From a virus (taxonomy: Duplodnaviria > Caudoviricetes): a stretch of DNA of 62,391 bases. The notes below the pieces were generated by a model, which was not told the origin of the DNA, ran no database searches, and was given only the letters and a program-made list of their open reading frames with translations. A program made the position numbers and the translations under genes. The stretch covers positions 1 to 62,391 of the IMG/VR virus record IMGVR_UViG_3300025392_000672, one strand, 5' to 3'. This document shows, piece by piece, positions 1 to 62,391 of this stretch (its first letter is position 1; every line of letters starts with the position of its first letter).

Positions 1-699
1 CCATCTTGGGAAAGTAATAAATATATTGGAAGTCCATTTAATTTTTATACATATAGTAGTATTGAAAGAAGTGTTAGTTTTAAATTTGTAGTTTATTCTT
101 TATCTTTGGAAGAACATAAAGCAGCTTGGGATAGAATTAGATTTTTAACATCATTAGTATATTCTCAAGGATTTGGAAGTAATTCTAGATATGTAGTACC
201 ACCATTTATAAGATTTTCATTAGGTGATTTGTATAATAAAAAATTTGGATTTATTGAAAGCTTATCATATACAATTGATGATAATACTCCTTGGGAAATT
301 GGATTAAATGGTACGGATTCGGATAAATATAAATTACCAACAATGATAAATGTTGATATAACAATTAAATTTGTTGAATCGGCATCAACAATTGGTACAT
401 TTGTTCCAAATGCAGGATTTGTTAATGTAAATTTATATGGATTTGGAAGCCCTTCAATTGATAGAGCAAATAACATCGATGGTAGTGGAGTAGTAATTCC
501 AGCTGAATTACCAAAACAAAACCCATCTGAGCAAAATAAAGGTGGAGCGGGAAGTAATATATTACCAAAACCTAATATTTCTCCAAATTTATTTACAAAT
601 TCTCCTGCGGAATCTCTTGGATATCTTAGAGGTAGTTTAAATAATACAACACCTGCAAAAACTGAATTAAAAAAACCATCAAAACATAAAAAAGGATAA
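1..699 (+). CDS. Baseplate/tail-tube-initiator-like structural protein (5'-truncated)
   Basis: Frame 1 is open from base 1 (PSWESNKYIGSPFNFYTYSSIERSVSFKF...PPFIRFSLGDLY...GFIESLSY...PWEI). This resembles contractile-tail tube/baseplate initiator proteins, and the gene lies upstream of LysM and hub genes. Confidence 0.6.
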   Translation, partial: PSWESNKYIGSPFNFYTYSSIERSVSFKFVVYSLSLEEHKAAWDRIRFLTSLVYSQGFGSNSRYVVPPFIRFSLGDLYNKKFGFIESLSYTIDDNTPWEIGLNGTDSDKYKLPTMINVDITIKFVESASTIGTFVPNAGFVNVNLYGFGSPSIDRANNIDGSGVVIPAELPKQNPSEQNKGGAGSNILPKPNISPNLFTNSPAESLGYLRGSLNNTTPAKTELKKPSKHKKG

Positions 700-709
700 A
701 AAATAAATT

Positions 710-1000
710 ATGTCAAGTAGATACGAAAATACTGGAACTAAAAAAACAATAGATGGTAGAGAAGTTTATTCACCAAGTTTTTATCCGAATATACCGTTAT
801 CGGATAATGATATATATGTTGCTACTGAAACAGGAGATAGAATGGATACTTTAGCAAATACATATTATGGAGATTCTACTCTTTGGTGGATTATAGCATC
901 TGCAAATAATATTCATAATGCAGTATTTTCTTTTGAAGATGGTACTATATTAAGAATACCTCAAAACTATTTAGAAATAATAAATAATTTTACAAAATAA
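710..1000 (+). CDS. LysM-like baseplate wedge protein (gp53/gpX-like)
   Basis: GDRMDTLANTYYGDSTLWWIIASANNI...GTILRIP LysM-type signature; structural gene context. Confidence 0.8.
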   Translation: MSSRYENTGTKKTIDGREVYSPSFYPNIPLSDNDIYVATETGDRMDTLANTYYGDSTLWWIIASANNIHNAVFSFEDGTILRIPQNYLEIINNFTK

Positions 1001-3573
1001 TGTATCCTCAGTTATCAAACATAGAAGATAAAATTTACGGAAGTATAGTAAATAAAGTAGGACTGGGTGCAACAGGCAGAAACTGTTTCATTAAAGTTTA
1101 CTCTGGTGCTAATAGTGGATTAATACTTCGTTCAAATGAAGATTGGCAAATATTCAGAGCAGCTGGTCAAACTGGTCCTTCTATATATGGTGATTCTGTA
1201 TCAAGTGGTGATATTGGATTGGATTTTGAATATAGAAGTGTTAGAGCAAATCAAAGTACCGATAGAACATTGATGCCAAAACCAATAGTATCTTCATTAA
1301 GTATTAAAGAAGGGCATGACCAAATATCAAGAGAATGTACATTAGGTATTAAATGTTTTTCATTAGGGCAATTAGAAAAGATTCAGGAATATTTTATGGA
1401 ACCTGGATATTCTTTATGCATTGAATATGGTTGGAACACTACTGATATTGCAGCAGGACTAGTACCAATTACAGGTACACAAGCAATCGTAAGCCAAATA
1501 ACACGTAATAATTTAGATTTAGATAAATTGCATAATGTTAGATTGACAACTTCTGGTTCGTATGATTCTTTTTTTGGATTTATAGTTGGTGGAAATGTAA
1601 AAAGTGATGGGGATGTATTTAATTTACAAATTGATTTAAAGGGAGCACCTGCATTGCCAACATTTTTACAAGCACAAAATTTACCCATTGAATTAAATAA
1701 AGATAAAAATGGTAAAGTTATTAGTGTAGCTGCAAAAAATCAAGAAACACCATATGGGATTGAAGAAACATATGATACAAGTAAAAATACAGATACTGAC
1801 TTTGTAGCAAGAAGAAGATTTAAAGCAATGTTTAATTTATTACCTACGTTTAGACAAGTAAGTACTGTTAAAAATTTAGAAACATCGCCATTGGTACATA
1901 TTTCCAGTTTTATTAATTTTGATAATGTAGTTACAAAAGCTATAACTGATTATGCACAACCTTCTTTATGGGACCAATTGACAAGTTTAGGAAGTGCTGG
2001 AAAAGTAAAAGCAGGTGATGTTGCAATTGAAAAATCAAAATTATTTTCAAAAAACAAATATATAAAATTCGATTTAGCTGTTGCTATATTAAATTCAAAT
2101 GGAGTTTTGGAATCATATAAAATGGGAGACCAGCAAGTACAAATTGGGATTGATATATCCGATAGTGTAATTGGAGCATTTCCGCTTATATTTTCTACAA
2201 AGGCTGATAAGTTAGTAATTCCTGGTAATATTCCTGATTTTTCACAATATTTTTTAAATACCGAAAAGGTAGACCAAGATAGCTTATTAAATAATTCAAA
2301 TGTATTAAACGCATCTATATGGGATGATGTTAATAAAACATTAATTTCATTTTGCGAACCAGCGGATACTCCAGCGGGATTTCCATTTTCAGAAAAGGCA
2401 AATTATTGGGGATATTTAAAAAATCTATATGTTAATTTTGATATGTTCAAAAGTAAACTTGAACAAAAAAATAAAAACATTAGAGAAATATTTTTTGATA
2501 TATTGAATGAAATGTCATCAGCTGTAAATTCATATTGGAAATTTCAATTAGTTGAAAAAATGGTTGATACAAATGAATTAGACCCAACTGATAAAACTAA
2601 ACAAAAAAAATTAAAAAAAGTACTTATTACCGTTATTGATGAAAATTGGGTAGGAAAAAATCCATCCGATAAACCACCACATTTATTTTATCATAATGGG
2701 GCTAGTAGTGTTTTTTTAGAATCTAATTTTGATTTTTCTATACCAGGTGAAATGACGGGTGCAATTGTTAGTAGAAGATTGGGATATGCGGTAAATCCAG
2801 ATACACAAATTGTTGATACAGGTACTTTATTTAATTCAAAAAATGATTTATTTATGCAGCCGGTAGTAGCTGTAAGTGGTACATCTGGAACAAGCGGTAT
2901 ATTTGGAACAAATGGTTCATCTGGCGTTAGTAATGTAGATACTCTTAACAAAGCAATAGCAGATACTGGAATATCTGAAGCAATCGTTGGTGGTCAAACT
3001 GAATATTTTTCAAAAAAACATCCTTCATCAAATGGCCAACCAGGATACGTTTCTTCAAATGACCCTGATGTAATTAAATATACAAGCTTAAAGCAGGAAT
3101 TAAATAAAATAACAACTGATAATGCAAAGAAAGGTTCTCAAACACTTAATGCTAATTTAGAAAAAATTGATGTAGTACCAAACCCAAAATATAGTGGAAT
3201 TGCAAATTCTGATATTGATGGGGCAGTTGGGGATGCAAAAGCAAATCAAGCTATAAAATCAAATTTCAATGAAAAATTTAGAATATATTGTTTTAATGAT
3301 ACTGCATTTTTAGATAGAATAAAACATACTAAATTTATAGGTTGGAAAGCACAAAGTGGAGGAGGTCAAAGATTATCACACCCATTACCAATTAAATATA
3401 CTTTTAAAATTTTAGGAGTAAGTGGATTGAGAAGAGGTGATACATTTAATGTAGTTGGTATCCCTAGAAAATATTCAGCAAATGGATTATTTCAAATTAC
3501 CGAAGTAGAACAAACAGTTGAAAATATGATGTGGACAACTTATGTTACTGGAGAATATAGACAATTTCAATAA
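1000..3573 (+). CDS. Putative baseplate hub protein
   Basis: 857 aa; follows the LysM gene. N-terminal PGYSLCIEYGWN and C-terminal GVSGLRRGDTFNV..IP..Y...FQITEVEQ resemble phage hub proteins. Confidence 0.55.
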   Translation: MYPQLSNIEDKIYGSIVNKVGLGATGRNCFIKVYSGANSGLILRSNEDWQIFRAAGQTGPSIYGDSVSSGDIGLDFEYRSVRANQSTDRTLMPKPIVSSLSIKEGHDQISRECTLGIKCFSLGQLEKIQEYFMEPGYSLCIEYGWNTTDIAAGLVPITGTQAIVSQITRNNLDLDKLHNVRLTTSGSYDSFFGFIVGGNVKSDGDVFNLQIDLKGAPALPTFLQAQNLPIELNKDKNGKVISVAAKNQETPYGIEETYDTSKNTDTDFVARRRFKAMFNLLPTFRQVSTVKNLETSPLVHISSFINFDNVVTKAITDYAQPSLWDQLTSLGSAGKVKAGDVAIEKSKLFSKNKYIKFDLAVAILNSNGVLESYKMGDQQVQIGIDISDSVIGAFPLIFSTKADKLVIPGNIPDFSQYFLNTEKVDQDSLLNNSNVLNASIWDDVNKTLISFCEPADTPAGFPFSEKANYWGYLKNLYVNFDMFKSKLEQKNKNIREIFFDILNEMSSAVNSYWKFQLVEKMVDTNELDPTDKTKQKKLKKVLITVIDENWVGKNPSDKPPHLFYHNGASSVFLESNFDFSIPGEMTGAIVSRRLGYAVNPDTQIVDTGTLFNSKNDLFMQPVVAVSGTSGTSGIFGTNGSSGVSNVDTLNKAIADTGISEAIVGGQTEYFSKKHPSSNGQPGYVSSNDPDVIKYTSLKQELNKITTDNAKKGSQTLNANLEKIDVVPNPKYSGIANSDIDGAVGDAKANQAIKSNFNEKFRIYCFNDTAFLDRIKHTKFIGWKAQSGGGQRLSHPLPIKYTFKILGVSGLRRGDTFNVVGIPRKYSANGLFQITEVEQTVENMMWTTYVTGEYRQFQ

Positions 3574-3575
3574 AA

Positions 3576-3935
3576 ATGAGTATATACTTATATCGATATA
3601 ATAATGTTTTAAATAGTGGAACTAATTTTGATATGCCCGCAATACAAACATATGTACCATCACCAACTGCGGATGACTATGTAAGAGGATATATTACTAG
3701 ATATTTTGTACAAAAAAGAAATGATAAAAATTCTCCAATATATGAAATTTCTTATGATGGATATACTACATTTATTGGACATTTTTATTATGGAGTAGTT
3801 GCTTTAGATTGGAAATTAACTGGAACTGATGATGAAATAAAAACGGCAAACGGAAAATCAGCAAGATTGGCAGCAAAAACATTACCAGCTATTATAAACT
3901 ACTTACCATATCTTCTTCAATTTAAAAAACAATAA
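3576..3935 (+). CDS. Conserved phage protein (PSPTADDYVRGYITRYF), probably baseplate-associated
   Basis: ORF packed directly after the hub gene; function inferred from context only. Confidence 0.5.
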   Translation: MSIYLYRYNNVLNSGTNFDMPAIQTYVPSPTADDYVRGYITRYFVQKRNDKNSPIYEISYDGYTTFIGHFYYGVVALDWKLTGTDDEIKTANGKSARLAAKTLPAIINYLPYLLQFKKQ

Positions 3936-3967
3936 TTTGGTAGTTTCAAATTAATTTCGTATATTTA
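3936..3967 (+). promoter_or_regulatory. Bacteroidota-type sigma-A promoter for tmRNA
   Basis: TTTG (3936-3939), 20 nt, TATATTTA (3960-3967); 12 nt before the tmRNA 5' end. Confidence 0.75.
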
Positions 3968-3979
3968 CATTATATAAAT

Positions 3980-4362
3980 GGGGATGCCTTGGACTTGATT
4001 GCAATGAGAATGGTAGTACCACACGTAGAGAGATGTGCTAGAGCTCTTTAAATCTGTACAAAACAATAACTGACGAAATGTCAACTATGACCTTCGAAGA
4101 CCTTATGGCTTTCGTAGGTGCTGATTACGCTGTAGCAGCCTAATCCCTCCCGCATCACTCGTGGGACAATTAAATAGAAGTGAACGAAAAGCAGCTCTAC
4201 CTATCGGCTGTTAAAAACTGATAGGATGGTGGAACGCCTGTATTAACCATACGGCCCTAATTCTTTTGGAATGGTAGTAAGATTAAATCATTATCCTAAA
4301 CGTGTGATATGCTGGTATTATGATTACTTTGTAAGACAGGGGTTCGATTCCCCTCATCTCCA
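3980..4362 (+). ncRNA. ssrA: tmRNA (transfer-messenger RNA)
   Basis: Acceptor stem GGGGATG (3980-3986)/CATCTCC (4355-4361) with a G3:U alanine identity pair and discriminator A4362. T-arm AGGGG-TTCGATT-CCCCT. Long-range pairings CACACGT/ACGTGTG and GTAGTACCA/TGGTATTAT. Tag ORF 4072-4143 follows ATAACT and reads DEMSTMTFEDLMAFVGADYAVAA*. 3' CCA is not encoded (ACTA). Confidence 0.93.
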
Positions 4363-4366
4363 CTAG

Positions 4367-4403
4367 AATCCCGAATTACTTTTGGTAGTTTGGGATTTTT
4401 TTT
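4367..4403 (+). terminator. Intrinsic terminator after tmRNA
   Basis: AATCCCGAATTAC-TTTTG-GTAGTTTGGGATT hairpin followed by a T run. Confidence 0.75.
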
Positions 4404-4412
4404 GTATCTTTG
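4381..4412 (+). promoter_or_regulatory. Bacteroidota-type promoter for the polA-like gene
   Basis: TTTG (4381)-N20-TATCTTTG (4405-4412); ATG at 4419. Confidence 0.75.
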
Positions 4413-4418
4413 TATCCT

Positions 4419-5702
4419 ATGATAATTGTTGAGTCTATTGATGAATTAAACGAATTGAGTACTAAGCTGGAAACCGAAGCTTCTGTTTGGTATCCTATGT
4501 GGGTGGACAATGATAAGCACCCTAATAACACTCATATATCGTTTATATTCGTTAGAACCCTAACGGACAAGTATATACTACCACAACAACACACAGACGC
4601 TCTATGCTTCTCTAATTACGAAATAGAGGGTGTGTTGAATACTGCCGGAGAAAAGTGGGTTTTTCAAAAGAAAAAGCTACTACAATCTTTTACAAATGTT
4701 AGGGAAGGATTGAATGATGTTGACACCGCTTACTTCTTAAAGCATGGTGAAACAATAGACTATTCTCAACCAATACAACACTTAGTAGCTCCTTACTTAC
4801 ATAAAGGTTATAAAGAGGACATCATTCAATCTATTCCCATTCTTAAATTGTGTGAAGCAATTGAGAATGAATTAACAAAATGTTGGAAACAAAAATCTAA
4901 AACTTATAATTGGTATAATGATATCTTCATACCAACCTTATCCAGAATTGAACGAACGGGGATTCGTGTCGATAGGGAAAAATTTATTGATAGATGGCCT
5001 CAAGCTCAAAAGCACATATCCAAAGCCGATTGTGTGTTTACCGAATATAATCCATTTACGGTAACGGGAAGACCATCCAATAGACATGGTGGTGTGAATT
5101 ATGCCGCCCTCAATAAATCGGATGGTAGTAGGGATTGTTTTGTTTCCGATGGAATTTATCTACAAATGGATTACAACGCATATCACCCCCGTCTGATTGG
5201 TAAGTTGGTGAAATTCGATTTGCCTGATGGTAATGTACATGAGTGGTTGGCTGAACAATATGGATGTAGTGTTGAAGAATCGAAAGGAGTAACATTCCAA
5301 TTATTATATGGTGGTATTGATGATGATTTCAAACAAATTCCGTACTTTAAGGCTGTATCTGATTATATTGATGAATTGTGGATTGAAACACAAAAGCAGG
5401 GTTATTTACAAACTCCACATAGAATCATTCCTTTAAGTTGGATAGAACAACCAAACGCTCAAAAGGTATTTAACTATCTACTTCAAGCCGTTGAGACTGA
5501 AATGAATGTGGATAAGATGAAAACTATATTGGATTATATTGAGGGAAGTGGAATCACATTTGATTTATATACATACGATTCGTTTCTATTTGATGTTCCA
5601 ACGGATGTAGACCCAAATTCAATTAAAGATTTGAAAGATATCATCGAAGAAGGTGGTTTCCCTATCAAAGCTAGTTGGGGTGAGGATTATGGAAAGTTAT
5701 AA
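4419..5702 (+). CDS. Minimal family A DNA polymerase-like protein
   Basis: TGRPS; motif A DYNAYHPRL; motif B KGVTFQLLYGG; NYLLQA; motif C variant YTYDSFLFD. ATG 4419 preferred over TTG 4410, which overlaps the promoter. Confidence 0.8.
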   Translation: MIIVESIDELNELSTKLETEASVWYPMWVDNDKHPNNTHISFIFVRTLTDKYILPQQHTDALCFSNYEIEGVLNTAGEKWVFQKKKLLQSFTNVREGLNDVDTAYFLKHGETIDYSQPIQHLVAPYLHKGYKEDIIQSIPILKLCEAIENELTKCWKQKSKTYNWYNDIFIPTLSRIERTGIRVDREKFIDRWPQAQKHISKADCVFTEYNPFTVTGRPSNRHGGVNYAALNKSDGSRDCFVSDGIYLQMDYNAYHPRLIGKLVKFDLPDGNVHEWLAEQYGCSVEESKGVTFQLLYGGIDDDFKQIPYFKAVSDYIDELWIETQKQGYLQTPHRIIPLSWIEQPNAQKVFNYLLQAVETEMNVDKMKTILDYIEGSGITFDLYTYDSFLFDVPTDVDPNSIKDLKDIIEEGGFPIKASWGEDYGKL

Positions 5703-5756
5703 TAATCCATATTTATACCTATAAAAATAGAGAACTTTCTCATTTGCGCAAATATT

Positions 5757-8700
5757 ATGAGTACATCCGAATTAATTAACGAAATATTGTCTGAATGGGC
5801 ATATAGAGTAGAGAATGGTATGCCTGATACTAAAAATCCTATTCATTTACAAGAACTATCTAATGTTCTTAACGAAATGGGGTTGAGTAGTGTTAAGAAT
5901 GAATTATTAGAATCCTTAAGAGAAGCTGGTAAAAGTTTTACTAATCCAGTACTAAATAAAGAAATTCCTTATAAAGCTACTGATGGTACTCAAAAGAAAG
6001 GTATTGTTGGAAATTTATTAAGATTACCTAAAGAACACCCTGGTAGAGTAGCCGCTGAAAAAATGTTACCACCGGATGCGGCAGGTAAAAAAGCTGCTAT
6101 GAAAGATTTGGGTTCTGAAAAAGATGGTCATAGTACAACTCCAAAACCTAAGAAGGATGGTGAGGAAACAAAAGATGGTGAGGGAGGTGAAGCTGGTAAT
6201 GCTGAAGCAGAAAAGCAAAAAGCAACACAAGCTATGTTCCAAGACCCAACATATGTTTCAGCTCGTTTAGATGCTGAAAAAGATGCTGCAGAGAAATTAG
6301 CAAAATCGGATGCTGATAAAGGTGAAGATGGTGGTACATTTGGAACGGATGAGAAAGATAAAGCAGAAAATCCAAGTGAAGAAACTCCAAACTTTAAACC
6401 AGTAGAGCCGGAAGAAATAACAAAAGAAATGCCTGAAGCAGATACAGCAGTATTCAATCAGGATTCAGATATAGAACAAATATCTCCTCAAGAAAGACAC
6501 ACAATTTCAACTAAGATAGATGAGTTAGCAAAATTAGCAGATGAAGCTAAAGCTAAAGGAGAAAAAGCACCTAACTATAATTTATGTAAAGTGACTGTGC
6601 CTGGTACAAACTTATATTGCGATAACAACTTAGGAATACCAAGAGAGCAAATGCCACAATTTAAAGGAAAACCACAACCTGGTTCTCCTGCTGATAAAAT
6701 GCCAAAAGATAAAAATGGTGAAGTAGATACCGAGGAAGTATTTAAAAAAATGTTGGCAGATAAGGGTATTAAAACAGCAGATACAGAAGTTCCAGCAGAT
6801 AGTTTAAAAGCATCCCAATCAGAATTAGTAGGAGCTAAAGTAGCTGGAATGACAAAGGCATTAGAAGAAGACCCATTAAATAAAGGAATTACAGCTCCTA
6901 TCTATGTAAGTAGAGATGGATATGTAATTGATGGTCATCATAGATGGGCAGCGGTAACATCTAAAGCAATTAAAGATGGTAAGCCGGCAAATATGAAAGT
7001 GCATGTAATTGATATGGATGCAAAGGATATTATTCCTATGGCTAATAAATTTGCAGAAGATATTGGGGTAGCATCTAAAAAAGCAGATGCAAATGCAGAA
7101 ACAACACCATCGCATAAAGATGATGAACACAAAAATAAAGTAATTGCTTCTAGAATACAAGATAAGATTAAAGGATGGGCTGACGAAGAAAAAGAGTTCT
7201 TTAAGAAAAAAGTATATAAAGGAAATTCGCCAGAAAGAAGAAGCTGGGGTGAAGCAATTAAAGCAAAAGGTATTGGAGCATGGCACGCAATTTTAAAAGG
7301 TGCTAAGCATGAAGTAGAAGAATTTAAAACAGCCGGTCATGCTGTTAAAGATTTAGTGAGTGGCAAGAAATTAGATAATCATCAGAAAAAAGCCCTTAAA
7401 GCAGTTGGTATTAAAGTGGCAACTACCGCTTTGTTTGGGGGATTGACTGGTGGATTAGAACATGGAGCAGCTAAATTTGCATTGCATGTAGCTAAAGAAT
7501 TAATTCCACACACAGTTGGTGAAACAATTGCTAAAGGAATTGGAAAGGCTTCTCTATTTGCTGGAGCAGAAGAGGAAGATATGTATATGGAAAAATTCAT
7601 AAATGCAATTTCTAAAAAAATGGCAGATATGGATATCACCCCTGAAATGTTAGAGCAAATGGTAGATACTTACAATGAAGATAAGGATAGTAAAACAAAC
7701 GAAGATATTTCGTATATGAAAGATGTGATTACTGAAACCGTAATTGATTTGATAAATGAATTAATGGATGAGGTTGAAGGAGCTGATTGGAAATTAGCAG
7801 CTAGAAGAGGTGGACCAGATGGTAAGATAGTTTATTTTAAATCTAAAGAAGCTAAAAAAGCTGCAATTCAAAAAGGTACGCATGTTGATGTAGATAAAAA
7901 ATTACAAGCAAAAAGTGGAGAACCAACCAATAAGCCAGCTGTAAAAGGTGCGGAATTATATGGTGCGGAATATGATAAAGCAAGAGCAATTACACCAAAA
8001 GCAGAGCCTGAAAAACCACAAACACAACCAACTGAAATAAAATCATTGGGAGATGCTATAATGTCTGCATCAAAACAAAAGGGTGATAAAAAAGAAGCAT
8101 TTGTTAGTAAAAAGAAAGATGAAATTAAAAATGTCTTATCTAAGATGGCGAATGGTGGAAGAGATATAACATTATTTTCAACAGACCAAAATAAGCAAGT
8201 TGGTATTAATAGAAAAAATTTAGAAGGTATATTAGATAAAGTATTTGCTGGAAAAGAATTATCAGTAATTGAAAGAGTTGATTTTAATAGAGTTTTTAAA
8301 TTAGTAACAAATCCTGATAATGGTGATGTTAAAATTTATATAGCCGCAAAAAATTTAGGTAAATTTCCACAACAGGGATATGAAAGTGTTAAAATTGCAC
8401 AAGATAATGTACCTATGGGAGATGCTATTAGAAAATATGCTTTACAAGCTCATTTAAACGTAGGTAAATCATCGGAAGGTGCTATTGGTAAAAAAGTATT
8501 GACACCATTAAAAATGTCTTCATCAATAAATCCAAAGCAGCCGGAAGTTGTTGTTGATATAAAAAGAACAAAAAATGGTATTCAAATTGGTGGGAAGGAG
8601 ATGAAGCGTTTAAAAGAATTAGATGAGAATGTATTAATAAAATCTCTTACAACAAAATATGGACCTGAAGCTGCAAAAAATAAAGCTCATTTATTAGTTT

Positions 8701-9938
8701 TACAAACAAAAGCATATAATCAAAAATTAGAAGATTTGGCTAAGATAGCTGAGCAAGCAAAAGGAAAAATACCTATGGCTAATTTTGGTGATGTAACAAC
8801 TCCTCAAGCAAGAACTAAAACTACCAATTCAATTTTAGATGGTGTTATTAAAAGATTTACAACTGAATTAAATACATATGGTGAAACTTTTGGTAAAATG
8901 AATGTTCCCGGACTTCCTTTAAATAAAAAAGTGTTTGATACTTTAAATAAATTAAAAGAATTAAATAAAAAAGGAAAATTGGAAACTGATGAAAAAGTTA
9001 GAGCTGAATATAAAGCTGGATTAGACCAATTATTATTGGATATGGCAAATTCGCCAGACTTTAAAGATTCAGTTGCAGATTTTGCCGAAATAAAAGCAGG
9101 ATTGCAATTCTTAGCAGAAGGAAAGCAAGTTTATTTTCCAGCATCTGAAAATTTCCAAACGGCAGATATTATTGTAATGCCTGATGAATTTAGTGTAAAA
9201 CCAAAAAGAGGACAAACTACAGAAGATGCAATTGCAGAAAATTTACAATTTTATGATGTAACTGTAACGTATGTTGGTGGATTGAGTGTTAAATACAAAG
9301 GTGGCGGTGGTTCTGCAAATTATTCTAAAATACAACAAACTGAATATAAAAATCCAGAAACAAAAAATAGATTATTAGATATTCAAAATGTTTATAGTTT
9401 GGCATATCCTAAAGATAAAAGCAAGCAATTAAACATTTCTGATAATGATATAAAAGCAGCGAATAGAAAAATAGATGATACTATTAAATGGGCAATTAAA
9501 TCCAAAATATTGACAAGTGAAGATGCTGATATTATTAAAAAAATTGGAGCAGGGCAAGCTGGGAACACATTGAAAGGTGCATTGAAAGATGTAGCTAAAT
9601 GTAAAGGAGCTAATAGAAAGAATTTTGAACAATCTATTGTATTACATCATACTATGATGCATTTAACCGCAGTATTAAATAATAAAGATGTAGCATATAC
9701 TAGATTTAGTAATTTTAATGAAGAAGTATCTCAAAATAAAGATGGACAGGCAACTAAAATTACGGATGATATAGCAGATGGTGTAAGTAAACCTTGTTAT
9801 ATGAATCCGCATCACAATCCGGGATTTGGTACATCAACAGACGAAAAAACAGGTTGTATAACAGGTTCTCCAACAAATCAGAATCCATCTCATATTGAAT
9901 CTGAGCCACCTAAGAATTTGTTAAAACTTAAAAAATAA
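5757..9938 (+). CDS. Large multidomain protein with a ParB/Srx-like domain and a possible C-terminal nuclease-like domain; possibly virion-packaged
   Basis: LKASQSE...PIYVSRDGYVIDGHHRWAA ParB-like motif; C-terminal TADII...LSVK; N-terminal LINEILSEWAYRV leader. Confidence 0.6.
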   Translation: MSTSELINEILSEWAYRVENGMPDTKNPIHLQELSNVLNEMGLSSVKNELLESLREAGKSFTNPVLNKEIPYKATDGTQKKGIVGNLLRLPKEHPGRVAAEKMLPPDAAGKKAAMKDLGSEKDGHSTTPKPKKDGEETKDGEGGEAGNAEAEKQKATQAMFQDPTYVSARLDAEKDAAEKLAKSDADKGEDGGTFGTDEKDKAENPSEETPNFKPVEPEEITKEMPEADTAVFNQDSDIEQISPQERHTISTKIDELAKLADEAKAKGEKAPNYNLCKVTVPGTNLYCDNNLGIPREQMPQFKGKPQPGSPADKMPKDKNGEVDTEEVFKKMLADKGIKTADTEVPADSLKASQSELVGAKVAGMTKALEEDPLNKGITAPIYVSRDGYVIDGHHRWAAVTSKAIKDGKPANMKVHVIDMDAKDIIPMANKFAEDIGVASKKADANAETTPSHKDDEHKNKVIASRIQDKIKGWADEEKEFFKKKVYKGNSPERRSWGEAIKAKGIGAWHAILKGAKHEVEEFKTAGHAVKDLVSGKKLDNHQKKALKAVGIKVATTALFGGLTGGLEHGAAKFALHVAKELIPHTVGETIAKGIGKASLFAGAEEEDMYMEKFINAISKKMADMDITPEMLEQMVDTYNEDKDSKTNEDISYMKDVITETVIDLINELMDEVEGADWKLAARRGGPDGKIVYFKSKEAKKAAIQKGTHVDVDKKLQAKSGEPTNKPAVKGAELYGAEYDKARAITPKAEPEKPQTQPTEIKSLGDAIMSASKQKGDKKEAFVSKKKDEIKNVLSKMANGGRDITLFSTDQNKQVGINRKNLEGILDKVFAGKELSVIERVDFNRVFKLVTNPDNGDVKIYIAAKNLGKFPQQGYESVKIAQDNVPMGDAIRKYALQAHLNVGKSSEGAIGKKVLTPLKMSSSINPKQPEVVVDIKRTKNGIQIGGKEMKRLKELDENVLIKSLTTKYGPEAAKNKAHLLVLQTKAYNQKLEDLAKIAEQAKGKIPMANFGDVTTPQARTKTTNSILDGVIKRFTTELNTYGETFGKMNVPGLPLNKKVFDTLNKLKELNKKGKLETDEKVRAEYKAGLDQLLLDMANSPDFKDSVADFAEIKAGLQFLAEGKQVYFPASENFQTADIIVMPDEFSVKPKRGQTTEDAIAENLQFYDVTVTYVGGLSVKYKGGGGSANYSKIQQTEYKNPETKNRLLDIQNVYSLAYPKDKSKQLNISDNDIKAANRKIDDTIKWAIKSKILTSEDADIIKKIGAGQAGNTLKGALKDVAKCKGANRKNFEQSIVLHHTMMHLTAVLNNKDVAYTRFSNFNEEVSQNKDGQATKITDDIADGVSKPCYMNPHHNPGFGTSTDEKTGCITGSPTNQNPSHIESEPPKNLLKLKK

Positions 9939-10005
9939 CCGGATTTTATGATTCAAATCACTTTTTCATATTTATAGGGGATAACAATATAAATAAGAGA
10001 AAGGA

Positions 10006-10419
10006 ATGAAGACTCAGTTACTGTGTACATTTACGACAAAAGAGGAATTACAAAATACACTTCAACAAATTAGAGAAATATATCACATTGTGTATAATTA
10101 CATATATGTGCTTCAAAACAAATCTAATTTGGATGAATTGTTTATTACATACAATATAGATACTGCTCACCAACCGGATACTCCGTTGGAAAATACAATC
10201 CTTATACATAGAAAAAAAGAATCAAACTCACTTTACACAATCAATGCTCTTAACGAATTAGTTAAAGAAGAAAATGGTGGTGTTTTGGATACAAAGTTTG
10301 TAATTAATTGGCAGAAATTCAAAAACTCTATAATCCTAACAAATGCGGAAGGAACTAAGAAGATTCAAACAAGAGTCTTTGAAGTAATCTCATTTGGAGA
10401 GGAAAACGAACAAAAGTAA
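10006..10419 (+). CDS. Conserved phage hypothetical protein
   Basis: Clean ORF (MKTQLLCTF...HRKKESNSLYTINALN) preceded by ATATTTATA. Confidence 0.7.
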   Translation: MKTQLLCTFTTKEELQNTLQQIREIYHIVYNYIYVLQNKSNLDELFITYNIDTAHQPDTPLENTILIHRKKESNSLYTINALNELVKEENGGVLDTKFVINWQKFKNSIILTNAEGTKKIQTRVFEVISFGEENEQK

Positions 10420-10433
10420 TATTTATTATTATT

Positions 10434-11204
10434 ATGTATCAAGTTAGAGGATATTTTAAACCAGAACAATTATTTCATACAATTTCCGAATGGGAAGATA
10501 TATGCTATGAATTTTTGGGTTTAGAAAAGAAAGGATTTGATACAAGAGGTGGTGAAATTTCATATTCTCCTCAATTAGTAGGACTTATCAACAAATACTT
10601 TGGTTATCAATTATATATTGAAACTGAGCAATATGTTGATTTGACAAGAAAAAAGGTATTGGATTTTATTGAAGATTTTGTAAACCATAGAATTTGGGGA
10701 ATGAAAGAAGAATTTAAACACTATCTTTCAGATATAGATAATGATAGAATAGCTTTCTTTTATTCCAGAGGAGCAATTGAACCATATGTTTTATTGAATG
10801 AACAATTTACTATGGATACCTATGGTAAAAATGATATTGAAGTGGAAACACTACATTGGACAAGTAAAGAAGGATTAATCAATATAGTAGATGGATTAAA
10901 AAATGGATATCAATTTGAGTTATCCACATTCACAACACAAGCAAAAGAATTTTTTAGACCAGAAAGTAATGTGTTGGTAAAGTTAAAAGGAACTTTAGTA
11001 GCTGCATTTAAATCAGATGCTAAAACATTTGCAACCGATAGAGGACATAGAGCAGCAAATATGTTCCGTTTATTTTATCCTGATAATGAAAGTAACTTAT
11101 GTAGAGATTGGACTAAGTGTTCGGAAGATAAAACTTCATTATGGAACGAAATAGTAATAAAACCAAAACAAGTTATAAGTTATAAAGAAATTAAAAAATA
11201 CTAA
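10434..11204 (+). CDS. Hypothetical protein
   Basis: 256-aa ORF in operon context; no family recognised. Confidence 0.65.
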   Translation: MYQVRGYFKPEQLFHTISEWEDICYEFLGLEKKGFDTRGGEISYSPQLVGLINKYFGYQLYIETEQYVDLTRKKVLDFIEDFVNHRIWGMKEEFKHYLSDIDNDRIAFFYSRGAIEPYVLLNEQFTMDTYGKNDIEVETLHWTSKEGLINIVDGLKNGYQFELSTFTTQAKEFFRPESNVLVKLKGTLVAAFKSDAKTFATDRGHRAANMFRLFYPDNESNLCRDWTKCSEDKTSLWNEIVIKPKQVISYKEIKKY

Positions 11205-11208
11205 TATT

Positions 11209-12063
11209 ATGTTATTAAAAAGAGGTGACAACAACGAAAATGTCAAACAATTACAAATCAAATTGGGATTAGACCCAATAGGTAACTTTGGACCTAAAAC
11301 CGAAGAAGCTGTAAAAGCATGGCAAGCTAAAAACGGATTAACAGCAGATGGTATCGTAGGTGATGGTACTTGGAATAAAATAATGGGAACAGCTTCAACA
11401 GCTGCACCAACTCCAACACCAGCTCCGGTAATAGCATCAGCAACTGTGGCTAACACAACTGGATTGAAATTAGATTCATTAAAAGGACATGTACCTGATA
11501 ATGTGATAGCAATGATTCCAGAAGTAGCATCTAAATTTGAAATCAACACTCCATTAAGATTAGCACACTTTTTAGCACAATGTGGACATGAAAGTGGTGG
11601 ATTCAAATTAACACAAGAGAACTTAAACTATTCAGCACAAGGTTTGAATGGTATATTTAGAAAGTATTTCCCAACAATTGATTCAGCAAATCCATACGCA
11701 AGAAACCCACAAAAGATTGCAAACAAAGTTTATAGCAATAGAATGGGTAATGGTGATGAAGCAAGTGGTGATGGTTGGAAGTATCACGGAAGAGGATTTA
11801 TCCAATTAACAGGAAAAGATAACTATGCAGCATTTGGTAAATCAATAGGAGCAGATACGGTTAGTAATCCTGATTTGGTAGCATCTCAATACGCATTAGC
11901 ATCAGCAGCTTGGTTCTTCAACAAAAACGGATTACATAAAATGGCAGATGGTGGAGCAAACGATGCAACTGTAACAGCAATTACTAAGAGAGTAAATGGC
12001 GGGACAATCGGAATCGTTGACCGTATAAATCATTTTAACGAATTTTACAAATTATTAGCATAA
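11209..12063 (+). CDS. Endolysin: peptidoglycan-binding domain plus GH19 domain
   Basis: N-terminal GNFGPKTEEAVKAWQ...ADGIVGDGTW (PG_binding_1); C-terminal AHFLAQCGHESGGF...ENLNYS...GRGFIQLTGKDNY...TKRVNGG (GH19). Confidence 0.92.
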   Translation: MLLKRGDNNENVKQLQIKLGLDPIGNFGPKTEEAVKAWQAKNGLTADGIVGDGTWNKIMGTASTAAPTPTPAPVIASATVANTTGLKLDSLKGHVPDNVIAMIPEVASKFEINTPLRLAHFLAQCGHESGGFKLTQENLNYSAQGLNGIFRKYFPTIDSANPYARNPQKIANKVYSNRMGNGDEASGDGWKYHGRGFIQLTGKDNYAAFGKSIGADTVSNPDLVASQYALASAAWFFNKNGLHKMADGGANDATVTAITKRVNGGTIGIVDRINHFNEFYKLLA

Positions 12064-12093
12064 TAATATTTATAGTATAAACAAAAAAAAACG

Positions 12094-12825
12094 ATGGGAA
12101 ATATTAAATTAACATCCTTATTAAAGGAAGAAAAGAAACAAAAGGTTGATGAACAACAAATAAACGAATTTGCTGGTGCAGAAGTAGCATTAATGACAAC
12201 TTTAGGAACGCTTATTACACTTGCTGCAGAAGTTTCTACTGGGGCTTTTAGTCCAGATGGTAAAGGTATAATTGGTAGTACAATTGATAATCTTAGAGAT
12301 GCATATGTAAAGGCTACAAAATTAAAACCAATTCTTGATAAGTTAGATAAAGACCCAGAAGTTCAACAATTTATCGAAGATAATATCAGAAAAATGGCAA
12401 ATATGGCAGGTGCATATAATGGTCAAAAATGGCATGAGGTGATTGATAAAAAACTTACTGATAAAGAAAAACAATATGCAGGTAAAATTTGGGCAACTGA
12501 TATACCATCATACAAAACTGGTGATAAAGATGCTATAATTGCAAAGCATGATGCTGCATTAAAACAAAAAGCAAAAGATAAAAAAGCGGCACAAAAACAA
12601 GCTGCAAAAGTTGGTAATGTTGATTTAGACCAAAAGATTAAAAATCCTGAAACTGATAATGATATTTCTTTAAAGAGTGCATTGGGGTATGATAAAGATA
12701 GTGTAGTTTACAAAGCAGCAGTTCAAAAGATACAAAAAGATAAAGGTAATGATGGTGAGCAAAAACCACAAGAACCTGTAAAAGGAGCATCGATGTTTGA
12801 TAAAAAATATAAAGATAAAAGATAA
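12094..12825 (+). CDS. Hypothetical protein with IKLxxLLKE leader (putative head-packaged protein)
   Basis: MGNIKLTSLLKEE N-terminus, hydrophobic segment, KIKNPET...SALGY module. Confidence 0.6.
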   Translation: MGNIKLTSLLKEEKKQKVDEQQINEFAGAEVALMTTLGTLITLAAEVSTGAFSPDGKGIIGSTIDNLRDAYVKATKLKPILDKLDKDPEVQQFIEDNIRKMANMAGAYNGQKWHEVIDKKLTDKEKQYAGKIWATDIPSYKTGDKDAIIAKHDAALKQKAKDKKAAQKQAAKVGNVDLDQKIKNPETDNDISLKSALGYDKDSVVYKAAVQKIQKDKGNDGEQKPQEPVKGASMFDKKYKDKR

Positions 12826-12827
12826 AT

Positions 12828-12858
12828 AAAAGGGAGTTAAATACTCCCTTTTTTATTT
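12828..12858 (+). terminator. Intrinsic terminator
   Basis: AAAAGGGAGT-TAAAT-ACTCCCTTTT followed by a T-rich tail. Confidence 0.8.
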
Positions 12859-12946
12859 GGTAATATTAGATATTTTTTGTATTTTTAAATAAATCTCAAA
12901 CCTATATTAGTATTGAATTTGCTTATAAAATATACTTTAAAAAACA

Positions 12947-12978
12947 TTTGGAAAGTCCAACAATTTGGTGTATATTTG
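12947..12978 (+). promoter_or_regulatory. Bacteroidota-type promoter for the SSB/recombination operon
   Basis: TTTG-N20-TATATTTG. A weaker copy lies at 12856-12887 and an ATATTTATA motif at 12989. Confidence 0.75.
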
Positions 12979-13065
12979 TAATCTCTTAATATTTATATAC
13001 CTAGAGGGTGAAGGAAACTCACCTAAATAAAACCTTAAAACATAAACATTTAAAACCTTAAAACA

Positions 13066-13890
13066 ATGGCTATTAATTTAGACGCAATCAGAGGTAGACT
13101 GAACAAACTACAAAGCACAACTTCCAAAAAAGTAGAACTTTGGAAACCAGCACCGGGCAAACACACTATTCGTTTAGTCCCTTACAAATTCAACAAAGAG
13201 AATCCTTTCATTGAATTGTATTTTCACTACAACATTAACAACAAATCTTACTTATCTCCAATGAGTTTTGGTAGACCTGACCCTATCGTTGAGTTTGCTG
13301 ATAAACTTAAAAGAATGGGTGATAAAGAAGATTGGAAAGCTGCTAAGAAAATGGAGCCGAAACTTAGAACATTCGTACCAGTATTGGTAAGAGGTGAAGA
13401 AGGTGAAGGTGTAAGATTCTGGGGCTTTGGAAAGACTGTATATCAAGAAATTCTTGGTTATATAGCAGACCCTGATTATGGTGATATTACTGACCCAAAT
13501 GAAGGTAGAGACATTACTGTTGAAATTGTATCAGCAGAGGACAGTGGTACTTCTTACCCTGTAACAACAATCCGTGTTAAACCTAAAGAAACTCCTTTAG
13601 CAACAACTAAAGAAGAAACGGACAAATTCCTTAACGGACAAACTGAAATTACCGAACTTTACCAAGAGTTGACTTATTCAGAATTGAAAAATGTATTAGA
13701 AGGTTGGTTAAACCCATCAGCAGGTGAAAGTGAAGAATCAGCAGCAACTGAAACTTTATCTTCAACAACTTCAAAAGATGAAGCACCATTTGATGTAGAT
13801 GAACCAAAAGCAGCTACGGCAGCACCTAAAGCATCACCTAAGAAAGTAGATGATGTAGCATCGGCATTCGATGACCTTTTCAATAACTAA
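13066..13890 (+). CDS. Single-stranded DNA-binding protein (T4 gp32-like)
   Basis: WKP..G...IRLVP, FWGFGKTVY, YGDITDPNEGRDI; acidic tail ending AFDDLFNN; upstream of recA. Confidence 0.85.
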   Translation: MAINLDAIRGRLNKLQSTTSKKVELWKPAPGKHTIRLVPYKFNKENPFIELYFHYNINNKSYLSPMSFGRPDPIVEFADKLKRMGDKEDWKAAKKMEPKLRTFVPVLVRGEEGEGVRFWGFGKTVYQEILGYIADPDYGDITDPNEGRDITVEIVSAEDSGTSYPVTTIRVKPKETPLATTKEETDKFLNGQTEITELYQELTYSELKNVLEGWLNPSAGESEESAATETLSSTTSKDEAPFDVDEPKAATAAPKASPKKVDDVASAFDDLFNN

Positions 13891-13903
13891 TAAGTAAACA
13901 AAT

Positions 13904-15025
13904 ATGGCTAAAGCAACTAAAGAGGTAGACTTAGCAGAAGTGCTAGCGGACTCCTTAAACAAACAATCAAAAGACCAAAAGGTAGCATTCTTTTTGGATA
14001 ACAATGACTCCCCTACAAACGTAGAAGGTTGGGTATCAACTGGAGCATCAATGTTAGATGTGGCTATCTCAAATCGCCCTTATGGTGGTTTACCTGTTGG
14101 AAGAATCACCGAAATTACGGGATTAGAACAAAGTGGTAAATCATTAGTATCAGCTCACTTACTTGCCGAAACACAAAAGTTAGGTGGTATTGCAGTGTTG
14201 ATTGATACTGAGAACGCCGTAAGTAGAGAGTTCTTAGAAGCCATTGGAGTAGATACAACCAAATTACTTTATGTAGCAGCTGAGACTGTTGAACAATGTT
14301 TCGAATATACTGAAACTATTATCGAGAAGGTAAGAACTTCCTCTAAAGATAAGTATGTAACAATCGTTGTGGATTCGGTAGCAGCAGCATCAACTGAAAA
14401 GGAGATGGAAGCTGATTATGGTAAAGATGGTTACGCTACTGATAAAGCAATTATCATTTCCAAAGCAATGCGTAAAATCACAAATCTTATTGGTAGACAG
14501 AAAATAACTCTAGTATTTACTAACCAATTAAGACAGAAGATGAACGCAATGCCATTCTCTGACCCTTGGACTACATCGGGTGGTAAAGCAATCGCTTTCC
14601 ATGCTTCGGTTCGTTTAAGATTAAAGAGTATGGGAACGATTAAAGCGAAAGAAAATGGTAACGATAGAATCGTAGGTATTAAAGTAAGATGTCAGGTTGT
14701 AAAGAATAGAATGGGACCACCATTACGTTCAGCAGATTTCGATATCTTCTTTGATAGAGGTATTGATAACTACGGAGCTTGGTTGGGTATGATGAAAGAA
14801 AACGGAATCGTAAAACAAAGTGGTGCTTGGTATGAGTACACTGATATTGAAAGTGGTGAGGTAATTAAATTCCAAGCCAAAGATTTCCCTTCTACATTGG
14901 AAAACAATCAGGATGTTAAAGAGCAAATTTATAAAAGAATTTGTGAGGCAACAATTTTACAATACAAAAAAGATTCACTAGACTCTGATAACTTAGTAGT
15001 AGATTCAGAAGTAATTGGTGATTAA
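13904..15025 (+). CDS. recA: RecA/UvsX-family recombinase
   Basis: GGLPVGRITEITGLEQSGKS Walker A, IVVDSVAA Walker B, FTNQLR, TTSGGKAIAFHASVRL, VVKNR, GAWY. Confidence 0.93.
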   Translation: MAKATKEVDLAEVLADSLNKQSKDQKVAFFLDNNDSPTNVEGWVSTGASMLDVAISNRPYGGLPVGRITEITGLEQSGKSLVSAHLLAETQKLGGIAVLIDTENAVSREFLEAIGVDTTKLLYVAAETVEQCFEYTETIIEKVRTSSKDKYVTIVVDSVAAASTEKEMEADYGKDGYATDKAIIISKAMRKITNLIGRQKITLVFTNQLRQKMNAMPFSDPWTTSGGKAIAFHASVRLRLKSMGTIKAKENGNDRIVGIKVRCQVVKNRMGPPLRSADFDIFFDRGIDNYGAWLGMMKENGIVKQSGAWYEYTDIESGEVIKFQAKDFPSTLENNQDVKEQIYKRICEATILQYKKDSLDSDNLVVDSEVIGD

Positions 15026-15042
15026 TAAAGGTTACAAAAAAT

Positions 15043-16086
15043 ATGAAAGAACTATACAAAAAATTACTTAATGAAGTTGAAACAGAACATGAATCCAACG
15101 CCCAAAGGGTAAGGAATGGTAGAGTTCTTGTCATAGATGGACTTAATACCTTCATCCGTAGTTGGACTACCAATCCTACAATGAATGAGGATGGGGAGCA
15201 TACGGGTGGAGTTATTGGTTCATTAAATTCAATCGGTTCACAAATTAGACAATTTAATCCAACTAGAGTAGTTCTTGTCTTTGATGGTAAGGGTGGCTCT
15301 AAAGGAAGAAAAGAAGTATTTGAAGGATATAAATCAGAAAGAGGTAAGAATCGTTTTAGAGTTAATAGACAATATCCTGAAATGATGACACAGGAAGATG
15401 AGCAACTTTCAATGAAACGCCAATTTGTTTGGTTAGTTGATTTGTTAGATTCCCTTCCAATTACAACAATGATATATGATGGAATTGAAGCCGATGATGT
15501 GATAGCTAATATAGCTAAGCAAGTATTGGGTGAAGATGAAGAATGTATCATAGTATCAACGGATAAAGATTTCTTACAATTAGTAGATGATAAGACTAAA
15601 GTTTATTCACCAACTAAAAAGAAACTTTATGATAGAGAGATGGTAAAAGCAGAATGGGGAATGTACCCACAAAATCTTTTATTGTTTAGAACATTGGATG
15701 GTGATAACTCAGATAATATTCCTGGCGTTAAAGGATGTGGTTTAAAGACTGTACTAAAAAGATTCCCTGAATTATCAGAAGATAGATTAGTTACCTTTGA
15801 TGAGTTCTTTGATATATGTGAATCTAAAAAAGATGATGCTAAAATATACGCTGATATCATTTCACAAAAGAAAGAGGTATTAAGAAATAGACAAATCATG
15901 CAATTAGAAGAAGCACATATCAATACAAATCAAAAACTTAAGATATTAGACCGTTTCAACGAACCTAATAAAAAGTTTGATAAGATGGATTTTATTAAAG
16001 CAGCAATGAAATATAAGATACTTCAAAATTGGAAAGACATTAACGATTGGTTAAAAAGCACATACACAAATATAATAGTAAAATAG
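15043..16086 (+). CDS. 5'-3' exonuclease/flap endonuclease (T4 RNase H / Pol I N-terminal type)
   Basis: LVIDGLN, VFDG, YKSER, EADDVIA, STDKDFLQL, GDNSDNIPGVKGCGLKT. Confidence 0.93.
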   Translation: MKELYKKLLNEVETEHESNAQRVRNGRVLVIDGLNTFIRSWTTNPTMNEDGEHTGGVIGSLNSIGSQIRQFNPTRVVLVFDGKGGSKGRKEVFEGYKSERGKNRFRVNRQYPEMMTQEDEQLSMKRQFVWLVDLLDSLPITTMIYDGIEADDVIANIAKQVLGEDEECIIVSTDKDFLQLVDDKTKVYSPTKKKLYDREMVKAEWGMYPQNLLLFRTLDGDNSDNIPGVKGCGLKTVLKRFPELSEDRLVTFDEFFDICESKKDDAKIYADIISQKKEVLRNRQIMQLEEAHINTNQKLKILDRFNEPNKKFDKMDFIKAAMKYKILQNWKDINDWLKSTYTNIIVK

Positions 16087-17481
16087 ATGGCAGAGCAAGT
16101 AGATACACTCTCTAAATATGGGCAATCGTTTCAAGCTAAAGTAATATCTGCTTTACTTACCGATGTTAGAATGATGGACACATTGTGCGAAATCATTGAT
16201 AAGAAATTCTTCGAATCAGATGCTAACAAATGGATAGTACAAGAGATTAAAGATTATTACGATGAGTATAAGAAAGAACCTACCTTAGATGTATTCAAAG
16301 TTCAGGTATCAAAGTTGGATAATAGTTCTCTTAAGAAAGCAGTAGTAGACCAACTTAAAGTAGTTTACACACAAATTGGACAAGATGACTTTGAATATGT
16401 GAAGAATGAGTTCACATCATTTTGTATCAACCAAAATATGAAAAATGTAATTCTACAATCAGTAGATTTACTTAAATCAGGAAACTACGATAGAATCAAA
16501 GACTTAGTTGATAAGGCTATGAAAGTTGGAGTTGAATCGGATTTAGGCATGGATTACCTTTTAGATTTTGAAGAAAGATTTAGTGAGACTGGTAGAGAGA
16601 CTGTTAAGACGGGATGGGATTGTATAGATGATTTAATGGATGGTGGAATTGGACCCGGTGAATTGGGAGTAGTAGTGGCGCCTTCTGGTGTTGGTAAGAG
16701 TTGGATGTTAGCGTGTTTAGGAGCAGCAGCTGTAAGAGCTGGTAAGACCGTAGTACATTATACATTGGAACTTTCACAACATTATGTAGGATTGAGATAC
16801 GATACGGTATTTACACACATTCCTTCAAACGAACTTAAGGAAAAGAAAGAGGAAGTATTGCATAAACTTAAAAGATTATCTGGTAAGTTGAAGATTAAAT
16901 ACTATCCACCTAAAGGAGCATCATCAAAAACAATTCAACTTCATATTGAAAAGATGATAGCGGCTGGTAATAAACCCGATTTAATTATTGTGGATTATGC
17001 TGACTTGTTATTATCACATTCAAATAAAACCGATAGTACATACGCTGAGCAAGGTGGAGTATATATTGATTTAAGAGGTATGAGTGGTGAATTGCAAATA
17101 CCAATTTGGACAGCATCACAAACAAATCGTTCAGCAATTGATAGTGAGGTTATTGAAGCAGATAAGATAGCAGATTCTTACGCTAAAGTAATGAACGCCG
17201 ATTTTATTATGAGTTTGAGTAGGAAAGCAAAAGATAAATTAAATAATACGGCTAGGGTACACATTATGAAGAATCGTTTTGGAGCAGATGGTTTGACCTT
17301 CCCATCCAAAATGGACACAAATACTGGAACTTTAGAGGTATATGCAGCAACTTCTTCCGAAGGTATCATAGCATCAAAAGAAAGTGCTAATGGTGCAGAG
17401 ATGGAAAGACAAATGTTACATAAAAAATATATGGATGCAATGCCAGGTACTAAACCACCGATTGTATCTGGATTAGGTTAA
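16087..17481 (+). CDS. Replicative DnaB/gp41-like helicase
   Basis: APSGVGKS Walker A, YTLEL, IIVDYADLL, WTASQTNR, MKNRFG. Confidence 0.92.
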   Translation: MAEQVDTLSKYGQSFQAKVISALLTDVRMMDTLCEIIDKKFFESDANKWIVQEIKDYYDEYKKEPTLDVFKVQVSKLDNSSLKKAVVDQLKVVYTQIGQDDFEYVKNEFTSFCINQNMKNVILQSVDLLKSGNYDRIKDLVDKAMKVGVESDLGMDYLLDFEERFSETGRETVKTGWDCIDDLMDGGIGPGELGVVVAPSGVGKSWMLACLGAAAVRAGKTVVHYTLELSQHYVGLRYDTVFTHIPSNELKEKKEEVLHKLKRLSGKLKIKYYPPKGASSKTIQLHIEKMIAAGNKPDLIIVDYADLLLSHSNKTDSTYAEQGGVYIDLRGMSGELQIPIWTASQTNRSAIDSEVIEADKIADSYAKVMNADFIMSLSRKAKDKLNNTARVHIMKNRFGADGLTFPSKMDTNTGTLEVYAATSSEGIIASKESANGAEMERQMLHKKYMDAMPGTKPPIVSGLG

Positions 17482-17506
17482 TATTAACAATTAAAAAACA
17501 AAAACT

Positions 17507-17680
17507 ATGAACAGTCAACAATTATTTGACCAAATGAAAGCTTTGTTCACAACATTTGAAGCAGAGCACAATGGAACTAAGAAAGTAAACAAATCAAGAG
17601 CTAGAAAAGCAATTGGTGAATTGAAGAAATTAGTAACTGCTTATAAGAAAGCTTCAACAGAAGAGCAAAAAGCGGCATAA
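17507..17680 (+). CDS. Small basic histone-H1-like (Hc1-family-like) protein, 57 aa; not in the ORF track
   Basis: My translation: MNSQQLFDQMKALFTTFEAEHNGTKKVNKSRARKAIGELKKLVTAYKKASTEEQKAA*. The RARKA..ELKKL...Y+K.S pattern resembles Bacteroidota 'histone H1' (Hc1) proteins. Confidence 0.7.
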   Translation: MNSQQLFDQMKALFTTFEAEHNGTKKVNKSRARKAIGELKKLVTAYKKASTEEQKAA

Positions 17681-17685
17681 TATGA

Positions 17686-17705
17686 TAGGGGTGGAAACAC
17701 CCCTA
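17686..17705 (+). terminator. GNRA-capped hairpin (possible terminator or processing site)
   Basis: Perfect 8-bp stem TAGGGGTG-GAAA-CACCCCTA; weak U-tract. Confidence 0.5.
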
Positions 17706-17835
17706 CCTATATGTTTTAATAGACATTAATAACAACAGACAAAAATATTAAAAATATTTGTAGATTTGGGAATGGTTTGTGAGTATATATTGTATTTATA
17801 TTCACCCCAAAGAACTTACAAAATTAGATTACACT

Positions 17836-18849
17836 ATGAGCAAATTATTTACTGAGAGAATCCCTTTTAAACCATTTGAATATCCGGATTACTATAATGA
17901 AGGTTGGTTGAAGCAAATGCAAGCATTTTGGTTACATACCGAAATACCAATGCAGGGAGATGTTAAGGACTGGAACGAAAACTTAACAAAAGAAGAAAAA
18001 CATTTAGTAGGTAATATACTTTTAGGATTCGCTCAAACCGAATGTGCAGTATCAGACTATTGGACTGGTATGGTTACTAGATGGTTTCCAAAACATGAGA
18101 TTAGACAAATGGCAATGGCATTTGGTTCTCAAGAAACAATACATTCAGTAGCATATTCGTATTTAAACGAAACATTAGGATTAGATGACTTCGCAGGTTT
18201 TTTACATGATGAAGTTATGAAAGAGAGATTTGAATTACTAACAAACACAACCGCAGATTGGACACCTGAAGATTTGAAAACAAATCATAAGGCTAGAGTT
18301 GAGGTTGCTCGTTCACTTGCTATCTTTTCGGCATTTGCAGAAGGTGTGGCATTATACTCATCATTCGCTGTATTATATTCTTTCCAAATGAGAAATCTAT
18401 TGAAAGGAATTGGACAACAAATGAAATGGAGTGTTAGAGATGAGTCACTACACTCAAAGATGGGTTGTCAATTATTCAGACATATGTGTGAAGAATTTCC
18501 TGAATTGTTAGAGGAAGCTAAAGCTGATATCTACAAAGCAGCTGAAATGATTAGAGATTTAGAGCATAAATTTATTGATAAGATTTTTGAAATGGGTGAT
18601 TTGGAGAATCTTAAAAAGAATGACCTAAAAGAATTTATTACTAAAAGAGTTAATGAAAAGTTAGCAGAGTTAGGATATAACCCAATTAAAGGGGGTGATG
18701 ACTACTTTGAATTTAACGAAAAGAAAGCAGCAGAATTAGATTGGTTCTACCATCTTACTGGGGGTGTTACCCACACCGATTTCTTCGCAATGAGACCTAC
18801 TGATTATAGTAAGGCTGGTGAAGGAGAAAATTGGGATGACATTTTTTAA
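17836..18849 (+). CDS. nrdB: Ribonucleotide reductase class Ia beta subunit
   Basis: FWLHTEIPM..DVKDW, QETIHSVAYS, EGVALYSSF, RDESLHS, HTDFF. ATG 17836 preferred over the upstream GTG. Confidence 0.93.
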   Translation: MSKLFTERIPFKPFEYPDYYNEGWLKQMQAFWLHTEIPMQGDVKDWNENLTKEEKHLVGNILLGFAQTECAVSDYWTGMVTRWFPKHEIRQMAMAFGSQETIHSVAYSYLNETLGLDDFAGFLHDEVMKERFELLTNTTADWTPEDLKTNHKARVEVARSLAIFSAFAEGVALYSSFAVLYSFQMRNLLKGIGQQMKWSVRDESLHSKMGCQLFRHMCEEFPELLEEAKADIYKAAEMIRDLEHKFIDKIFEMGDLENLKKNDLKEFITKRVNEKLAELGYNPIKGGDDYFEFNEKKAAELDWFYHLTGGVTHTDFFAMRPTDYSKAGEGENWDDIF

Positions 18850-18865
18850 AAACAATTTATAGATT

Positions 18866-20644
18866 ATGAAATATTACGGCGAAGAATTTGGCTGGGAAAT
18901 TGGTGTTGATTACCCTGAATGGGCTAATACCGAAATATATGTAAAGACCATTTCAAAAGGTTATTTACAAGCGGGCGAAAAGCCAAAAGATGCATATTGG
19001 AGAGTAGCAACTGCCGTAGCAAAAAGATTGGGTAAACCACAATTAGCAACTAAGTTCTTCGATTATATATGGAAGGGATGGTTATGTTTAGCAACACCTG
19101 TATTATCAAATACTGGAACTGATAGAGGATTACCTATTAGTTGTTTTGGTATTGATGTTGGTGATAGTATCTTTGAGATTGGTAACAAAAACTTAGAGTT
19201 AATGTTATTAGCAAAGCATGGTGGTGGTGTTGGTATTGGTATTAATATGATTAGACCGGCTGGTAGTAAAATTACTGGTAATGGTACATCGGATGGTGTA
19301 GTTCCATTTATTAAAATCTATGATTCAACTATCCTCGCTACAAATCAGGGTTCAGTTCGTAGAGGAGCAGCATCGGTTAATATTAAAATTGACCATAAAG
19401 ATTTTGAAGATTTCTTAGAAGTAAGAGAACCAAAAGGAGATGTAAATAGACAATCATTAAACTTACATCAATGCGTTGTAGTTAGTGATAGATTTATGAG
19501 AAAGTTAGAAGAAGGTGATAGTGAGGCTAGAAGAAAGTGGGGTAAGTTATTACAAAAAAGAAAAGCAACTGGAGAACCATACATTATGTTTAAGGGAAAT
19601 GTAAACAAACAAAACCCTGAAATGTATAAGAAGAACGGATTGAAAGTACATATGACTAACATTTGTTCTGAAATTGTTTTACATACTGACGAACAACATT
19701 CATTTGTTTGTTGTTTAAGTTCTTTAAACTTAGCAAAATACGATGAGTGGAAAGATACTGATTTGATTTATACTTCAACAATTTTCTTAGATGGTGTATT
19801 GGAAGAATTTATCCAAAGAGCTAAGAATATGAGAGGATTTGAAAATGCAGTTCGTTCAGCAGAAAGAGGTAGAGCATTAGGTATTGGTGTATTGGGATGG
19901 CATACTTACTTACAACAAAAAGGATTACCATTTGAAGGTTTACAAGCTCAATTTGAAACTCGTAAAATTTTCTCTCAATTAAAGATTGAAAGTGAAAGAG
20001 CAAGTAGAGATATGGCTAAAGAATACGGAGAACCTTTATGGTGTAAAGAAAGTGGTATGAGAAATACACACTTAAGAGCAATCGCACCTACGGTATCAAA
20101 CTCTAAGTTGAGTGGTAACGTAAGTAGTGGTATTGAACCTTGGGCAGCTAATGTATTTACTGAGCAAACATCAAAAGGAACTTTCATTAGAAAAAATCCT
20201 GAATTAAAAAGAGTATTAAAGAAAATTGGATTTGATACTAAAGAAACTTGGGACAAGATTTTAGCAGATGGTGGTTCGGTATTAGGATTGGATTTCTTAG
20301 ATGAGTGGTGTTATGTTGATGGAAAGATTGTAGAATGCAAAGAAGTAGAGGGAGATGTACAACATAAATGTACATCGGTTAAAGATGTATTCAAAACATT
20401 CAAAGAAATTAATCAATTAGATTTAGTTAGACAAGCAGGTGTTAGACAGCAATATATAGACCAAGCGGTTTCATTGAATTTAGCATTTCCAGCAATAGCT
20501 GACCCTAAGTGGATTAATCAAGTACACTTAGAAGCTTGGAAGCAAGGAGTTAAGACGTTATATTATATGAGAACTGAATCAGTATTAAGAGGAGATATAG
20601 CTCAACAAGCTATGAACCCTGACTGTGTAAGTTGTGAAGCATAA
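18866..20644 (+). CDS. nrdA: Ribonucleotide reductase class I alpha subunit (no ATP cone)
   Basis: ISCF, GGGVG, QGSVRRGA, TNICSEI (NxCxE), APTVSNS, KTLYY, C-terminal CVSC. Confidence 0.93.
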   Translation: MKYYGEEFGWEIGVDYPEWANTEIYVKTISKGYLQAGEKPKDAYWRVATAVAKRLGKPQLATKFFDYIWKGWLCLATPVLSNTGTDRGLPISCFGIDVGDSIFEIGNKNLELMLLAKHGGGVGIGINMIRPAGSKITGNGTSDGVVPFIKIYDSTILATNQGSVRRGAASVNIKIDHKDFEDFLEVREPKGDVNRQSLNLHQCVVVSDRFMRKLEEGDSEARRKWGKLLQKRKATGEPYIMFKGNVNKQNPEMYKKNGLKVHMTNICSEIVLHTDEQHSFVCCLSSLNLAKYDEWKDTDLIYTSTIFLDGVLEEFIQRAKNMRGFENAVRSAERGRALGIGVLGWHTYLQQKGLPFEGLQAQFETRKIFSQLKIESERASRDMAKEYGEPLWCKESGMRNTHLRAIAPTVSNSKLSGNVSSGIEPWAANVFTEQTSKGTFIRKNPELKRVLKKIGFDTKETWDKILADGGSVLGLDFLDEWCYVDGKIVECKEVEGDVQHKCTSVKDVFKTFKEINQLDLVRQAGVRQQYIDQAVSLNLAFPAIADPKWINQVHLEAWKQGVKTLYYMRTESVLRGDIAQQAMNPDCVSCEA

Positions 20645-20664
20645 ACAATTAAAAACAAAAGAAG

Positions 20665-20928
20665 ATGTTAGAAGTAAAGAAATTTTCAGCAAGTTGGTGT
20701 GGACCGTGTAGAGCATTAGCACCTGTAATGAATGAGATTAAAGGACAATTTAATAATGTAACATTTACGGATTATGATGTAGATGAAGCATATGAAGCAG
20801 CAACTCAATATGGTATTCGTTCAGTACCAACTGTAGTGTTAGTAAAAGATGGAGTAGAAATAAATAGATTTACTGGAATGTCTTCTAAGATGGCGTATGT
20901 AAACGCTATTAACGAAGGGTTGAAGTAA
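20665..20928 (+). CDS. trxA: Thioredoxin
   Basis: WCGPC active site and SVPT; follows nrdA. Confidence 0.9.
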   Translation: MLEVKKFSASWCGPCRALAPVMNEIKGQFNNVTFTDYDVDEAYEAATQYGIRSVPTVVLVKDGVEINRFTGMSSKMAYVNAINEGLK

Positions 20929-20951
20929 ACAAAAAAATAAAGGTTACATTT

Positions 20952-21155
20952 ATGGCAATTTTAAGAGGGCAATCACACCCATCGGCAAAGCTTACTGACG
21001 AGCAGGTACTTGCTATTAGAGACTTATGGAAAATGGGTCATCGTAATATCAAAGTAATAGCTCGTAACAATAAGGTATCACCATCAAATGTATTGAAGAT
21101 AGTTCAAAGAAAAACTTGGACACACTTAAATCAATTTTGGTCTGGTAGCTTATGA
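20952..21155 (+). CDS. Small HTH-type DNA-binding protein
   Basis: GQSHPSAKLTDEQV..IR...IA....VS...V..I...KTWTHL resembles the C-terminal HTH of phage HNH endonucleases. Its stop overlaps the next ATG (ATGA). Confidence 0.6.
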   Translation: MAILRGQSHPSAKLTDEQVLAIRDLWKMGHRNIKVIARNNKVSPSNVLKIVQRKTWTHLNQFWSGSL

Positions 21156-21925
21156 AAGTAGAAGGTAAACAATATTGTGACATCTCTAAATTTTCAGTTA
21201 GAGAAATTAATAAAAGCATCGCAAAGGATATCATTGTCAATAACCATTACAGTGGGATATGGACGAAGGTATCCTATGCTTTGGGTTTATTTTATATATC
21301 CGATGATGAGCATTCATTCTTTAGTGGGGTGAATGAACAATTGGTTGGAGTTGCCTGTTATGGTGACCCGGTTGGTAGAAATGCCGGCGCATCAATTTCC
21401 GAATTACTTCCTAGAGATGGTGTATTGGAATTAACACGACTATTTGTATTCGATGGATATGGTAGTAACATTGAGAGTTGGTTTGTTGCACAAACTTTTG
21501 AATGGTTAAGAACTAATGTACCTCGTATAAAAGCACTTATATCTTATTCAGACCCAAACGCTGGGCACTTAGGTACGGTATATCAAGCTACCAATTGGAT
21601 ATATCAGGGTAACAAAATCAGATGGTCGGATAGTTGGTCTTTCAAATGGAGTGAAGATGATGAATGGCATCATTCTCGGACTTCTTATGTGAAGTACGGA
21701 ACGAATGACCCGAAGATAATTCAGACAATGGTTACAAGCCCATTCTGGATTAAAAGAGAACCCCGTAAGCACCGATATGTGTATATTCTAACCAAAGATA
21801 AGAAGGAACGTAAAGCCCTCTTAAAATCGCTTAAACATGAGGTCTTCCCATATCCAAAGGTGGAACTCGATATAATTGATGAGGTGCATAAAATGGACCC
21901 GATAAATTTGGTGGATTCGAATTAA
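21152..21925 (+). CDS. Mom-like GNAT DNA-modification enzyme, paralogue 1
   Basis: HYS, GVACYG, LELTRL, ESWFV, ISYSD..AGHLGTVYQATNWIYQG and KHRYVY follow the motif order of phage Mu Mom-family proteins. Confidence 0.75.
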   Translation: MKVEGKQYCDISKFSVREINKSIAKDIIVNNHYSGIWTKVSYALGLFYISDDEHSFFSGVNEQLVGVACYGDPVGRNAGASISELLPRDGVLELTRLFVFDGYGSNIESWFVAQTFEWLRTNVPRIKALISYSDPNAGHLGTVYQATNWIYQGNKIRWSDSWSFKWSEDDEWHHSRTSYVKYGTNDPKIIQTMVTSPFWIKREPRKHRYVYILTKDKKERKALLKSLKHEVFPYPKVELDIIDEVHKMDPINLVDSN

Positions 21926-21938
21926 TTTCGTATATTTG
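21907..21938 (+). promoter_or_regulatory. Bacteroidota-type promoter for the rimK-like gene
   Basis: TTTG-N20-TATATTTG. Confidence 0.75.
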
Positions 21939-21952
21939 TATAAATTAATGTT

Positions 21953-22837
21953 ATGTCACAAGTTTGGGTATTCTCTAAACATACTGAATCGGAGTTTGAA
22001 AACAAAAGATTGTTGGAAAGCTTTGAGAAAAAAGGAATTGATGCAAAAATAGTTCAACCTGATAATTTTGATATTATTGTTGATAAACATATTGCAGAGG
22101 GTATTTTATATAGTGGAGAATCGATAGAACTACCAAAAATTGTATTAGTAAGAACTGGAAGTGGTACTAATGATTTTATGTTAGCATTATTAAGACAATT
22201 AGAAAAAGCAGGAGTATTATGTATTAATTCAGCTGACCCAATTGAAAAGGTTGCTGATAAATTACAAGCTTCTCAAATACTTTCACAACACAATATTCCT
22301 ATTCCAAATACAATGGTGGTTAAGTACCCTGTTGATGAGAGTATTGTAAAAGATAGAATTGGATTTCCTTGTGTGGTAAAAGTTGTAACCGGAAGTTATG
22401 GTAAAGGAGTTTATCTTTGTGAAAAAAGGAGAGACTTTAGTAAGTTGATGGAATTTATTAGAAGTTTAGGTACATCAAAAACCCTAATCGTTCAGGAATA
22501 TTTAGGATTAAAACCTGGTGAAGATTTAAGAGTATTAGTTATTGGTGGTAAAGTTATTGGGGCAATGAAAAGAATTGGACCCGATGGTGATTTTAGAGCA
22601 AACATAACTAATGGTGGGACAGGTGAGAAATTTGAATTGACAGATGAGATTGATTTTATAGCAAGAGAAACTGCAAGAGTATTAAATTTACATATAGCAG
22701 GAGTGGATTTATTATTTGATGAAAGAGGATTTAGAGTATGTGAAGCAAATTCAGCACCTGGCTTTAAAGGATTTGAAACTTATTGTGACGTTAATGTTGC
22801 AGATTTAATAGCAGATTATATATCATATAAATTATAA
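21953..22837 (+). CDS. RimK/LysX-family ATP-grasp amino-acid ligase
   Basis: ADKL, IPIPNT, FPCVVK..GSYGKGV, IVQEY, DLRVLVIGG, FRANITNGG, AGVDLL, CEANSAPGF. Confidence 0.9.
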   Translation: MSQVWVFSKHTESEFENKRLLESFEKKGIDAKIVQPDNFDIIVDKHIAEGILYSGESIELPKIVLVRTGSGTNDFMLALLRQLEKAGVLCINSADPIEKVADKLQASQILSQHNIPIPNTMVVKYPVDESIVKDRIGFPCVVKVVTGSYGKGVYLCEKRRDFSKLMEFIRSLGTSKTLIVQEYLGLKPGEDLRVLVIGGKVIGAMKRIGPDGDFRANITNGGTGEKFELTDEIDFIARETARVLNLHIAGVDLLFDERGFRVCEANSAPGFKGFETYCDVNVADLIADYISYKL

Positions 22838-22839
22838 AG

Positions 22840-23091
22840 ATGGCTAAGGTAGAAGTACCCACAATCAAACCTAGAAAGTGGGAAATAACTTATAAAGATG
22901 ATGATGGATTTGAATCAACTTGGAAATATGATTTGGATAAATTTAAAAACGGACCTATTTCAGTTGAGAACAAATATCCAGCCGGCTACATCAAAGAGTT
23001 AAAAGTAAAACAAAAGCAGGCAAAAGTAGAAAGAAGTTTATCATTATTAGAAAAAGCAAAATTGGCTAAGAAAAATGCTAAAAAAAGATAA
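22840..23091 (+). CDS. Hypothetical basic protein
   Basis: Tightly packed ORF in the operon. Confidence 0.55.
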   Translation: MAKVEVPTIKPRKWEITYKDDDGFESTWKYDLDKFKNGPISVENKYPAGYIKELKVKQKQAKVERSLSLLEKAKLAKKNAKKR

Positions 23092-23275
23092 AGAAGGATA
23101 TTACATTGTAGATTCGGCTGATAAGTTGAAAGAGTGGCAGTATATGACTGAATTAACTCCAATACAAAAGAGAGCATTGCAGGCTGAGATGAATCCAAAG
23201 CCGGCAAAGAAAGGAACAAATAAAAAGGATGATGATAGACCTATAACATTAAAAAAAGATAAAACCTATTGGTAA
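23075..23275 (+). CDS. Hypothetical protein
   Basis: Tightly packed ORF ending 3 nt before Mom-like paralogue 2. Confidence 0.5.
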   Translation: MLKKDKEGYYIVDSADKLKEWQYMTELTPIQKRALQAEMNPKPAKKGTNKKDDDRPITLKKDKTYW

Positions 23276-23278
23276 ATT

Positions 23279-24079
23279 ATGAAAGAAGAAGGTAAACAAT
23301 ATTGCGATGTATCTAAAGTATATGTTGCACCGATTGCAAAAAATATAGCTAAAGATATTATTGTAACAAAACACTATACGCATGCTTGGACTTCATGTCG
23401 TTATGCATTGGGTATTTATTACAAAGCAGAAGATGCTTTAACATTTGATGGAGATAAACTTATAGGTTGTTTAATCTATGGTTTTCCTGTTGGGGCAAAA
23501 GCAGCAACTTCTGTTTGTGAAGGATTGACTAAAGATAACATTTTAGAATTGACTCGTTTGTATTGTGATGATGGGTATGGTTCTAATATTGAATCGTATG
23601 CAATCTCACAATCTTTTAAATGGTTAAAAGAAAATGATAAAGCAATTAAGTTATTGTTATCATATGCAGATGCTGGACAACAACACTTAGGAGCAATTTA
23701 CCAAGCAACCAATTGGATTTATCAAGGTATTTCATCGGATATTGCATTGATGCCAAACTGGGGTATATCATTGCAAGAAAATCCTTATAAGTGGATTCAT
23801 AGTAGAACTGTATTTAGTAAATGGGGTAGTGGTAACTTAGAACATTTAAAGAATGAAATTGGTAAGGAAGGTTATCAATACTTTTGGAGAAGAATGGAGC
23901 CACCAAAGCATAGATATGTACAATTACTTCCGCAAGATAAAAAAGAAAGAAAATCCCTAATGAAAGCTTTAAAACATCCAATTAGACCTTATCCAAAATC
24001 GGCTACGGATTTCAATACCGAAGTAGTAAGACATGAAACCAATTATGTAGCACCTATTGGAGATGAGAACTATTGGTAG
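23279..24079 (+). CDS. Mom-like GNAT DNA-modification enzyme, paralogue 2
   Basis: HYT, LELTRL, GYGSNIES, LSYAD...HLGAIYQATNWIYQG, KHRYV; collinear with 21152..21925. Confidence 0.75.
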   Translation: MKEEGKQYCDVSKVYVAPIAKNIAKDIIVTKHYTHAWTSCRYALGIYYKAEDALTFDGDKLIGCLIYGFPVGAKAATSVCEGLTKDNILELTRLYCDDGYGSNIESYAISQSFKWLKENDKAIKLLLSYADAGQQHLGAIYQATNWIYQGISSDIALMPNWGISLQENPYKWIHSRTVFSKWGSGNLEHLKNEIGKEGYQYFWRRMEPPKHRYVQLLPQDKKERKSLMKALKHPIRPYPKSATDFNTEVVRHETNYVAPIGDENYW

Positions 24080-24082
24080 TAT

Positions 24083-24109
24083 ATAACTCATTGATAATCA
24101 ATAACTTAT
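24083..24109. promoter_or_regulatory. 27-bp palindromic operator-like element (single copy)
   Basis: ATAACTCATTGA-TAA-TCAATAACTTAT; same family as the arrays at 58383 and 60767. Confidence 0.65.
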
Positions 24110-24127
24110 AAAAAATCCCTCAAAATG

Positions 24128-24159
24128 TTTGGCAAATTGGGGGATTTTTCGTATCTTTG
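24128..24159 (+). promoter_or_regulatory. Bacteroidota-type promoter embedded in a terminator-like hairpin
   Basis: TTTG-N20-TATCTTTG; the hairpin AAAAATCCCTCAA...TTGGGGGATTTTT (24111-24149) encloses the TTTG. Confidence 0.7.
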
Positions 24160-24186
24160 AGTATTATAAAATATAAAATACATTAA

Positions 24187-25401
24187 ATGGCTAAAACAAA
24201 AAATACTAAACAAAAAATTGAGTTTAAGTACACAGAAAGAAATGGTAAAATGTTTGTACATCCATCTGAATTAAAACCAAATCCATTAAATATAGAAATA
24301 TATTCTAACAAAGAAGAAGAAACAAAAACTCAAGAAGATATTGCTAAATCTTTTAAAGATAGAATAGAAAATGGACAAGAACCAAATGTACAATCTGTTA
24401 TTGTTTATCCAGATGGATTAATTGATGCGGGTCATACTAGATGGAAAGCAGCAAAATTAGCTAATTGTGAAATTTGGGTTACACTATCAGATTCCCCATA
24501 TCCGGATATTAAAAACAAACCATACTCAGCATTAGAGCAAGTTACATCAACAAACAAATATCGTAAAATTACACCATCAGTTAAACTAAATGAATTTGAA
24601 GCAAAAAATAAAGCTTACGCTTTAGAATTTGGTAAAGCGAGAAGTAGAAAGGATGAAGATGTTCATTTAAAAGATATGTCCATAGCAAGAGATACTATGG
24701 AAAAACTGCAAGAAATTAAATCAAATAGAGCAGATTTACTTCCTCTTATTGATAGCGGTGAATATACTGTTAAAGCAGCACATGATGAAGCAACTGGTAA
24801 GAATAAAGTTAAGGTTGTAAAATCAAATAATCCTGATAGAGACTGGAGTGAAATATATACTACTAATGTATTCAAAATTATTATGAATAGAGTAGCTAAT
24901 GTAATAGCTCAAATGAAAGATATTAGTTACAAATTAAATGGTGAAGATATCAATCCATTTAATGATTTTGTTAAAGCTGCAGTTACTGCAAATATATCTT
25001 GGACAATGGAAAGTATAGGAGCAGAAGTTTTACGAGGAGAAGGATATGATGTTAGATGTGCTAGTGGACACCCAACAGACCCCGATATTTATCACAATGA
25101 TATTGATGATAAAGTTGAAATTAAAGTTACTAACTTTGATGCAGCTAACACAAAATGGAAAGGAGGACAAGGTATTAGAGAAGGACAATATATATTAGTT
25201 GCATATGATGAACAAATTGAAAGATGGCTAGTTATATTTACAAAATTAACAGCTAAGGATTGGAAATCAGCTGGTCAAGCGGGTCATATATTACCTATTA
25301 AAAATGTATATGATAACCATAAAAAGGATATGCAGATTGTATATGGTGAAATTTATCAATCTAATGGTAAATTACAAGTTCAATTGGAAAAATTAAAATA
25401 A
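24187..25401 (+). CDS. ParB/Srx-like N-terminal domain fused to a PD-(D/E)xK nuclease-like domain
   Basis: LKPNPLNIEIY...LIDAGHTRWKAA (ParB-like); C-terminal E...DPDIY.....KVEIKVT (PD-(D/E)xK). Confidence 0.65.
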   Translation: MAKTKNTKQKIEFKYTERNGKMFVHPSELKPNPLNIEIYSNKEEETKTQEDIAKSFKDRIENGQEPNVQSVIVYPDGLIDAGHTRWKAAKLANCEIWVTLSDSPYPDIKNKPYSALEQVTSTNKYRKITPSVKLNEFEAKNKAYALEFGKARSRKDEDVHLKDMSIARDTMEKLQEIKSNRADLLPLIDSGEYTVKAAHDEATGKNKVKVVKSNNPDRDWSEIYTTNVFKIIMNRVANVIAQMKDISYKLNGEDINPFNDFVKAAVTANISWTMESIGAEVLRGEGYDVRCASGHPTDPDIYHNDIDDKVEIKVTNFDAANTKWKGGQGIREGQYILVAYDEQIERWLVIFTKLTAKDWKSAGQAGHILPIKNVYDNHKKDMQIVYGEIYQSNGKLQVQLEKLK

Positions 25402-26516
25402 TGAATTTTTGGGATGGACAATTAAGTAAAGAAGCAAGGCGTGTTTTGGTGATACCTAATATCACCAATTCCGCTAATATAGAAAAAGATTCATTCGTAG
25501 ATGTTATCTATAATCACATTAAAGGTTTAGAGCAACACGGAGAATACTTTTGGAATATTATATTACCCGAGCCGGTTAAGAAACTGAATTTACTAAATGT
25601 AAAGCAGCATATCTTACCCTTCTCGGGCGATATGATTAAGATGCGTACCTATCCGCCGGATTTTAATAGGTTATTAGAAACATTAGAATATGATGTTATC
25701 TATTCGCATTTGCCGGATTGGCCGCAAGTTGGTAGATACAAAAACGATTTCAATACAAAAATTATTGGTTATTGTCATTGGTGGGAAATGAAAACCTGCA
25801 ATGCAGAAGATAGAAAAAATAAATGGAGATGGATGCCTATTGAACTATTAGGTATATCTCAAATGGAAACCTGCTATCTAAATACACAGGACCAAAAGAA
25901 TAGAGTATTAGAAGAAGCTAAGATTTGGTTTAATGATGAGTTTGTTAAAAAATTAGATGAAATTTTAGTAGTTTGGAATTTGGGATTACCAAAAGATAAT
26001 GTAGTAGAATCGGCATCAGATGACAAATTAAATATTATTGTATTCAATCATAGAGCAGCAGCTTATAAAGGATATCCAGCTTTTATTAAATTGATGGAAG
26101 AATATAGAGAAAGAAGGCAAGATTTTAGTGTATGGGTGCCTCAATTAAAAGGAACACCTGAACATAACTGGATTGATGCAACTAAACTTGCAAAGCATGA
26201 TTATTATAAAAGATTACAACAATGTAAAGTTGGCATTCAAATGAGGCAAACTAATTATGGTTGGAGTGTATCTGCAACCGATTGCTTAATGAATGGTACA
26301 CCAATGATATATCAAGAATCATTATGTTATGAAGAAATAGAACCAAACGGATTGTTTTTTAAATTTAAAAAAGACCTGTTTGAAATGTTAGATAATATTT
26401 TGGATGACGATAATTATAGAAGGGATAGAGAGATTAAAAGTATAGCTAGAGCATTAGAACTTTCTGAAAATGAAGGAAAGATGTTAAATCAATTAAACAT
26501 AAAATTAAAAGTATAG
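25401..26516 (+). CDS. GT-B fold glycosyltransferase (candidate DNA glycosyltransferase)
   Basis: YDVIYSH, IVFNHRAAAYKGY, YGWSVSATDCLMNGTPMI; stop abuts the polB ATG. Confidence 0.7.
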   Translation: MNFWDGQLSKEARRVLVIPNITNSANIEKDSFVDVIYNHIKGLEQHGEYFWNIILPEPVKKLNLLNVKQHILPFSGDMIKMRTYPPDFNRLLETLEYDVIYSHLPDWPQVGRYKNDFNTKIIGYCHWWEMKTCNAEDRKNKWRWMPIELLGISQMETCYLNTQDQKNRVLEEAKIWFNDEFVKKLDEILVVWNLGLPKDNVVESASDDKLNIIVFNHRAAAYKGYPAFIKLMEEYRERRQDFSVWVPQLKGTPEHNWIDATKLAKHDYYKRLQQCKVGIQMRQTNYGWSVSATDCLMNGTPMIYQESLCYEEIEPNGLFFKFKKDLFEMLDNILDDDNYRRDREIKSIARALELSENEGKMLNQLNIKLKV

Positions 26517-29039
26517 ATGTATCAAAATATATATTTTCAGAGAGAAAAGAATTTAATCCATTTATGGGATGATAAATTATCATATCGTACATTTCCGTAC
26601 ACTAGATATGCATATGAAAAAGCAGAGAGAGGTCAATATACTTCATTGTATGGTGATAAGTTAGATAAGATTTTTAAATTCAGTAAAGATGACCCAAATT
26701 TATTTGAATCAGATGTTGCTGAAACTACAAGAGTATTAGTTGATACATATACTGATTCTGATATTCCATCGGAAGGACATGTTATTCTAACATACGATAT
26801 TGAGTGTGAAATGGATACGGGATTGCCTGATGTTGAGAAATCTGAAAATGAATTAACAGCCATAGGTTTGCATGATTCTGCTTCTGACCATTATTGGGTT
26901 TTAATTATGGATAAAGCTGGCAAGATGAGTGAGAAGAAGACCGGCAATCGTACTGTAATTCCTTTTAGAGATGAGAGGGATATGTGTATGAAGTATTTAG
27001 AATTATATGAGTATATCAATCCAACAATCGTAACGGGTTGGAATATTGATAACTTTGATACTCCTTATTTATATAATCGTATTAAAAGACTATTAGGCGT
27101 TAAGCACGCTAATAGGCTAAGCCCAATAGGTGAATGTTTTTGGTCTCCATATCGTAAGAGATTCTATATGGCCGGCGTATCTTATTTAGACTACCTTGCT
27201 CTATATAAGAACTTCACCTATTCGGAATTAGATAACTATCGTTTGGATAGTATTGCGATGAAGGAATTGGGTAGAGGTAAAGTTGAGTATAAAGGTTCAT
27301 TGGATGATTTGTTTGTTAGAGATATTGAAAAGTTCATTGAGTATAACTTAGTGGACGTTCAATTAGTTGTTGATATGGATACAAAATTACAATTCATTGA
27401 TACCGCAAGAGGTATTTGTCACGCTGGGCATGTACCTTATGAAGATTTTGTTTATTCATCAAAATACTTAGAGGGTGCATTACTTTGTTACCTTAAGAGA
27501 AGAAATATTGTAGCTCCTAACAAACCTGCGGATAGACAAGAAAGAATGCAAGCACTTAGAGATAACGATGAAGAAAAATTCATTGGGGCATATGTTAAAG
27601 CACCTATCGTTGGTAAGTACGAATGGATATATGACTTGGATTTAACTTCACTATACCCATCAATCATTATGACAACTAATATTTCACCAGAAACTAAAGT
27701 TGGTAAGATTGATAATTGGGATGCACAAAAGTTTATGAAGGGTGAGATTGATACATTCTTTTTAGGAGATAAAAGTATTTCAAAAGAAAACCTTAAGAAG
27801 TTATTGGATGAAAGTAAATACGCTATATCATCTAACGGAGTTCTTTACACTACTGATAAGGTAGGTTGTATTCCTGATATCTTAGACTTGTGGTTTAAAC
27901 AAAGGGTTGAGTTCAGAGCTTTGGAAAAAAAGTATGGTGAGAGTGGTGATAAAGAAAAATATGCATTCTATAAGAAAAGACAGTTGGTACAAAAAATCTT
28001 ATTGAACTCTTTATATGGAGTATTGGGATTGCCGGCTTTCCGTTTCTATGATGTAGATAACGCTGAGGCTGTAACAACAACAGGTCAGACCGTGATTAAA
28101 TCAACGGCGGATATGGCTAACATTAAATACAATAAAGAGTTAGGAACTAAAGGAGAAGATTTTAACATATACATTGATACGGATTCGGTATTCTTTTCAG
28201 CAGTACCTATCTTAGACCATAGACATACTGATTGGAGAAAATTGCCTGATGCTGAAATTGCATTATTGGTGGATAATATAGCTGGTGAAACGCAAGACTT
28301 CTTAAATAAATTCTATGATGTATTGGCTGAGAAAGTATTCAATGTAGATAAATCAAAACACCGATTCCAAATTAAAAAAGAGTTTGTAAGTAGAAGTGGT
28401 ATTTGGATTGCTAAGAAACGATACGCTCAATGGATTATTGCAGAGAATGGTATTCCTTGTGATACATTGCAAGTTAAAGGATTAGACGTGGTTCGTTCAT
28501 CATATCCAGCTGAGTTCCGTAAATTTATGAGTGGTGTTCTTATTGATATTCTTAAAGGTGAAAACGAAACAACATTAACTGATAAGATATATGATTTTAA
28601 GAAATCCTTATCAACAATGGATGTGGTTAGTATAGCTAAAAACTCAGCAGTAAAGGAAATATCAAAATACATTCCAAAGAAAAAAGATAATAGAGCAATG
28701 TTCCAATTTAATAGTGGAACGCCGGCTCACGTTAAAGCAGCAATTGCACATAATCAATTGTTAGTTCACTTTAAATGTTCCGCTAAGCACGCTCCAATGA
28801 GAGATGGTGATAAGGTTAAGTGGGTATATCTAAAACAAAACCCATACGGATTGGATGCGGTAGCATTTAAGGGTTATGAAGACCCGGATGAGATAATGGA
28901 TTTAGTAAAAACTTATATCGATTATGACAAGATTTTTGAGAGAGAATTACTTAAGAAATTAGAGGATTTTTACGGAGCATTGGGTTGGGGAGCTGTACTA
29001 TCATCACAAAAGACTGCAGAACAATTCTTCGCATTTTAA
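26517..29039 (+). CDS. Family B DNA polymerase (gp43-like)
   Basis: Exonuclease YDIE, TGWNIDNFD, YNLVD; polymerase DLTSLYPS, KILLNSLYG, YIDTDS, KKRY, KGLD. Confidence 0.96.
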   Translation: MYQNIYFQREKNLIHLWDDKLSYRTFPYTRYAYEKAERGQYTSLYGDKLDKIFKFSKDDPNLFESDVAETTRVLVDTYTDSDIPSEGHVILTYDIECEMDTGLPDVEKSENELTAIGLHDSASDHYWVLIMDKAGKMSEKKTGNRTVIPFRDERDMCMKYLELYEYINPTIVTGWNIDNFDTPYLYNRIKRLLGVKHANRLSPIGECFWSPYRKRFYMAGVSYLDYLALYKNFTYSELDNYRLDSIAMKELGRGKVEYKGSLDDLFVRDIEKFIEYNLVDVQLVVDMDTKLQFIDTARGICHAGHVPYEDFVYSSKYLEGALLCYLKRRNIVAPNKPADRQERMQALRDNDEEKFIGAYVKAPIVGKYEWIYDLDLTSLYPSIIMTTNISPETKVGKIDNWDAQKFMKGEIDTFFLGDKSISKENLKKLLDESKYAISSNGVLYTTDKVGCIPDILDLWFKQRVEFRALEKKYGESGDKEKYAFYKKRQLVQKILLNSLYGVLGLPAFRFYDVDNAEAVTTTGQTVIKSTADMANIKYNKELGTKGEDFNIYIDTDSVFFSAVPILDHRHTDWRKLPDAEIALLVDNIAGETQDFLNKFYDVLAEKVFNVDKSKHRFQIKKEFVSRSGIWIAKKRYAQWIIAENGIPCDTLQVKGLDVVRSSYPAEFRKFMSGVLIDILKGENETTLTDKIYDFKKSLSTMDVVSIAKNSAVKEISKYIPKKKDNRAMFQFNSGTPAHVKAAIAHNQLLVHFKCSAKHAPMRDGDKVKWVYLKQNPYGLDAVAFKGYEDPDEIMDLVKTYIDYDKIFERELLKKLEDFYGALGWGAVLSSQKTAEQFFAF

Positions 29040-29071
29040 TTTGGTAGAATCAGATATTTTTCGTATATTTG
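29040..29071 (+). promoter_or_regulatory. Bacteroidota-type promoter
   Basis: TTTG-N20-TATATTTG upstream of the clamp gene. Confidence 0.75.
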
Positions 29072-29101
29072 TGTAATATAAAACTTTAAATAAATAAAAC
29101 T

Positions 29102-29797
29102 ATGAACAAAAGTAAATTTGATGGTTTCATTAATCGTTACAATTTAGGCGGTGAGATTGAATCCGTTATGGTGAAATCCGATGACAAGACTGTATCGGTA
29201 AGAATGATTTCAGATGATAAAACATTGTTAGGTGATGTGACAGTTGCAGAAACTGATTTCCCTAATGGTGAATATGGTATTTATACCACATCACAATTAA
29301 AAGGATTATTAAGTGTATTAGATGAAGCTATCTCTATTGAGGAAGTGACTGGTGCATTAAAATTCTCCGATAAAAAAACAAAGGTACAATATATGTTGGC
29401 AGCACCATCTGTTATTCCAGCAGTACCTGATTTAAAAGCATTACCTCCATTTGATGCAGAGGTAAGTTTAGATGATGACTTTGTAAATAAGTTTATCAAA
29501 TCTAAAGGAGCATTAGCTGATGCAGATACTTTCACATTTACTGTTAAAGATAAAAAAGCTGAAATTATCTTAGGTTACTCATCAATTAACTCAAATAGAA
29601 TTTCTATTAGTGTTGATAGTACGGCTAAAGCTGATATTGAACCAATTGCTTTTTCAGCAAAATATTTGAAAGCTATCTTAACGGCTAACAAAGGTTCTAA
29701 AACATCTTCATTAAAAATCTCATCTAAGGGATTATCGCATGTATCATTTACTGATGGTGATTATACATCAAACTATTACTTGGTAGAAATTAAATAA
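29102..29797 (+). CDS. Sliding clamp (gp45/PCNA-like)
   Basis: 231 aa with a two-lobe pattern (GIY..SQL..LL, F..KYLKAIL, C-terminal YYLV); follows polB, and clamp-loader genes lie nearby. Confidence 0.7.
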   Translation: MNKSKFDGFINRYNLGGEIESVMVKSDDKTVSVRMISDDKTLLGDVTVAETDFPNGEYGIYTTSQLKGLLSVLDEAISIEEVTGALKFSDKKTKVQYMLAAPSVIPAVPDLKALPPFDAEVSLDDDFVNKFIKSKGALADADTFTFTVKDKKAEIILGYSSINSNRISISVDSTAKADIEPIAFSAKYLKAILTANKGSKTSSLKISSKGLSHVSFTDGDYTSNYYLVEIK

Positions 29798-29798
29798 T

Positions 29799-29978
29799 AT
29801 GGCAAATCAACATTACACTTTAATTACTGAATCAACACTTACAATAAAAGATAAGACTTATGTTGTGGATAGTTACAATTCTAATTTAGAAGAATTTTTA
29901 AATAAAAATGCTGGTAAAGAGATTTACATATTAGAAACATCCATACTAACAGAAACAATACAAGCAATTGTAATATAA
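29799..29978 (+). CDS. Small hypothetical protein (59 aa); not in the ORF track
   Basis: MANQHYTLITESTLTIKDKTY...TETIQAIVI* fills the gap between the clamp and DUF4338-like genes. Confidence 0.5.
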   Translation: MANQHYTLITESTLTIKDKTYVVDSYNSNLEEFLNKNAGKEIYILETSILTETIQAIVI

Positions 29979-29988
29979 ATTAATCACT

Positions 29989-31200
29989 ATGAGCTTTTGG
30001 GATACTGAACCACAAAAACCTGTCTTTGACTTTGAATCTGAAAAAGCAAAGTTAAAAGAAAATATGGACTATTTGATGACAATGTCTGTGCAAGAACAAA
30101 CACTATATAAAAAGTGGGTGGAGTTGCAAGAACCATCAATGATTCAGGCTAAAGCCCAAATAGCATCTTATTATGATTCCCAATGGAAACCAACTGATAT
30201 CAACAATAAGGAGCTAACGATAAAAGAAATTGAAGCGTTAGACCCTTATGTTGAGATTGTTGATGACCCTAAGGAATCTACTAAATGGGCAGCGGTAAGA
30301 CGTATGATTCATACAATGGATTTTACAGCAAACCCTGGTCGTAATGTAAAGATTAATGTAAAAGATAGAGTAAGTGGAAAACTATTAGGACAAATTTCAT
30401 TAGCATCAGATGTTACTGCTATGGGAGTTAGAGATAACTACATTGGTTGGACTAAGGATAATAAATTTGTTGATGGTAAGTTAAACAACACTACTATCGC
30501 TTCTACTATTGTATGTACTCAACCATTGGGTTATAACTTCTTAGGTGGTAAGTTAATCGCTATGATGACAACTGTGCCTGAAGTTAGGGAATATTGGAAA
30601 TCAAAATATAAAAATGTTTTGATTGCAGTAGGTACTACTTCTTTGTATGGTATCCACTCTCAATACAATGGTATTCCATTATTTAAAACTTTAGGAGAAT
30701 CGGCCGGTAAGATTAGTTTAAAGCCGGATGATAAATTCTATGACCCTTGGCATCAATGGATTAAAGAAAATAGAGCTGAATGGTATAAACAAAATATATC
30801 AGATGAAAGAGCTCGTAATGGTGCTAATATGGGATATGAAGCTAACGGACCTGTTAGTGGTATTAAACAAAAAATATTAAGTGCTATCTTTAAAGAGTGT
30901 GGTATTAAGGCAACCGAATATCATCACGGATTTAAAAGAGGAGTTTATATGGCTATGATGTATGAAAATGGATGTGAGTTCTTAAGAAACGAAATCACCG
31001 AAGATAAACTAATCCTTAAAGATAAATTTAAGCAAGGTACTGAATACATTAATAAATGGTGGAAGAAACATGCAATCAGTAGATACACAAAATTACATGA
31101 AGAAGGTAGATTAAAACCTGAACATTTATTCTATATTGATGCCATTGGTATTAGTTGGGAAGAGATGAAAGCAAAGTATTTAGCAGAAGTGGGAAGATAA
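29989..31200 (+). CDS. DUF4338 (Druantia DruA-like) protein
   Basis: PGRN, GKLLGQISLASD, RDNYIGW, QPLGYNFLGGKLIA, TTSLYG..SQYN, LGESAG resemble DUF4338-family proteins of T4-like phages. Confidence 0.65.
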   Translation: MSFWDTEPQKPVFDFESEKAKLKENMDYLMTMSVQEQTLYKKWVELQEPSMIQAKAQIASYYDSQWKPTDINNKELTIKEIEALDPYVEIVDDPKESTKWAAVRRMIHTMDFTANPGRNVKINVKDRVSGKLLGQISLASDVTAMGVRDNYIGWTKDNKFVDGKLNNTTIASTIVCTQPLGYNFLGGKLIAMMTTVPEVREYWKSKYKNVLIAVGTTSLYGIHSQYNGIPLFKTLGESAGKISLKPDDKFYDPWHQWIKENRAEWYKQNISDERARNGANMGYEANGPVSGIKQKILSAIFKECGIKATEYHHGFKRGVYMAMMYENGCEFLRNEITEDKLILKDKFKQGTEYINKWWKKHAISRYTKLHEEGRLKPEHLFYIDAIGISWEEMKAKYLAEVGR

Positions 31201-31216
31201 AATTAAAACAAAATAT

Positions 31217-31528
31217 ATGGCAGAAGAATTAGAACCGCAAGGTACAATACAAATGACACCATTAAAAAAATTAGAACAATGTGAATGGTGTTTTCAGTTT
31301 GATGAAGATGAACCAAAGGTATTCGCTTGGACAGAAGAAGATATGACAGATGAAGACCCAACTGTAACATTCACAATTGGAAACACAGAAGGTGCTTATG
31401 TATCATTTTCAAAAGATGGTAAGACATTTAAGTTATTTGCAAGACCTTTAACCGAAGAAGGTAAAAAATTAAGAGAATTTAATAAATTAAACATTCCTAA
31501 AAATGAAAGTGAAAATAAAGAAGCTTAA
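31217..31528 (+). CDS. Hypothetical protein
   Basis: ORF in operon context. Confidence 0.55.
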   Translation: MAEELEPQGTIQMTPLKKLEQCEWCFQFDEDEPKVFAWTEEDMTDEDPTVTFTIGNTEGAYVSFSKDGKTFKLFARPLTEEGKKLREFNKLNIPKNESENKEA

Positions 31529-31976
31529 TCCATTAGCAGTAATACCATCATATGCAAAAGATGGTGATGCTGGGATGGATTTGGTAGCAACATCAATTAT
31601 ATCAGATACTCCAACACAAATTACATATGGTATTGGTTTAGCTTTGGAAATCCCAAAAGGATTTGTAGGATTGATATTTCCTCGTTCATCAGTTAGAAAG
31701 ACTGGTTTACAATTAAGTAATTCTGTTGGTGTAATTGATAGTGGATATAGAGGAGAATTACAAGCTACATTCAACAAACTATTTGGTGGTGAGGCTATGT
31801 ACGATGAAGTTAAAACGCAAGATTGGTACGAAAAAAACGCAAACGATTGGTATAGAGTGGGAGATAGAATTGCACAAATTATGATTATCCCACATCCTGA
31901 AATTGAGTTTGAAGAAGCTGATGAGTTATCAGATACCGAAAGAGGTGAAAGTGGATTTGGTTCAACTGGTTCTTAA
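31503..31976 (+). CDS. dut: Trimeric dUTPase
   Basis: GDAGMDL, PRSS, NSVGVIDSGYRGE, GDRIAQ, TERGESGFGSTG. Confidence 0.95.
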   Translation: MKVKIKKLNPLAVIPSYAKDGDAGMDLVATSIISDTPTQITYGIGLALEIPKGFVGLIFPRSSVRKTGLQLSNSVGVIDSGYRGELQATFNKLFGGEAMYDEVKTQDWYEKNANDWYRVGDRIAQIMIIPHPEIEFEEADELSDTERGESGFGSTGS

Positions 31977-32028
31977 ATATAGTTTCTCCTTTTTTTAAAA
32001 ATCGTATATTTATATAAAAGAAAACAAT

Positions 32029-32718
32029 ATGGCATACGGAAAATGGAAAATTGAAGAAGAATTAACATTTAATGAATACGGATATTATAGTCATTCTTTA
32101 ACAAAAGGTAGTAAAAAGCCTGTAAAGTGTAAATGCGAAGCTTGTGGAGTAATTGCTAATAAAAGATTTAGAGAAGCAGATGCGAAGCATATTTGTAAAT
32201 CTATAATAAATGGGAAGAAAAAATGTTTTAAATGTAAGTTATTTAAGCCAACGGATGAATTTTCAAAAAATAGAAACTCAACAGATGGGTTTTCTAAATT
32301 ATGTAAAGAGTGTTATTCTAATTACGATTGTGTTAAGAATGGATATAATAAAAAAAGTTCAAATTTAAAAACAAACTTGAAAGAATATCTTAAATACAAA
32401 CACAATTATTTTAAGTATAAATCTAAAATGAGAAATATTGATTTTGATTTAGAAAGTAATACTTTATATGAATTATATGAAACACAAAATGGAAAATGTT
32501 ATTATACTGGAATTGATATAATGCATAATTTAGGATGTTCTGATTATAACAGTATAAGTGTTGAACGATTAGAACCATCTATGGGATATACAAAAGATAA
32601 TGTAGTATTAGCTGCATTTAATATAAATTCTTTAAAAGGAATGATGTCTGAAAATGAATTTAAATTATTTTTAGATAGAATAATTCCAAATTTAATAGAA
32701 TATAAAAATAAAAAATAA
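32029..32718 (+). CDS. Free-standing zinc-finger/HNH-type homing endonuclease-like protein
   Basis: CKCEAC, CFKC...CKEC zinc fingers; QNGKCYYTG...SVERL...GYTKDNVV....IN..KG; very AT-rich; sits between dut and the clamp loader. Confidence 0.7.
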   Translation: MAYGKWKIEEELTFNEYGYYSHSLTKGSKKPVKCKCEACGVIANKRFREADAKHICKSIINGKKKCFKCKLFKPTDEFSKNRNSTDGFSKLCKECYSNYDCVKNGYNKKSSNLKTNLKEYLKYKHNYFKYKSKMRNIDFDLESNTLYELYETQNGKCYYTGIDIMHNLGCSDYNSISVERLEPSMGYTKDNVVLAAFNINSLKGMMSENEFKLFLDRIIPNLIEYKNKK

Positions 32719-32721
32719 AAT

Positions 32722-33663
32722 ATGTTTATAGAACAAACGGAAGAAAAAACAAACAATAATCTTTGGGTAGAGAAATATCGCCCAACAAAGCTTGTTGATT
32801 ATGTAGGTAACGAACATCTAAAATCAAAAGTAGAAGGTTATTTAGAATCAGGTGAAATTCCACATTTACTATTATACGGAAAAGCTGGTACTGGCAAAAC
32901 TACTTTAGCAAAGTTAATTGTTAAATCAATTGATTGTGATTATATGATTATAAATGCATCAGATGAAAACAATGTTGAGACTGTAAGAAACAAAGTAAAG
33001 AACTTTGCATCATCTATGGGATTCAAACCATTTAAGATTATTATATTAGATGAGTTTGATTATATGACAGCAAACGCACAAGCTATCTTAAGAAACTTAA
33101 TGGAAACATTTTCAGCACATTGTAGATTCATTTTAACTTGTAACTATGTTGAGAAAGTAATCGAACCAATTCAAAGTAGATGTCAAACTTTCCAAATTGT
33201 ACCACCAACTAAAAAGGATGTTGCAATTCAGATGAGTAAGATTTTAAAAGCTGAAGAAATTGAATTTGATGTTAAGGAATTAGTTCCAATTATAGATGCA
33301 GCTTATCCTGATATTCGTAAAGTAATCAATACTTGCCAATTGAACTCAATCAAAGGTAAGTTAAAAGTAGATGTACAAAATCTATTAGAGAATGATTACA
33401 AAGCTAAAATTGTGGATATCTTAAAATCTTCTGATGATAAGAGAAATAAATATATGAAAGTAAGACAAGCTCTTATAGATTCTAAAGCAGTTGATTTTAC
33501 CGATTTATATACTTTACTTTATGATAAGGTTGATGAGTATGGTGGAGAAAATACAGCAAATGTAATCCTATTATTAGGAGATGGTGTTAGTAAATCAGCA
33601 GTAGCAATTGATAAAGAAATTATCGCAGCAGCTACATTAATTCAAATTTTAAATATTATTTAA
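32722..33663 (+). CDS. Clamp loader large subunit (RFC/gp44-like AAA+)
   Basis: LWVEKYRP, GKAGTGKTT, INASDE, ILDEFD, SRC. Confidence 0.93.
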   Translation: MFIEQTEEKTNNNLWVEKYRPTKLVDYVGNEHLKSKVEGYLESGEIPHLLLYGKAGTGKTTLAKLIVKSIDCDYMIINASDENNVETVRNKVKNFASSMGFKPFKIIILDEFDYMTANAQAILRNLMETFSAHCRFILTCNYVEKVIEPIQSRCQTFQIVPPTKKDVAIQMSKILKAEEIEFDVKELVPIIDAAYPDIRKVINTCQLNSIKGKLKVDVQNLLENDYKAKIVDILKSSDDKRNKYMKVRQALIDSKAVDFTDLYTLLYDKVDEYGGENTANVILLLGDGVSKSAVAIDKEIIAAATLIQILNII

Positions 33664-33839
33664 TGGATACGGAATTAATAAAAAAATTAGCTGGAGAAGC
33701 AATAGATAAAAAAATGTTTGAAGAACATGATGGTGAAATATTAGTTGTTAAAAATACAAAAGGGGAAGAAGTTATTAAAATACCCTTTATGTGGATTGAA
33801 AACTTTACAAATTTAATAGAACAAAATATAAAAAAATAA
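33663..33839 (+). CDS. Small hypothetical protein (58 aa); not in the ORF track
   Basis: MDTELIKKLAGEAIDKK...LIEQNIKK* has a TAATG overlap upstream and a 1-nt gap to the next ATG. Confidence 0.55.
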   Translation: MDTELIKKLAGEAIDKKMFEEHDGEILVVKNTKGEEVIKIPFMWIENFTNLIEQNIKK

Positions 33840-33840
33840 T

Positions 33841-34110
33841 ATGGCAACAATTTTAGGAGCAGGTGGAGAAAATTTAACTCCACAAGAACCACAAATACCT
33901 TTAGAAAAAACTGAACCTATTGGTTGTAAAAAATGTGGTGGAGAAATCTTTGTACAAGGTTTTGGATTTAGAAAGATTTCAAAGTTATTAAGTGGTAAAC
34001 CAAAGGATGAAGTATTACCAGTAGAAATATTCCTTTGTGGAGATTGTGGTGAAGTATTAAATGAATTATTACCTCCGGGTTTAAAAGTAGAAGAAGAAAC
34101 AAATGCCTAA
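33841..34110 (+). CDS. Zinc-ribbon protein
   Basis: CKKC...CGDC. Confidence 0.65.
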   Translation: MATILGAGGENLTPQEPQIPLEKTEPIGCKKCGGEIFVQGFGFRKISKLLSGKPKDEVLPVEIFLCGDCGEVLNELLPPGLKVEEETNA

Positions 34111-34552
34111 AACATTATTTGACCATCTAAACGCAATTACGGATAAGAAAGACCCTAAGTATTGGGATTCATTGGAAGAAGTGGATAAAAAGACCTGGTC
34201 AAACTATATGATTATTCGTTTTCTTTCAATGAAACCTGAGTGGGTTGAGTTGATTGCGGATATACAACCTTACTTACAAGAGGCTCCCCCAAAAGCTATG
34301 TATTTAGCATTAATCGGGCTTATCCCAAAGACAAGAGCTTTCTTAAAATATATGAAACCCGCTTCATCGGAAAAGTATGAAGATTGGATTATTGAATTAG
34401 TAGCAAAAAACTACGAAGTATCAAAATCAGAAGGAGAGGATTATCTTAAAATCCTATATGAGACTACTGCCGGTAAATTACATATTAAAGAAATAGCTGA
34501 ATCGTATGGCACTGACCCTAAACAAATTACGAAACTAAAATTAAAGGTTTAA
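34103..34552 (+). CDS. Clamp loader small subunit (gp62-like)
   Basis: LFDHLNAI, YMIIRFLSM, FLKYMK, NYEVS..E..DYL; close to the gp44-like gene. Confidence 0.75.
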   Translation: MPKTLFDHLNAITDKKDPKYWDSLEEVDKKTWSNYMIIRFLSMKPEWVELIADIQPYLQEAPPKAMYLALIGLIPKTRAFLKYMKPASSEKYEDWIIELVAKNYEVSKSEGEDYLKILYETTAGKLHIKEIAESYGTDPKQITKLKLKV

Positions 34553-34553
34553 T

Positions 34554-34585
34554 TTTGGTAAACTCGGTTATTTTTCGTATCTTTA
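34554..34585 (+). promoter_or_regulatory. Bacteroidota-type promoter
   Basis: TTTG-N20-TATCTTTA. Confidence 0.7.
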
Positions 34586-34599
34586 CATAAATAAACATA

Positions 34600-35472
34600 A
34601 TGGCAAAAGTATCATTTTCGCAGTACTCAATGTGGAGTAGCTGCCCGCATCAATATAAGTTAAATTACATAGATAAATTAGGTGAAAGTTCATCTAATAT
34701 ACATACAATATTCGGAACTGCTATGCATGAAACTATTCAACATTACTTATCGGTGATGTATGGTGTTTCTAAAAAGCAAGCAGATGAAATCAACAAAGAT
34801 AAATTGTTGTTAGAACGAATGAGAGAAGCTTACAAAGGTGAAGCTGAAAAAATGAGTGAAGGAACTCCTTGTACTCAAATTGAATTAGAAGAATTTTATG
34901 GTGATGGTAGAAGAATTTTAGCATGGTTGGATAAACACATGCACAAATTCTATTCAAAGAGCGGATTTGAATTAGTAGGTATTGAAATTCCATTGAATAA
35001 GGAAGTTAAAAACGGAGTTCATTTTATAGGATTTATAGATATCGTATTAAGAGATGTTTCAGCTAATGAAATTATTATCATAGATTTAAAGACTTCAACT
35101 ATGGGTTGGAATCAATATCAGAAAGCTGATAAGATGAAGAACTCTCAAATTCTTCTTTATAAAAAATACTATTCGGAATTATTCAATATTCCAATGCAAA
35201 AAATTAGAGTAGAATATCAAATCCTTCGTAGAAAATTACCCGAAGATTCTGCATTTCCAATTCCGCATGTATCTAAGCATGTTCCTGCACATGGAGGACC
35301 ATCCGTTAATAGAGTATATGATGAGTTTATGCAATTCATAGATACTGTATTTGATGATGAAGGAAAATATAGAGATATAGAATTTCCCAAAGTACCAGGT
35401 CCAGCAAAAAAGAATTGTAAGTTTTGTGAATTTGGGAATAGAGGAATATGTGATAAAAAGGCTACAAAATAA
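34600..35472 (+). CDS. Cas4/RecB-like PD-(D/E)xK exonuclease
   Basis: SFSQ....CP, GTAMH, GFIDIV, IIDLKT, QILLY; C-terminal CKFC......C (1+3 Cys Fe-S pattern). Confidence 0.85.
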   Translation: MAKVSFSQYSMWSSCPHQYKLNYIDKLGESSSNIHTIFGTAMHETIQHYLSVMYGVSKKQADEINKDKLLLERMREAYKGEAEKMSEGTPCTQIELEEFYGDGRRILAWLDKHMHKFYSKSGFELVGIEIPLNKEVKNGVHFIGFIDIVLRDVSANEIIIIDLKTSTMGWNQYQKADKMKNSQILLYKKYYSELFNIPMQKIRVEYQILRRKLPEDSAFPIPHVSKHVPAHGGPSVNRVYDEFMQFIDTVFDDEGKYRDIEFPKVPGPAKKNCKFCEFGNRGICDKKATK

Positions 35473-35488
35473 ATTTTATGTTTTCTTG

Positions 35489-35519
35489 AAAACTTTATAT
35501 TTATATATACAAATATATT
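35489..35519. repeat. 31-bp exact repeat, copy 1 (near-palindromic core)
   Basis: AAAACTTTATATTTATATATACAAATATATT, identical at 40887-40917. Confidence 0.8.
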
Positions 35520-35523
35520 TATA

Positions 35524-35724
35524 ATGAATCAAGACAACACAAAATTAACTACTGTGAAAATACTGAAAGATGTATATTCAAGTTTCAAAAAAGTTTCTTT
35601 CGATTCGGATGTTACACTTCAAAAGCTGGTTAATAGAACAGTGGAAAGATATGTTAAAGACGATGAGTTTAGAAAAGAAATGAACGAATACTTAGAACTA
35701 CAAATTTCAGGTTCACAATTTTAA
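35524..35724 (+). CDS. Small ribbon-helix-helix-like regulator
   Basis: KLTTVKI strand followed by two helices (KDVYSSFKKV; TLQKLVNRTVERYV). Confidence 0.55.
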   Translation: MNQDNTKLTTVKILKDVYSSFKKVSFDSDVTLQKLVNRTVERYVKDDEFRKEMNEYLELQISGSQF

Positions 35725-35739
35725 CAACGAAAATAAGTT

Positions 35740-37122
35740 ATGGCAAAAAAGAAGATTCTGTTATTATCAGATGACTTAAGAATGGCAAGTGGTATCGCCA
35801 CAATGTCAAAAGAATTAGTACTAGGTACTATACACAAATACGATTGGTTTCAAGTGGGAGCCGCAATTAATCACCCAGAGCAAGGTAAAGTTTTAGATGT
35901 AAGTGAGGATATCCGTACAAACTATGGTATTCCAGATGCTAATTTAAAAATACTTCCTTGGAATGGATATGGTAATGCTGATTTAATTAGACAATTAATT
36001 AACGCTGAACAACCTGATGCTATCTTACACTTTACTGACCCTCGTTATTGGACATGGTTGTATGATATTGAGCATGAGATAAGACAAAATGTTCCTATTT
36101 TATTCTACGCAATTTGGGATGATTTACCAGACCCATTATATAATCGTAACTACTATGAAAGTTGTGATTGGATTGGTTGTATTTCTCGCCAAACATACGG
36201 TATCATTAAAAGATTATCTGCATTAGATACTAAACCAACATGGAAGCCTAAAGCAGATTGGCAGGTTGATTATGTACCACATGGTATTAATACTGATATT
36301 TACAAACCAGCGGATGTATCTGACGAATTTAGAAAAGAAATTTTAGGTGGTAAAGATTATGATTTTATTCTTTATTGGAGTAATCGTAATATTAGAAGAA
36401 AACAACCAGCTGATGTTATTGTAGCATTCAAAAGATTTTGTGATAATATTGGTAAAGAAAAAGCTGATAAAGTATGTTTATTAATGCACACTCAGCCGAT
36501 AGATGAAAATGGTACGGATTTACCTGCAGTAATAGCAGCAGTAGCTCCTGATGTTAATATTATATTTTCGGAAAAAAGAAGACCAGTTGAAGAATTAAAT
36601 CTTCTATATAATATCGCTGATGTAACAATCAACATTGCTAACAACGAAGGATTTGGATTGGCAACTGCAGAATCGGTAATGGCTGGAACACCAATCATTG
36701 TAAATGTAACTGGTGGATTACAAGACCAATGTGGATTTGAAGTTGATGGTAAATTATTAACAGCAGAAGATTATATTGATTTAGGTTCTTTACATGAGTG
36801 GAGAAAATGGGAAGGTAAGGCAATAGCTGGCGATTGGGCAACACCAATTTGGAGTAGAGCACAATCATTAGCAGGTTCAGTACCAACTCCATATATTTGG
36901 GATGATAGAGTAGATGTTGATGATGTTGCAGCTGCAATTGAAAAAGTTTACAATACATCTAAAGAAGATAGAAAAGCAGCTGGATTGAAAGGTAGAGAAG
37001 CATTTATAAATGATATGGGATTAACACATACAAATATGTGTCAGCAATTAGTAAATGGAATTGAATCAACATTTGAAAATTGGAAACCAAGACAAAGATG
37101 GGAGTGTTTTAAAATTAAATAA
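35740..37122 (+). CDS. GT-B (GT4-like) glycosyltransferase
   Basis: YVPHGIN, NRNIRRKQ, LYNIADV, NEGFGLATAESVMAGTPII..TGGL.DQ. Confidence 0.88.
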   Translation: MAKKKILLLSDDLRMASGIATMSKELVLGTIHKYDWFQVGAAINHPEQGKVLDVSEDIRTNYGIPDANLKILPWNGYGNADLIRQLINAEQPDAILHFTDPRYWTWLYDIEHEIRQNVPILFYAIWDDLPDPLYNRNYYESCDWIGCISRQTYGIIKRLSALDTKPTWKPKADWQVDYVPHGINTDIYKPADVSDEFRKEILGGKDYDFILYWSNRNIRRKQPADVIVAFKRFCDNIGKEKADKVCLLMHTQPIDENGTDLPAVIAAVAPDVNIIFSEKRRPVEELNLLYNIADVTINIANNEGFGLATAESVMAGTPIIVNVTGGLQDQCGFEVDGKLLTAEDYIDLGSLHEWRKWEGKAIAGDWATPIWSRAQSLAGSVPTPYIWDDRVDVDDVAAAIEKVYNTSKEDRKAAGLKGREAFINDMGLTHTNMCQQLVNGIESTFENWKPRQRWECFKIK

Positions 37123-37128
37123 TAAGTT

Positions 37129-38433
37129 ATGAATAAGCCAACATTAGTATTTCAAGGACCTATATTCACTCGTAGTGGTTACGGTGACCATTGTAGAGAT
37201 TTAATGAAATCCCTACGAAAGATGGATAAGTATGATATTAAAATTATACCTTTAAGATGGGGTAACACTCCGCAAAATCAAGTAGACCCATCAACCGATT
37301 TTGGTAAATGGATGCTAAGTAGAGTGATTACCGAAGTTACTGAAAAACCAGATGTATTTATGCAAGTTTCAGTAGCAAATGAATTTGAACCAAAAGGACA
37401 CTACAATATTGGTGTAACTGCTGGTGTTGAAACTACAATTTGTCCTAAAGATTTTATTGATGGTGGTAACAAAATGGATTTAATCATTGTTCCATCTGAA
37501 TTTACTAAACAAGTAATGACAACTACGGCTTATCAACAAAAAGATACGCAAAGTGGTCAAATACTTTCAGAAATTCGTTTAACAACACCTGTTGAAGTTT
37601 TATTTGAAGGAGTTGATACTGATGTATTTGAATCATCAGTTTCATCTAAAAACAATATAGATATCTTAGAAAATGTAAAAGAAGATTTTAACTTTTTAAT
37701 TGTAGGACATTGGTTGAAGGGAAGTTTAGGACAAGATAGAAAAGATATTGGTATGGCTATTAGAACATTGGCAACGGTATTCCAATATCTACCAGCGGAT
37801 AAAAGACCTGGTATTATTGTTAAAACATCGCATGCCGGATTTAGTGTGATAGATAGAGAGGGTACTAGAGAAAAAATTGATAGTGTATTAGCAGCATTTG
37901 GCGATAAGTGTCCATCTGTTTATTTGATACATGGAGATATGGAAGAAAGAGATATGAGTAACTTATACCATCACCCTAAAGTTAAAGCAATGGTATCATT
38001 TGCTAAAGGTGAGGGATATGGTAGACCAATGGCTGAATTTACTTTGACAGGTAAACCAATTATAGCTAGTGGTTGGAGCGGACAAATGGATTTTTTACCA
38101 CCGGATAACGCAGTTTTATTAGAAGGGTCTTTAACACAGGTTGATGAATCGGCAGCTGACCAATTTTGTATGAAAGAAGCTCAATGGTTTACTGTAAATT
38201 ATTCAGCAGCAGCTAATAAGTTATATGATGTTTACAACAAATATGATACTTATATTAGTAAATCAAAAGGTTTAAGAGAAAATACCTTACAAAACTTTAC
38301 ATTAGATAAAATGCATGAGGTGTTTATTAAATTAATGGAAACAAATGTTAAAGAACAACCAAAATTAGTTCCTTTTAATATTCCTAAATTGAATAGTTCT
38401 AAAATGCAGATTCCTAAGCTAAACAAAGTATAA
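37129..38433 (+). CDS. GT-B (GT4-like) glycosyltransferase
   Basis: SGYG, IIVPSEF, DRKDIG, GEGYGRPMAEF...GKPIIASGWSG..DFL. Confidence 0.88.
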   Translation: MNKPTLVFQGPIFTRSGYGDHCRDLMKSLRKMDKYDIKIIPLRWGNTPQNQVDPSTDFGKWMLSRVITEVTEKPDVFMQVSVANEFEPKGHYNIGVTAGVETTICPKDFIDGGNKMDLIIVPSEFTKQVMTTTAYQQKDTQSGQILSEIRLTTPVEVLFEGVDTDVFESSVSSKNNIDILENVKEDFNFLIVGHWLKGSLGQDRKDIGMAIRTLATVFQYLPADKRPGIIVKTSHAGFSVIDREGTREKIDSVLAAFGDKCPSVYLIHGDMEERDMSNLYHHPKVKAMVSFAKGEGYGRPMAEFTLTGKPIIASGWSGQMDFLPPDNAVLLEGSLTQVDESAADQFCMKEAQWFTVNYSAAANKLYDVYNKYDTYISKSKGLRENTLQNFTLDKMHEVFIKLMETNVKEQPKLVPFNIPKLNSSKMQIPKLNKV

Positions 38434-38434
38434 G

Positions 38435-38923
38435 ATGCCATATACTGCACAATATAATAAATTAATTGAAAGAGAAGAAGGTATATCTAAAACAAATATA
38501 ATTCCAAAAAATTTATATAGAATTACTTCATACACATATGCTGATGGTGAAAGAAAAAATTTAACTGGAAATAAATCTGCAATTATTTTTGTGTTTGGTA
38601 GAGATACTCATACCTTATATGCTATAAAATTAAACGAAGTAACAATTAAAAGATTCTTCAATTGGTTAAGCGGTATGATTATTAAAAAGCCAGATTTAAA
38701 TAAAATGAAAGAGCTAAATGAAATTATAATAAAATCAGATAAAGCTGGAAGACAATTATTTACATCAGAAATTAAAACAAAAAAAATCTATAATTTAGAT
38801 AAACCAACATACAGAACTTACACAATTAAAGGAATTTCTGCAATTTCAAAAATATACCTTAAAAAAGAAGTATTAAGTGAACAATTGGGTATTCCATTTA
38901 AAAAAGAAGAAACAACCACCTAA
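38435..38923 (+). CDS. Hypothetical basic protein
   Basis: Operon-packed ORF; no confident family. Confidence 0.6.
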   Translation: MPYTAQYNKLIEREEGISKTNIIPKNLYRITSYTYADGERKNLTGNKSAIIFVFGRDTHTLYAIKLNEVTIKRFFNWLSGMIIKKPDLNKMKELNEIIIKSDKAGRQLFTSEIKTKKIYNLDKPTYRTYTIKGISAISKIYLKKEVLSEQLGIPFKKEETTT

Positions 38924-38988
38924 CAATTAATTTATTTTACTTTTACATATATTTACCTGTATAACAATTATAAATACAGGTAAATAAG

Positions 38989-40821
38989 ATGGCAATAGTA
39001 AAAAGAATTACAAAAGGTTCTCCGATTACAGCAACGGAGATGGATGGGAATTTAACAATTTTAGAAACCGCATCAAGCTCACTTAATGTAATTGCGGGCG
39101 AACTTAATACATTATCCGCATCTTACGCAACAAACACTACCTTAACTGGTACTTTAAATGGTACTTTTACAGGTAGTGTTTTCATTTCAGGTAGTAATAC
39201 TACATTACAATTTGACAACATAGCAACTGACAATTCTACAAATGAATTTTTAGTTTATAATCCATCAACCAAAATAGTTGGAATAACCACAAATGTTTCT
39301 GGTACTTCTGGTACAAGTGGACATGATGGTACATTCTTTGGTAGCAGTGGTACAAGTGGACATGATGGTACATTCTTTGGTAGCAGTGGTACAAGTGGAC
39401 ATGATGGCACATCGGGAACATCTGGAGCAGGTACATCTGGTACAAGCGGTACATCTGGAACAAGTGCCACATCGGGAACTTCAGGAACACATGGTTCATC
39501 GGGAACTTCTGGAATAAATGGTTCATCGGGAACTTCTGGAACAAGCGGTAGTAGTGGTGTAAATGGAAGTAGTGGCACATCTGCAACTTCTGGAACAAGT
39601 GGTACATCTGCAACTTCTGGTACAAGCGGTGTAAGTGGAAGTAGTGGTACTTCTGGAGCAAATGGTGATAAATTTGCATCAACTTCATCAACATCAATGA
39701 CAATTGGTTCTAGTGGTACTAGAAGTTTTACAATAGGAACTGGATTACAATGGACTCCAGCGCAAGAAATGTTAATATCATTTGATGCAAATGATTATAT
39801 GTTAGGCACAGTAACTTCATATAATAGTGGAACTGGAGCTGTATCTGTAAATTTAATATCATCTGTTGGTAGTGGTACATATATTTCTTGGAATATTAAT
39901 ACAATAGGAGCTCCTGGTCAAGCGGGTAGTGGTGGTACTTCTGGAACAAGCGGAAGTAGTGGTGTTAATGGTAGTAGTGGAGCAACGGGTTCATCCGGTT
40001 CTGCGGGTTCATCGGGCTCAACAGGTTCATCCGGCTCATCTGGAACATCAGGAGTTTCTGGAACAAGCGGTTCTTCTGGTAGTAATGGAATATCTGGCAC
40101 AAATGGTAGTGGTGGTACATCAGGTGTATCTGCTATTCCAATACCGGGAACAAGCGGAAGTGGTGGCACATCGGGAACTTCTGGAACATCTGGTTCGGGA
40201 ACATCTGGTACAAGCGGTTCGCATGGTACATCTGGAACATCCGGTCTAACTGGTTCAAGTGGTCCTGCTGGTGCAAATGGTTCATCTGGTACAAGTGGTG
40301 TGAGTGGTATCAAAGGAGCTGATGGTTCATCGGGTACATCTGGTACAAATGGTACAAGCGGAGTTGGTATAAATGGTACATCAGGAACTTCTGGTATTAG
40401 TGGAAATCCTGGTACATCTGGATTGAATGGAACAAATGGTACATCTGGTGTATCTGGTACAAGTGGCGTAGCTGGACAAGCAGGTTCTTCTGGAACAAGC
40501 GGAAGTAGTGGAGTATCTGCGCCAGCAGGAACTTCAGGAACTTCCGGTTCATCCGGTTTAAATGGTACATATAGCGTTAGTGGAACAACAATAGGTGGTG
40601 TGGTTACATTATCTAGCGCACTTCCAACGGCATTTGCATCAAATGCTACACTTACTTTTAATGGTGGGATATTAGCAAATACAGGCGTTAGTAGTTCTTT
40701 ACAATTTTCTCAATTAAGTGTGTTACCACCAACGGGCGGATTGATATCAACTAGTGTTTTAGCAGTATCTGGTTCGCATTTATACTTCTATAATGGAAGT
40801 AGTTGGGTTCAAGTAATTTAA
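38989..40821 (+). CDS. Gly-Ser-Thr triplet-repeat (collagen-like) fibre/virion surface protein
   Basis: Long (G-T/S-S)n tracts; N-terminal KGSPITATEMDGN virion-anchor-like motif; central beta domain; C-terminal LYFYNGSSW. Confidence 0.75.
   Translation: MAIVKRITKGSPITATEMDGNLTILETASSSLNVIAGELNTLSASYATNTTLTGTLNGTFTGSVFISGSNTTLQFDNIATDNSTNEFLVYNPSTKIVGITTNVSGTSGTSGHDGTFFGSSGTSGHDGTFFGSSGTSGHDGTSGTSGAGTSGTSGTSGTSATSGTSGTHGSSGTSGINGSSGTSGTSGSSGVNGSSGTSATSGTSGTSATSGTSGVSGSSGTSGANGDKFASTSSTSMTIGSSGTRSFTIGTGLQWTPAQEMLISFDANDYMLGTVTSYNSGTGAVSVNLISSVGSGTYISWNINTIGAPGQAGSGGTSGTSGSSGVNGSSGATGSSGSAGSSGSTGSSGSSGTSGVSGTSGSSGSNGISGTNGSGGTSGVSAIPIPGTSGSGGTSGTSGTSGSGTSGTSGSHGTSGTSGLTGSSGPAGANGSSGTSGVSGIKGADGSSGTSGTNGTSGVGINGTSGTSGISGNPGTSGLNGTNGTSGVSGTSGVAGQAGSSGTSGSSGVSAPAGTSGTSGSSGLNGTYSVSGTTIGGVVTLSSALPTAFASNATLTFNGGILANTGVSSSLQFSQLSVLPPTGGLISTSVLAVSGSHLYFYNGSSWVQVI
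39310..39407 (+). repeat. 39-bp tandem repeat, 2.5 copies (GTSGHDGTFFGSS)
   Basis: GGTACAAGTGGACATGATGGTACATTCTTTGGTAGCAGT at 39310 and 39349, partial at 39388. Confidence 0.9.
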
Positions 40822-40840
40822 TAACTTAAATTAAAAATAT

Positions 40841-40874
40841 AAATGGGTAGTTTAAAAAAAGCTACCCATTTTTT
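40841..40874 (+). terminator. Intrinsic terminator after the fibre gene
   Basis: AAATGGGTAGT...GCTACCCATTT followed by a T run. Confidence 0.75.
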
Positions 40875-40886
40875 GTGTTTTATCTA

Positions 40887-40917
40887 AAAACTTTATATTT
40901 ATATATACAAATATATT
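40887..40917. repeat. 31-bp exact repeat, copy 2
   Basis: Identical to 35489-35519; lies just upstream of the promoter at 40929. Confidence 0.8.
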
Positions 40918-40928
40918 ATTACACTTTA

Positions 40929-40960
40929 TTTGGTAAACTCAAAATAAAATCGTATATTTG
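40929..40960 (+). promoter_or_regulatory. Bacteroidota-type promoter for the glycan operon
   Basis: TTTG-N20-TATATTTG. Confidence 0.75.
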
Positions 40961-40976
40961 TAATAATTAAAAAGTT

Positions 40977-41609
40977 ATGGTGAATATTACTTACGCAATT
41001 ACGGTTTGTAACGAATTAGAAGAAATTACAAAACTAATCAATTTCTTACAACCAAGAATAGAATCGGATGATGAGATTCTAATACAATACGATTCAAATT
41101 CGGCAACTAGAGAAGTTACTGATTATCTTAGAATCCTTTCTCAATTACATAATTCAAATATCAAAGTTATTGAGTTTCCACTTAATAACGATTTTGCTTC
41201 TTTTAAGAATAATTTAAAAGATAATGCAAGTGGTATTTTTATTTTCCAAATTGATGCAGATGAAATACCATCTGAATATTTAGTAACTAATTTGCATGAA
41301 TTATTAGATTACAATAAAGATGTAGATTTATTCTTTGTACCTAGAGTTAATACCGTTGAAGGATTAACAAAAGAGCATATCCAAAAGTGGAGATGGCAAG
41401 TTAATGATAAGGGGTGGGTAAACTTTCCTGATTATCAAACTCGTTTATATAGAAGAACATCTGAAATTCGTTGGGAAGGTAAAGTACATGAAAGAATTGT
41501 AGGATATAATACATTATCAGTATTACCGCAAGAAGAAGATTTTTGTTTGTATCATCCAAAACAAATAGAAAGACAAGAAAAACAAAACGCATTTTATGAT
41601 ACAATCTAA
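40977..41609 (+). CDS. GT2-family glycosyltransferase
   Basis: ITVCNE, DFASFKN, IFQIDADE, PDYQTRLY, WEGKVHE. Confidence 0.88.
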   Translation: MVNITYAITVCNELEEITKLINFLQPRIESDDEILIQYDSNSATREVTDYLRILSQLHNSNIKVIEFPLNNDFASFKNNLKDNASGIFIFQIDADEIPSEYLVTNLHELLDYNKDVDLFFVPRVNTVEGLTKEHIQKWRWQVNDKGWVNFPDYQTRLYRRTSEIRWEGKVHERIVGYNTLSVLPQEEDFCLYHPKQIERQEKQNAFYDTI

Positions 41610-42603
41610 AATAGCTTTCTTAACTGAAATGGGGTTTGATGGGAAAGTTCCAGCCAATTACCCAAATATGAGAACTGAATTTGCTTGGATGCATGCTTTA
41701 GATGCAGACCATTTTAATATTCATTTATTTGGAAGTGATAAAAGATTAACGGGATATGACCACGTCTTTATTATATTTCCAAAAGGTAAAACATTTTTAA
41801 GTTCCGAAGGTAGTCAATTAGTTCAGGGATTAAATCCATTTTCTGAATTATTACAACAACCAATAGTTGAAAGAATAAAAAAAAATGGAAATGGAAATGT
41901 ACACTATGTGCAAGAAGGACCTCATTGGTGGTATAATGATTATTCTGTAACTGACCAAATACATTTTTTCAATTTTTTACAAAGTTGTGATTCAATCTTT
42001 ACACATAATGGAAGTGATACAATTTACTATAAAGGATTGTTTCCAAATAAACCTGTAAGACCTATTGGTACATTAATGATTGATACTTTAATCAAAGATA
42101 TAGTACCTACAAAAGAAGATAAAGCAATTATAGGTGGTAACTTTGCAAGATGGTATGGTGGATTTGAAAGTTATATGATAGCTGGAAATTTTGAAGTTCC
42201 TATTTGGGCTCAAACATCACATGCTATGAGACCTTATGAAAATAGTATGGATAATCTACATCATTTACCAAGACTGATGTGGAATGATTGGATGAAAGAA
42301 TTATCAACATTCAAATACGGAGTACATATGATGCCAACGGTAGCAGCAGGTACATTCGCTTTAAATTGTGCATACTTTGGAATCCCTTGTATTGGTAATA
42401 TGGATGTAGATACTCAAATGGGTTGCCATACATCATTATCAGTTATGGTGCATGATTTGGAAAGTGCTAGAGAATTAGCAATACAATTAAAAGAAGATGA
42501 TAAGTTTTATAATGAATGTTCAGAAATGGCAAAGGCTAATTATGAAATGTTCTTCTCACAAAAAGCTTGGACAGAAAGAATTAAAAACGAATTAGGTATA
42601 TGA
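41596..42603 (+). CDS. Putative GT-B glycosyltransferase
   Basis: AAGTFALNCAYFGIPCIG C-terminal GT-B-like motif; cluster context. Confidence 0.55.
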   Translation: MIQSKIAFLTEMGFDGKVPANYPNMRTEFAWMHALDADHFNIHLFGSDKRLTGYDHVFIIFPKGKTFLSSEGSQLVQGLNPFSELLQQPIVERIKKNGNGNVHYVQEGPHWWYNDYSVTDQIHFFNFLQSCDSIFTHNGSDTIYYKGLFPNKPVRPIGTLMIDTLIKDIVPTKEDKAIIGGNFARWYGGFESYMIAGNFEVPIWAQTSHAMRPYENSMDNLHHLPRLMWNDWMKELSTFKYGVHMMPTVAAGTFALNCAYFGIPCIGNMDVDTQMGCHTSLSVMVHDLESARELAIQLKEDDKFYNECSEMAKANYEMFFSQKAWTERIKNELGI

Positions 42604-43370
42604 TAACAGTTATATTAAATGGTTACAAAAGAGGAGCTAATTTGCAGGAGCAATTAGATGCCTTAAAAAATCAAACATTACCACCGGATGAAATACTGGT
42701 ATGGTATAATAATCCTGGTGATAATGATTTGATTAATTATGATATTGGTACGGAAGTTCCTATTGCCTATTGTAATTACAACTTTGGTGTATGGGCAAGA
42801 TTTTACTTTGCTATGAATGCAAAGAATCCATACATTTGTGTATTTGATGATGATACAATTCCTGGTAAAAAATGGTTAGAGAATTGTATGAACACAATGA
42901 AAGAGAAAGAAGGATTATTAGGAACGGTAGGATTACTTTACTTAAATCCATTACCACCAGAACATTCATCTTACTATGAACACTATTTAAGATTCGGTTG
43001 GCCTGAAAGTGGTAACAACGATAAGACTGTTGAAGTTGATTTAGTTGGACATAGTTGGTTTTTTAAGAAAGAATGGTTATCAATTATGGTAAGAGAATTG
43101 CCTGACCCTAAGTATAACACTTGTGGTGAGGATATGCATTTTTCATATATGTTACAAAAGTATGCTGGTATTAAAACATATGTACCACCACATCCTCGTT
43201 CTGATATGGAAATGTGGGGAAGTACTAAAGGAGCAACTTATGGTGGTGATGCTAATTCACTATGGGAATCGAATCAAAGAAGTAATGAAGGTGTACCATT
43301 CAAACAATTGATGAATCAATATTTTAACGAACAAAGAAAAAAAGGTTGGAAATTAGTAAATGAAAAATAA
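42600..43370 (+). CDS. GT-A glycosyltransferase
   Basis: ITVILNGYKR, CVFDDD (DxD), CGEDMHFS. Confidence 0.8.
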   Translation: MITVILNGYKRGANLQEQLDALKNQTLPPDEILVWYNNPGDNDLINYDIGTEVPIAYCNYNFGVWARFYFAMNAKNPYICVFDDDTIPGKKWLENCMNTMKEKEGLLGTVGLLYLNPLPPEHSSYYEHYLRFGWPESGNNDKTVEVDLVGHSWFFKKEWLSIMVRELPDPKYNTCGEDMHFSYMLQKYAGIKTYVPPHPRSDMEMWGSTKGATYGGDANSLWESNQRSNEGVPFKQLMNQYFNEQRKKGWKLVNEK

Positions 43371-44364
43371 ACCACTATTAATATGTTTTGGGACTAGACC
43401 CGAATGGTTAAAGATAAAGCCTTTAATCAAATTGATGGACCGTAGTGAATATAAATTATTTTTTACAGGTCAACATCCTGATTTACTTAAAGAAGTAGAA
43501 GTAGATTACAAAGCATTTATTGCAGAAGATAAATTATTCAATAGATTAGATGAAGTAGTAAAGGGATGTTTAGATTTACCCGATGGAGATTTTAGAGGAG
43601 TATTAGTGCAAGGTGATACGGCATCTGCTTTTGCTTGTGCATTAGGAGCTTATCATAGAGGGTGGAGAATCTATTACTTAGAAGCAGGATTGAGAAGTAA
43701 GAGTTTAAAACACCCATACCCAGAAGAAGGATATAGACAAATGATAGCTCGTATAGCTGATGTAAACTTTGCACCCACACATGCATCATTGGTAAATCTA
43801 TTTGAAGAAAAATGTTTAGGTGATGCTTGGTTAGTTGGTAACACTGTTTTAGATAACTTAGTGGATTTACCAGAACCTACTTATGGAAACAAAGTATTAG
43901 TTACTTTACATCGTAGAGAAAATCATCCTATAATGCATGAATGGTTTAAAGAAGTAAATGATTTGGCAATACAATATCCAGAATTAGAATTTATACTACC
44001 AATACATCCAAATCCAAATGTACAAAAACATAGAGATTTACTAACAAATGTTAATGTGGTAGAACCACTTTCACATGATGAACTAATAGCTATCCTATTG
44101 GAATGTAAGTTGGTAATAAGTGATAGTGGTGGAATACAAGAAGAAGCATCTTTTCTTAATAAGAAAGTAATTGTTTGTAGAGAAGTAACCGAAAGACCGG
44201 AAGCAATTTATACAGGTCATTTACATCTTTGTAAAACAACGGATAAGTTAAAAGATTTATTTGTTACTTTAGAAAAAGATTCGTATATTTGTAAAGATTG
44301 TCCATATGGAGATGGGCATGCGGCTGAACATATTAAAAAGTTATTAGATGCAGAAAACATTTAG
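43360..44364 (+). CDS. wecB: UDP-N-acetylglucosamine 2-epimerase (non-hydrolysing)
   Basis: GTRPE, TGQH, VQGDT, EAGLRS, PEE, HRREN, HPNP, SDSGGIQEEA, TERPE, PYGDG. Confidence 0.93.
   Translation: MKNKPLLICFGTRPEWLKIKPLIKLMDRSEYKLFFTGQHPDLLKEVEVDYKAFIAEDKLFNRLDEVVKGCLDLPDGDFRGVLVQGDTASAFACALGAYHRGWRIYYLEAGLRSKSLKHPYPEEGYRQMIARIADVNFAPTHASLVNLFEEKCLGDAWLVGNTVLDNLVDLPEPTYGNKVLVTLHRRENHPIMHEWFKEVNDLAIQYPELEFILPIHPNPNVQKHRDLLTNVNVVEPLSHDELIAILLECKLVISDSGGIQEEASFLNKKVIVCREVTERPEAIYTGHLHLCKTTDKLKDLFVTLEKDSYICKDCPYGDGHAAEHIKKLLDAENI
44260..44291 (+). promoter_or_regulatory. Internal Bacteroidota-type promoter within the 3' end of wecB
   Basis: TTTG-N20-TATATTTG with the TCG prefix seen in other copies. 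Confidence 0.55.
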
Positions 44365-45127
44365 AGGAGATTTTATTAAATTAACTGAAAAAATTAGAAG
44401 TGGTGAAAACTTTGCATTTGCTAGATATTCTGATGGTGAGTTATATATCTTACAAAATAAAGAATTAGTTTTAGATAAAGGATTAATACAAATTGGTGAT
44501 AAAAAGCAAGGAGGATTTTACCAACCTGCTGATTTCAAACATTATGACCCAAAAGAACATGGATTCTATCAACAAAAGTTAGTAGAAGCATATCAACATA
44601 GACAACCAAATTATTACAAAGGTATTAGTTGTAGTTGTTGTGTTGGTAAGGAAGCATTTGATTGGCAAGTTGATTTACATGGTGGTGATGATGAAAGTTT
44701 AACTTGGGCTAACTTATGGGTTAATGGAAACTATCCCGCGTTTATAATGAATACACTTCCAATTTTTTATAGTAAGTATTGTGTATTTGTTGGACATGAA
44801 AGCGCAGATATATCAAAGTTACCATTTATAGTAAAAGATTTTAGAGTAGGATATAACGCAATGATAAATGATTATGGAAAAATTGAAACAATCAAACAAT
44901 GGATTAGAGAGAACAATATTAAGAATCATTTATTCTTATTCTCAGCTTCAACATTCTCTAATTTGGCAATATACGAATTATTCAGAGAGTTCCCTGATAA
45001 TTCCTATGTTGATATTGGAACTTGCCTTACACCAATGATGAGCATGCCAACCGAAAGAGGTTACTTAAAGGCATTTTGGAATTACACAGGCGGACAAGAC
45101 ATTCAAAAAATATGTATATGGAATTAG
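44348..45127 (+). CDS. GT-D/DUF1792-like glycosyltransferase
   Basis: FARYSDGE N-terminal motif and YVDIG C-terminal motif. Confidence 0.6.
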   Translation: MQKTFRGDFIKLTEKIRSGENFAFARYSDGELYILQNKELVLDKGLIQIGDKKQGGFYQPADFKHYDPKEHGFYQQKLVEAYQHRQPNYYKGISCSCCVGKEAFDWQVDLHGGDDESLTWANLWVNGNYPAFIMNTLPIFYSKYCVFVGHESADISKLPFIVKDFRVGYNAMINDYGKIETIKQWIRENNIKNHLFLFSASTFSNLAIYELFREFPDNSYVDIGTCLTPMMSMPTERGYLKAFWNYTGGQDIQKICIWN

Positions 45128-45498
45128 TAAATTGCAGTAGTGAATACTGGGAGTTCGTAAGAGAACTAAGAATGGATGATAGAGTTATTAGTGGTTTTAT
45201 TAAAACTACTCCAATAACAACCGAACAACAGATAAATTATATGAACAAATTTTCTGATTGTTATAGAATAGCATTAGTTGATGGAAAGCCGGCTGGATAC
45301 ATTGGTGTTATTGAAGATGATATTAGAGTTTGTACACATCCTGATTTTCAAAAATTGGGTGTTGGTAAATTTATGATAGATGAAGCTATGAAGATATGGC
45401 CAACGGCTGAAGGCAAAGTTAAAATAGATAATGAAGCAAGTATGAATCTTTTCAAATCTTGTGGATTTAAAGAAGCTTATATAATATTTAAAAAATAA
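45118..45498 (+). CDS. GNAT N-acetyltransferase (PseH-like)
   Basis: ELRMD..V, HPDFQKLGVG, NEASMNLFKSCGF; ATG 45118 preferred. Confidence 0.8.
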   Translation: MELVNCSSEYWEFVRELRMDDRVISGFIKTTPITTEQQINYMNKFSDCYRIALVDGKPAGYIGVIEDDIRVCTHPDFQKLGVGKFMIDEAMKIWPTAEGKVKIDNEASMNLFKSCGFKEAYIIFKK

Positions 45499-45501
45499 AT
45501 T

Positions 45502-46128
45502 ATGTTACACAATCCTTACAAAATCGTTAGAATGTTTGAGGAAGAAATTGCTAACTACACTGGAGCACCATACGCAGTATCGGTTGATAGTTGTACAAAT
45601 GCATTATTTCTTATATGCAAGTATTTGGAAGTAAAAGAAGTTACGATACCTTCTCAAACTTATTTATCAGTACCTCAATCAATTATCCATGCGGGTGGTG
45701 AAGTAGTGTTTGATAAAAGACCAGAAACAAATCATTGGAGAGGAATATATCAATTGAAACCATATCCGATTTATGATGCAGCTAAGAGGCTTACAAGCAA
45801 TATGTACATACCTGGTTCATTCATGTCACTTTCATTTCATATCAAAAAACAATTACCAATTTGGAAAGGTGGTATGATATTAACTGATTCAGAAGAAGCA
45901 GTAGAGTGGTTTATGAAAGCTAGATACGAAGGAAGAAGTCAGAAGTTTTATAAAGAAGATGATATTACATTTAACGGATGGAATATGTATATGACTCCTC
46001 AGCAAGCAGCACATGGATTAGCATTATTTCAAAACTATCCAATTAATAAAGAAGACCAGGGTGAGTTAAATGGTTATAGAGATTTAACTGAGTTCACTGT
46101 ATTTAAAGATTGTAAAACAATAGAATAA
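45502..46128 (+). CDS. Short DegT/DnrJ-family PLP sugar aminotransferase
   Basis: FEEEIANYTGAPYAVSVDSCTNAL, IYDAA, SFHIKK...GGMILTD, GWNMYM; only 208 aa. Confidence 0.8.
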   Translation: MLHNPYKIVRMFEEEIANYTGAPYAVSVDSCTNALFLICKYLEVKEVTIPSQTYLSVPQSIIHAGGEVVFDKRPETNHWRGIYQLKPYPIYDAAKRLTSNMYIPGSFMSLSFHIKKQLPIWKGGMILTDSEEAVEWFMKARYEGRSQKFYKEDDITFNGWNMYMTPQQAAHGLALFQNYPINKEDQGELNGYRDLTEFTVFKDCKTIE

Positions 46129-46859
46129 TGAAGATAGCACTTTGTTTACATGGATTGTTTAATTCAACTCAAGATTCAACTTCAAACGGATTTGAGGGTT
46201 ATCAACATATTAAAAAACATATACTTGATAAAGGAGATGTTGATGTGTTTATTCATAGTTGGGAGCCTGATAAAAAAGATTTGATTGAAGGTATGTATAA
46301 TCCAAAAGTAGCTATTTTTGAAGAACAAAAAGATTTTATGGGATTAGTTGTTGATAGGGGATTGTATAATTTACAAGGATGTCCTCGTTCACCACAATCA
46401 GTACTTTCTCATTTATATAGTGTGACTGAAGTTATGAAGTTACCACATAAACAAACTGGTGTTAAGTATGATATCATTATTAAAGCCCGTTTTGATTTGG
46501 GAAGAATAAATAGAAATACATCTGGACCGCATAACCAAACTAATCTATTTCCAGTTCAATGTATCAACTTTCAAACTGATATAGAATCTGATAAAATTTA
46601 TATGGCTAATTGGAATCATTTTAATATGGGACCAGCTGATATGTGGTTTTATGGTTCACCAAATGTTATGGTTGAGTTTACAACATTATATAACTTTTTA
46701 GAAGAGCAAATGCATATACATTCTGATTTTCATAGATTCGCAACAGCAATAGAAGGAAACGAAGGAGATTTATCAAATGCAATTGCATTCTATAAATGGT
46801 GGATGATAAAAAATGGTTTATGGGAAAACAGAATAAATTTAGATACAATATGGGAGTAG
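46128..46859 (+). CDS. Putative glycosyltransferase-like protein (MKIALC..G family)
   Basis: MKIALCLHG, DVFIHSW, YDIIIKARFD, D.WFYG. Confidence 0.55.
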   Translation: MKIALCLHGLFNSTQDSTSNGFEGYQHIKKHILDKGDVDVFIHSWEPDKKDLIEGMYNPKVAIFEEQKDFMGLVVDRGLYNLQGCPRSPQSVLSHLYSVTEVMKLPHKQTGVKYDIIIKARFDLGRINRNTSGPHNQTNLFPVQCINFQTDIESDKIYMANWNHFNMGPADMWFYGSPNVMVEFTTLYNFLEEQMHIHSDFHRFATAIEGNEGDLSNAIAFYKWWMIKNGLWENRINLDTIWE

Positions 46860-47539
46860 TAGTAATTTATACACATACTGATATGAAAGATGTGTGGGTG
46901 CCTTTTTTCGGACAAATGAAAAAATATATGTCAAACTATAAGACATATGTTTGTGTTAATAGCAAATCAGATGAAATACCATCCGATTATATTCAGATTT
47001 ATTATGATGATACTAAATCATATACTGAAAGATTGGTAGAAGCTCTTTCTCAGATAGAAGAAGAAGTTATTTTATTTACACACGAAGATATGATTTTATT
47101 TAATGAACCTAATTACGAATATTTGGATAAATATTTTAGTTATGTTACTGATAAAAAATTAGATAGTATTAAGTTAATATATGCAGGTGAGGGTGGAATT
47201 AAATCGGAGATAGATGATACACTAGTTATAAACGATTATTCTAAATTTTCTATTCAACCAACTATTATAACAAAGAAAATTATAATAGATATTGCATATG
47301 GATTGGGTTCTAAAACTATTTGGGAAATGGAAGAATCAATAGTAGGTAGCGGTATGGATTTCTCAGCTAGATTAGGAAACGAAAAGAAAAGAGGTTATTA
47401 TCATTATGATAGTTTTGTTTATCCTTATGTAGCAACTGCTATTAATAAAGGTAAATGGAACTTTACAGAATATCAAAAAGAATTAGATGTTCTTTTTACT
47501 GAATATAATATAAACCCATTTGAAAGAGGAATAGTATAA
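46850..47539 (+). CDS. Putative GT-A-like protein
   Basis: ILFTHEDMIL, SIQPTI, IWEME, AINKGKW; ATG 46850 preferred. Confidence 0.5.
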   Translation: MGVVVIYTHTDMKDVWVPFFGQMKKYMSNYKTYVCVNSKSDEIPSDYIQIYYDDTKSYTERLVEALSQIEEEVILFTHEDMILFNEPNYEYLDKYFSYVTDKKLDSIKLIYAGEGGIKSEIDDTLVINDYSKFSIQPTIITKKIIIDIAYGLGSKTIWEMEESIVGSGMDFSARLGNEKKRGYYHYDSFVYPYVATAINKGKWNFTEYQKELDVLFTEYNINPFERGIV

Positions 47540-47540
47540 T

Positions 47541-48905
47541 ATGACAAAATTAATAATATTTGATTTAGATGGTGTATTGGTTGAAGCCAAACAAATACAC
47601 TACGATACATTAAACCAAGCTCTTAAAGAAGTTGGTGAGAAATATGTAATTTCAGAAGCAGAGCATCTATCAACGTATGATGGATTAAAGACAACACAAA
47701 AGTTGGAAATGCTTACAAAGAACAAAGGATTATCTTCTGAATTTTATAATACCATTTGGTTTAGAAAGCAACATCTAACAATTGAAGCTATTTCACAATT
47801 ACAACCTGATTTAAGATTAATTGAGGTATTTAAACAATTGAGAGATATGGGATATAAATTGGCATGTGCTTCAAACTCAATTAGAAGGTCTGTATTGGTT
47901 ATGTTGGCTAAGATAGGTATAATTGAGTATATGGACTTAATCATCTCTAATGAGGATGTAAAGAACAGCAAACCACATCCTGAAATGTATTGGAAGGCTA
48001 TGAGTATGATGGGATGTTTGCCCGAAGAAACCCTAATTGTGGAAGATTCTCCACATGGTTTATTAGCAGCTAGTAGAAGTAGAGCTAATGTATTAAGAGT
48101 GGATAACCCACATGATTTGACATTAGAAAAAATAGAAAACAAATTAAACGAAAATAAAGGTATGAGTATTCCAAAATGGCAAGGTGGTAAGATGAATGTT
48201 CTTATCCCAATGGCTGGAGCTGGAAGTAGATTTCAGGCAGCAGGTTACACTTTCCCTAAACCATTAATTGATGTGGAAGGTAAACCAATGATTCAGGTTG
48301 TAGTAGATAACTTAAACATAGATGCTACATTTATTTATGTAGTTCAAACGGCACATAGAGAACAATATAACTTAGATACTTTATTAAACTTAATAACTCC
48401 TAATTGTAAGATTGTAGAAGTAGATGGTTTAACGGAAGGAGCAGCTTGTACAACTTTATTAGCAAAAGAATTTATTGATTCGGATGCTCCATTACTTATG
48501 GCAAACTCTGACCAATTTTTAGAGTGGGATAGTAATGAGTTTATGTATAAGATGTTAGAACAAAAAGTTGATGGTGGCATTCTATCATTCCATTCAACCC
48601 ACCCAAAATGGTCATTCGCTAAAGTGGATGAATATGGTTATGTGACTGAAGTAGCAGAGAAGAAACCAATTTCGGATATAGCAACTGTTGGTGTTTATTA
48701 TTGGGCTAAGGGTTCTGATTATGTAAAGTATGCAGAACAAATGATTGATAAAAATATTAGAGTTAATAATGAGTTCTATGTTTGTCCTGTTTACAATGAA
48801 GCAATATCAGATGGTAAAAAAATTAAAACATTTAACATTGAAAAAATGTGGGGATTAGGAACTCCAGAAGATTTAAAATATTATTTAGAGAATTATGGAA
48901 AATAA
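47541..48905 (+). CDS. HAD phosphatase fused to a sugar-phosphate nucleotidyltransferase
   Basis: N-terminal FDLDGVL, ASNS, KPHPE, VEDS..G; C-terminal IPMAGAGSRF...PKPLI, EGAACT, ANSDQ, EKKPIS, GLGTPEDL. Confidence 0.88.
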   Translation: MTKLIIFDLDGVLVEAKQIHYDTLNQALKEVGEKYVISEAEHLSTYDGLKTTQKLEMLTKNKGLSSEFYNTIWFRKQHLTIEAISQLQPDLRLIEVFKQLRDMGYKLACASNSIRRSVLVMLAKIGIIEYMDLIISNEDVKNSKPHPEMYWKAMSMMGCLPEETLIVEDSPHGLLAASRSRANVLRVDNPHDLTLEKIENKLNENKGMSIPKWQGGKMNVLIPMAGAGSRFQAAGYTFPKPLIDVEGKPMIQVVVDNLNIDATFIYVVQTAHREQYNLDTLLNLITPNCKIVEVDGLTEGAACTTLLAKEFIDSDAPLLMANSDQFLEWDSNEFMYKMLEQKVDGGILSFHSTHPKWSFAKVDEYGYVTEVAEKKPISDIATVGVYYWAKGSDYVKYAEQMIDKNIRVNNEFYVCPVYNEAISDGKKIKTFNIEKMWGLGTPEDLKYYLENYGK

Positions 48906-50127
48906 TCAGAAAGTAACATTTATAATTCCTTGTAGAAATAACTTAAAATATTTAAAACAAGCAGTTGAAAGTATTCAAAATCATTATGGGGATTATCATA
49001 ATATAATAATATTAGATGATGCTTCTGATGATAATACGGCAAATTGGATATTTGTAATGGAACATAAATACCCACATATAAAAACATATAGAAATGAAAG
49101 TGGTGAAAGAGTAGGACATACTGTATTATATGATATTGGTATTAAGATGGCTGAAACTGAAATAGTTACAATATTACATTCAGATATGATTGTAACTCAA
49201 AACTATGTTGGTAATATGTTAAAGCATTTAAAACCAATGACAGTAGTTTCTGCAACTCGTATTGAACCACCACTACATCCTCCAGGTCCTGAAAAATATG
49301 TTATGGATTTTGGAATGGAGCCTGAAACATTTAATCAAAGAGAATTTGATAAGTTTGTTTATGAAACTGAATATGTAATGGAAGATAAAACAACCAAAGG
49401 TATATTTGCACCTTGGATGTTATATAAAGAAGATTTTGCACAAATTGGTGGACATGATTTATTATTTGCACCAATGGAATTGGAAGATTCCGATATATTC
49501 AATAGATTTCATTTACAACAATATGAATTAATACAAAGTAGAGATTCATTTGTATATCATATGACTTGTAGAGGTAGTAGATTTAAAGATGGCATTGAAA
49601 TAGAAAGAGTAATTGATTTGCCGGATGGAACAAAGTGGTATAAACCTAAAGATTCAGAAGAATATAAAAAGTTAAGAGAAAATAAATTTAAAGAGTGGTG
49701 GAGAAAATGGCATACTGATGTATTGCATGATGATTTAATGATGCCAATTGTGCCTAATAGATATGATACTACATTTGTAGTTCATAATTGTAATCCTAAG
49801 TTATTACCATTCTTAGAACCTTGGTGTGATACTTTATATGTTGATTGTGATTATGATGAATATGTTACTAATGAGCAAAAAGAAACTATGTTTGACATAT
49901 CGGATAAAATTCATCCAATAGGGGATACTATGAAAGGTGATGTTCAAATTCTTTTTGATGGTAGTAAATTAACAAATGATAATTTTACTAATTTTATAAA
50001 GAACATACCTTTTATTATTCAGCAAACTGATTCAATTGGAAGTTTTGAATGGGATATCTTTCAAATACACATATTTAATTTAAAAGAAAAAGATATGGTA
50101 TTACCATTCTTTAAAAATGTATTTTAA
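48895..50127 (+). CDS. GT2-family glycosyltransferase
   Basis: FIIPCRN, LDDASDDNT, LHSDM, IGGHD, EDSD, VYH. Confidence 0.85.
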   Translation: MENNQKVTFIIPCRNNLKYLKQAVESIQNHYGDYHNIIILDDASDDNTANWIFVMEHKYPHIKTYRNESGERVGHTVLYDIGIKMAETEIVTILHSDMIVTQNYVGNMLKHLKPMTVVSATRIEPPLHPPGPEKYVMDFGMEPETFNQREFDKFVYETEYVMEDKTTKGIFAPWMLYKEDFAQIGGHDLLFAPMELEDSDIFNRFHLQQYELIQSRDSFVYHMTCRGSRFKDGIEIERVIDLPDGTKWYKPKDSEEYKKLRENKFKEWWRKWHTDVLHDDLMMPIVPNRYDTTFVVHNCNPKLLPFLEPWCDTLYVDCDYDEYVTNEQKETMFDISDKIHPIGDTMKGDVQILFDGSKLTNDNFTNFIKNIPFIIQQTDSIGSFEWDIFQIHIFNLKEKDMVLPFFKNVF

Positions 50128-51014
50128 TGAAAAAGACGCTAATTTGCATACACGTAATGCCATCTGAATTGGAGATGTTTGAAAGGTTGATGGAAAAATT
50201 TAAAATAGCCATTCAATTTTTGGATGAGAAAGATGATGTGACATTTAGAGTTACATTAAACTTAAATCCAAAATTAACAGATTGGGATAACAGTGAGTTA
50301 AAGCAAGATTATTTTGTTAATAGATTTGCTTTAATGTTTAATGGTATAAAAAATATAAACGATATAATTGTAGATGAATCAATGTGGGGTACAACTCAAC
50401 AAAAAAGAGAATCTATACATTTACCATATGACCAATTTATATTTTGTGATACCGATATCTTATTCCATCCGCATATGTTGAAGTATCAATTAAACACTTC
50501 ATATCAGTTAGATGGGACTTATATATTATCACCATCACTTGCTAAATGGTGGGATAATAGCTGGGATATAATTTGCCATTCTGATTATAAAGATAAAGAA
50601 TACGGATATGCTACCACAAAAGAAGGTATGGAAGGGGCTTGGTTGCAAGAAATAAAACAAGTTAATGTTAGACAAATTCCAACACTTAAATTTGGTTGTG
50701 GTATGCATACTTTATATTCTAAATCATTTTGGGAATTGGTTGGTATACCTGAATCATTTGGTGGGTATGGACCAGAAGATACATATGGTATGGAAGCTGG
50801 TAAGGTAGCTTTAAGATTAGGATATGATGTTAAGCAATTCTTTATGGATGGTGTTTATATTACAGAAGATTATGAAAACAGAACTCCATCATTTGCAGAT
50901 AAAATCAAGCCTATTGATAAGAAAAAGGAGTTTTACGATAAGGCTTATGCGTTGGGAGAATCGGAAATACGCAGTTTTGCCACAAAATTAATAAAAAAAC
51001 AATCTAATCCTTAA
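50127..51014 (+). CDS. Putative GT-A glycosyltransferase
   Basis: FIFCDTDI (DxD), FGGYGPED. Confidence 0.6.
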   Translation: MKKTLICIHVMPSELEMFERLMEKFKIAIQFLDEKDDVTFRVTLNLNPKLTDWDNSELKQDYFVNRFALMFNGIKNINDIIVDESMWGTTQQKRESIHLPYDQFIFCDTDILFHPHMLKYQLNTSYQLDGTYILSPSLAKWWDNSWDIICHSDYKDKEYGYATTKEGMEGAWLQEIKQVNVRQIPTLKFGCGMHTLYSKSFWELVGIPESFGGYGPEDTYGMEAGKVALRLGYDVKQFFMDGVYITEDYENRTPSFADKIKPIDKKKEFYDKAYALGESEIRSFATKLIKKQSNP

Positions 51015-51047
51015 TTTTCTATATTTATATCCGTAAATAGGAATATA

Positions 51048-51446
51048 ATGAAAGCATCGGAATTAAAGGAATTGGTACGCTCTACAATAAGAGAAAACTT
51101 TATGAATGAAATGTCACAGGGTGATATTCATTTTAAAGCTATAATCAAATTTTACGATAAAGGAACTTCAAATGTTAAAAAAGCACTTTCTTTGTTTTTG
51201 TGTGGTAAGCCAAATGCAAATAGAAGCCAAATAGTTAAAGAGTTGTTGGAAATGGATTATAAAGAAATCCAAGATGTAATGAAGCACTTTAAATTAAAAA
51301 CAGAGGCTATCCTTGATAAAAAACATAGAGAAAGGGTGATTCCAAATGATACTCAGCATGTAGCAACATCGTTACCTCAAACTCAAGAAGTTGAACCTGA
51401 TGAAGAAAAGCTACACAATGAAGGAAACGATTGCGGATGTAAGTAG
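51048..51446 (+). CDS. Hypothetical protein with ELKELVR..IRE leader
   Basis: ORF preceded by ATATTTATA at 51021. Confidence 0.6.
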   Translation: MKASELKELVRSTIRENFMNEMSQGDIHFKAIIKFYDKGTSNVKKALSLFLCGKPNANRSQIVKELLEMDYKEIQDVMKHFKLKTEAILDKKHRERVIPNDTQHVATSLPQTQEVEPDEEKLHNEGNDCGCK

Positions 51447-51583
51447 TAGTTTGGATTATGGATATACTAATATTCAAAATACCAAATGTGTAAAAGAAGC
51501 AGCGGAGTTGATGTTTTTCCCAACGGGGAGCATGAGTTGGATAAAAAATTGGTTTTACAATTATAATAATAAAAAAAAGTAAA

Positions 51584-51925
51584 ATGGCAGTAGACCCAAA
51601 CATATATTCGGTTATTATAACAGCAATCACTATCTTAGGTGGTTCAGCTGCATGGCGATATTATGAAAAAAGGGCTATGCACAAAGAAAGAGATGAGGAC
51701 TTTATCAGACATGATTGTAAAGACCGTATTTCTAAATTAGAAGCTCTATTAGTTCAATCATCAAAAGAGAAAGATGAATTAAGACAAATGGTATTAGATA
51801 TGACTGCTCAGATAGCTGAATTAAGAGTTAGAGTGGAATACTTAGGTGGTGAGGTTGAAGGAACTAATAAACCATTATTACCAAAAACCAAAAATCCAAG
51901 AGCTAAAAAATTATTGAAAGGATAA
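51584..51925 (+). CDS. Single-TM coiled-coil membrane protein (possibly lysis-related)
   Basis: N-terminal hydrophobic helix IYSVIITAITILGGSAAW followed by a coiled coil. Confidence 0.55.
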   Translation: MAVDPNIYSVIITAITILGGSAAWRYYEKRAMHKERDEDFIRHDCKDRISKLEALLVQSSKEKDELRQMVLDMTAQIAELRVRVEYLGGEVEGTNKPLLPKTKNPRAKKLLKG

Positions 51926-52452
51926 TGGGTATATTAAACGAAGATAAGAAATTAAGGGTGTTTGATTTTGATGATACTTTAGTCAAAACTACATCCTTTA
52001 TTTATGTCACACATAAAGACGGAAAGAAGGAAAAATTAACACCAGGTGAATATGCAGTTTATAAAGAAAAGCCGGGTGATAAATTTGATTATAGAGATTT
52101 TCAACACGTATCAAATCCTCAAATTATAAAAGGATATGTTGAATTATTAAAAAGAATGGTTAATAGTGGTGGTGATAGAAAAGTTTATATATTAACAGCA
52201 AGAGCAGCATACAGACCTGTATTTGAATTTATAAGAGATTTAGGTATTAATGGTGTTGAAGTAATTGCGTTGGGTGATAGTAATCCAGAAAAGAAAGCAG
52301 ATTGGATTGAGCAACAAATAAAATTAAATAACTTTGATGATATTTATTTTATAGATGATTCTCCTAAAAATGTAGATGCAGTTAAGAAAAGATTGAGAAA
52401 TTATCCAAATGTAAAATCAAAAATACAACAAGTTAAAAACGGGCATGCTTAG
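51925..52452 (+). CDS. HAD-superfamily phosphatase
   Basis: VFDFDDTL, ILTAR, K, FIDDSPKN. Confidence 0.8.
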   Translation: MGILNEDKKLRVFDFDDTLVKTTSFIYVTHKDGKKEKLTPGEYAVYKEKPGDKFDYRDFQHVSNPQIIKGYVELLKRMVNSGGDRKVYILTARAAYRPVFEFIRDLGINGVEVIALGDSNPEKKADWIEQQIKLNNFDDIYFIDDSPKNVDAVKKRLRNYPNVKSKIQQVKNGHA

Positions 52453-52750
52453 TTTAAAAAAGATATTATTAGAAATAGGATACGCTGATGTTGAAATGGA
52501 GAAAATTGCCAACGCAGTAGAAGCATGTTATAATCAGCAAGGTATTGATGGTGTTACTAATTATGATACTTTACAATGGTATTTAGATAAATTGCCATTT
52601 TATGTTCCTCAAAATAGTATTAAGATAGGTCCTTGGAGACAACCGGGTTTATCAAATGAAATCCAAAATGCTGACATTTATTTAGATAAAAAAGTAATTG
52701 GTACATTAACAAACATAAATAAAACAACAGCAAAAGGAAGTGGGTATTAA
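52445..52750 (+). CDS. Hypothetical protein with LKKILLE leader
   Basis: Operon-packed ORF. Confidence 0.55.
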   Translation: MLSLKKILLEIGYADVEMEKIANAVEACYNQQGIDGVTNYDTLQWYLDKLPFYVPQNSIKIGPWRQPGLSNEIQNADIYLDKKVIGTLTNINKTTAKGSGY

Positions 52751-53267
52751 ACTAAAAGATATATTAAAAGAAGAACAACAAAACATTTACTACTTTGCTT
52801 ATGGTAGTAATATGGATATTGCTTTATTCGAATCAAAATATAAATCAGCAAAAGCATTGGGATTGGTATATCTTACAAATTATAAATTAAAATTTGATAA
52901 GTATTCTGAAACTGATAAGAGTGTAGTTGCTGATATAGTTAAAGAAAATGGACATAAGGTATTTGGTATTTTATATAGAATGAGTACATCTGATATGCCC
53001 GCTTTAGATAAGCAAGAAGGTGGTTATGAGAAAGAGAGGGATATAGTAAAAGATGGTGATGGTAAAACTTATAGAGCATACTTCTATTCGGTTGTAAATA
53101 AAGATTTGGCAGAAGGATTACCAAGTGAAGATTATTCAAAGAAACTTATTATTGGGTTAAAAGATGCATTAAAAATAGGACCAGCTGAGCATGGTCATTT
53201 AGCTATGGAGCTTAGAAAATATGTTAAGCATATTTTGGATATGAATAAAATATCAAACGAAAAATAA
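52740..53267 (+). CDS. Gamma-glutamylcyclotransferase (GGCT/AIG2-like)
   Basis: YFAYGSNM, VFGILY, LDKQEG, PSEDY; N-terminal IKLKDILKE leader. Confidence 0.85.
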   Translation: MGIKLKDILKEEQQNIYYFAYGSNMDIALFESKYKSAKALGLVYLTNYKLKFDKYSETDKSVVADIVKENGHKVFGILYRMSTSDMPALDKQEGGYEKERDIVKDGDGKTYRAYFYSVVNKDLAEGLPSEDYSKKLIIGLKDALKIGPAEHGHLAMELRKYVKHILDMNKISNEK

Positions 53268-53304
53268 TAATTTAAAACCATTATACTTATACAAAAGAAA
53301 AGTT

Positions 53305-53727
53305 ATGATATATTGGTTTACAGGAGGCTCCGATTCAAACACAAAATTATTCGCTAATAAACTAAAAGAGTTTTTACAAACTGAAAAAAGAAATTGGCGA
53401 AAGGATGTTCATAGTATAGATGATACTGATGTTGCTGGAGATACGGAATCGGCACAAATAATTTCAAATTTTATTAATAATACCGGCGGTGATGTTGTTG
53501 TCTATTTAGAAACATTTGATAGAGAATTATTAGACCAATTTAAAGATTTAATAGATACTAAAATTATTGAAATACACGTTTACAATTCTCGTAAACGAAA
53601 TAAAGAAAAAATAAATAAATCAGATATCCCACAAATTAATTTCTTTGATATGGATACCTGCTCTGAAAATACAAATCAATCTTTTTCTAAATTAATTAAT
53701 TATTTAAAAGCTATCGAAAAAATTTAA
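53305..53727 (+). CDS. Degenerate adenylyl-sulfate-kinase (CysC)-like protein
   Basis: MIYWFTG...LK...IDD...IIEIHV layout of APS kinase, but the P-loop reads GGSDSNTK. Confidence 0.45.
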   Translation: MIYWFTGGSDSNTKLFANKLKEFLQTEKRNWRKDVHSIDDTDVAGDTESAQIISNFINNTGGDVVVYLETFDRELLDQFKDLIDTKIIEIHVYNSRKRNKEKINKSDIPQINFFDMDTCSENTNQSFSKLINYLKAIEKI

Positions 53728-53774
53728 ATTGATATACTTATATAAAATAGATTAATTAGTATATCAATTTAGTT

Positions 53775-54338
53775 ATGGAAGAACAAGAAGAAGTAAAAGG
53801 GTTTCCGAACTTTGACCCAACGCAAGATTTATCACAAGCTCCCCAACAAAGAAGAAAGAGAGGATTGGGAGCTAGACCTTTATTAGAGAGTGAGATAAAG
53901 GGAATACAAAAGAAAGCCCGTTCAGCGGCCGAAGCAGCAAGATTATTAGGTGTATCATACAACACATACAAAAAGTATGCTAGGGAGTACAAACTATTTG
54001 AGGAATTAAAGAACCCATCTGGTATTGGTATTAGAAAGGGTGCTAATGGTACTTCTGGGTTTCATCCTTTGGATGATATCTTAGCAGGTAAACATCCTAC
54101 ATATCCAGTATGGAAGTTAAAGAAGCGTATCCTATTGAACGGATATATGGAAGAAAAATGTAACAACTGTGGATTTTGCGAAAGAAGGGTTACTGACCAT
54201 AGAGTTCCGTTAGTTTTGGACTTTTTAGATGGTAATAGAAAGAATTTCCTATATGATAACCTTAGAATGCTATGTTTCAATTGTTCATTCTTAATCAATG
54301 GAAATCTATCAGGACCTAAAAAAGAATATGAGTATTAA
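53775..54338 (+). CDS. HTH plus degenerate HNH/zinc-finger protein
   Basis: SAAEAARLLGVSYNTYKKY (HTH); CNNCG...LVLDFLDGNRKN...DNLRMLCFNC. Confidence 0.65.
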   Translation: MEEQEEVKGFPNFDPTQDLSQAPQQRRKRGLGARPLLESEIKGIQKKARSAAEAARLLGVSYNTYKKYAREYKLFEELKNPSGIGIRKGANGTSGFHPLDDILAGKHPTYPVWKLKKRILLNGYMEEKCNNCGFCERRVTDHRVPLVLDFLDGNRKNFLYDNLRMLCFNCSFLINGNLSGPKKEYEY

Positions 54339-54370
54339 TTTGGTAGATTCGGAAAAAAATCGTATATTTA
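54339..54370 (+). promoter_or_regulatory. Bacteroidota-type promoter
   Basis: TTTG-N20-TATATTTA. Confidence 0.7.
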
Positions 54371-54396
54371 CATAAATCAATTTAAAACAATAAATT

Positions 54397-54618
54397 ATGG
54401 CTAAGTATTTTGAAGTTACAGTGACCGTTCACCACGAAGTAGATGGTGGTAAAGGTGGTACAAAGATTAAAAAAGTAAAAGAAAGTTATTTAGTGGATGC
54501 TATGACCGTTACGGAAGCAGAAGCTAGAGTAGTAAAAGAATTTGAATCAGCTGGTATTACCGTTGATTATGAAGTATCTGCTGCTAGAGAATCTAAAATC
54601 ATTCAAGTAATTAACTAA
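54397..54618 (+). CDS. DUF4494-like protein (Bacteroidota family)
   Basis: YFEVTV...KKVKESYLVDAMTVTEAEARV. Confidence 0.65.
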   Translation: MAKYFEVTVTVHHEVDGGKGGTKIKKVKESYLVDAMTVTEAEARVVKEFESAGITVDYEVSAARESKIIQVIN

Positions 54619-54878
54619 TGGCAACGGAACTTAAAGAACAACGCATTTTAGCATTGAAAAGAGTTCCACCGGGAGATAGATGGGTATTTGCGGATGATTC
54701 AATCGCTCAGGTTAAATCAGTCGTATATCCATCTTTAACCGATGCCTTGGAGCAATATTACCAAACAAATGGTGAAACTCAATTTTACATCGATGCTCGT
54801 AAAGGGACAGTAGAGGTTGTTAAGACTGAAGAAGTTGAAAAACCTGTTACAAAGTACTCTTTATATGGGGAAATGTAA
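54618..54878 (+). CDS. Hypothetical protein
   Basis: TAATG-coupled ORF (KRVPPGDRW). Confidence 0.6.
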   Translation: MATELKEQRILALKRVPPGDRWVFADDSIAQVKSVVYPSLTDALEQYYQTNGETQFYIDARKGTVEVVKTEEVEKPVTKYSLYGEM

Positions 54879-54924
54879 TATTCGTTTCCTAAAAAACAAT
54901 ATATTTATATAAAAATCAAAAATC

Positions 54925-55209
54925 ATGGGACTATTTACATTCATTAAGAATTTAATTGCTGGAGCTAAAGATTTAGAGGCTAAAGCAGAATCAATCGTTG
55001 ATAAGGTTCAAACCGAAGCTAACGATATCGTAGCTAAAGCTGAAAAGGTAGCACCTGCGGTAGCAGCTGATATTAAGAAAGAAGTAACTAAAGCAGAAGC
55101 TAAAGTTAAAGAAGTTAAAACTAAAGCTAAAAAAACAGTAGCTGATGTTGAAGCTAAAGCAGCTAAAATTGAAAAAACAATCGTTGTTAAGAGAACTAAA
55201 AAAGCTTAA
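54925..55209 (+). CDS. Ala/Lys/Glu-rich helical protein
   Basis: Low-complexity helical ORF preceded by ATATTTATA. Confidence 0.6.
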   Translation: MGLFTFIKNLIAGAKDLEAKAESIVDKVQTEANDIVAKAEKVAPAVAADIKKEVTKAEAKVKEVKTKAKKTVADVEAKAAKIEKTIVVKRTKKA

Positions 55210-55259
55210 TTAACACATCAATAGGTTACAGTTACACTTTACATTAAAAGGTAACACTA

Positions 55260-55394
55260 ATGGCTAAAGCTAAATCAGCTGGTGGTAACACTAAAACTAC
55301 TTTCGGTAAAAGAAAGACAGGTCAAGCAAACGGACAAAAAAGCTACAACAAACATACTCCTAAAGCAAAGGCGTATCGTGGACAAGGTAGATAA
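55260..55394 (+). CDS. Small basic protein ending YRGQGR (44 aa); not in the ORF track
   Basis: MAKAKSAGGNTKTTFGKRKTGQANGQKSYNKHTPKAKAYRGQGR*. Confidence 0.7.
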   Translation: MAKAKSAGGNTKTTFGKRKTGQANGQKSYNKHTPKAKAYRGQGR

Positions 55395-55410
55395 TTAAAA
55401 GTAATATGTT

Positions 55411-55827
55411 ATGGTAAAAAGATGGTTATGGAGACTCTTAGGAGTTTTCTTTATTGGTATGGCTTATTTGGGAGCAATAATCCCTGGCATGCCAATGACA
55501 ACATTTGTAGTATTAGCTGCATGGGCTTTTTCAAAGAGTTCACCTAAGTTAAACAAATGGTTGCACGAACATCCAAAATTTTCACCTTATCTTATTCGTT
55601 GGGAAACCAAAAGGATTTATCCTCAAAAGGCTAAATACCTAATGATAAGTTGTATGACATTAAGTTATACATTCTTATTATGGAAATTACAACACAAACC
55701 ACATGCTTTAATTGGTATTGGATTGTTTATGGTGGCTATTGTTATTTGGGCTTGGAGATTTCCCGGTTCAGAAGAAGAATACAACAAACGAATTAAAGAA
55801 GGTAAAAAAATTGGTTGGACAAAATAA
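55411..55827 (+). CDS. YbaN/DUF454-family membrane protein
   Basis: G..GAIIPGMPMTTFVVLAAWAFSKSSPKL..WL..HP.F. Confidence 0.85.
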   Translation: MVKRWLWRLLGVFFIGMAYLGAIIPGMPMTTFVVLAAWAFSKSSPKLNKWLHEHPKFSPYLIRWETKRIYPQKAKYLMISCMTLSYTFLLWKLQHKPHALIGIGLFMVAIVIWAWRFPGSEEEYNKRIKEGKKIGWTK

Positions 55828-55829
55828 CT

Positions 55830-56594
55830 ATGGAAGATGTTACGGTTATCATTCAGGGAAGATTACTGCAAGATTCTTATGATTTCTATATAGCAAATTA
55901 TAGAAAATGTAAAGTTATTATATCAACATGGATTGATACTAAGATTGATTTTACAAATTTACCGGATAACTTTATAGTATTATTATCTCCTATTCCAAAA
56001 GAATTGGGAGCACAAAATTTAAATCTACAATTAGTATCTACTTTAAATGCGTTGGAAAAGGTAACTACTCCATTTAGTATTAAAGTTAGAGGTGATGAAT
56101 ACTGGTCTAATATAGAATCAGTATATCAAAGAATAAAAGCATCACCAAAAAAAATACACTCATCATCTGTATTCTTTAGAGCTTGGCAATATGCTGAATA
56201 TCATATATCAGACCATTTAGTAGCTGGTACTACTGAAAATATGAAAATAATGTTCGGTGAAACTAAAAGAAATTTAGATACTGGAAAAATGAATATATCT
56301 AAATGGAAAATTGATGGTAAGTTTCATAAATGGGTTACTACTCATGCACCTGAAGAACGAATCACAAAATCTTATTTAAGTGTTAAAGAACCTGATAGAT
56401 ATGATAAGGTGGATGGTAGAATAATTATGAAAGAACACTTTGATATAATCAATATAAATTTATTAAAGCCTTATAAAATAAAAGCTAATTTATTTGGTAG
56501 AGAATGGACTGATGGATTTATACCGGAAAGAAATTTTAGTATATCCACTATTGACCAATTATTTAGTGATGAACCTTATAAAATACCTGATTAA
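55830..56594 (+). CDS. WavE-like LPS-synthesis protein
   Basis: VTVIIQG, VIISTW, NLNLQLVSTLNAL, IKVRGD, YHISDH..AG, PEE; ATG 55830 preferred. Confidence 0.65.
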   Translation: MEDVTVIIQGRLLQDSYDFYIANYRKCKVIISTWIDTKIDFTNLPDNFIVLLSPIPKELGAQNLNLQLVSTLNALEKVTTPFSIKVRGDEYWSNIESVYQRIKASPKKIHSSSVFFRAWQYAEYHISDHLVAGTTENMKIMFGETKRNLDTGKMNISKWKIDGKFHKWVTTHAPEERITKSYLSVKEPDRYDKVDGRIIMKEHFDIININLLKPYKIKANLFGREWTDGFIPERNFSISTIDQLFSDEPYKIPD

Positions 56595-57061
56595 TGATAT
56601 ACATAGCACATAGAGGAAACATAAATGGTAAAGACCCTAACTTAGAAAATCATCCTGAATATATCAACAACGCAATTAACGAAGGTTATGATGTTGAGAT
56701 TGATGTATGGTATGTTGATGATAAATGGTACTTAGGGCACGATTCTCCACAATGGGAAATTGATTTACATTGGATTAGTAAACGAAGTGATAAACTTTGG
56801 GTTCATTGTAAAAATATAGAAGCATTGGAAAGATTAGCAAATACATCAAAGTTAGATACAGCAGATATCAATTTCTTTTGGCATGAAGAAGATACTGCCA
56901 CATTAACATCATTCAATTATATTTGGGCATACCCAGGCAAACAACCAATTAAGGGAAGTATAGCTGTAATGCCTGAAATTAATAATGATGATGTTTCTAA
57001 TTGTATGGGAATTTGTTCGGATGTAATTAAAAAATATAAAGATGAAAATACACAAGCTTAA
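56594..57061 (+). CDS. Small GDPD/PLC-like phosphodiesterase-fold protein
   Basis: IAHRGN, EN, DVEIDVW, LGHD, WVHCKN, GICSD. Confidence 0.7.
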   Translation: MIYIAHRGNINGKDPNLENHPEYINNAINEGYDVEIDVWYVDDKWYLGHDSPQWEIDLHWISKRSDKLWVHCKNIEALERLANTSKLDTADINFFWHEEDTATLTSFNYIWAYPGKQPIKGSIAVMPEINNDDVSNCMGICSDVIKKYKDENTQA

Positions 57062-57362
57062 AGATATGTTTAGAGGATGGGTAGTTGGAAACTTTGAACC
57101 ATCTTTATATAAAACCGATGATGTTGAAGTAGCTGTTAAGAACTATAATGCAGGTGATATGGAAGAAGCCCATTATCATAAGATAGCAACTGAAATAACG
57201 GTAATAGCTAAAGGTAAAGTATTGATGAATGGTATTGAATATAAAGAAGGTGATATCATTACAATAGAACCAAATGAGATAACTGATTTTAAAGTATTGG
57301 AAGATACAATAACAACAGTAATTAAGTTACCTTGTGTAAAAGATGATAAATATATTGTATGA
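57042..57362 (+). CDS. Cupin-domain protein
   Basis: GWVVGNFEP, HYHKIATE, GDIITIEP. Confidence 0.75.
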   Translation: MKIHKLKDMFRGWVVGNFEPSLYKTDDVEVAVKNYNAGDMEEAHYHKIATEITVIAKGKVLMNGIEYKEGDIITIEPNEITDFKVLEDTITTVIKLPCVKDDKYIV

Positions 57363-58165
57363 AAGTAGCCTTATGTTTTTCTGGACATCTTAGAGATATA
57401 GAAGAAACTAAAGTATTTTGGACTGAGTTAATAAAGAAATATAACATTGATGTATATGCTTCTTTTTGGGATGTTGAAAATGCAGAGTTGGGTGATACTA
57501 TAAATAATTTCTTAAAAATATACACACCAAAAAAGTATGAAATAGAAAGATACGATATATTTGAAAAAACAAAGAATATCGCTTCAATGAATATAGAATC
57601 TCCACAAAGTATAGCACCATTATTTCAGCAAACATCAAAGAATTTTGGGCAATTGCCAATGTGGTATAAGATATGGAAGTGTAATAATTTAACAAAAGAA
57701 TTAGGTATTGAATATGATATTGTAATAAGAGCTAGAATTGATATTGTATTAGATGAAAATTTTGAAATCATACCAAATAATATGTTGAATGTTCCTATTG
57801 GAAATGTTCATTCACATTGGCCTAATTCCGAAGGATTGAATGATTGCTTTGGATACGGAACTCCTAAGATAATGGATTATTATAGTTTCCTTTATTTACA
57901 AATTATGGAATATCTTAAAGCAGGTCATTATGTATTTCCACCTGAACATTTTTTAAAAGTACATTTTAGTAAAGTAAAAGTATTAATTAGATACTTTCCA
58001 AATATGATGATGATATCTCGAAAATGGAAAGGCACTGAAAATGAAATGTTCAATAGGTTTGTTACTGACTGGAATGAGAAGATTGAATGGAGTGATGAAA
58101 AACAATATTTACCAAATCCAGATGGTAATTTTAAAAAGGATATATTAAACGATTTTGTAATTTAA
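57359..58165 (+). CDS. Putative glycosyltransferase-like protein (MKVALCFSG family; related to 46128)
   Basis: MKVALCFSGHLR, DVYASFW, YDIVIRARID, NDCFGYG, PEHFL. Confidence 0.55.
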   Translation: MKVALCFSGHLRDIEETKVFWTELIKKYNIDVYASFWDVENAELGDTINNFLKIYTPKKYEIERYDIFEKTKNIASMNIESPQSIAPLFQQTSKNFGQLPMWYKIWKCNNLTKELGIEYDIVIRARIDIVLDENFEIIPNNMLNVPIGNVHSHWPNSEGLNDCFGYGTPKIMDYYSFLYLQIMEYLKAGHYVFPPEHFLKVHFSKVKVLIRYFPNMMMISRKWKGTENEMFNRFVTDWNEKIEWSDEKQYLPNPDGNFKKDILNDFVI

Positions 58166-58208
58166 TGTTTTTTTAGTGAATCATATATTTAATAAAAATA
58201 TAAACATT

Positions 58209-58379
58209 ATGAATACATCTAAATTAAAAGATATTATTGAAACTTTAGAAGATGCTATATCTTTTGAAGATTGGGATAGAGTAGATGATGCGGTTAAAGA
58301 ATTAACATTCTTATTTGAGGAATTGGAATCCAGCTTTCCTTTGGATGAATGGGATGAGGAAACCGAAGATTATAAGTAA
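58209..58379 (+). CDS. Small acidic helical hypothetical protein
   Basis: ATG 58209; MNTSKLKDIIETLEDAISFEDW... Confidence 0.5.
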   Translation: MNTSKLKDIIETLEDAISFEDWDRVDDAVKELTFLFEELESSFPLDEWDEETEDYK

Positions 58380-58382
58380 TTC

Positions 58383-58474
58383 ATAACTGGTTGATTTTCA
58401 ACACATTAGTATAACTCATTGATTTTCAATGGGTTATATTTTTGCTCATAACTCGTTGATTTTCAACCATTTAA
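58383..58474. repeat. Three copies of a 27-bp palindrome (ATAACnnnTTGA-NNN-TCAAnnnnTTAT) upstream of the vWA gene
   Basis: Copies at 58383, 58411 (ATAACTCATTGA-TTT-TCAATGGGTTAT) and 58448. Confidence 0.85.
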
Positions 58475-58504
58475 AAAAAACTTTAAAAATAGTTGGTAAA
58501 ATCC

Positions 58505-58535
58505 ATTGCCAATTGAAATATTAGTTGTATATTTG
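58505..58535 (+). promoter_or_regulatory. Bacteroidota-type promoter (variant -33)
   Basis: ATTG-N19-TATATTTG. Confidence 0.55.
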
Positions 58536-58569
58536 TGTATATTAGTTCAAAAAATAAAACCCCTTTTAT

Positions 58570-60762
58570 ATGTCTAAGTACTCAAAGTATGGTAGTAAGT
58601 ATGGTAACTCTTCTTGGTGGATGAGTGACTGGGATGATTCTAAGTATTCCAGTTCATATACTACAACACAAGTTAAATCTAAGAACTTGTATAAGATGGC
58701 AGCTCATCGTAGAGCAATCGCCAATTTCGTAAGTATCGTAACAGGTAAAAACATACCTGTAAAGTTCAACACAAAAGGTAATTCATATACGGATGGTAAA
58801 GCCGTAGTGATTTCATCTAAGGTAGCTGAACCAAATGAGTTTGACCCAACTGTGGGTTTAGCATTACACGAAGGTTCACATATTAAGTTATCTAATTTCA
58901 CATTATTGCAAGATTTGGATAAATCAATAACTAAAGTGGTTGGTTCTCCTAAATTAAAAGAGTGGAATGAAACGGCTCAGAAGAAAAATCTTCCCGATAG
59001 TATCGCTTATATTATTAAGGATATTCTTAACTGGGTAGAAGATAGACGTATTGACCAATTCATTTTCGATAGTGCACCTGGTTATAGAGATTACTATCGT
59101 GCTATGTATGATAAGTACTTTAATGACCCTGCTATTGATAAGGGTATGCAATCCGATGAGTTCCGTACAGAAACATTTGATTCTTATATGTTCCGTTTGA
59201 TTAACTTACATTCTAAGTTCAGTAAGGCTGGGGCACTTAAAGGTTTGAGTGAGATTACAAAGTTAGCAGACCTTAACCACATCAATAGATTAAAATCTAC
59301 GGATGAAGCATTGGTTGTAGCTTGTGATATCTTTGAAGTTATTCTTAATAACATAGATGCCAACGAACAGGCAGCTGAGAACAAAGAGAACGCTAAGAAA
59401 CAAAAGGGTAAGGGTAACGGACAAGGACAAAATGGACAGGCTAAGCAAGCTGGTGAGGGTGAAGAAGAAGCAGGTGAAGATGATATCGAAGTTGAAATGG
59501 GTGATGGTAGTGGTGATGGTGATGGTGATGATGAAGGTGATGATGGTGATGATGAGGACTTCGATTCTGCTGGTGAGGCTGAAGAAGGTAAGGGTATCGT
59601 AGGTAAGATTAAAGTTGTATTGGGTGGTAAGGGTAAAGGTAAACCAGCAGCTGGTAAGTTATCTAAGAGACAAATGGAAATCCTTAAAAAGAAGATTGAG
59701 AAACAAAAGGAGTTCTTAAGAGGTGAAATTAAGAAAGGTAATGTTACTCAAAGTGAAAACCAACAATTAGATACCATTGACCAATCTGGTACTGAATTGA
59801 AGAAGGTTGGTGAGGAATTAGCAAATGGTACGGTTGTAACTAAAGGTATTGATTGTATCGTTGTTAAGAAGATGACACAAACCTTATTGGAAAGTCCTGA
59901 GTTTCCATTGGCTAACTTAAGATACAACGCTAAGCAAGGTGAGCATAAGTGTTCAGTTGAATGTTCAACCGAAGTTGCGGAAGGTATTCGTATTGGTACT
60001 ATCTTAGGTAAGAAGTTACAGGTTCGTAGTGAGAGTAGAGAAACGATATTCAATCGCCAATTAGTTGGTAGAATGGATAAGAGAATGATATCATCTTTGG
60101 GTTATGGTAATGAGCATGTGTTTTATACTAAAGAAGTAGATGCTTATAAGAAAGCTAACTTACATATTTCAGTAGATGCCTCTGGTTCTATGGGTGGTAC
60201 GAAATGGAGAAAGACTATGACTAACATCGTAGCATTGGCTAAGGCTGTTGATATGATTTCTAACTTAGAGATTCAAATCAGTTTCCGTACTACTTCTGGT
60301 GACTTACCTTATATCGTAGTTGCTTATGATAGTAGAGTTGATAAGTTTATCAAAGTGAAAACTTTGTTCCAATACTTAACGCCGGGCGGTACAACGCCGG
60401 AAGGTTTAGCATTCGAAGGTGTGATGAAACAAATGGTAGGTAGTACATCCGATTGTGATAGTTACTTCTTAAACATATCCGATGGTGAACCTTACTTCCA
60501 TGGTAAAGGTTATAACTATCAGGGCCATTTCGCTAGTAAACATACTAAGAAGATGGTAGAGAAGATTGAGGCTATGGGTATCAAAGTAATGAGTTATTTC
60601 GTTAGTGATTATGGTGGACCGGCTGACCAACATTCTGGAGCTGGTAAGGTATTCAAAGATTGTTATGGTAAAGCGGCATCGTATATTAGTATTACAAATG
60701 TAAACGAAGTTGTTCGTACAATGAACAAATTGTTTATGAATAAACCCGCTGGAATAGAGTAA
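58570..60762 (+). CDS. vWA-domain protein with an N-terminal HExxH module (CobT-like MoxR partner)
   Basis: YTDGK, LALHEGSH, NWVEDRRID; long acidic/Gly linker; MIDAS VDASGSM, GGTTPE, ISDGEP. Confidence 0.85.
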   Translation: MSKYSKYGSKYGNSSWWMSDWDDSKYSSSYTTTQVKSKNLYKMAAHRRAIANFVSIVTGKNIPVKFNTKGNSYTDGKAVVISSKVAEPNEFDPTVGLALHEGSHIKLSNFTLLQDLDKSITKVVGSPKLKEWNETAQKKNLPDSIAYIIKDILNWVEDRRIDQFIFDSAPGYRDYYRAMYDKYFNDPAIDKGMQSDEFRTETFDSYMFRLINLHSKFSKAGALKGLSEITKLADLNHINRLKSTDEALVVACDIFEVILNNIDANEQAAENKENAKKQKGKGNGQGQNGQAKQAGEGEEEAGEDDIEVEMGDGSGDGDGDDEGDDGDDEDFDSAGEAEEGKGIVGKIKVVLGGKGKGKPAAGKLSKRQMEILKKKIEKQKEFLRGEIKKGNVTQSENQQLDTIDQSGTELKKVGEELANGTVVTKGIDCIVVKKMTQTLLESPEFPLANLRYNAKQGEHKCSVECSTEVAEGIRIGTILGKKLQVRSESRETIFNRQLVGRMDKRMISSLGYGNEHVFYTKEVDAYKKANLHISVDASGSMGGTKWRKTMTNIVALAKAVDMISNLEIQISFRTTSGDLPYIVVAYDSRVDKFIKVKTLFQYLTPGGTTPEGLAFEGVMKQMVGSTSDCDSYFLNISDGEPYFHGKGYNYQGHFASKHTKKMVEKIEAMGIKVMSYFVSDYGGPADQHSGAGKVFKDCYGKAASYISITNVNEVVRTMNKLFMNKPAGIE

Positions 60763-60766
60763 TTTC

Positions 60767-60845
60767 ATAACGTGTTGATAATCAATGAGTTATAACTGGT
60801 TCAAAATCAATCAGTTGCATAACTCATTGATTCTCAATAAAAAAT
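60767..60845. repeat. Three copies of the 27-bp palindrome upstream of the AAA+ gene
   Basis: Copies at 60767 (ATAACGTGTTGA-TAA-TCAATGAGTTAT), 60792 and 60819. Confidence 0.85.
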
Positions 60846-60867
60846 CTTTCAAAATAAACAAAATAAA

Positions 60868-60899
60868 TTAGGCAGATTCAGATATATTCTGTATCTTTA
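60868..60899 (+). promoter_or_regulatory. Bacteroidota-type promoter (variant -33)
   Basis: TTAG-N20-TATCTTTA. Confidence 0.55.
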
Positions 60900-60944
60900 C
60901 ATAGTAAAGTTGATAATATTATATAAACATTAAATAACCCCGTT

Positions 60945-62150
60945 ATGGTAAAGTCAAAGAATGACAAAGTTAGTAACCAAGTTTTCAAAGTTGTAAAAGT
61001 TGGTTCACATTTTAAGTTGGCAAATACAGCCGGTACAATTGTAGGTACAAATGGTATAAACACAGGTACTCGTAAGAAAGCTTACGAAACTGATAAAGCT
61101 CTTAGAGAGGTAGTTGGTAAGGGTGGTAAAATTTCATATCGTTTAGTAGATATGAAAGAGTATTCGGATTTAGTGGCTCCGTTAAAGAGTAACGCTGAAG
61201 TGAATAACGAAGTGAGTGGAACGCATGAGGAAATCAAAAACTTCATCCACAATGATTCGGCTAAGTTAAAGCCTGAATCAATCGTAATGACTGAACTTAA
61301 GTGGAAGTACTTAATTCGTTCAGCAGTTAGAGCAAAAAATATTATGATGACAGGACCTGCTGGTTGTGGTAAAACAATGGCGGCTAAAGCATTAACTAAA
61401 GGTTTGAATAGACCTGACTTCTATTTCAACTTAGGTGCTACGCAGGACGCTAGAGCAACCTTAATTGGTAACACACACTTTGATAGTAAAGCTGGTACAT
61501 TCTTTAGTGAATCAGCATTCGTTAAGGCTATCAAAACGCCAAACGCTGTTATCTTATTAGATGAGTTGAGTAGAGCACATCCTGACGCTTGGAATATCCT
61601 AATGACAGTGTTAGACCAGGGCCAAAGATACTTAAGATTGGATGAGGCTGTTGATTCTCCAATTGTTAAGGTGGCTGATGGTGTTACCTTTATCGCTACG
61701 GCTAACATTGGTGGTGAATATACATCAACGCGTGTTATTGACCGTGCGATTATGGACCGTTTCACAACGATTGAAATGGATGTGTTGAACGATGAGCAGG
61801 AGTTAGGGTTATTAAAGTATATGTACCCAGCAGTGAACGAAGAAGATTTGAAGGCTGTAGCTGAAATCGCTCACCACACTAGAGAAGTGAGTAAAGGTGG
61901 TGATGGTAAGTTAAGTTCAATGGTTTCTACTCGTGCTAGTGTTGAGGTAGCTGGTTTATTGTATGATGGTTTCAACTTGTTTGAAGCAGCTGAGATTGGT
62001 ATCTTCCCATTCTTTAGTAACGATGGTGGGGCAGATTCAGAACGCACATACGTGAAGCAGTTAGTACAAAAGTATGTTAAGGATGATAAGGCGGACGAGA
62101 AGTTGTTCACCGAACCAACCGAAGATGATAGTGAAACAATTGTTTGGTAG
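60945..62150 (+). CDS. MoxR/CbbQ/NorQ-type AAA+ ATPase
   Basis: GPAGCGKT, ILLDELSRA, FIATAN, DRAIMDRF, STR. Confidence 0.9.
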   Translation: MVKSKNDKVSNQVFKVVKVGSHFKLANTAGTIVGTNGINTGTRKKAYETDKALREVVGKGGKISYRLVDMKEYSDLVAPLKSNAEVNNEVSGTHEEIKNFIHNDSAKLKPESIVMTELKWKYLIRSAVRAKNIMMTGPAGCGKTMAAKALTKGLNRPDFYFNLGATQDARATLIGNTHFDSKAGTFFSESAFVKAIKTPNAVILLDELSRAHPDAWNILMTVLDQGQRYLRLDEAVDSPIVKVADGVTFIATANIGGEYTSTRVIDRAIMDRFTTIEMDVLNDEQELGLLKYMYPAVNEEDLKAVAEIAHHTREVSKGGDGKLSSMVSTRASVEVAGLLYDGFNLFEAAEIGIFPFFSNDGGADSERTYVKQLVQKYVKDDKADEKLFTEPTEDDSETIVW

Positions 62151-62174
62151 TTGAGGGGTTAGCTCCCAAACATG

Positions 62175-62202
62175 ATGGGAGGGCTTCGGTCCTCCCATTT
62201 TT
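62175..62202 (+). terminator. Intrinsic terminator with a cUUCGg tetraloop
   Basis: ATGGGAGGGC-TTCG-GTCCTCCCAT-TTTT. Confidence 0.88.
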
Positions 62203-62224
62203 ATAACCCACAAAATTTAAAGTT

Positions 62225-62391
62225 ATGAGTCGTATTAATAGAAAGAATTGGGTAGGTAAAGATATGGGTATAAAATCTAAAGGTGGTATGTTAGATGTAT
62301 TTGATAACCACATTAAAGGCCTGTATCGTATCAATGATGATGAATACGATTATCTATGTGAGGTAATGAGTGATGATGAGATGGATACATT
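62225..62391 (+). CDS. Hypothetical protein (3'-truncated)
   Basis: ATG at 62225, open to the window end (MSRINRKNWVGKDMG...). Confidence 0.55.
   Translation, partial: MSRINRKNWVGKDMGIKSKGGMLDVFDNHIKGLYRINDDEYDYLCEVMSDDEMDT

Follow-up and report, generated by a model that had tools for sequence, protein, structure and literature searches.

The gene at the head of a glycosyltransferase (GT) and DNA polymerase operon in an uncultured phage encodes a protein of 404 residues whose predicted structure does show a ParB-fold domain joined to a PD-(D/E)xK domain. In effect, the model describes a ParB with a nuclease in place of the C-terminal dimerisation domain. The gene lies in a slot within a Mom/DruA/GT DNA-modification island of related aquatic T4-like phages (freshwater, marine, uncultured), and the cassettes that fill this slot are interchangeable among these phages, most of them encoding a ParB/Srx-fold domain. 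Our tentative reading, to which we assign a probability of roughly 0.4, is that the protein is a conflict nuclease under NTP control that leaves modified phage DNA uncut. Throughout, the window denotes the whole stretch of 62,391 nucleotides that was analysed, and all positions refer to it.

Predicted architecture of the fusion protein

The fusion gene occupies 24187..25401 on the + strand. A previous, sequence-only reading had begun the gene at 24083, which is instead the beginning of an upstream palindrome; the two motifs that it saw in the product, GHTR and PD...EIK, are both present in the 404-residue ORF and conserved among relatives. The nuclease fold that it expected was found on structure prediction (AlphaFold2, mean pLDDT 87.5), in residues 214-404, which are type II restriction endonuclease-like.

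On structural matches and conserved residues, residues 20-126 (24244..24564, + strand) form a ParB/Srx-type nucleotide-binding-like domain. This region matches the Myxococcus ParB-CDP complex (7bnk) with a Z-score of 10.5 and a root-mean-square deviation of 2.4 Å over 90 aligned residues, and KorB (8qa8) with a Z-score of 9.8; for residues 19-126 and KorB-CTP (8qa9) the Z-score is 10.6. Matches to sulfiredoxin (6ky4, Z 8.5) and a serine kinase (5x0b, Z 6.8) were also obtained, and Foldseek returned the ParB/Srx fold with a probability of 1.00 and an E-value of 2e-4. The helical middle domain, residues about 127-207 (24565..24807, + strand), is ParB/KorB DNA-binding-like by the same kind of evidence: residues 21-207 align with pNOB8 ParB-N (5k5d; Z 9.3, 170 aligned) and residues 21-209 with Caulobacter ParB (6t1f; Z 9.4), while DNA-binding domains taken by themselves (6s6h, Z 4.4; 1r71, Z 4.2) match the model weakly.

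The predicted PD-(D/E)xK domain (24826..25398, + strand) is closest to NaeI (1iaw; Z 9.8, 154 aligned), with ThaI (3ndh; Z 8.5), SwaI (8.2), SfiI (7.9), EcoRV (7.0-7.4), NhoI (7.2) and DpnI (7.1) behind it. The fold neighbours of the whole protein are CTP-bound ParB, KorB and Noc together with NaeI, SwaI, SfiI and EcoRV, at Z-scores of 7-10.6. Within the gene, GHTR corresponds to residues 82-85 (nt 24430-24441), P299-D300 to nt 25081-25086 and E311-I312-K313 to nt 25117-25125.

By sequence alone the ParB assignment is weak. Pfam gave no match to the fusion protein at E <= 0.1, ParB_N (PF02195) included, and PF02195 matched only 2 of 31 relatives, with a best E-value of 0.012. PHROG 18056, annotated as a 'ParB-like partition nuclease', matched at E 0.001, and in one ESM Atlas cluster of look-alikes PF02195 was assigned to 22% of the members. 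Profile searches of the PDB with the family alignment and with the N-domain alignment produced matches at chance level, the best hit of the whole family (E 0.57) being to an unrelated protein. DUF262 (PF03235) and DUF1524 likewise had no match in the fusion protein or its 31 relatives at E <= 0.1.

We recovered 100 homologs at E <= 1.8e-56 from public metagenomes, and clustering at 50% gave 58 representatives; among 50,697 deposited phage genomes, a set that may leave out records of the window's own genome, tblastn found no match for the fusion protein, the GT or the distant relatives P0129 and P0116, megablast of the region found none, and a locus search with P0129 as single query yielded no locus. 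Among 20 relatives of 34-81% identity, G82, T84, R85, D298, D300, E311, I312 and K313 are invariant. Across 31 representatives reaching down to 18% identity, N123, D300, K313 and G387 remain invariant, and N35, G82, R85, S271 and E311 are each retained in 90% or more. The signature residues of both domains are thus conserved family-wide, which argues for a working metal-dependent nuclease with a working ligand pocket rather than a decayed DNA-binding relic. The phosphate-binding-type box reads G-[HN]-[TS]-R in the family and N123 is the box III-position Asn, the equivalence to the ParB boxes (GERR, DGQHR and GCHR type) being one of position in the fold match. With residue roles taken from the available part of a report on a phage ParB homolog (PMC13229309), GHTR in place of GERR in box II means that the catalytic Glu of ParB CTPases is missing, a point against our main reading.

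Operon structure and upstream elements

The fusion gene is the first of three coupled genes, nuclease, GT and PolB, as had been claimed from the sequence, and promoters at 24129 and 29041 bound the unit. The final A of its stop codon (TAA, 25399-25401) is also the first letter of the GT start codon (ATG, 25401-25403), giving the TAATG overlap at 25399..25403 (+ strand), and the GT stop, ending at 26516, abuts the PolB ATG at 26517; both junctions can be read directly from the DNA. The overlap with the GT is present in 8 of 10 close loci. The second gene (25401..26516, + strand) encodes a GT-B, GT4-like glycosyltransferase: Pfam matches to Glyco_transf_4 and Glycos_transf_1 are weak, but the predicted model (pLDDT 83.5) finds MshA (3c4q) as its best Foldseek match at E 4e-13, with PglA and BshA as the next ones. 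The third (26517..29039, + strand) is a family B DNA polymerase (Pfam DNA_pol_B, E 5e-39; PHROG 262, E 2e-181), and the next promoter motif lies after it, at 29041-29069.

Two Mom-like genes precede the operon, at 21152-21925 and, directly upstream of the fusion gene, at 23279..24079 (+ strand), with E-values of 3e-44 and 8.5e-44 for Pfam Mom (PF25680). Upstream of these there is a conserved 67-aa ORF (20952-21155), HTH-like as judged by eye. On the other side of the operon stands a DruA-like (DUF4338) gene at 29989..31200 (+ strand; Pfam DruA E 8e-19, PADLOC DruA E 6e-16), and an hhalign comparison of the DruA-like and Mom alignments showed no relation (probability 0.8%). PADLOC and NCBIfam returned no match for the nuclease or the GT. 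A predicted complex of the nuclease with the GT, run without controls, scored 0.00 against a mark of 0.32, a result that weighs neither way on binding.

Transcription of the operon would start from TTGGCA-N17-TATCTT at 24129..24157 (+ strand), a copy of a recurrent motif. The window contains 10 copies of TTGGNA-N17-TATNTT, all on the + strand, compared with 0.75 expected, and 10 copies were reached in 0 of 100 shuffles. A generic sigma-70 scan of 23900-24300 gave no more sites than chance would (2, with 2.3 expected), so the promoter call is based on the recurrent specific motif; a generic terminator scan of the same interval was also at chance level. By eye, T(T/G)GGNA, 17 nt and TAT(A/C)TT precede the gene in the window and in 10/10 of the close loci compared, with GTTGGTA as the -35 side variant in L011. 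The -10 side is invariant in 11/11 alignment rows; for L004, L007, L008, L011 and L013 the alignment covers this side alone.

The promoter and the 27-bp operator-like palindrome of the sequence-only reading are both there, the palindrome being about 29 bp long. It is an imperfect, operator-like repeat, TATAACTCATTGAT-A-ATCAATAACTTATA, at 24082..24110 (unstranded), with 14-nt arms of 86% complementarity. A motif search with ATAACNNNTTGATNNTCAA gave 9 matches at 6 sites in the window, against 0.13 expected and with 9 reached in 0 of 100 shuffles. Three of the further copies lie at 58383..58466, before a 730-aa CobT-like gene (58570-60762), and two further sites at 60767..60837, before a CobS-like AAA+ gene (60945-62150). 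All of the sites, that of the fusion gene included, lie shortly before a promoter. Across 589 kb from related loci the motif occurred just upstream of the fusion gene only, in 8 distinct loci, and a subclade (L004, L007-L013) has the fusion gene and no palindrome.

Between the palindrome and the gene lies a hairpin, AAAAATCCCTCAA...TTGGGGGATTTTT followed by a T run (24111..24149, + strand), which is terminator-like and would end the upstream Mom unit. Its inverted repeat (I2) has 13-nt arms of 92% complementarity, and the RNA fold of 24076-24190 reaches -24.8 kcal/mol (z -4.0; equalled by 0 of 200 shuffles). The hairpin overlaps the promoter -35 element, and was missed by the simple terminator scan because its loop exceeds 8 nt. 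A similar hairpin with changed stem bases was seen by eye in L005 and L006.

A swappable slot ahead of the glycosyltransferase gene

The sequence-only reading had proposed a restriction-modification-like system in which the protective mark is a sugar. The proposal is supported in part: the operon and both folds on which it drew are borne out, and a GT-B gene adjoins the fusion gene in 38 of 47 informative distinct loci, downstream in 35 and upstream in 3. The pairing is not obligate, since the remaining 9 loci have no GT beside the fusion gene, and the GT family is far commoner: at least 557 loci as against 24 confirmed loci of the fusion-nuclease family in the same collection, counts that come from pattern scans of unequal sensitivity. 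Further neighbours of the gene in relatives include TAGT (PF20691), DNA N6/N4 methylases, Mom and DruA-like genes. An N6_N4 methylase is near it in two contexts only (L017, L024); in the window no cognate DNA methyltransferase stands beside it, its neighbours being Mom and the GT-B.

We then considered the gene directly upstream of the GT in 73 loci. It was DruA-like in 29, GIY-YIG-like/ParB-like in 21, DUF262/GmrSD_N-like in 9, the ParB-REase in 4, Mom in 2 and something else in 8; HNH, EndoVII-like and GHKL-ATPase genes each occupy the slot at a single locus. The steadiest partner of the GT is thus the DruA-like gene and not the ParB-REase (29 versus 4 of 73). A ParB/Srx-type domain with a presumed nuclease directly precedes the GT in 34 of the 73 loci (21 GIY-YIG-like/'DGNHT', 9 GmrSD_N/DUF262-like and 4 ParB-REase), which suggests that the ParB-type switch has been retained while the cutting chemistry has been exchanged.

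The exchange can be followed among close relatives. GTs 92-94% identical to that of the window have different nucleases upstream, and nearly identical GTs are found behind unrelated nucleases or none: the gene ahead of them may be a ParB-REase, DUF262-like, GIY-YIG-like/ParB-like or an unknown 587-aa gene, and in L156 the slot is empty, with the promoter directly before the GT. Together with the far greater abundance of the GT family, this argues that the fusion gene is a swappable nuclease cassette heading a GT-PolB operon, and also that the nuclease and the sugar mark do not co-vary. Between the window and L006, the nuclease is 66% identical and its flanks much more so (GT 94%, PolB 93%, DruA 94%), as expected for a conflict gene diverging much faster than its surroundings.

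The gene is also found elsewhere. In the complete relative G001 and in G002 about 15 kb separate a GT/DruA pair from the nuclease. The fusion gene follows a DNA ligase gene in L001, precedes PDDEXK_1 in L003 and L021, and is flanked by HAD and P-loop kinase genes in L045 and L046. It follows a CobS-like gene in L030; in this locus and L031, both distant members, its neighbours are CobS-like and Hsp20/gp45 genes, and the sequence examined contains no GT. As a separate candidate we considered a diverged copy between CobS and Hsp20 in the cultured pelagiphages Mosig and HTVC008M, and rejected it because four profiles gave no match in the two 15-kb regions. One copy of the fusion gene, in L058, is split into two frames.

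A proposed conflict nuclease and its alternatives

These data allow us to propose a mechanism in which we infer nuclease activity, NTP gating, a target and protection by modification. The fusion protein would be a DNA endonuclease with a cutting domain of the type II PD-(D/E)xK fold, under the control of a ParB/Srx-type switch that binds nucleotides and of a ParB-like helical region that binds DNA. The recurrent, sigma-70-like type of promoter of this phage would drive its gene as the first of the operon, ahead of those for the GT-B and the replicative polymerase. The nuclease may cut DNA that lacks the phage's own marks, either that of the host or that of co-infecting relatives, and the phage's own DNA would be spared through modification by the neighbouring enzymes. 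A REase-fold 'restriction component' paired with a phage modification gene has been predicted before, for the Mom-REase fusions of jumbo phages (available part of PMC7824862), and GmrSD, whose DUF262 has a ParB/Srx fold with NTPase activity joined to an HNH nuclease, is a characterised precedent for the architecture of a ParB/Srx switch with a nuclease, as far as the available part of PMC4619093 describes it. No acceptor base for a DNA sugar is evident. G001 has a canonical-scoring thymidylate synthase, and a Tet_JBP search gave no match in 5 related records, G001 included, nor in any of 14 control genomes; the window's own genome is only about 34% complete.

The slot pattern fits a restriction-like conflict cassette and a mobile homing-type nuclease equally well. 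The fusion gene could be a free-standing, selfish endonuclease gene of the homing type, a mobile cassette that has landed between the operon promoter and the GT gene and that propagates itself by cleaving alleles of related phages in which the cassette is absent; its ParB-like part would then be a DNA-binding module and the modification genes merely neighbours. We regard this as somewhat unlikely, although much of the slot evidence agrees with it: the polymorphism among close relatives, with four gene types behind GTs of 92-94% identity, the small HNH and EndoVII-like genes before the GT, the empty slot of L156 with its promoter kept, the other positions of the gene (L001, L003, L021, L030, L045 and L046), the rarity of the family beside the GT family, the sharp shift of identity at the gene borders and the split copy of L058. 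DUF262-HNH proteins, on the other hand, are known as restriction and not homing enzymes (PMC4619093, in the part available), and most of the close loci retain the overlap of its stop with the GT start. The pocket residues N35, G82, R85 and N123 are as strongly conserved as the nuclease triad, which a mere DNA-binding module would not need. The three unrelated nuclease chemistries in the slot, moreover, are each accompanied by a ParB/Srx-type domain, a regularity that speaks for a functional need common to all three rather than for random insertion.

DpdB acts for DpdA, and by analogy the protein might be a ParB-type loader or activator of DNA-modifying enzymes, above all the GT, with the REase-fold domain serving for dimerisation and grip on DNA or for an entry nick. 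A phage ParB homolog is needed by the neighbouring 5mYOX for T oxidation in vivo and on dsDNA in vitro (PMC13229309, available part), ParB-like genes have been noted beside phage DNA glycosyltransferases (available part of bioRxiv 10.1101/2023.12.21.572611), and the fusion gene directly adjoins the GT with overlapping stop and start codons. This role is unlikely, however: the GT occurs mostly without the ParB-REase and so does not need it, some family members have no GT nearby, and the nuclease triad is invariant over a deep divergence, which is not required of a pure scaffold. Two further proposals centre on the palindromes. The protein could be a KorB-like, NTP-dependent regulator or site-specific nickase that loads at the palindromes ATAACnnnTTGATnnTCAA before three early promoters and either controls the operons or cuts there, for example in replication or recombination. 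Its N-terminal domain has KorB-CTP and KorB among its closest structural neighbours, the palindrome family is real, each site is just upstream of a promoter and the one before the fusion gene is kept in 8 distinct relatives. Type II REase-fold dimers typically read palindromes. We consider such a function very unlikely, because no observation connects the protein with the sites, the neighbourhood encodes other small HTH-like proteins such as that of the 67-aa ORF, the subclade without the palindrome retains the gene, and the other two palindrome clusters precede genes unrelated to DNA modification. Rather improbable, too, is a bolder form of the conflict reading, in which an NTP-gated sliding clamp, with the restriction-type nuclease dimer as its gate, loads at parS-like ATAACnnnTTGATnnTCAA, slides and cuts unmarked DNA. 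The marks would be a sugar and/or of the Mom type, the clamp would do the cutting in a 'scanning' restriction system carried by the phage, and the ParB-GIY-YIG and DUF262 genes of the slot would be alternative heads of the same machine.

Comparison with known systems

ParB-fold NTP switches are now known for far more than chromosome segregation. The fusion protein shares with the CTP-dependent clamps ParB, Noc and KorB the N-domain fold (Z 9-10.6), a GxxR box, the box III-position Asn, a ParB-like helical region that follows and palindromic sites upstream of the gene. It differs from them in that the box is GHTR and not GERR, the C-terminal 190 residues have a REase fold where the dimerisation domain would be, and Pfam ParB_N is not matched. 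Being invisible to Pfam, the family would escape a Pfam-based survey of ParB fusions, and in the available part of one such survey the words 'restriction' and 'PDDEXK' do not occur.

That a ParB-fold switch can drive a nuclease is known from GmrSD-type enzymes. The type IV enzymes GmrSD and BrxU likewise unite, in one polypeptide, a ParB/Srx-fold nucleotide-binding domain and a DNA nuclease in a context of conflict over modification, and the DUF262-like proteins of 9/73 GT loci occupy the very slot of the fusion gene. There the nuclease is HNH (DUF1524), whereas here the predicted fold is that of a type II REase, PD-(D/E)xK. In its ParB part, which includes the helical middle domain, our protein stands nearer to true ParB/KorB, and its gene belongs to a phage and shares a transcript with those of a GT and a polymerase. 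ParB N-domain, ParB-like helical domain and type II REase fold would make a third arrangement. With the EcoRV/NaeI/SfiI/SwaI group the protein has in common the fold of residues 214-404 and PD...(D/E)xK with a 10-residue spacing. It differs from them in having no sequence similarity, a GT rather than a cognate methyltransferase as neighbour, an added N-terminal ParB module and a place in the replication operon of a lytic phage.

Two phage systems invite closer comparison. In 5mYOX176/ParB176 (PMC13229309), as in our locus, a phage ParB-fold protein is encoded beside a post-replicative DNA-modifying enzyme; there, according to the available part of that report, the dimerisation domain is kept and there is neither a DNA-binding domain nor a nuclease, whereas our protein has a GT as its partner and carries a predicted nuclease domain, and the search for a dioxygenase gave no match. 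The Mom-REase fusions (PMC7824862, available part) join a phage modification enzyme to a REase-fold endonuclease proposed to act against host or superinfecting DNA, a modification-plus-restriction proposal that is purely computational. Two Mom genes lie just upstream of our fusion gene, but the nuclease has a gene of its own and is joined to a ParB-type switch instead of to Mom. If the nuclease discriminates modified from unmodified DNA, resistance to cutting would be a simple read-out of the modification made by the island, and the system would be a model for the nuclease-based war of phages on their hosts and on each other.

The phages whose polymerase operon is headed by the polymorphic nuclease slot are T4-like, abundant and uncultured, and come from freshwater and marine settings. 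The T4 Seg and Mob proteins are free-standing homing endonucleases, encoded by variable genes between conserved genes of T4-like phages. The slot resembles them in the presence/absence polymorphism of nuclease genes at a conserved position among close relatives, and should the fusion protein be a homing enzyme, ParB domains would have been recruited as targeting modules. The fusion protein departs from Seg and Mob in its catalytic fold and in its conserved ParB-type pocket.

Domain architecture of the ParB-REase protein

The sequence-only reading had placed a GHTR motif near the N-terminus and a PD...EIK motif near the C-terminus of the ParB-REase protein (404 aa; + strand, 24187..25401), and both are present, at residues 82-85 and at P299-D300 with E311-I312-K313. 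Pfam, NCBIfam and PADLOC did not recognise the protein, the sole sequence hint being PHROG 18056 ('ParB-like partition nuclease', E 0.001). Structure prediction had been proposed as a check on the nuclease, and an AlphaFold2 model built from an alignment of 20 relatives (mean pLDDT 87.5) comprises three parts: residues 20-126, helices to approximately residue 207, and a restriction-type nuclease fold at residues 214-404. Structural comparison of the model superposed residues 20-126 on CTP/CDP-bound ParB, Noc and KorB (7bnk, Z 10.5, rmsd 2.4 Å over 90 residues; 8qa8, Z 9.8) and on sulfiredoxin (Z 8.5). With the helices included, the match extends to entire ParB N-terminal halves (5k5d, Z 9.3 over 170 residues; 6t1f, Z 9.4). 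Residues 214-404 superpose on the type II restriction endonucleases NaeI (Z 9.8), ThaI (8.5), SwaI (8.2) and SfiI (7.9), with further matches to EcoRV (7.0-7.4), DpnI (7.1) and NhoI (7.2). A full-length look-alike among predicted viral structures, A0A6J5MAP0 (TM 0.69-0.71, E 1e-21), is labelled 'ParB/Sulfiredoxin'. Given these ParB-type and REase-type matches, the protein as modelled is a ParB carrying a restriction-type nuclease in place of the C-terminal dimerisation domain.

This architecture is a variation on the known 'ParB/Srx switch plus nuclease' design. PMC4619093 describes DUF262, part of the type IV restriction enzyme GmrSD, as an NTPase with the ParB/Srx fold to which an HNH nuclease is joined. 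In bioRxiv 10.1101/2025.10.10.680097, CTP, ATP and GTP are given as ligands of ParB folds, and HNH and methylase domains as their fusion partners; 'restriction' and 'PDDEXK' do not occur in the text available, and its supplements may list further fusions. Our literature search, mostly outside subscription journals, found no paper on a ParB-REase fusion or on this gene family.

The family is found in metagenomic phage sequence only; 100 members score E ≤ 1.8e-56, and clustering at 50% gives 58 representatives. In the ESM Atlas every look-alike cluster is viral, and searches of deposited phage genomes with the window protein and distant relatives gave no match. In a set of 31 representatives reaching down to 18% identity, N123, D300, K313 and G387 never vary, and at least 90% of the sequences retain N35, G82, R85, S271 and E311; selection therefore acts on the ParB-type pocket as well as on the nuclease triad. 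This conservation suggests that the nuclease is active and its ligand switch functional. With G-[HN]-[TS]-R as box II, the family lacks the Glu that serves hydrolysis in ParB CTPases (box residue roles from PMC13229309). In related locus L058 the copy at 206-1414 is divided between two frames, 206-742 and 752-1414, probably a sign of a broken gene and possibly an assembly error.

Operon structure and upstream elements

The window is a 62-kb fragment, an estimated 34% or so, of an uncultured T4-like phage of low GC (32%), with every called gene on the + strand, including gp32-like, RecA/UvsX-like, DnaB-like, NrdAB, PolB, clamp and clamp-loader genes. Near-identical DNA occurs in freshwater metagenome runs, three of which contain half or more of the sampled words, one being possibly the window's source. 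The coupling of the nuclease to the glycosyltransferase (GT) and PolB genes holds as proposed: the TAATG overlap of nuclease stop and GT start is confirmed in the sequence and recurs in 8 of 10 close loci, and the GT stop ends at 26516 with the PolB ATG at 26517.

The 107-bp gap ahead of the nuclease gene contains a palindrome, a hairpin and a promoter. A generic sigma-70 scan of this region was at chance level. The promoter postulated from sequence, TTGGCA-N17-TATCTT (+ strand, 24129-24157), belongs to a recurrent motif, TTGGNA-N17-TATNTT, with an extended consensus of approximately TTTGGTAnnTnnnnnnATTTTTCGTATATT. The window holds 10 copies, on the + strand only (3937, 4382, 12857, 12948, 20536, 24129, 29041, 34555, 40930 and 54340), against 0.75 expected, and none of 100 shuffles reached 10. 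Given that nine of the ten are intergenic when read against the ORF map, the motif appears to mark early/replication transcription units. The next copy, at 29041, lies just past PolB, so that nuclease, GT and PolB form a single unit bounded by promoters. Inspection by eye places a promoter of the same form ahead of the nuclease gene in the window and in all ten close loci printed, and its -10 side is invariant in all 11 alignment rows.

The hairpin, with a T run, is strong (24111-24149; fold z -4.0). Related loci L004, L007, L008, L011 and L013 belong to a subclade that has no palindrome; between promoter and start codon, some 40-60 nt before the nuclease gene begins, they share a conserved stem-loop, GAGGTCGGAG(Y)(R)CCTC, which may be a leader RNA operator.

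The operator-like palindrome was also borne out, with 14+14-nt arms at 24082-24110. Its motif, ATAACNNNTTGATNNTCAA, gives 9 matches at 6 sites in the window against 0.13 expected, and the palindrome at 24083 is more than an isolated chance match. Three copies (58383-58466) lie upstream of a CobT-like gene (58570-60762) and two sites (60767-60837) upstream of a CobS-like gene (60945-62150); all sites are slightly upstream of promoter-like sequence. Across 589 kb of related loci, the motif occurs only immediately upstream of the nuclease gene, at 8 distinct loci. In the distant relative L030, the ParB-REase gene directly follows a CobS-like gene.

Linkage to the glycosyltransferase

The gene after the nuclease encodes a GT-B/GT4-like protein (model pLDDT 83.5; best match MshA, E 4e-13, then PglA and BshA). 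From 76 related ParB-REase loci in IMG/VR and metagenomes we obtained 58 distinct ones, 47 with at least 400 nt downstream; the GT is immediately downstream of the nuclease in 35 of these 47, upstream in 3 and absent in 9. Two of the nine without an adjacent GT (L003, L021) place the nuclease ahead of a PDDEXK_1/GT4-conflict/GT1 block that matches window 34600-38433. There it forms a second module with its own promoter (34555), encoding a Cas4/RecB-like PDDEXK_1 nuclease, a 'GT4-conflict' glycosyltransferase and a GT-like 434-aa protein. The ParB-REase gene stands directly ahead of this module in the complete related phage G001 and in G002. Other neighbours are a TET-associated glycosyltransferase (L023) and DNA N6/N4 methylases (L017, L024), and the 45 informative upstream flanks carry Mom in 17 and DruA-like genes in 9. 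The distant members in L030 and L031 (22-25% identity) have CobS-like and Hsp20/gp45 genes on either side, and the sequence available around them contains no GT.

More distant GT orthologs (L014, L015, L017, L020, L023, L024, L026) have some 70 extra C-terminal residues, absent from the window GT, whose conserved pattern resembles, by eye, a small DNA-binding domain. A RimK-type ATP-grasp ligase (21953-22837; Pfam E 1e-48) lies between the window's two Mom-like genes, with a relative in L014 only among 24 IMG/VR loci; a possible function is the addition of an amino acid to a Mom-type acyl mark.

Exchange of genes upstream of the glycosyltransferase

A scan by GT alignment gave at least 557 loci. 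We took the best 80 without de-duplication (4 shared with the nuclease-locus set) and, for the 73 whose upstream sequence was long enough, identified the immediate upstream neighbour of the GT. Within this best-80 sample, DruA-like genes are the commonest direct partner (29/73), followed by a 444-aa family (21/73), a 490-580-aa family with GmrSD_N/DUF262 matches (9/73), ParB-REase (4/73) and Mom (2/73); the remaining 8/73 are single genes (HNH, Endonuclease_7-like, a GHKL ATPase and five unknowns). A ParB/Srx-type domain with a presumed nuclease is present in 34 of the 73. Four of four 444-aa representatives had no Pfam match; inspection by eye shows a GIY-YIG-like motif at the N-terminus and a 'DGNHT' box, and hhalign aligned it with the ParB-REase family across the ParB region (E 7.9e-4, probability 25%). 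The GmrSD_N/DUF262 matches, in three of three representatives, have E-values of 4e-6 to 5e-7, all under the Pfam gathering score.

GTs 92-94% identical to the window's follow ParB-REase, DUF262-like or 444-aa genes or an unknown 587-aa gene, so the exchange has been recent. In L156 the slot is empty and the promoter directly precedes the GT, and between the window and L006 the nuclease is 66% identical while GT, PolB and DruA are 93-94%. Given these near-identical GTs, the empty slot, the diverged nuclease and the varied occupants, the ParB-REase gene is one of several interchangeable nuclease cassettes between operon promoter and GT.

DruA-like (DUF4338) genes lie at 29989-31200 in the window and at 6911-8209 and 6920-8062 in loci L083 and L084. 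They also occur in two cultured pelagiphages, Mosig and HTVC008M, and in 25 records of Synechococcus phages; the GT and the ParB-REase nuclease are both absent there. Profile comparison of DruA-like with Mom showed no similarity (hhalign probability 0.8%).

Proposed role

These data allow us to propose, at a probability of roughly 0.4, that ParB-REase is an NTP-gated conflict nuclease. It would be made early, together with the polymerase, and would cleave DNA without phage-specific marks; the phage's own DNA would receive its marks from the Mom, DruA-like and GT enzymes. The fold, motifs, operon, GT linkage and slot exchange are observed, and every activity in this scheme is an inference. PMC7824862 proposes that Mom-REase fusions of phages act as modification-plus-restriction units. 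The conflict-nuclease proposal is weakened because the GT's steadiest partner is DruA-like rather than the nuclease, because the GT/DruA pair of G001 lies about 15 kb from its nuclease, and because no sugar-acceptor base is evident.

A homing-type selfish nuclease, a doubtful but substantial alternative, would account equally well for slot polymorphism, changing positions and patchy distribution, but not for a conserved ParB-type pocket kept by three nuclease chemistries. That the protein instead loads or activates the GT has a direct precedent in 5mYOX-ParB pairs (PMC13229309); since most GTs lack a ParB-REase gene and the nuclease triad is invariant, we consider this unlikely. Least probable is a KorB-like regulator or nickase acting at palindromes: the KorB structural match and the palindrome family would fit, but no result ties the protein to those sites.

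Thymidylate synthase homologs of G001 (L027, 32-1144) and G002 (L028, 232-1395) are unusually long, at 370 and 387 aa. They match TS models in two to three separate stretches and score as canonical TS, that of G001 being canonical by score though 370 aa; variant chemistry is possible despite this score. A Tet_JBP search of related phage records gave no match, and every control genome was likewise without one.

At 38989-51014 of the window, a collagen-repeat protein (610 aa) is followed by a block of GT2 glycosyltransferases, UDP-GlcNAc 2-epimerase, GNAT, DegT aminotransferase and HAD/nucleotidyl-transferase genes. This cluster is one of sugar-nucleotide and glycan synthesis, and it might also supply the DNA-linked GTs.
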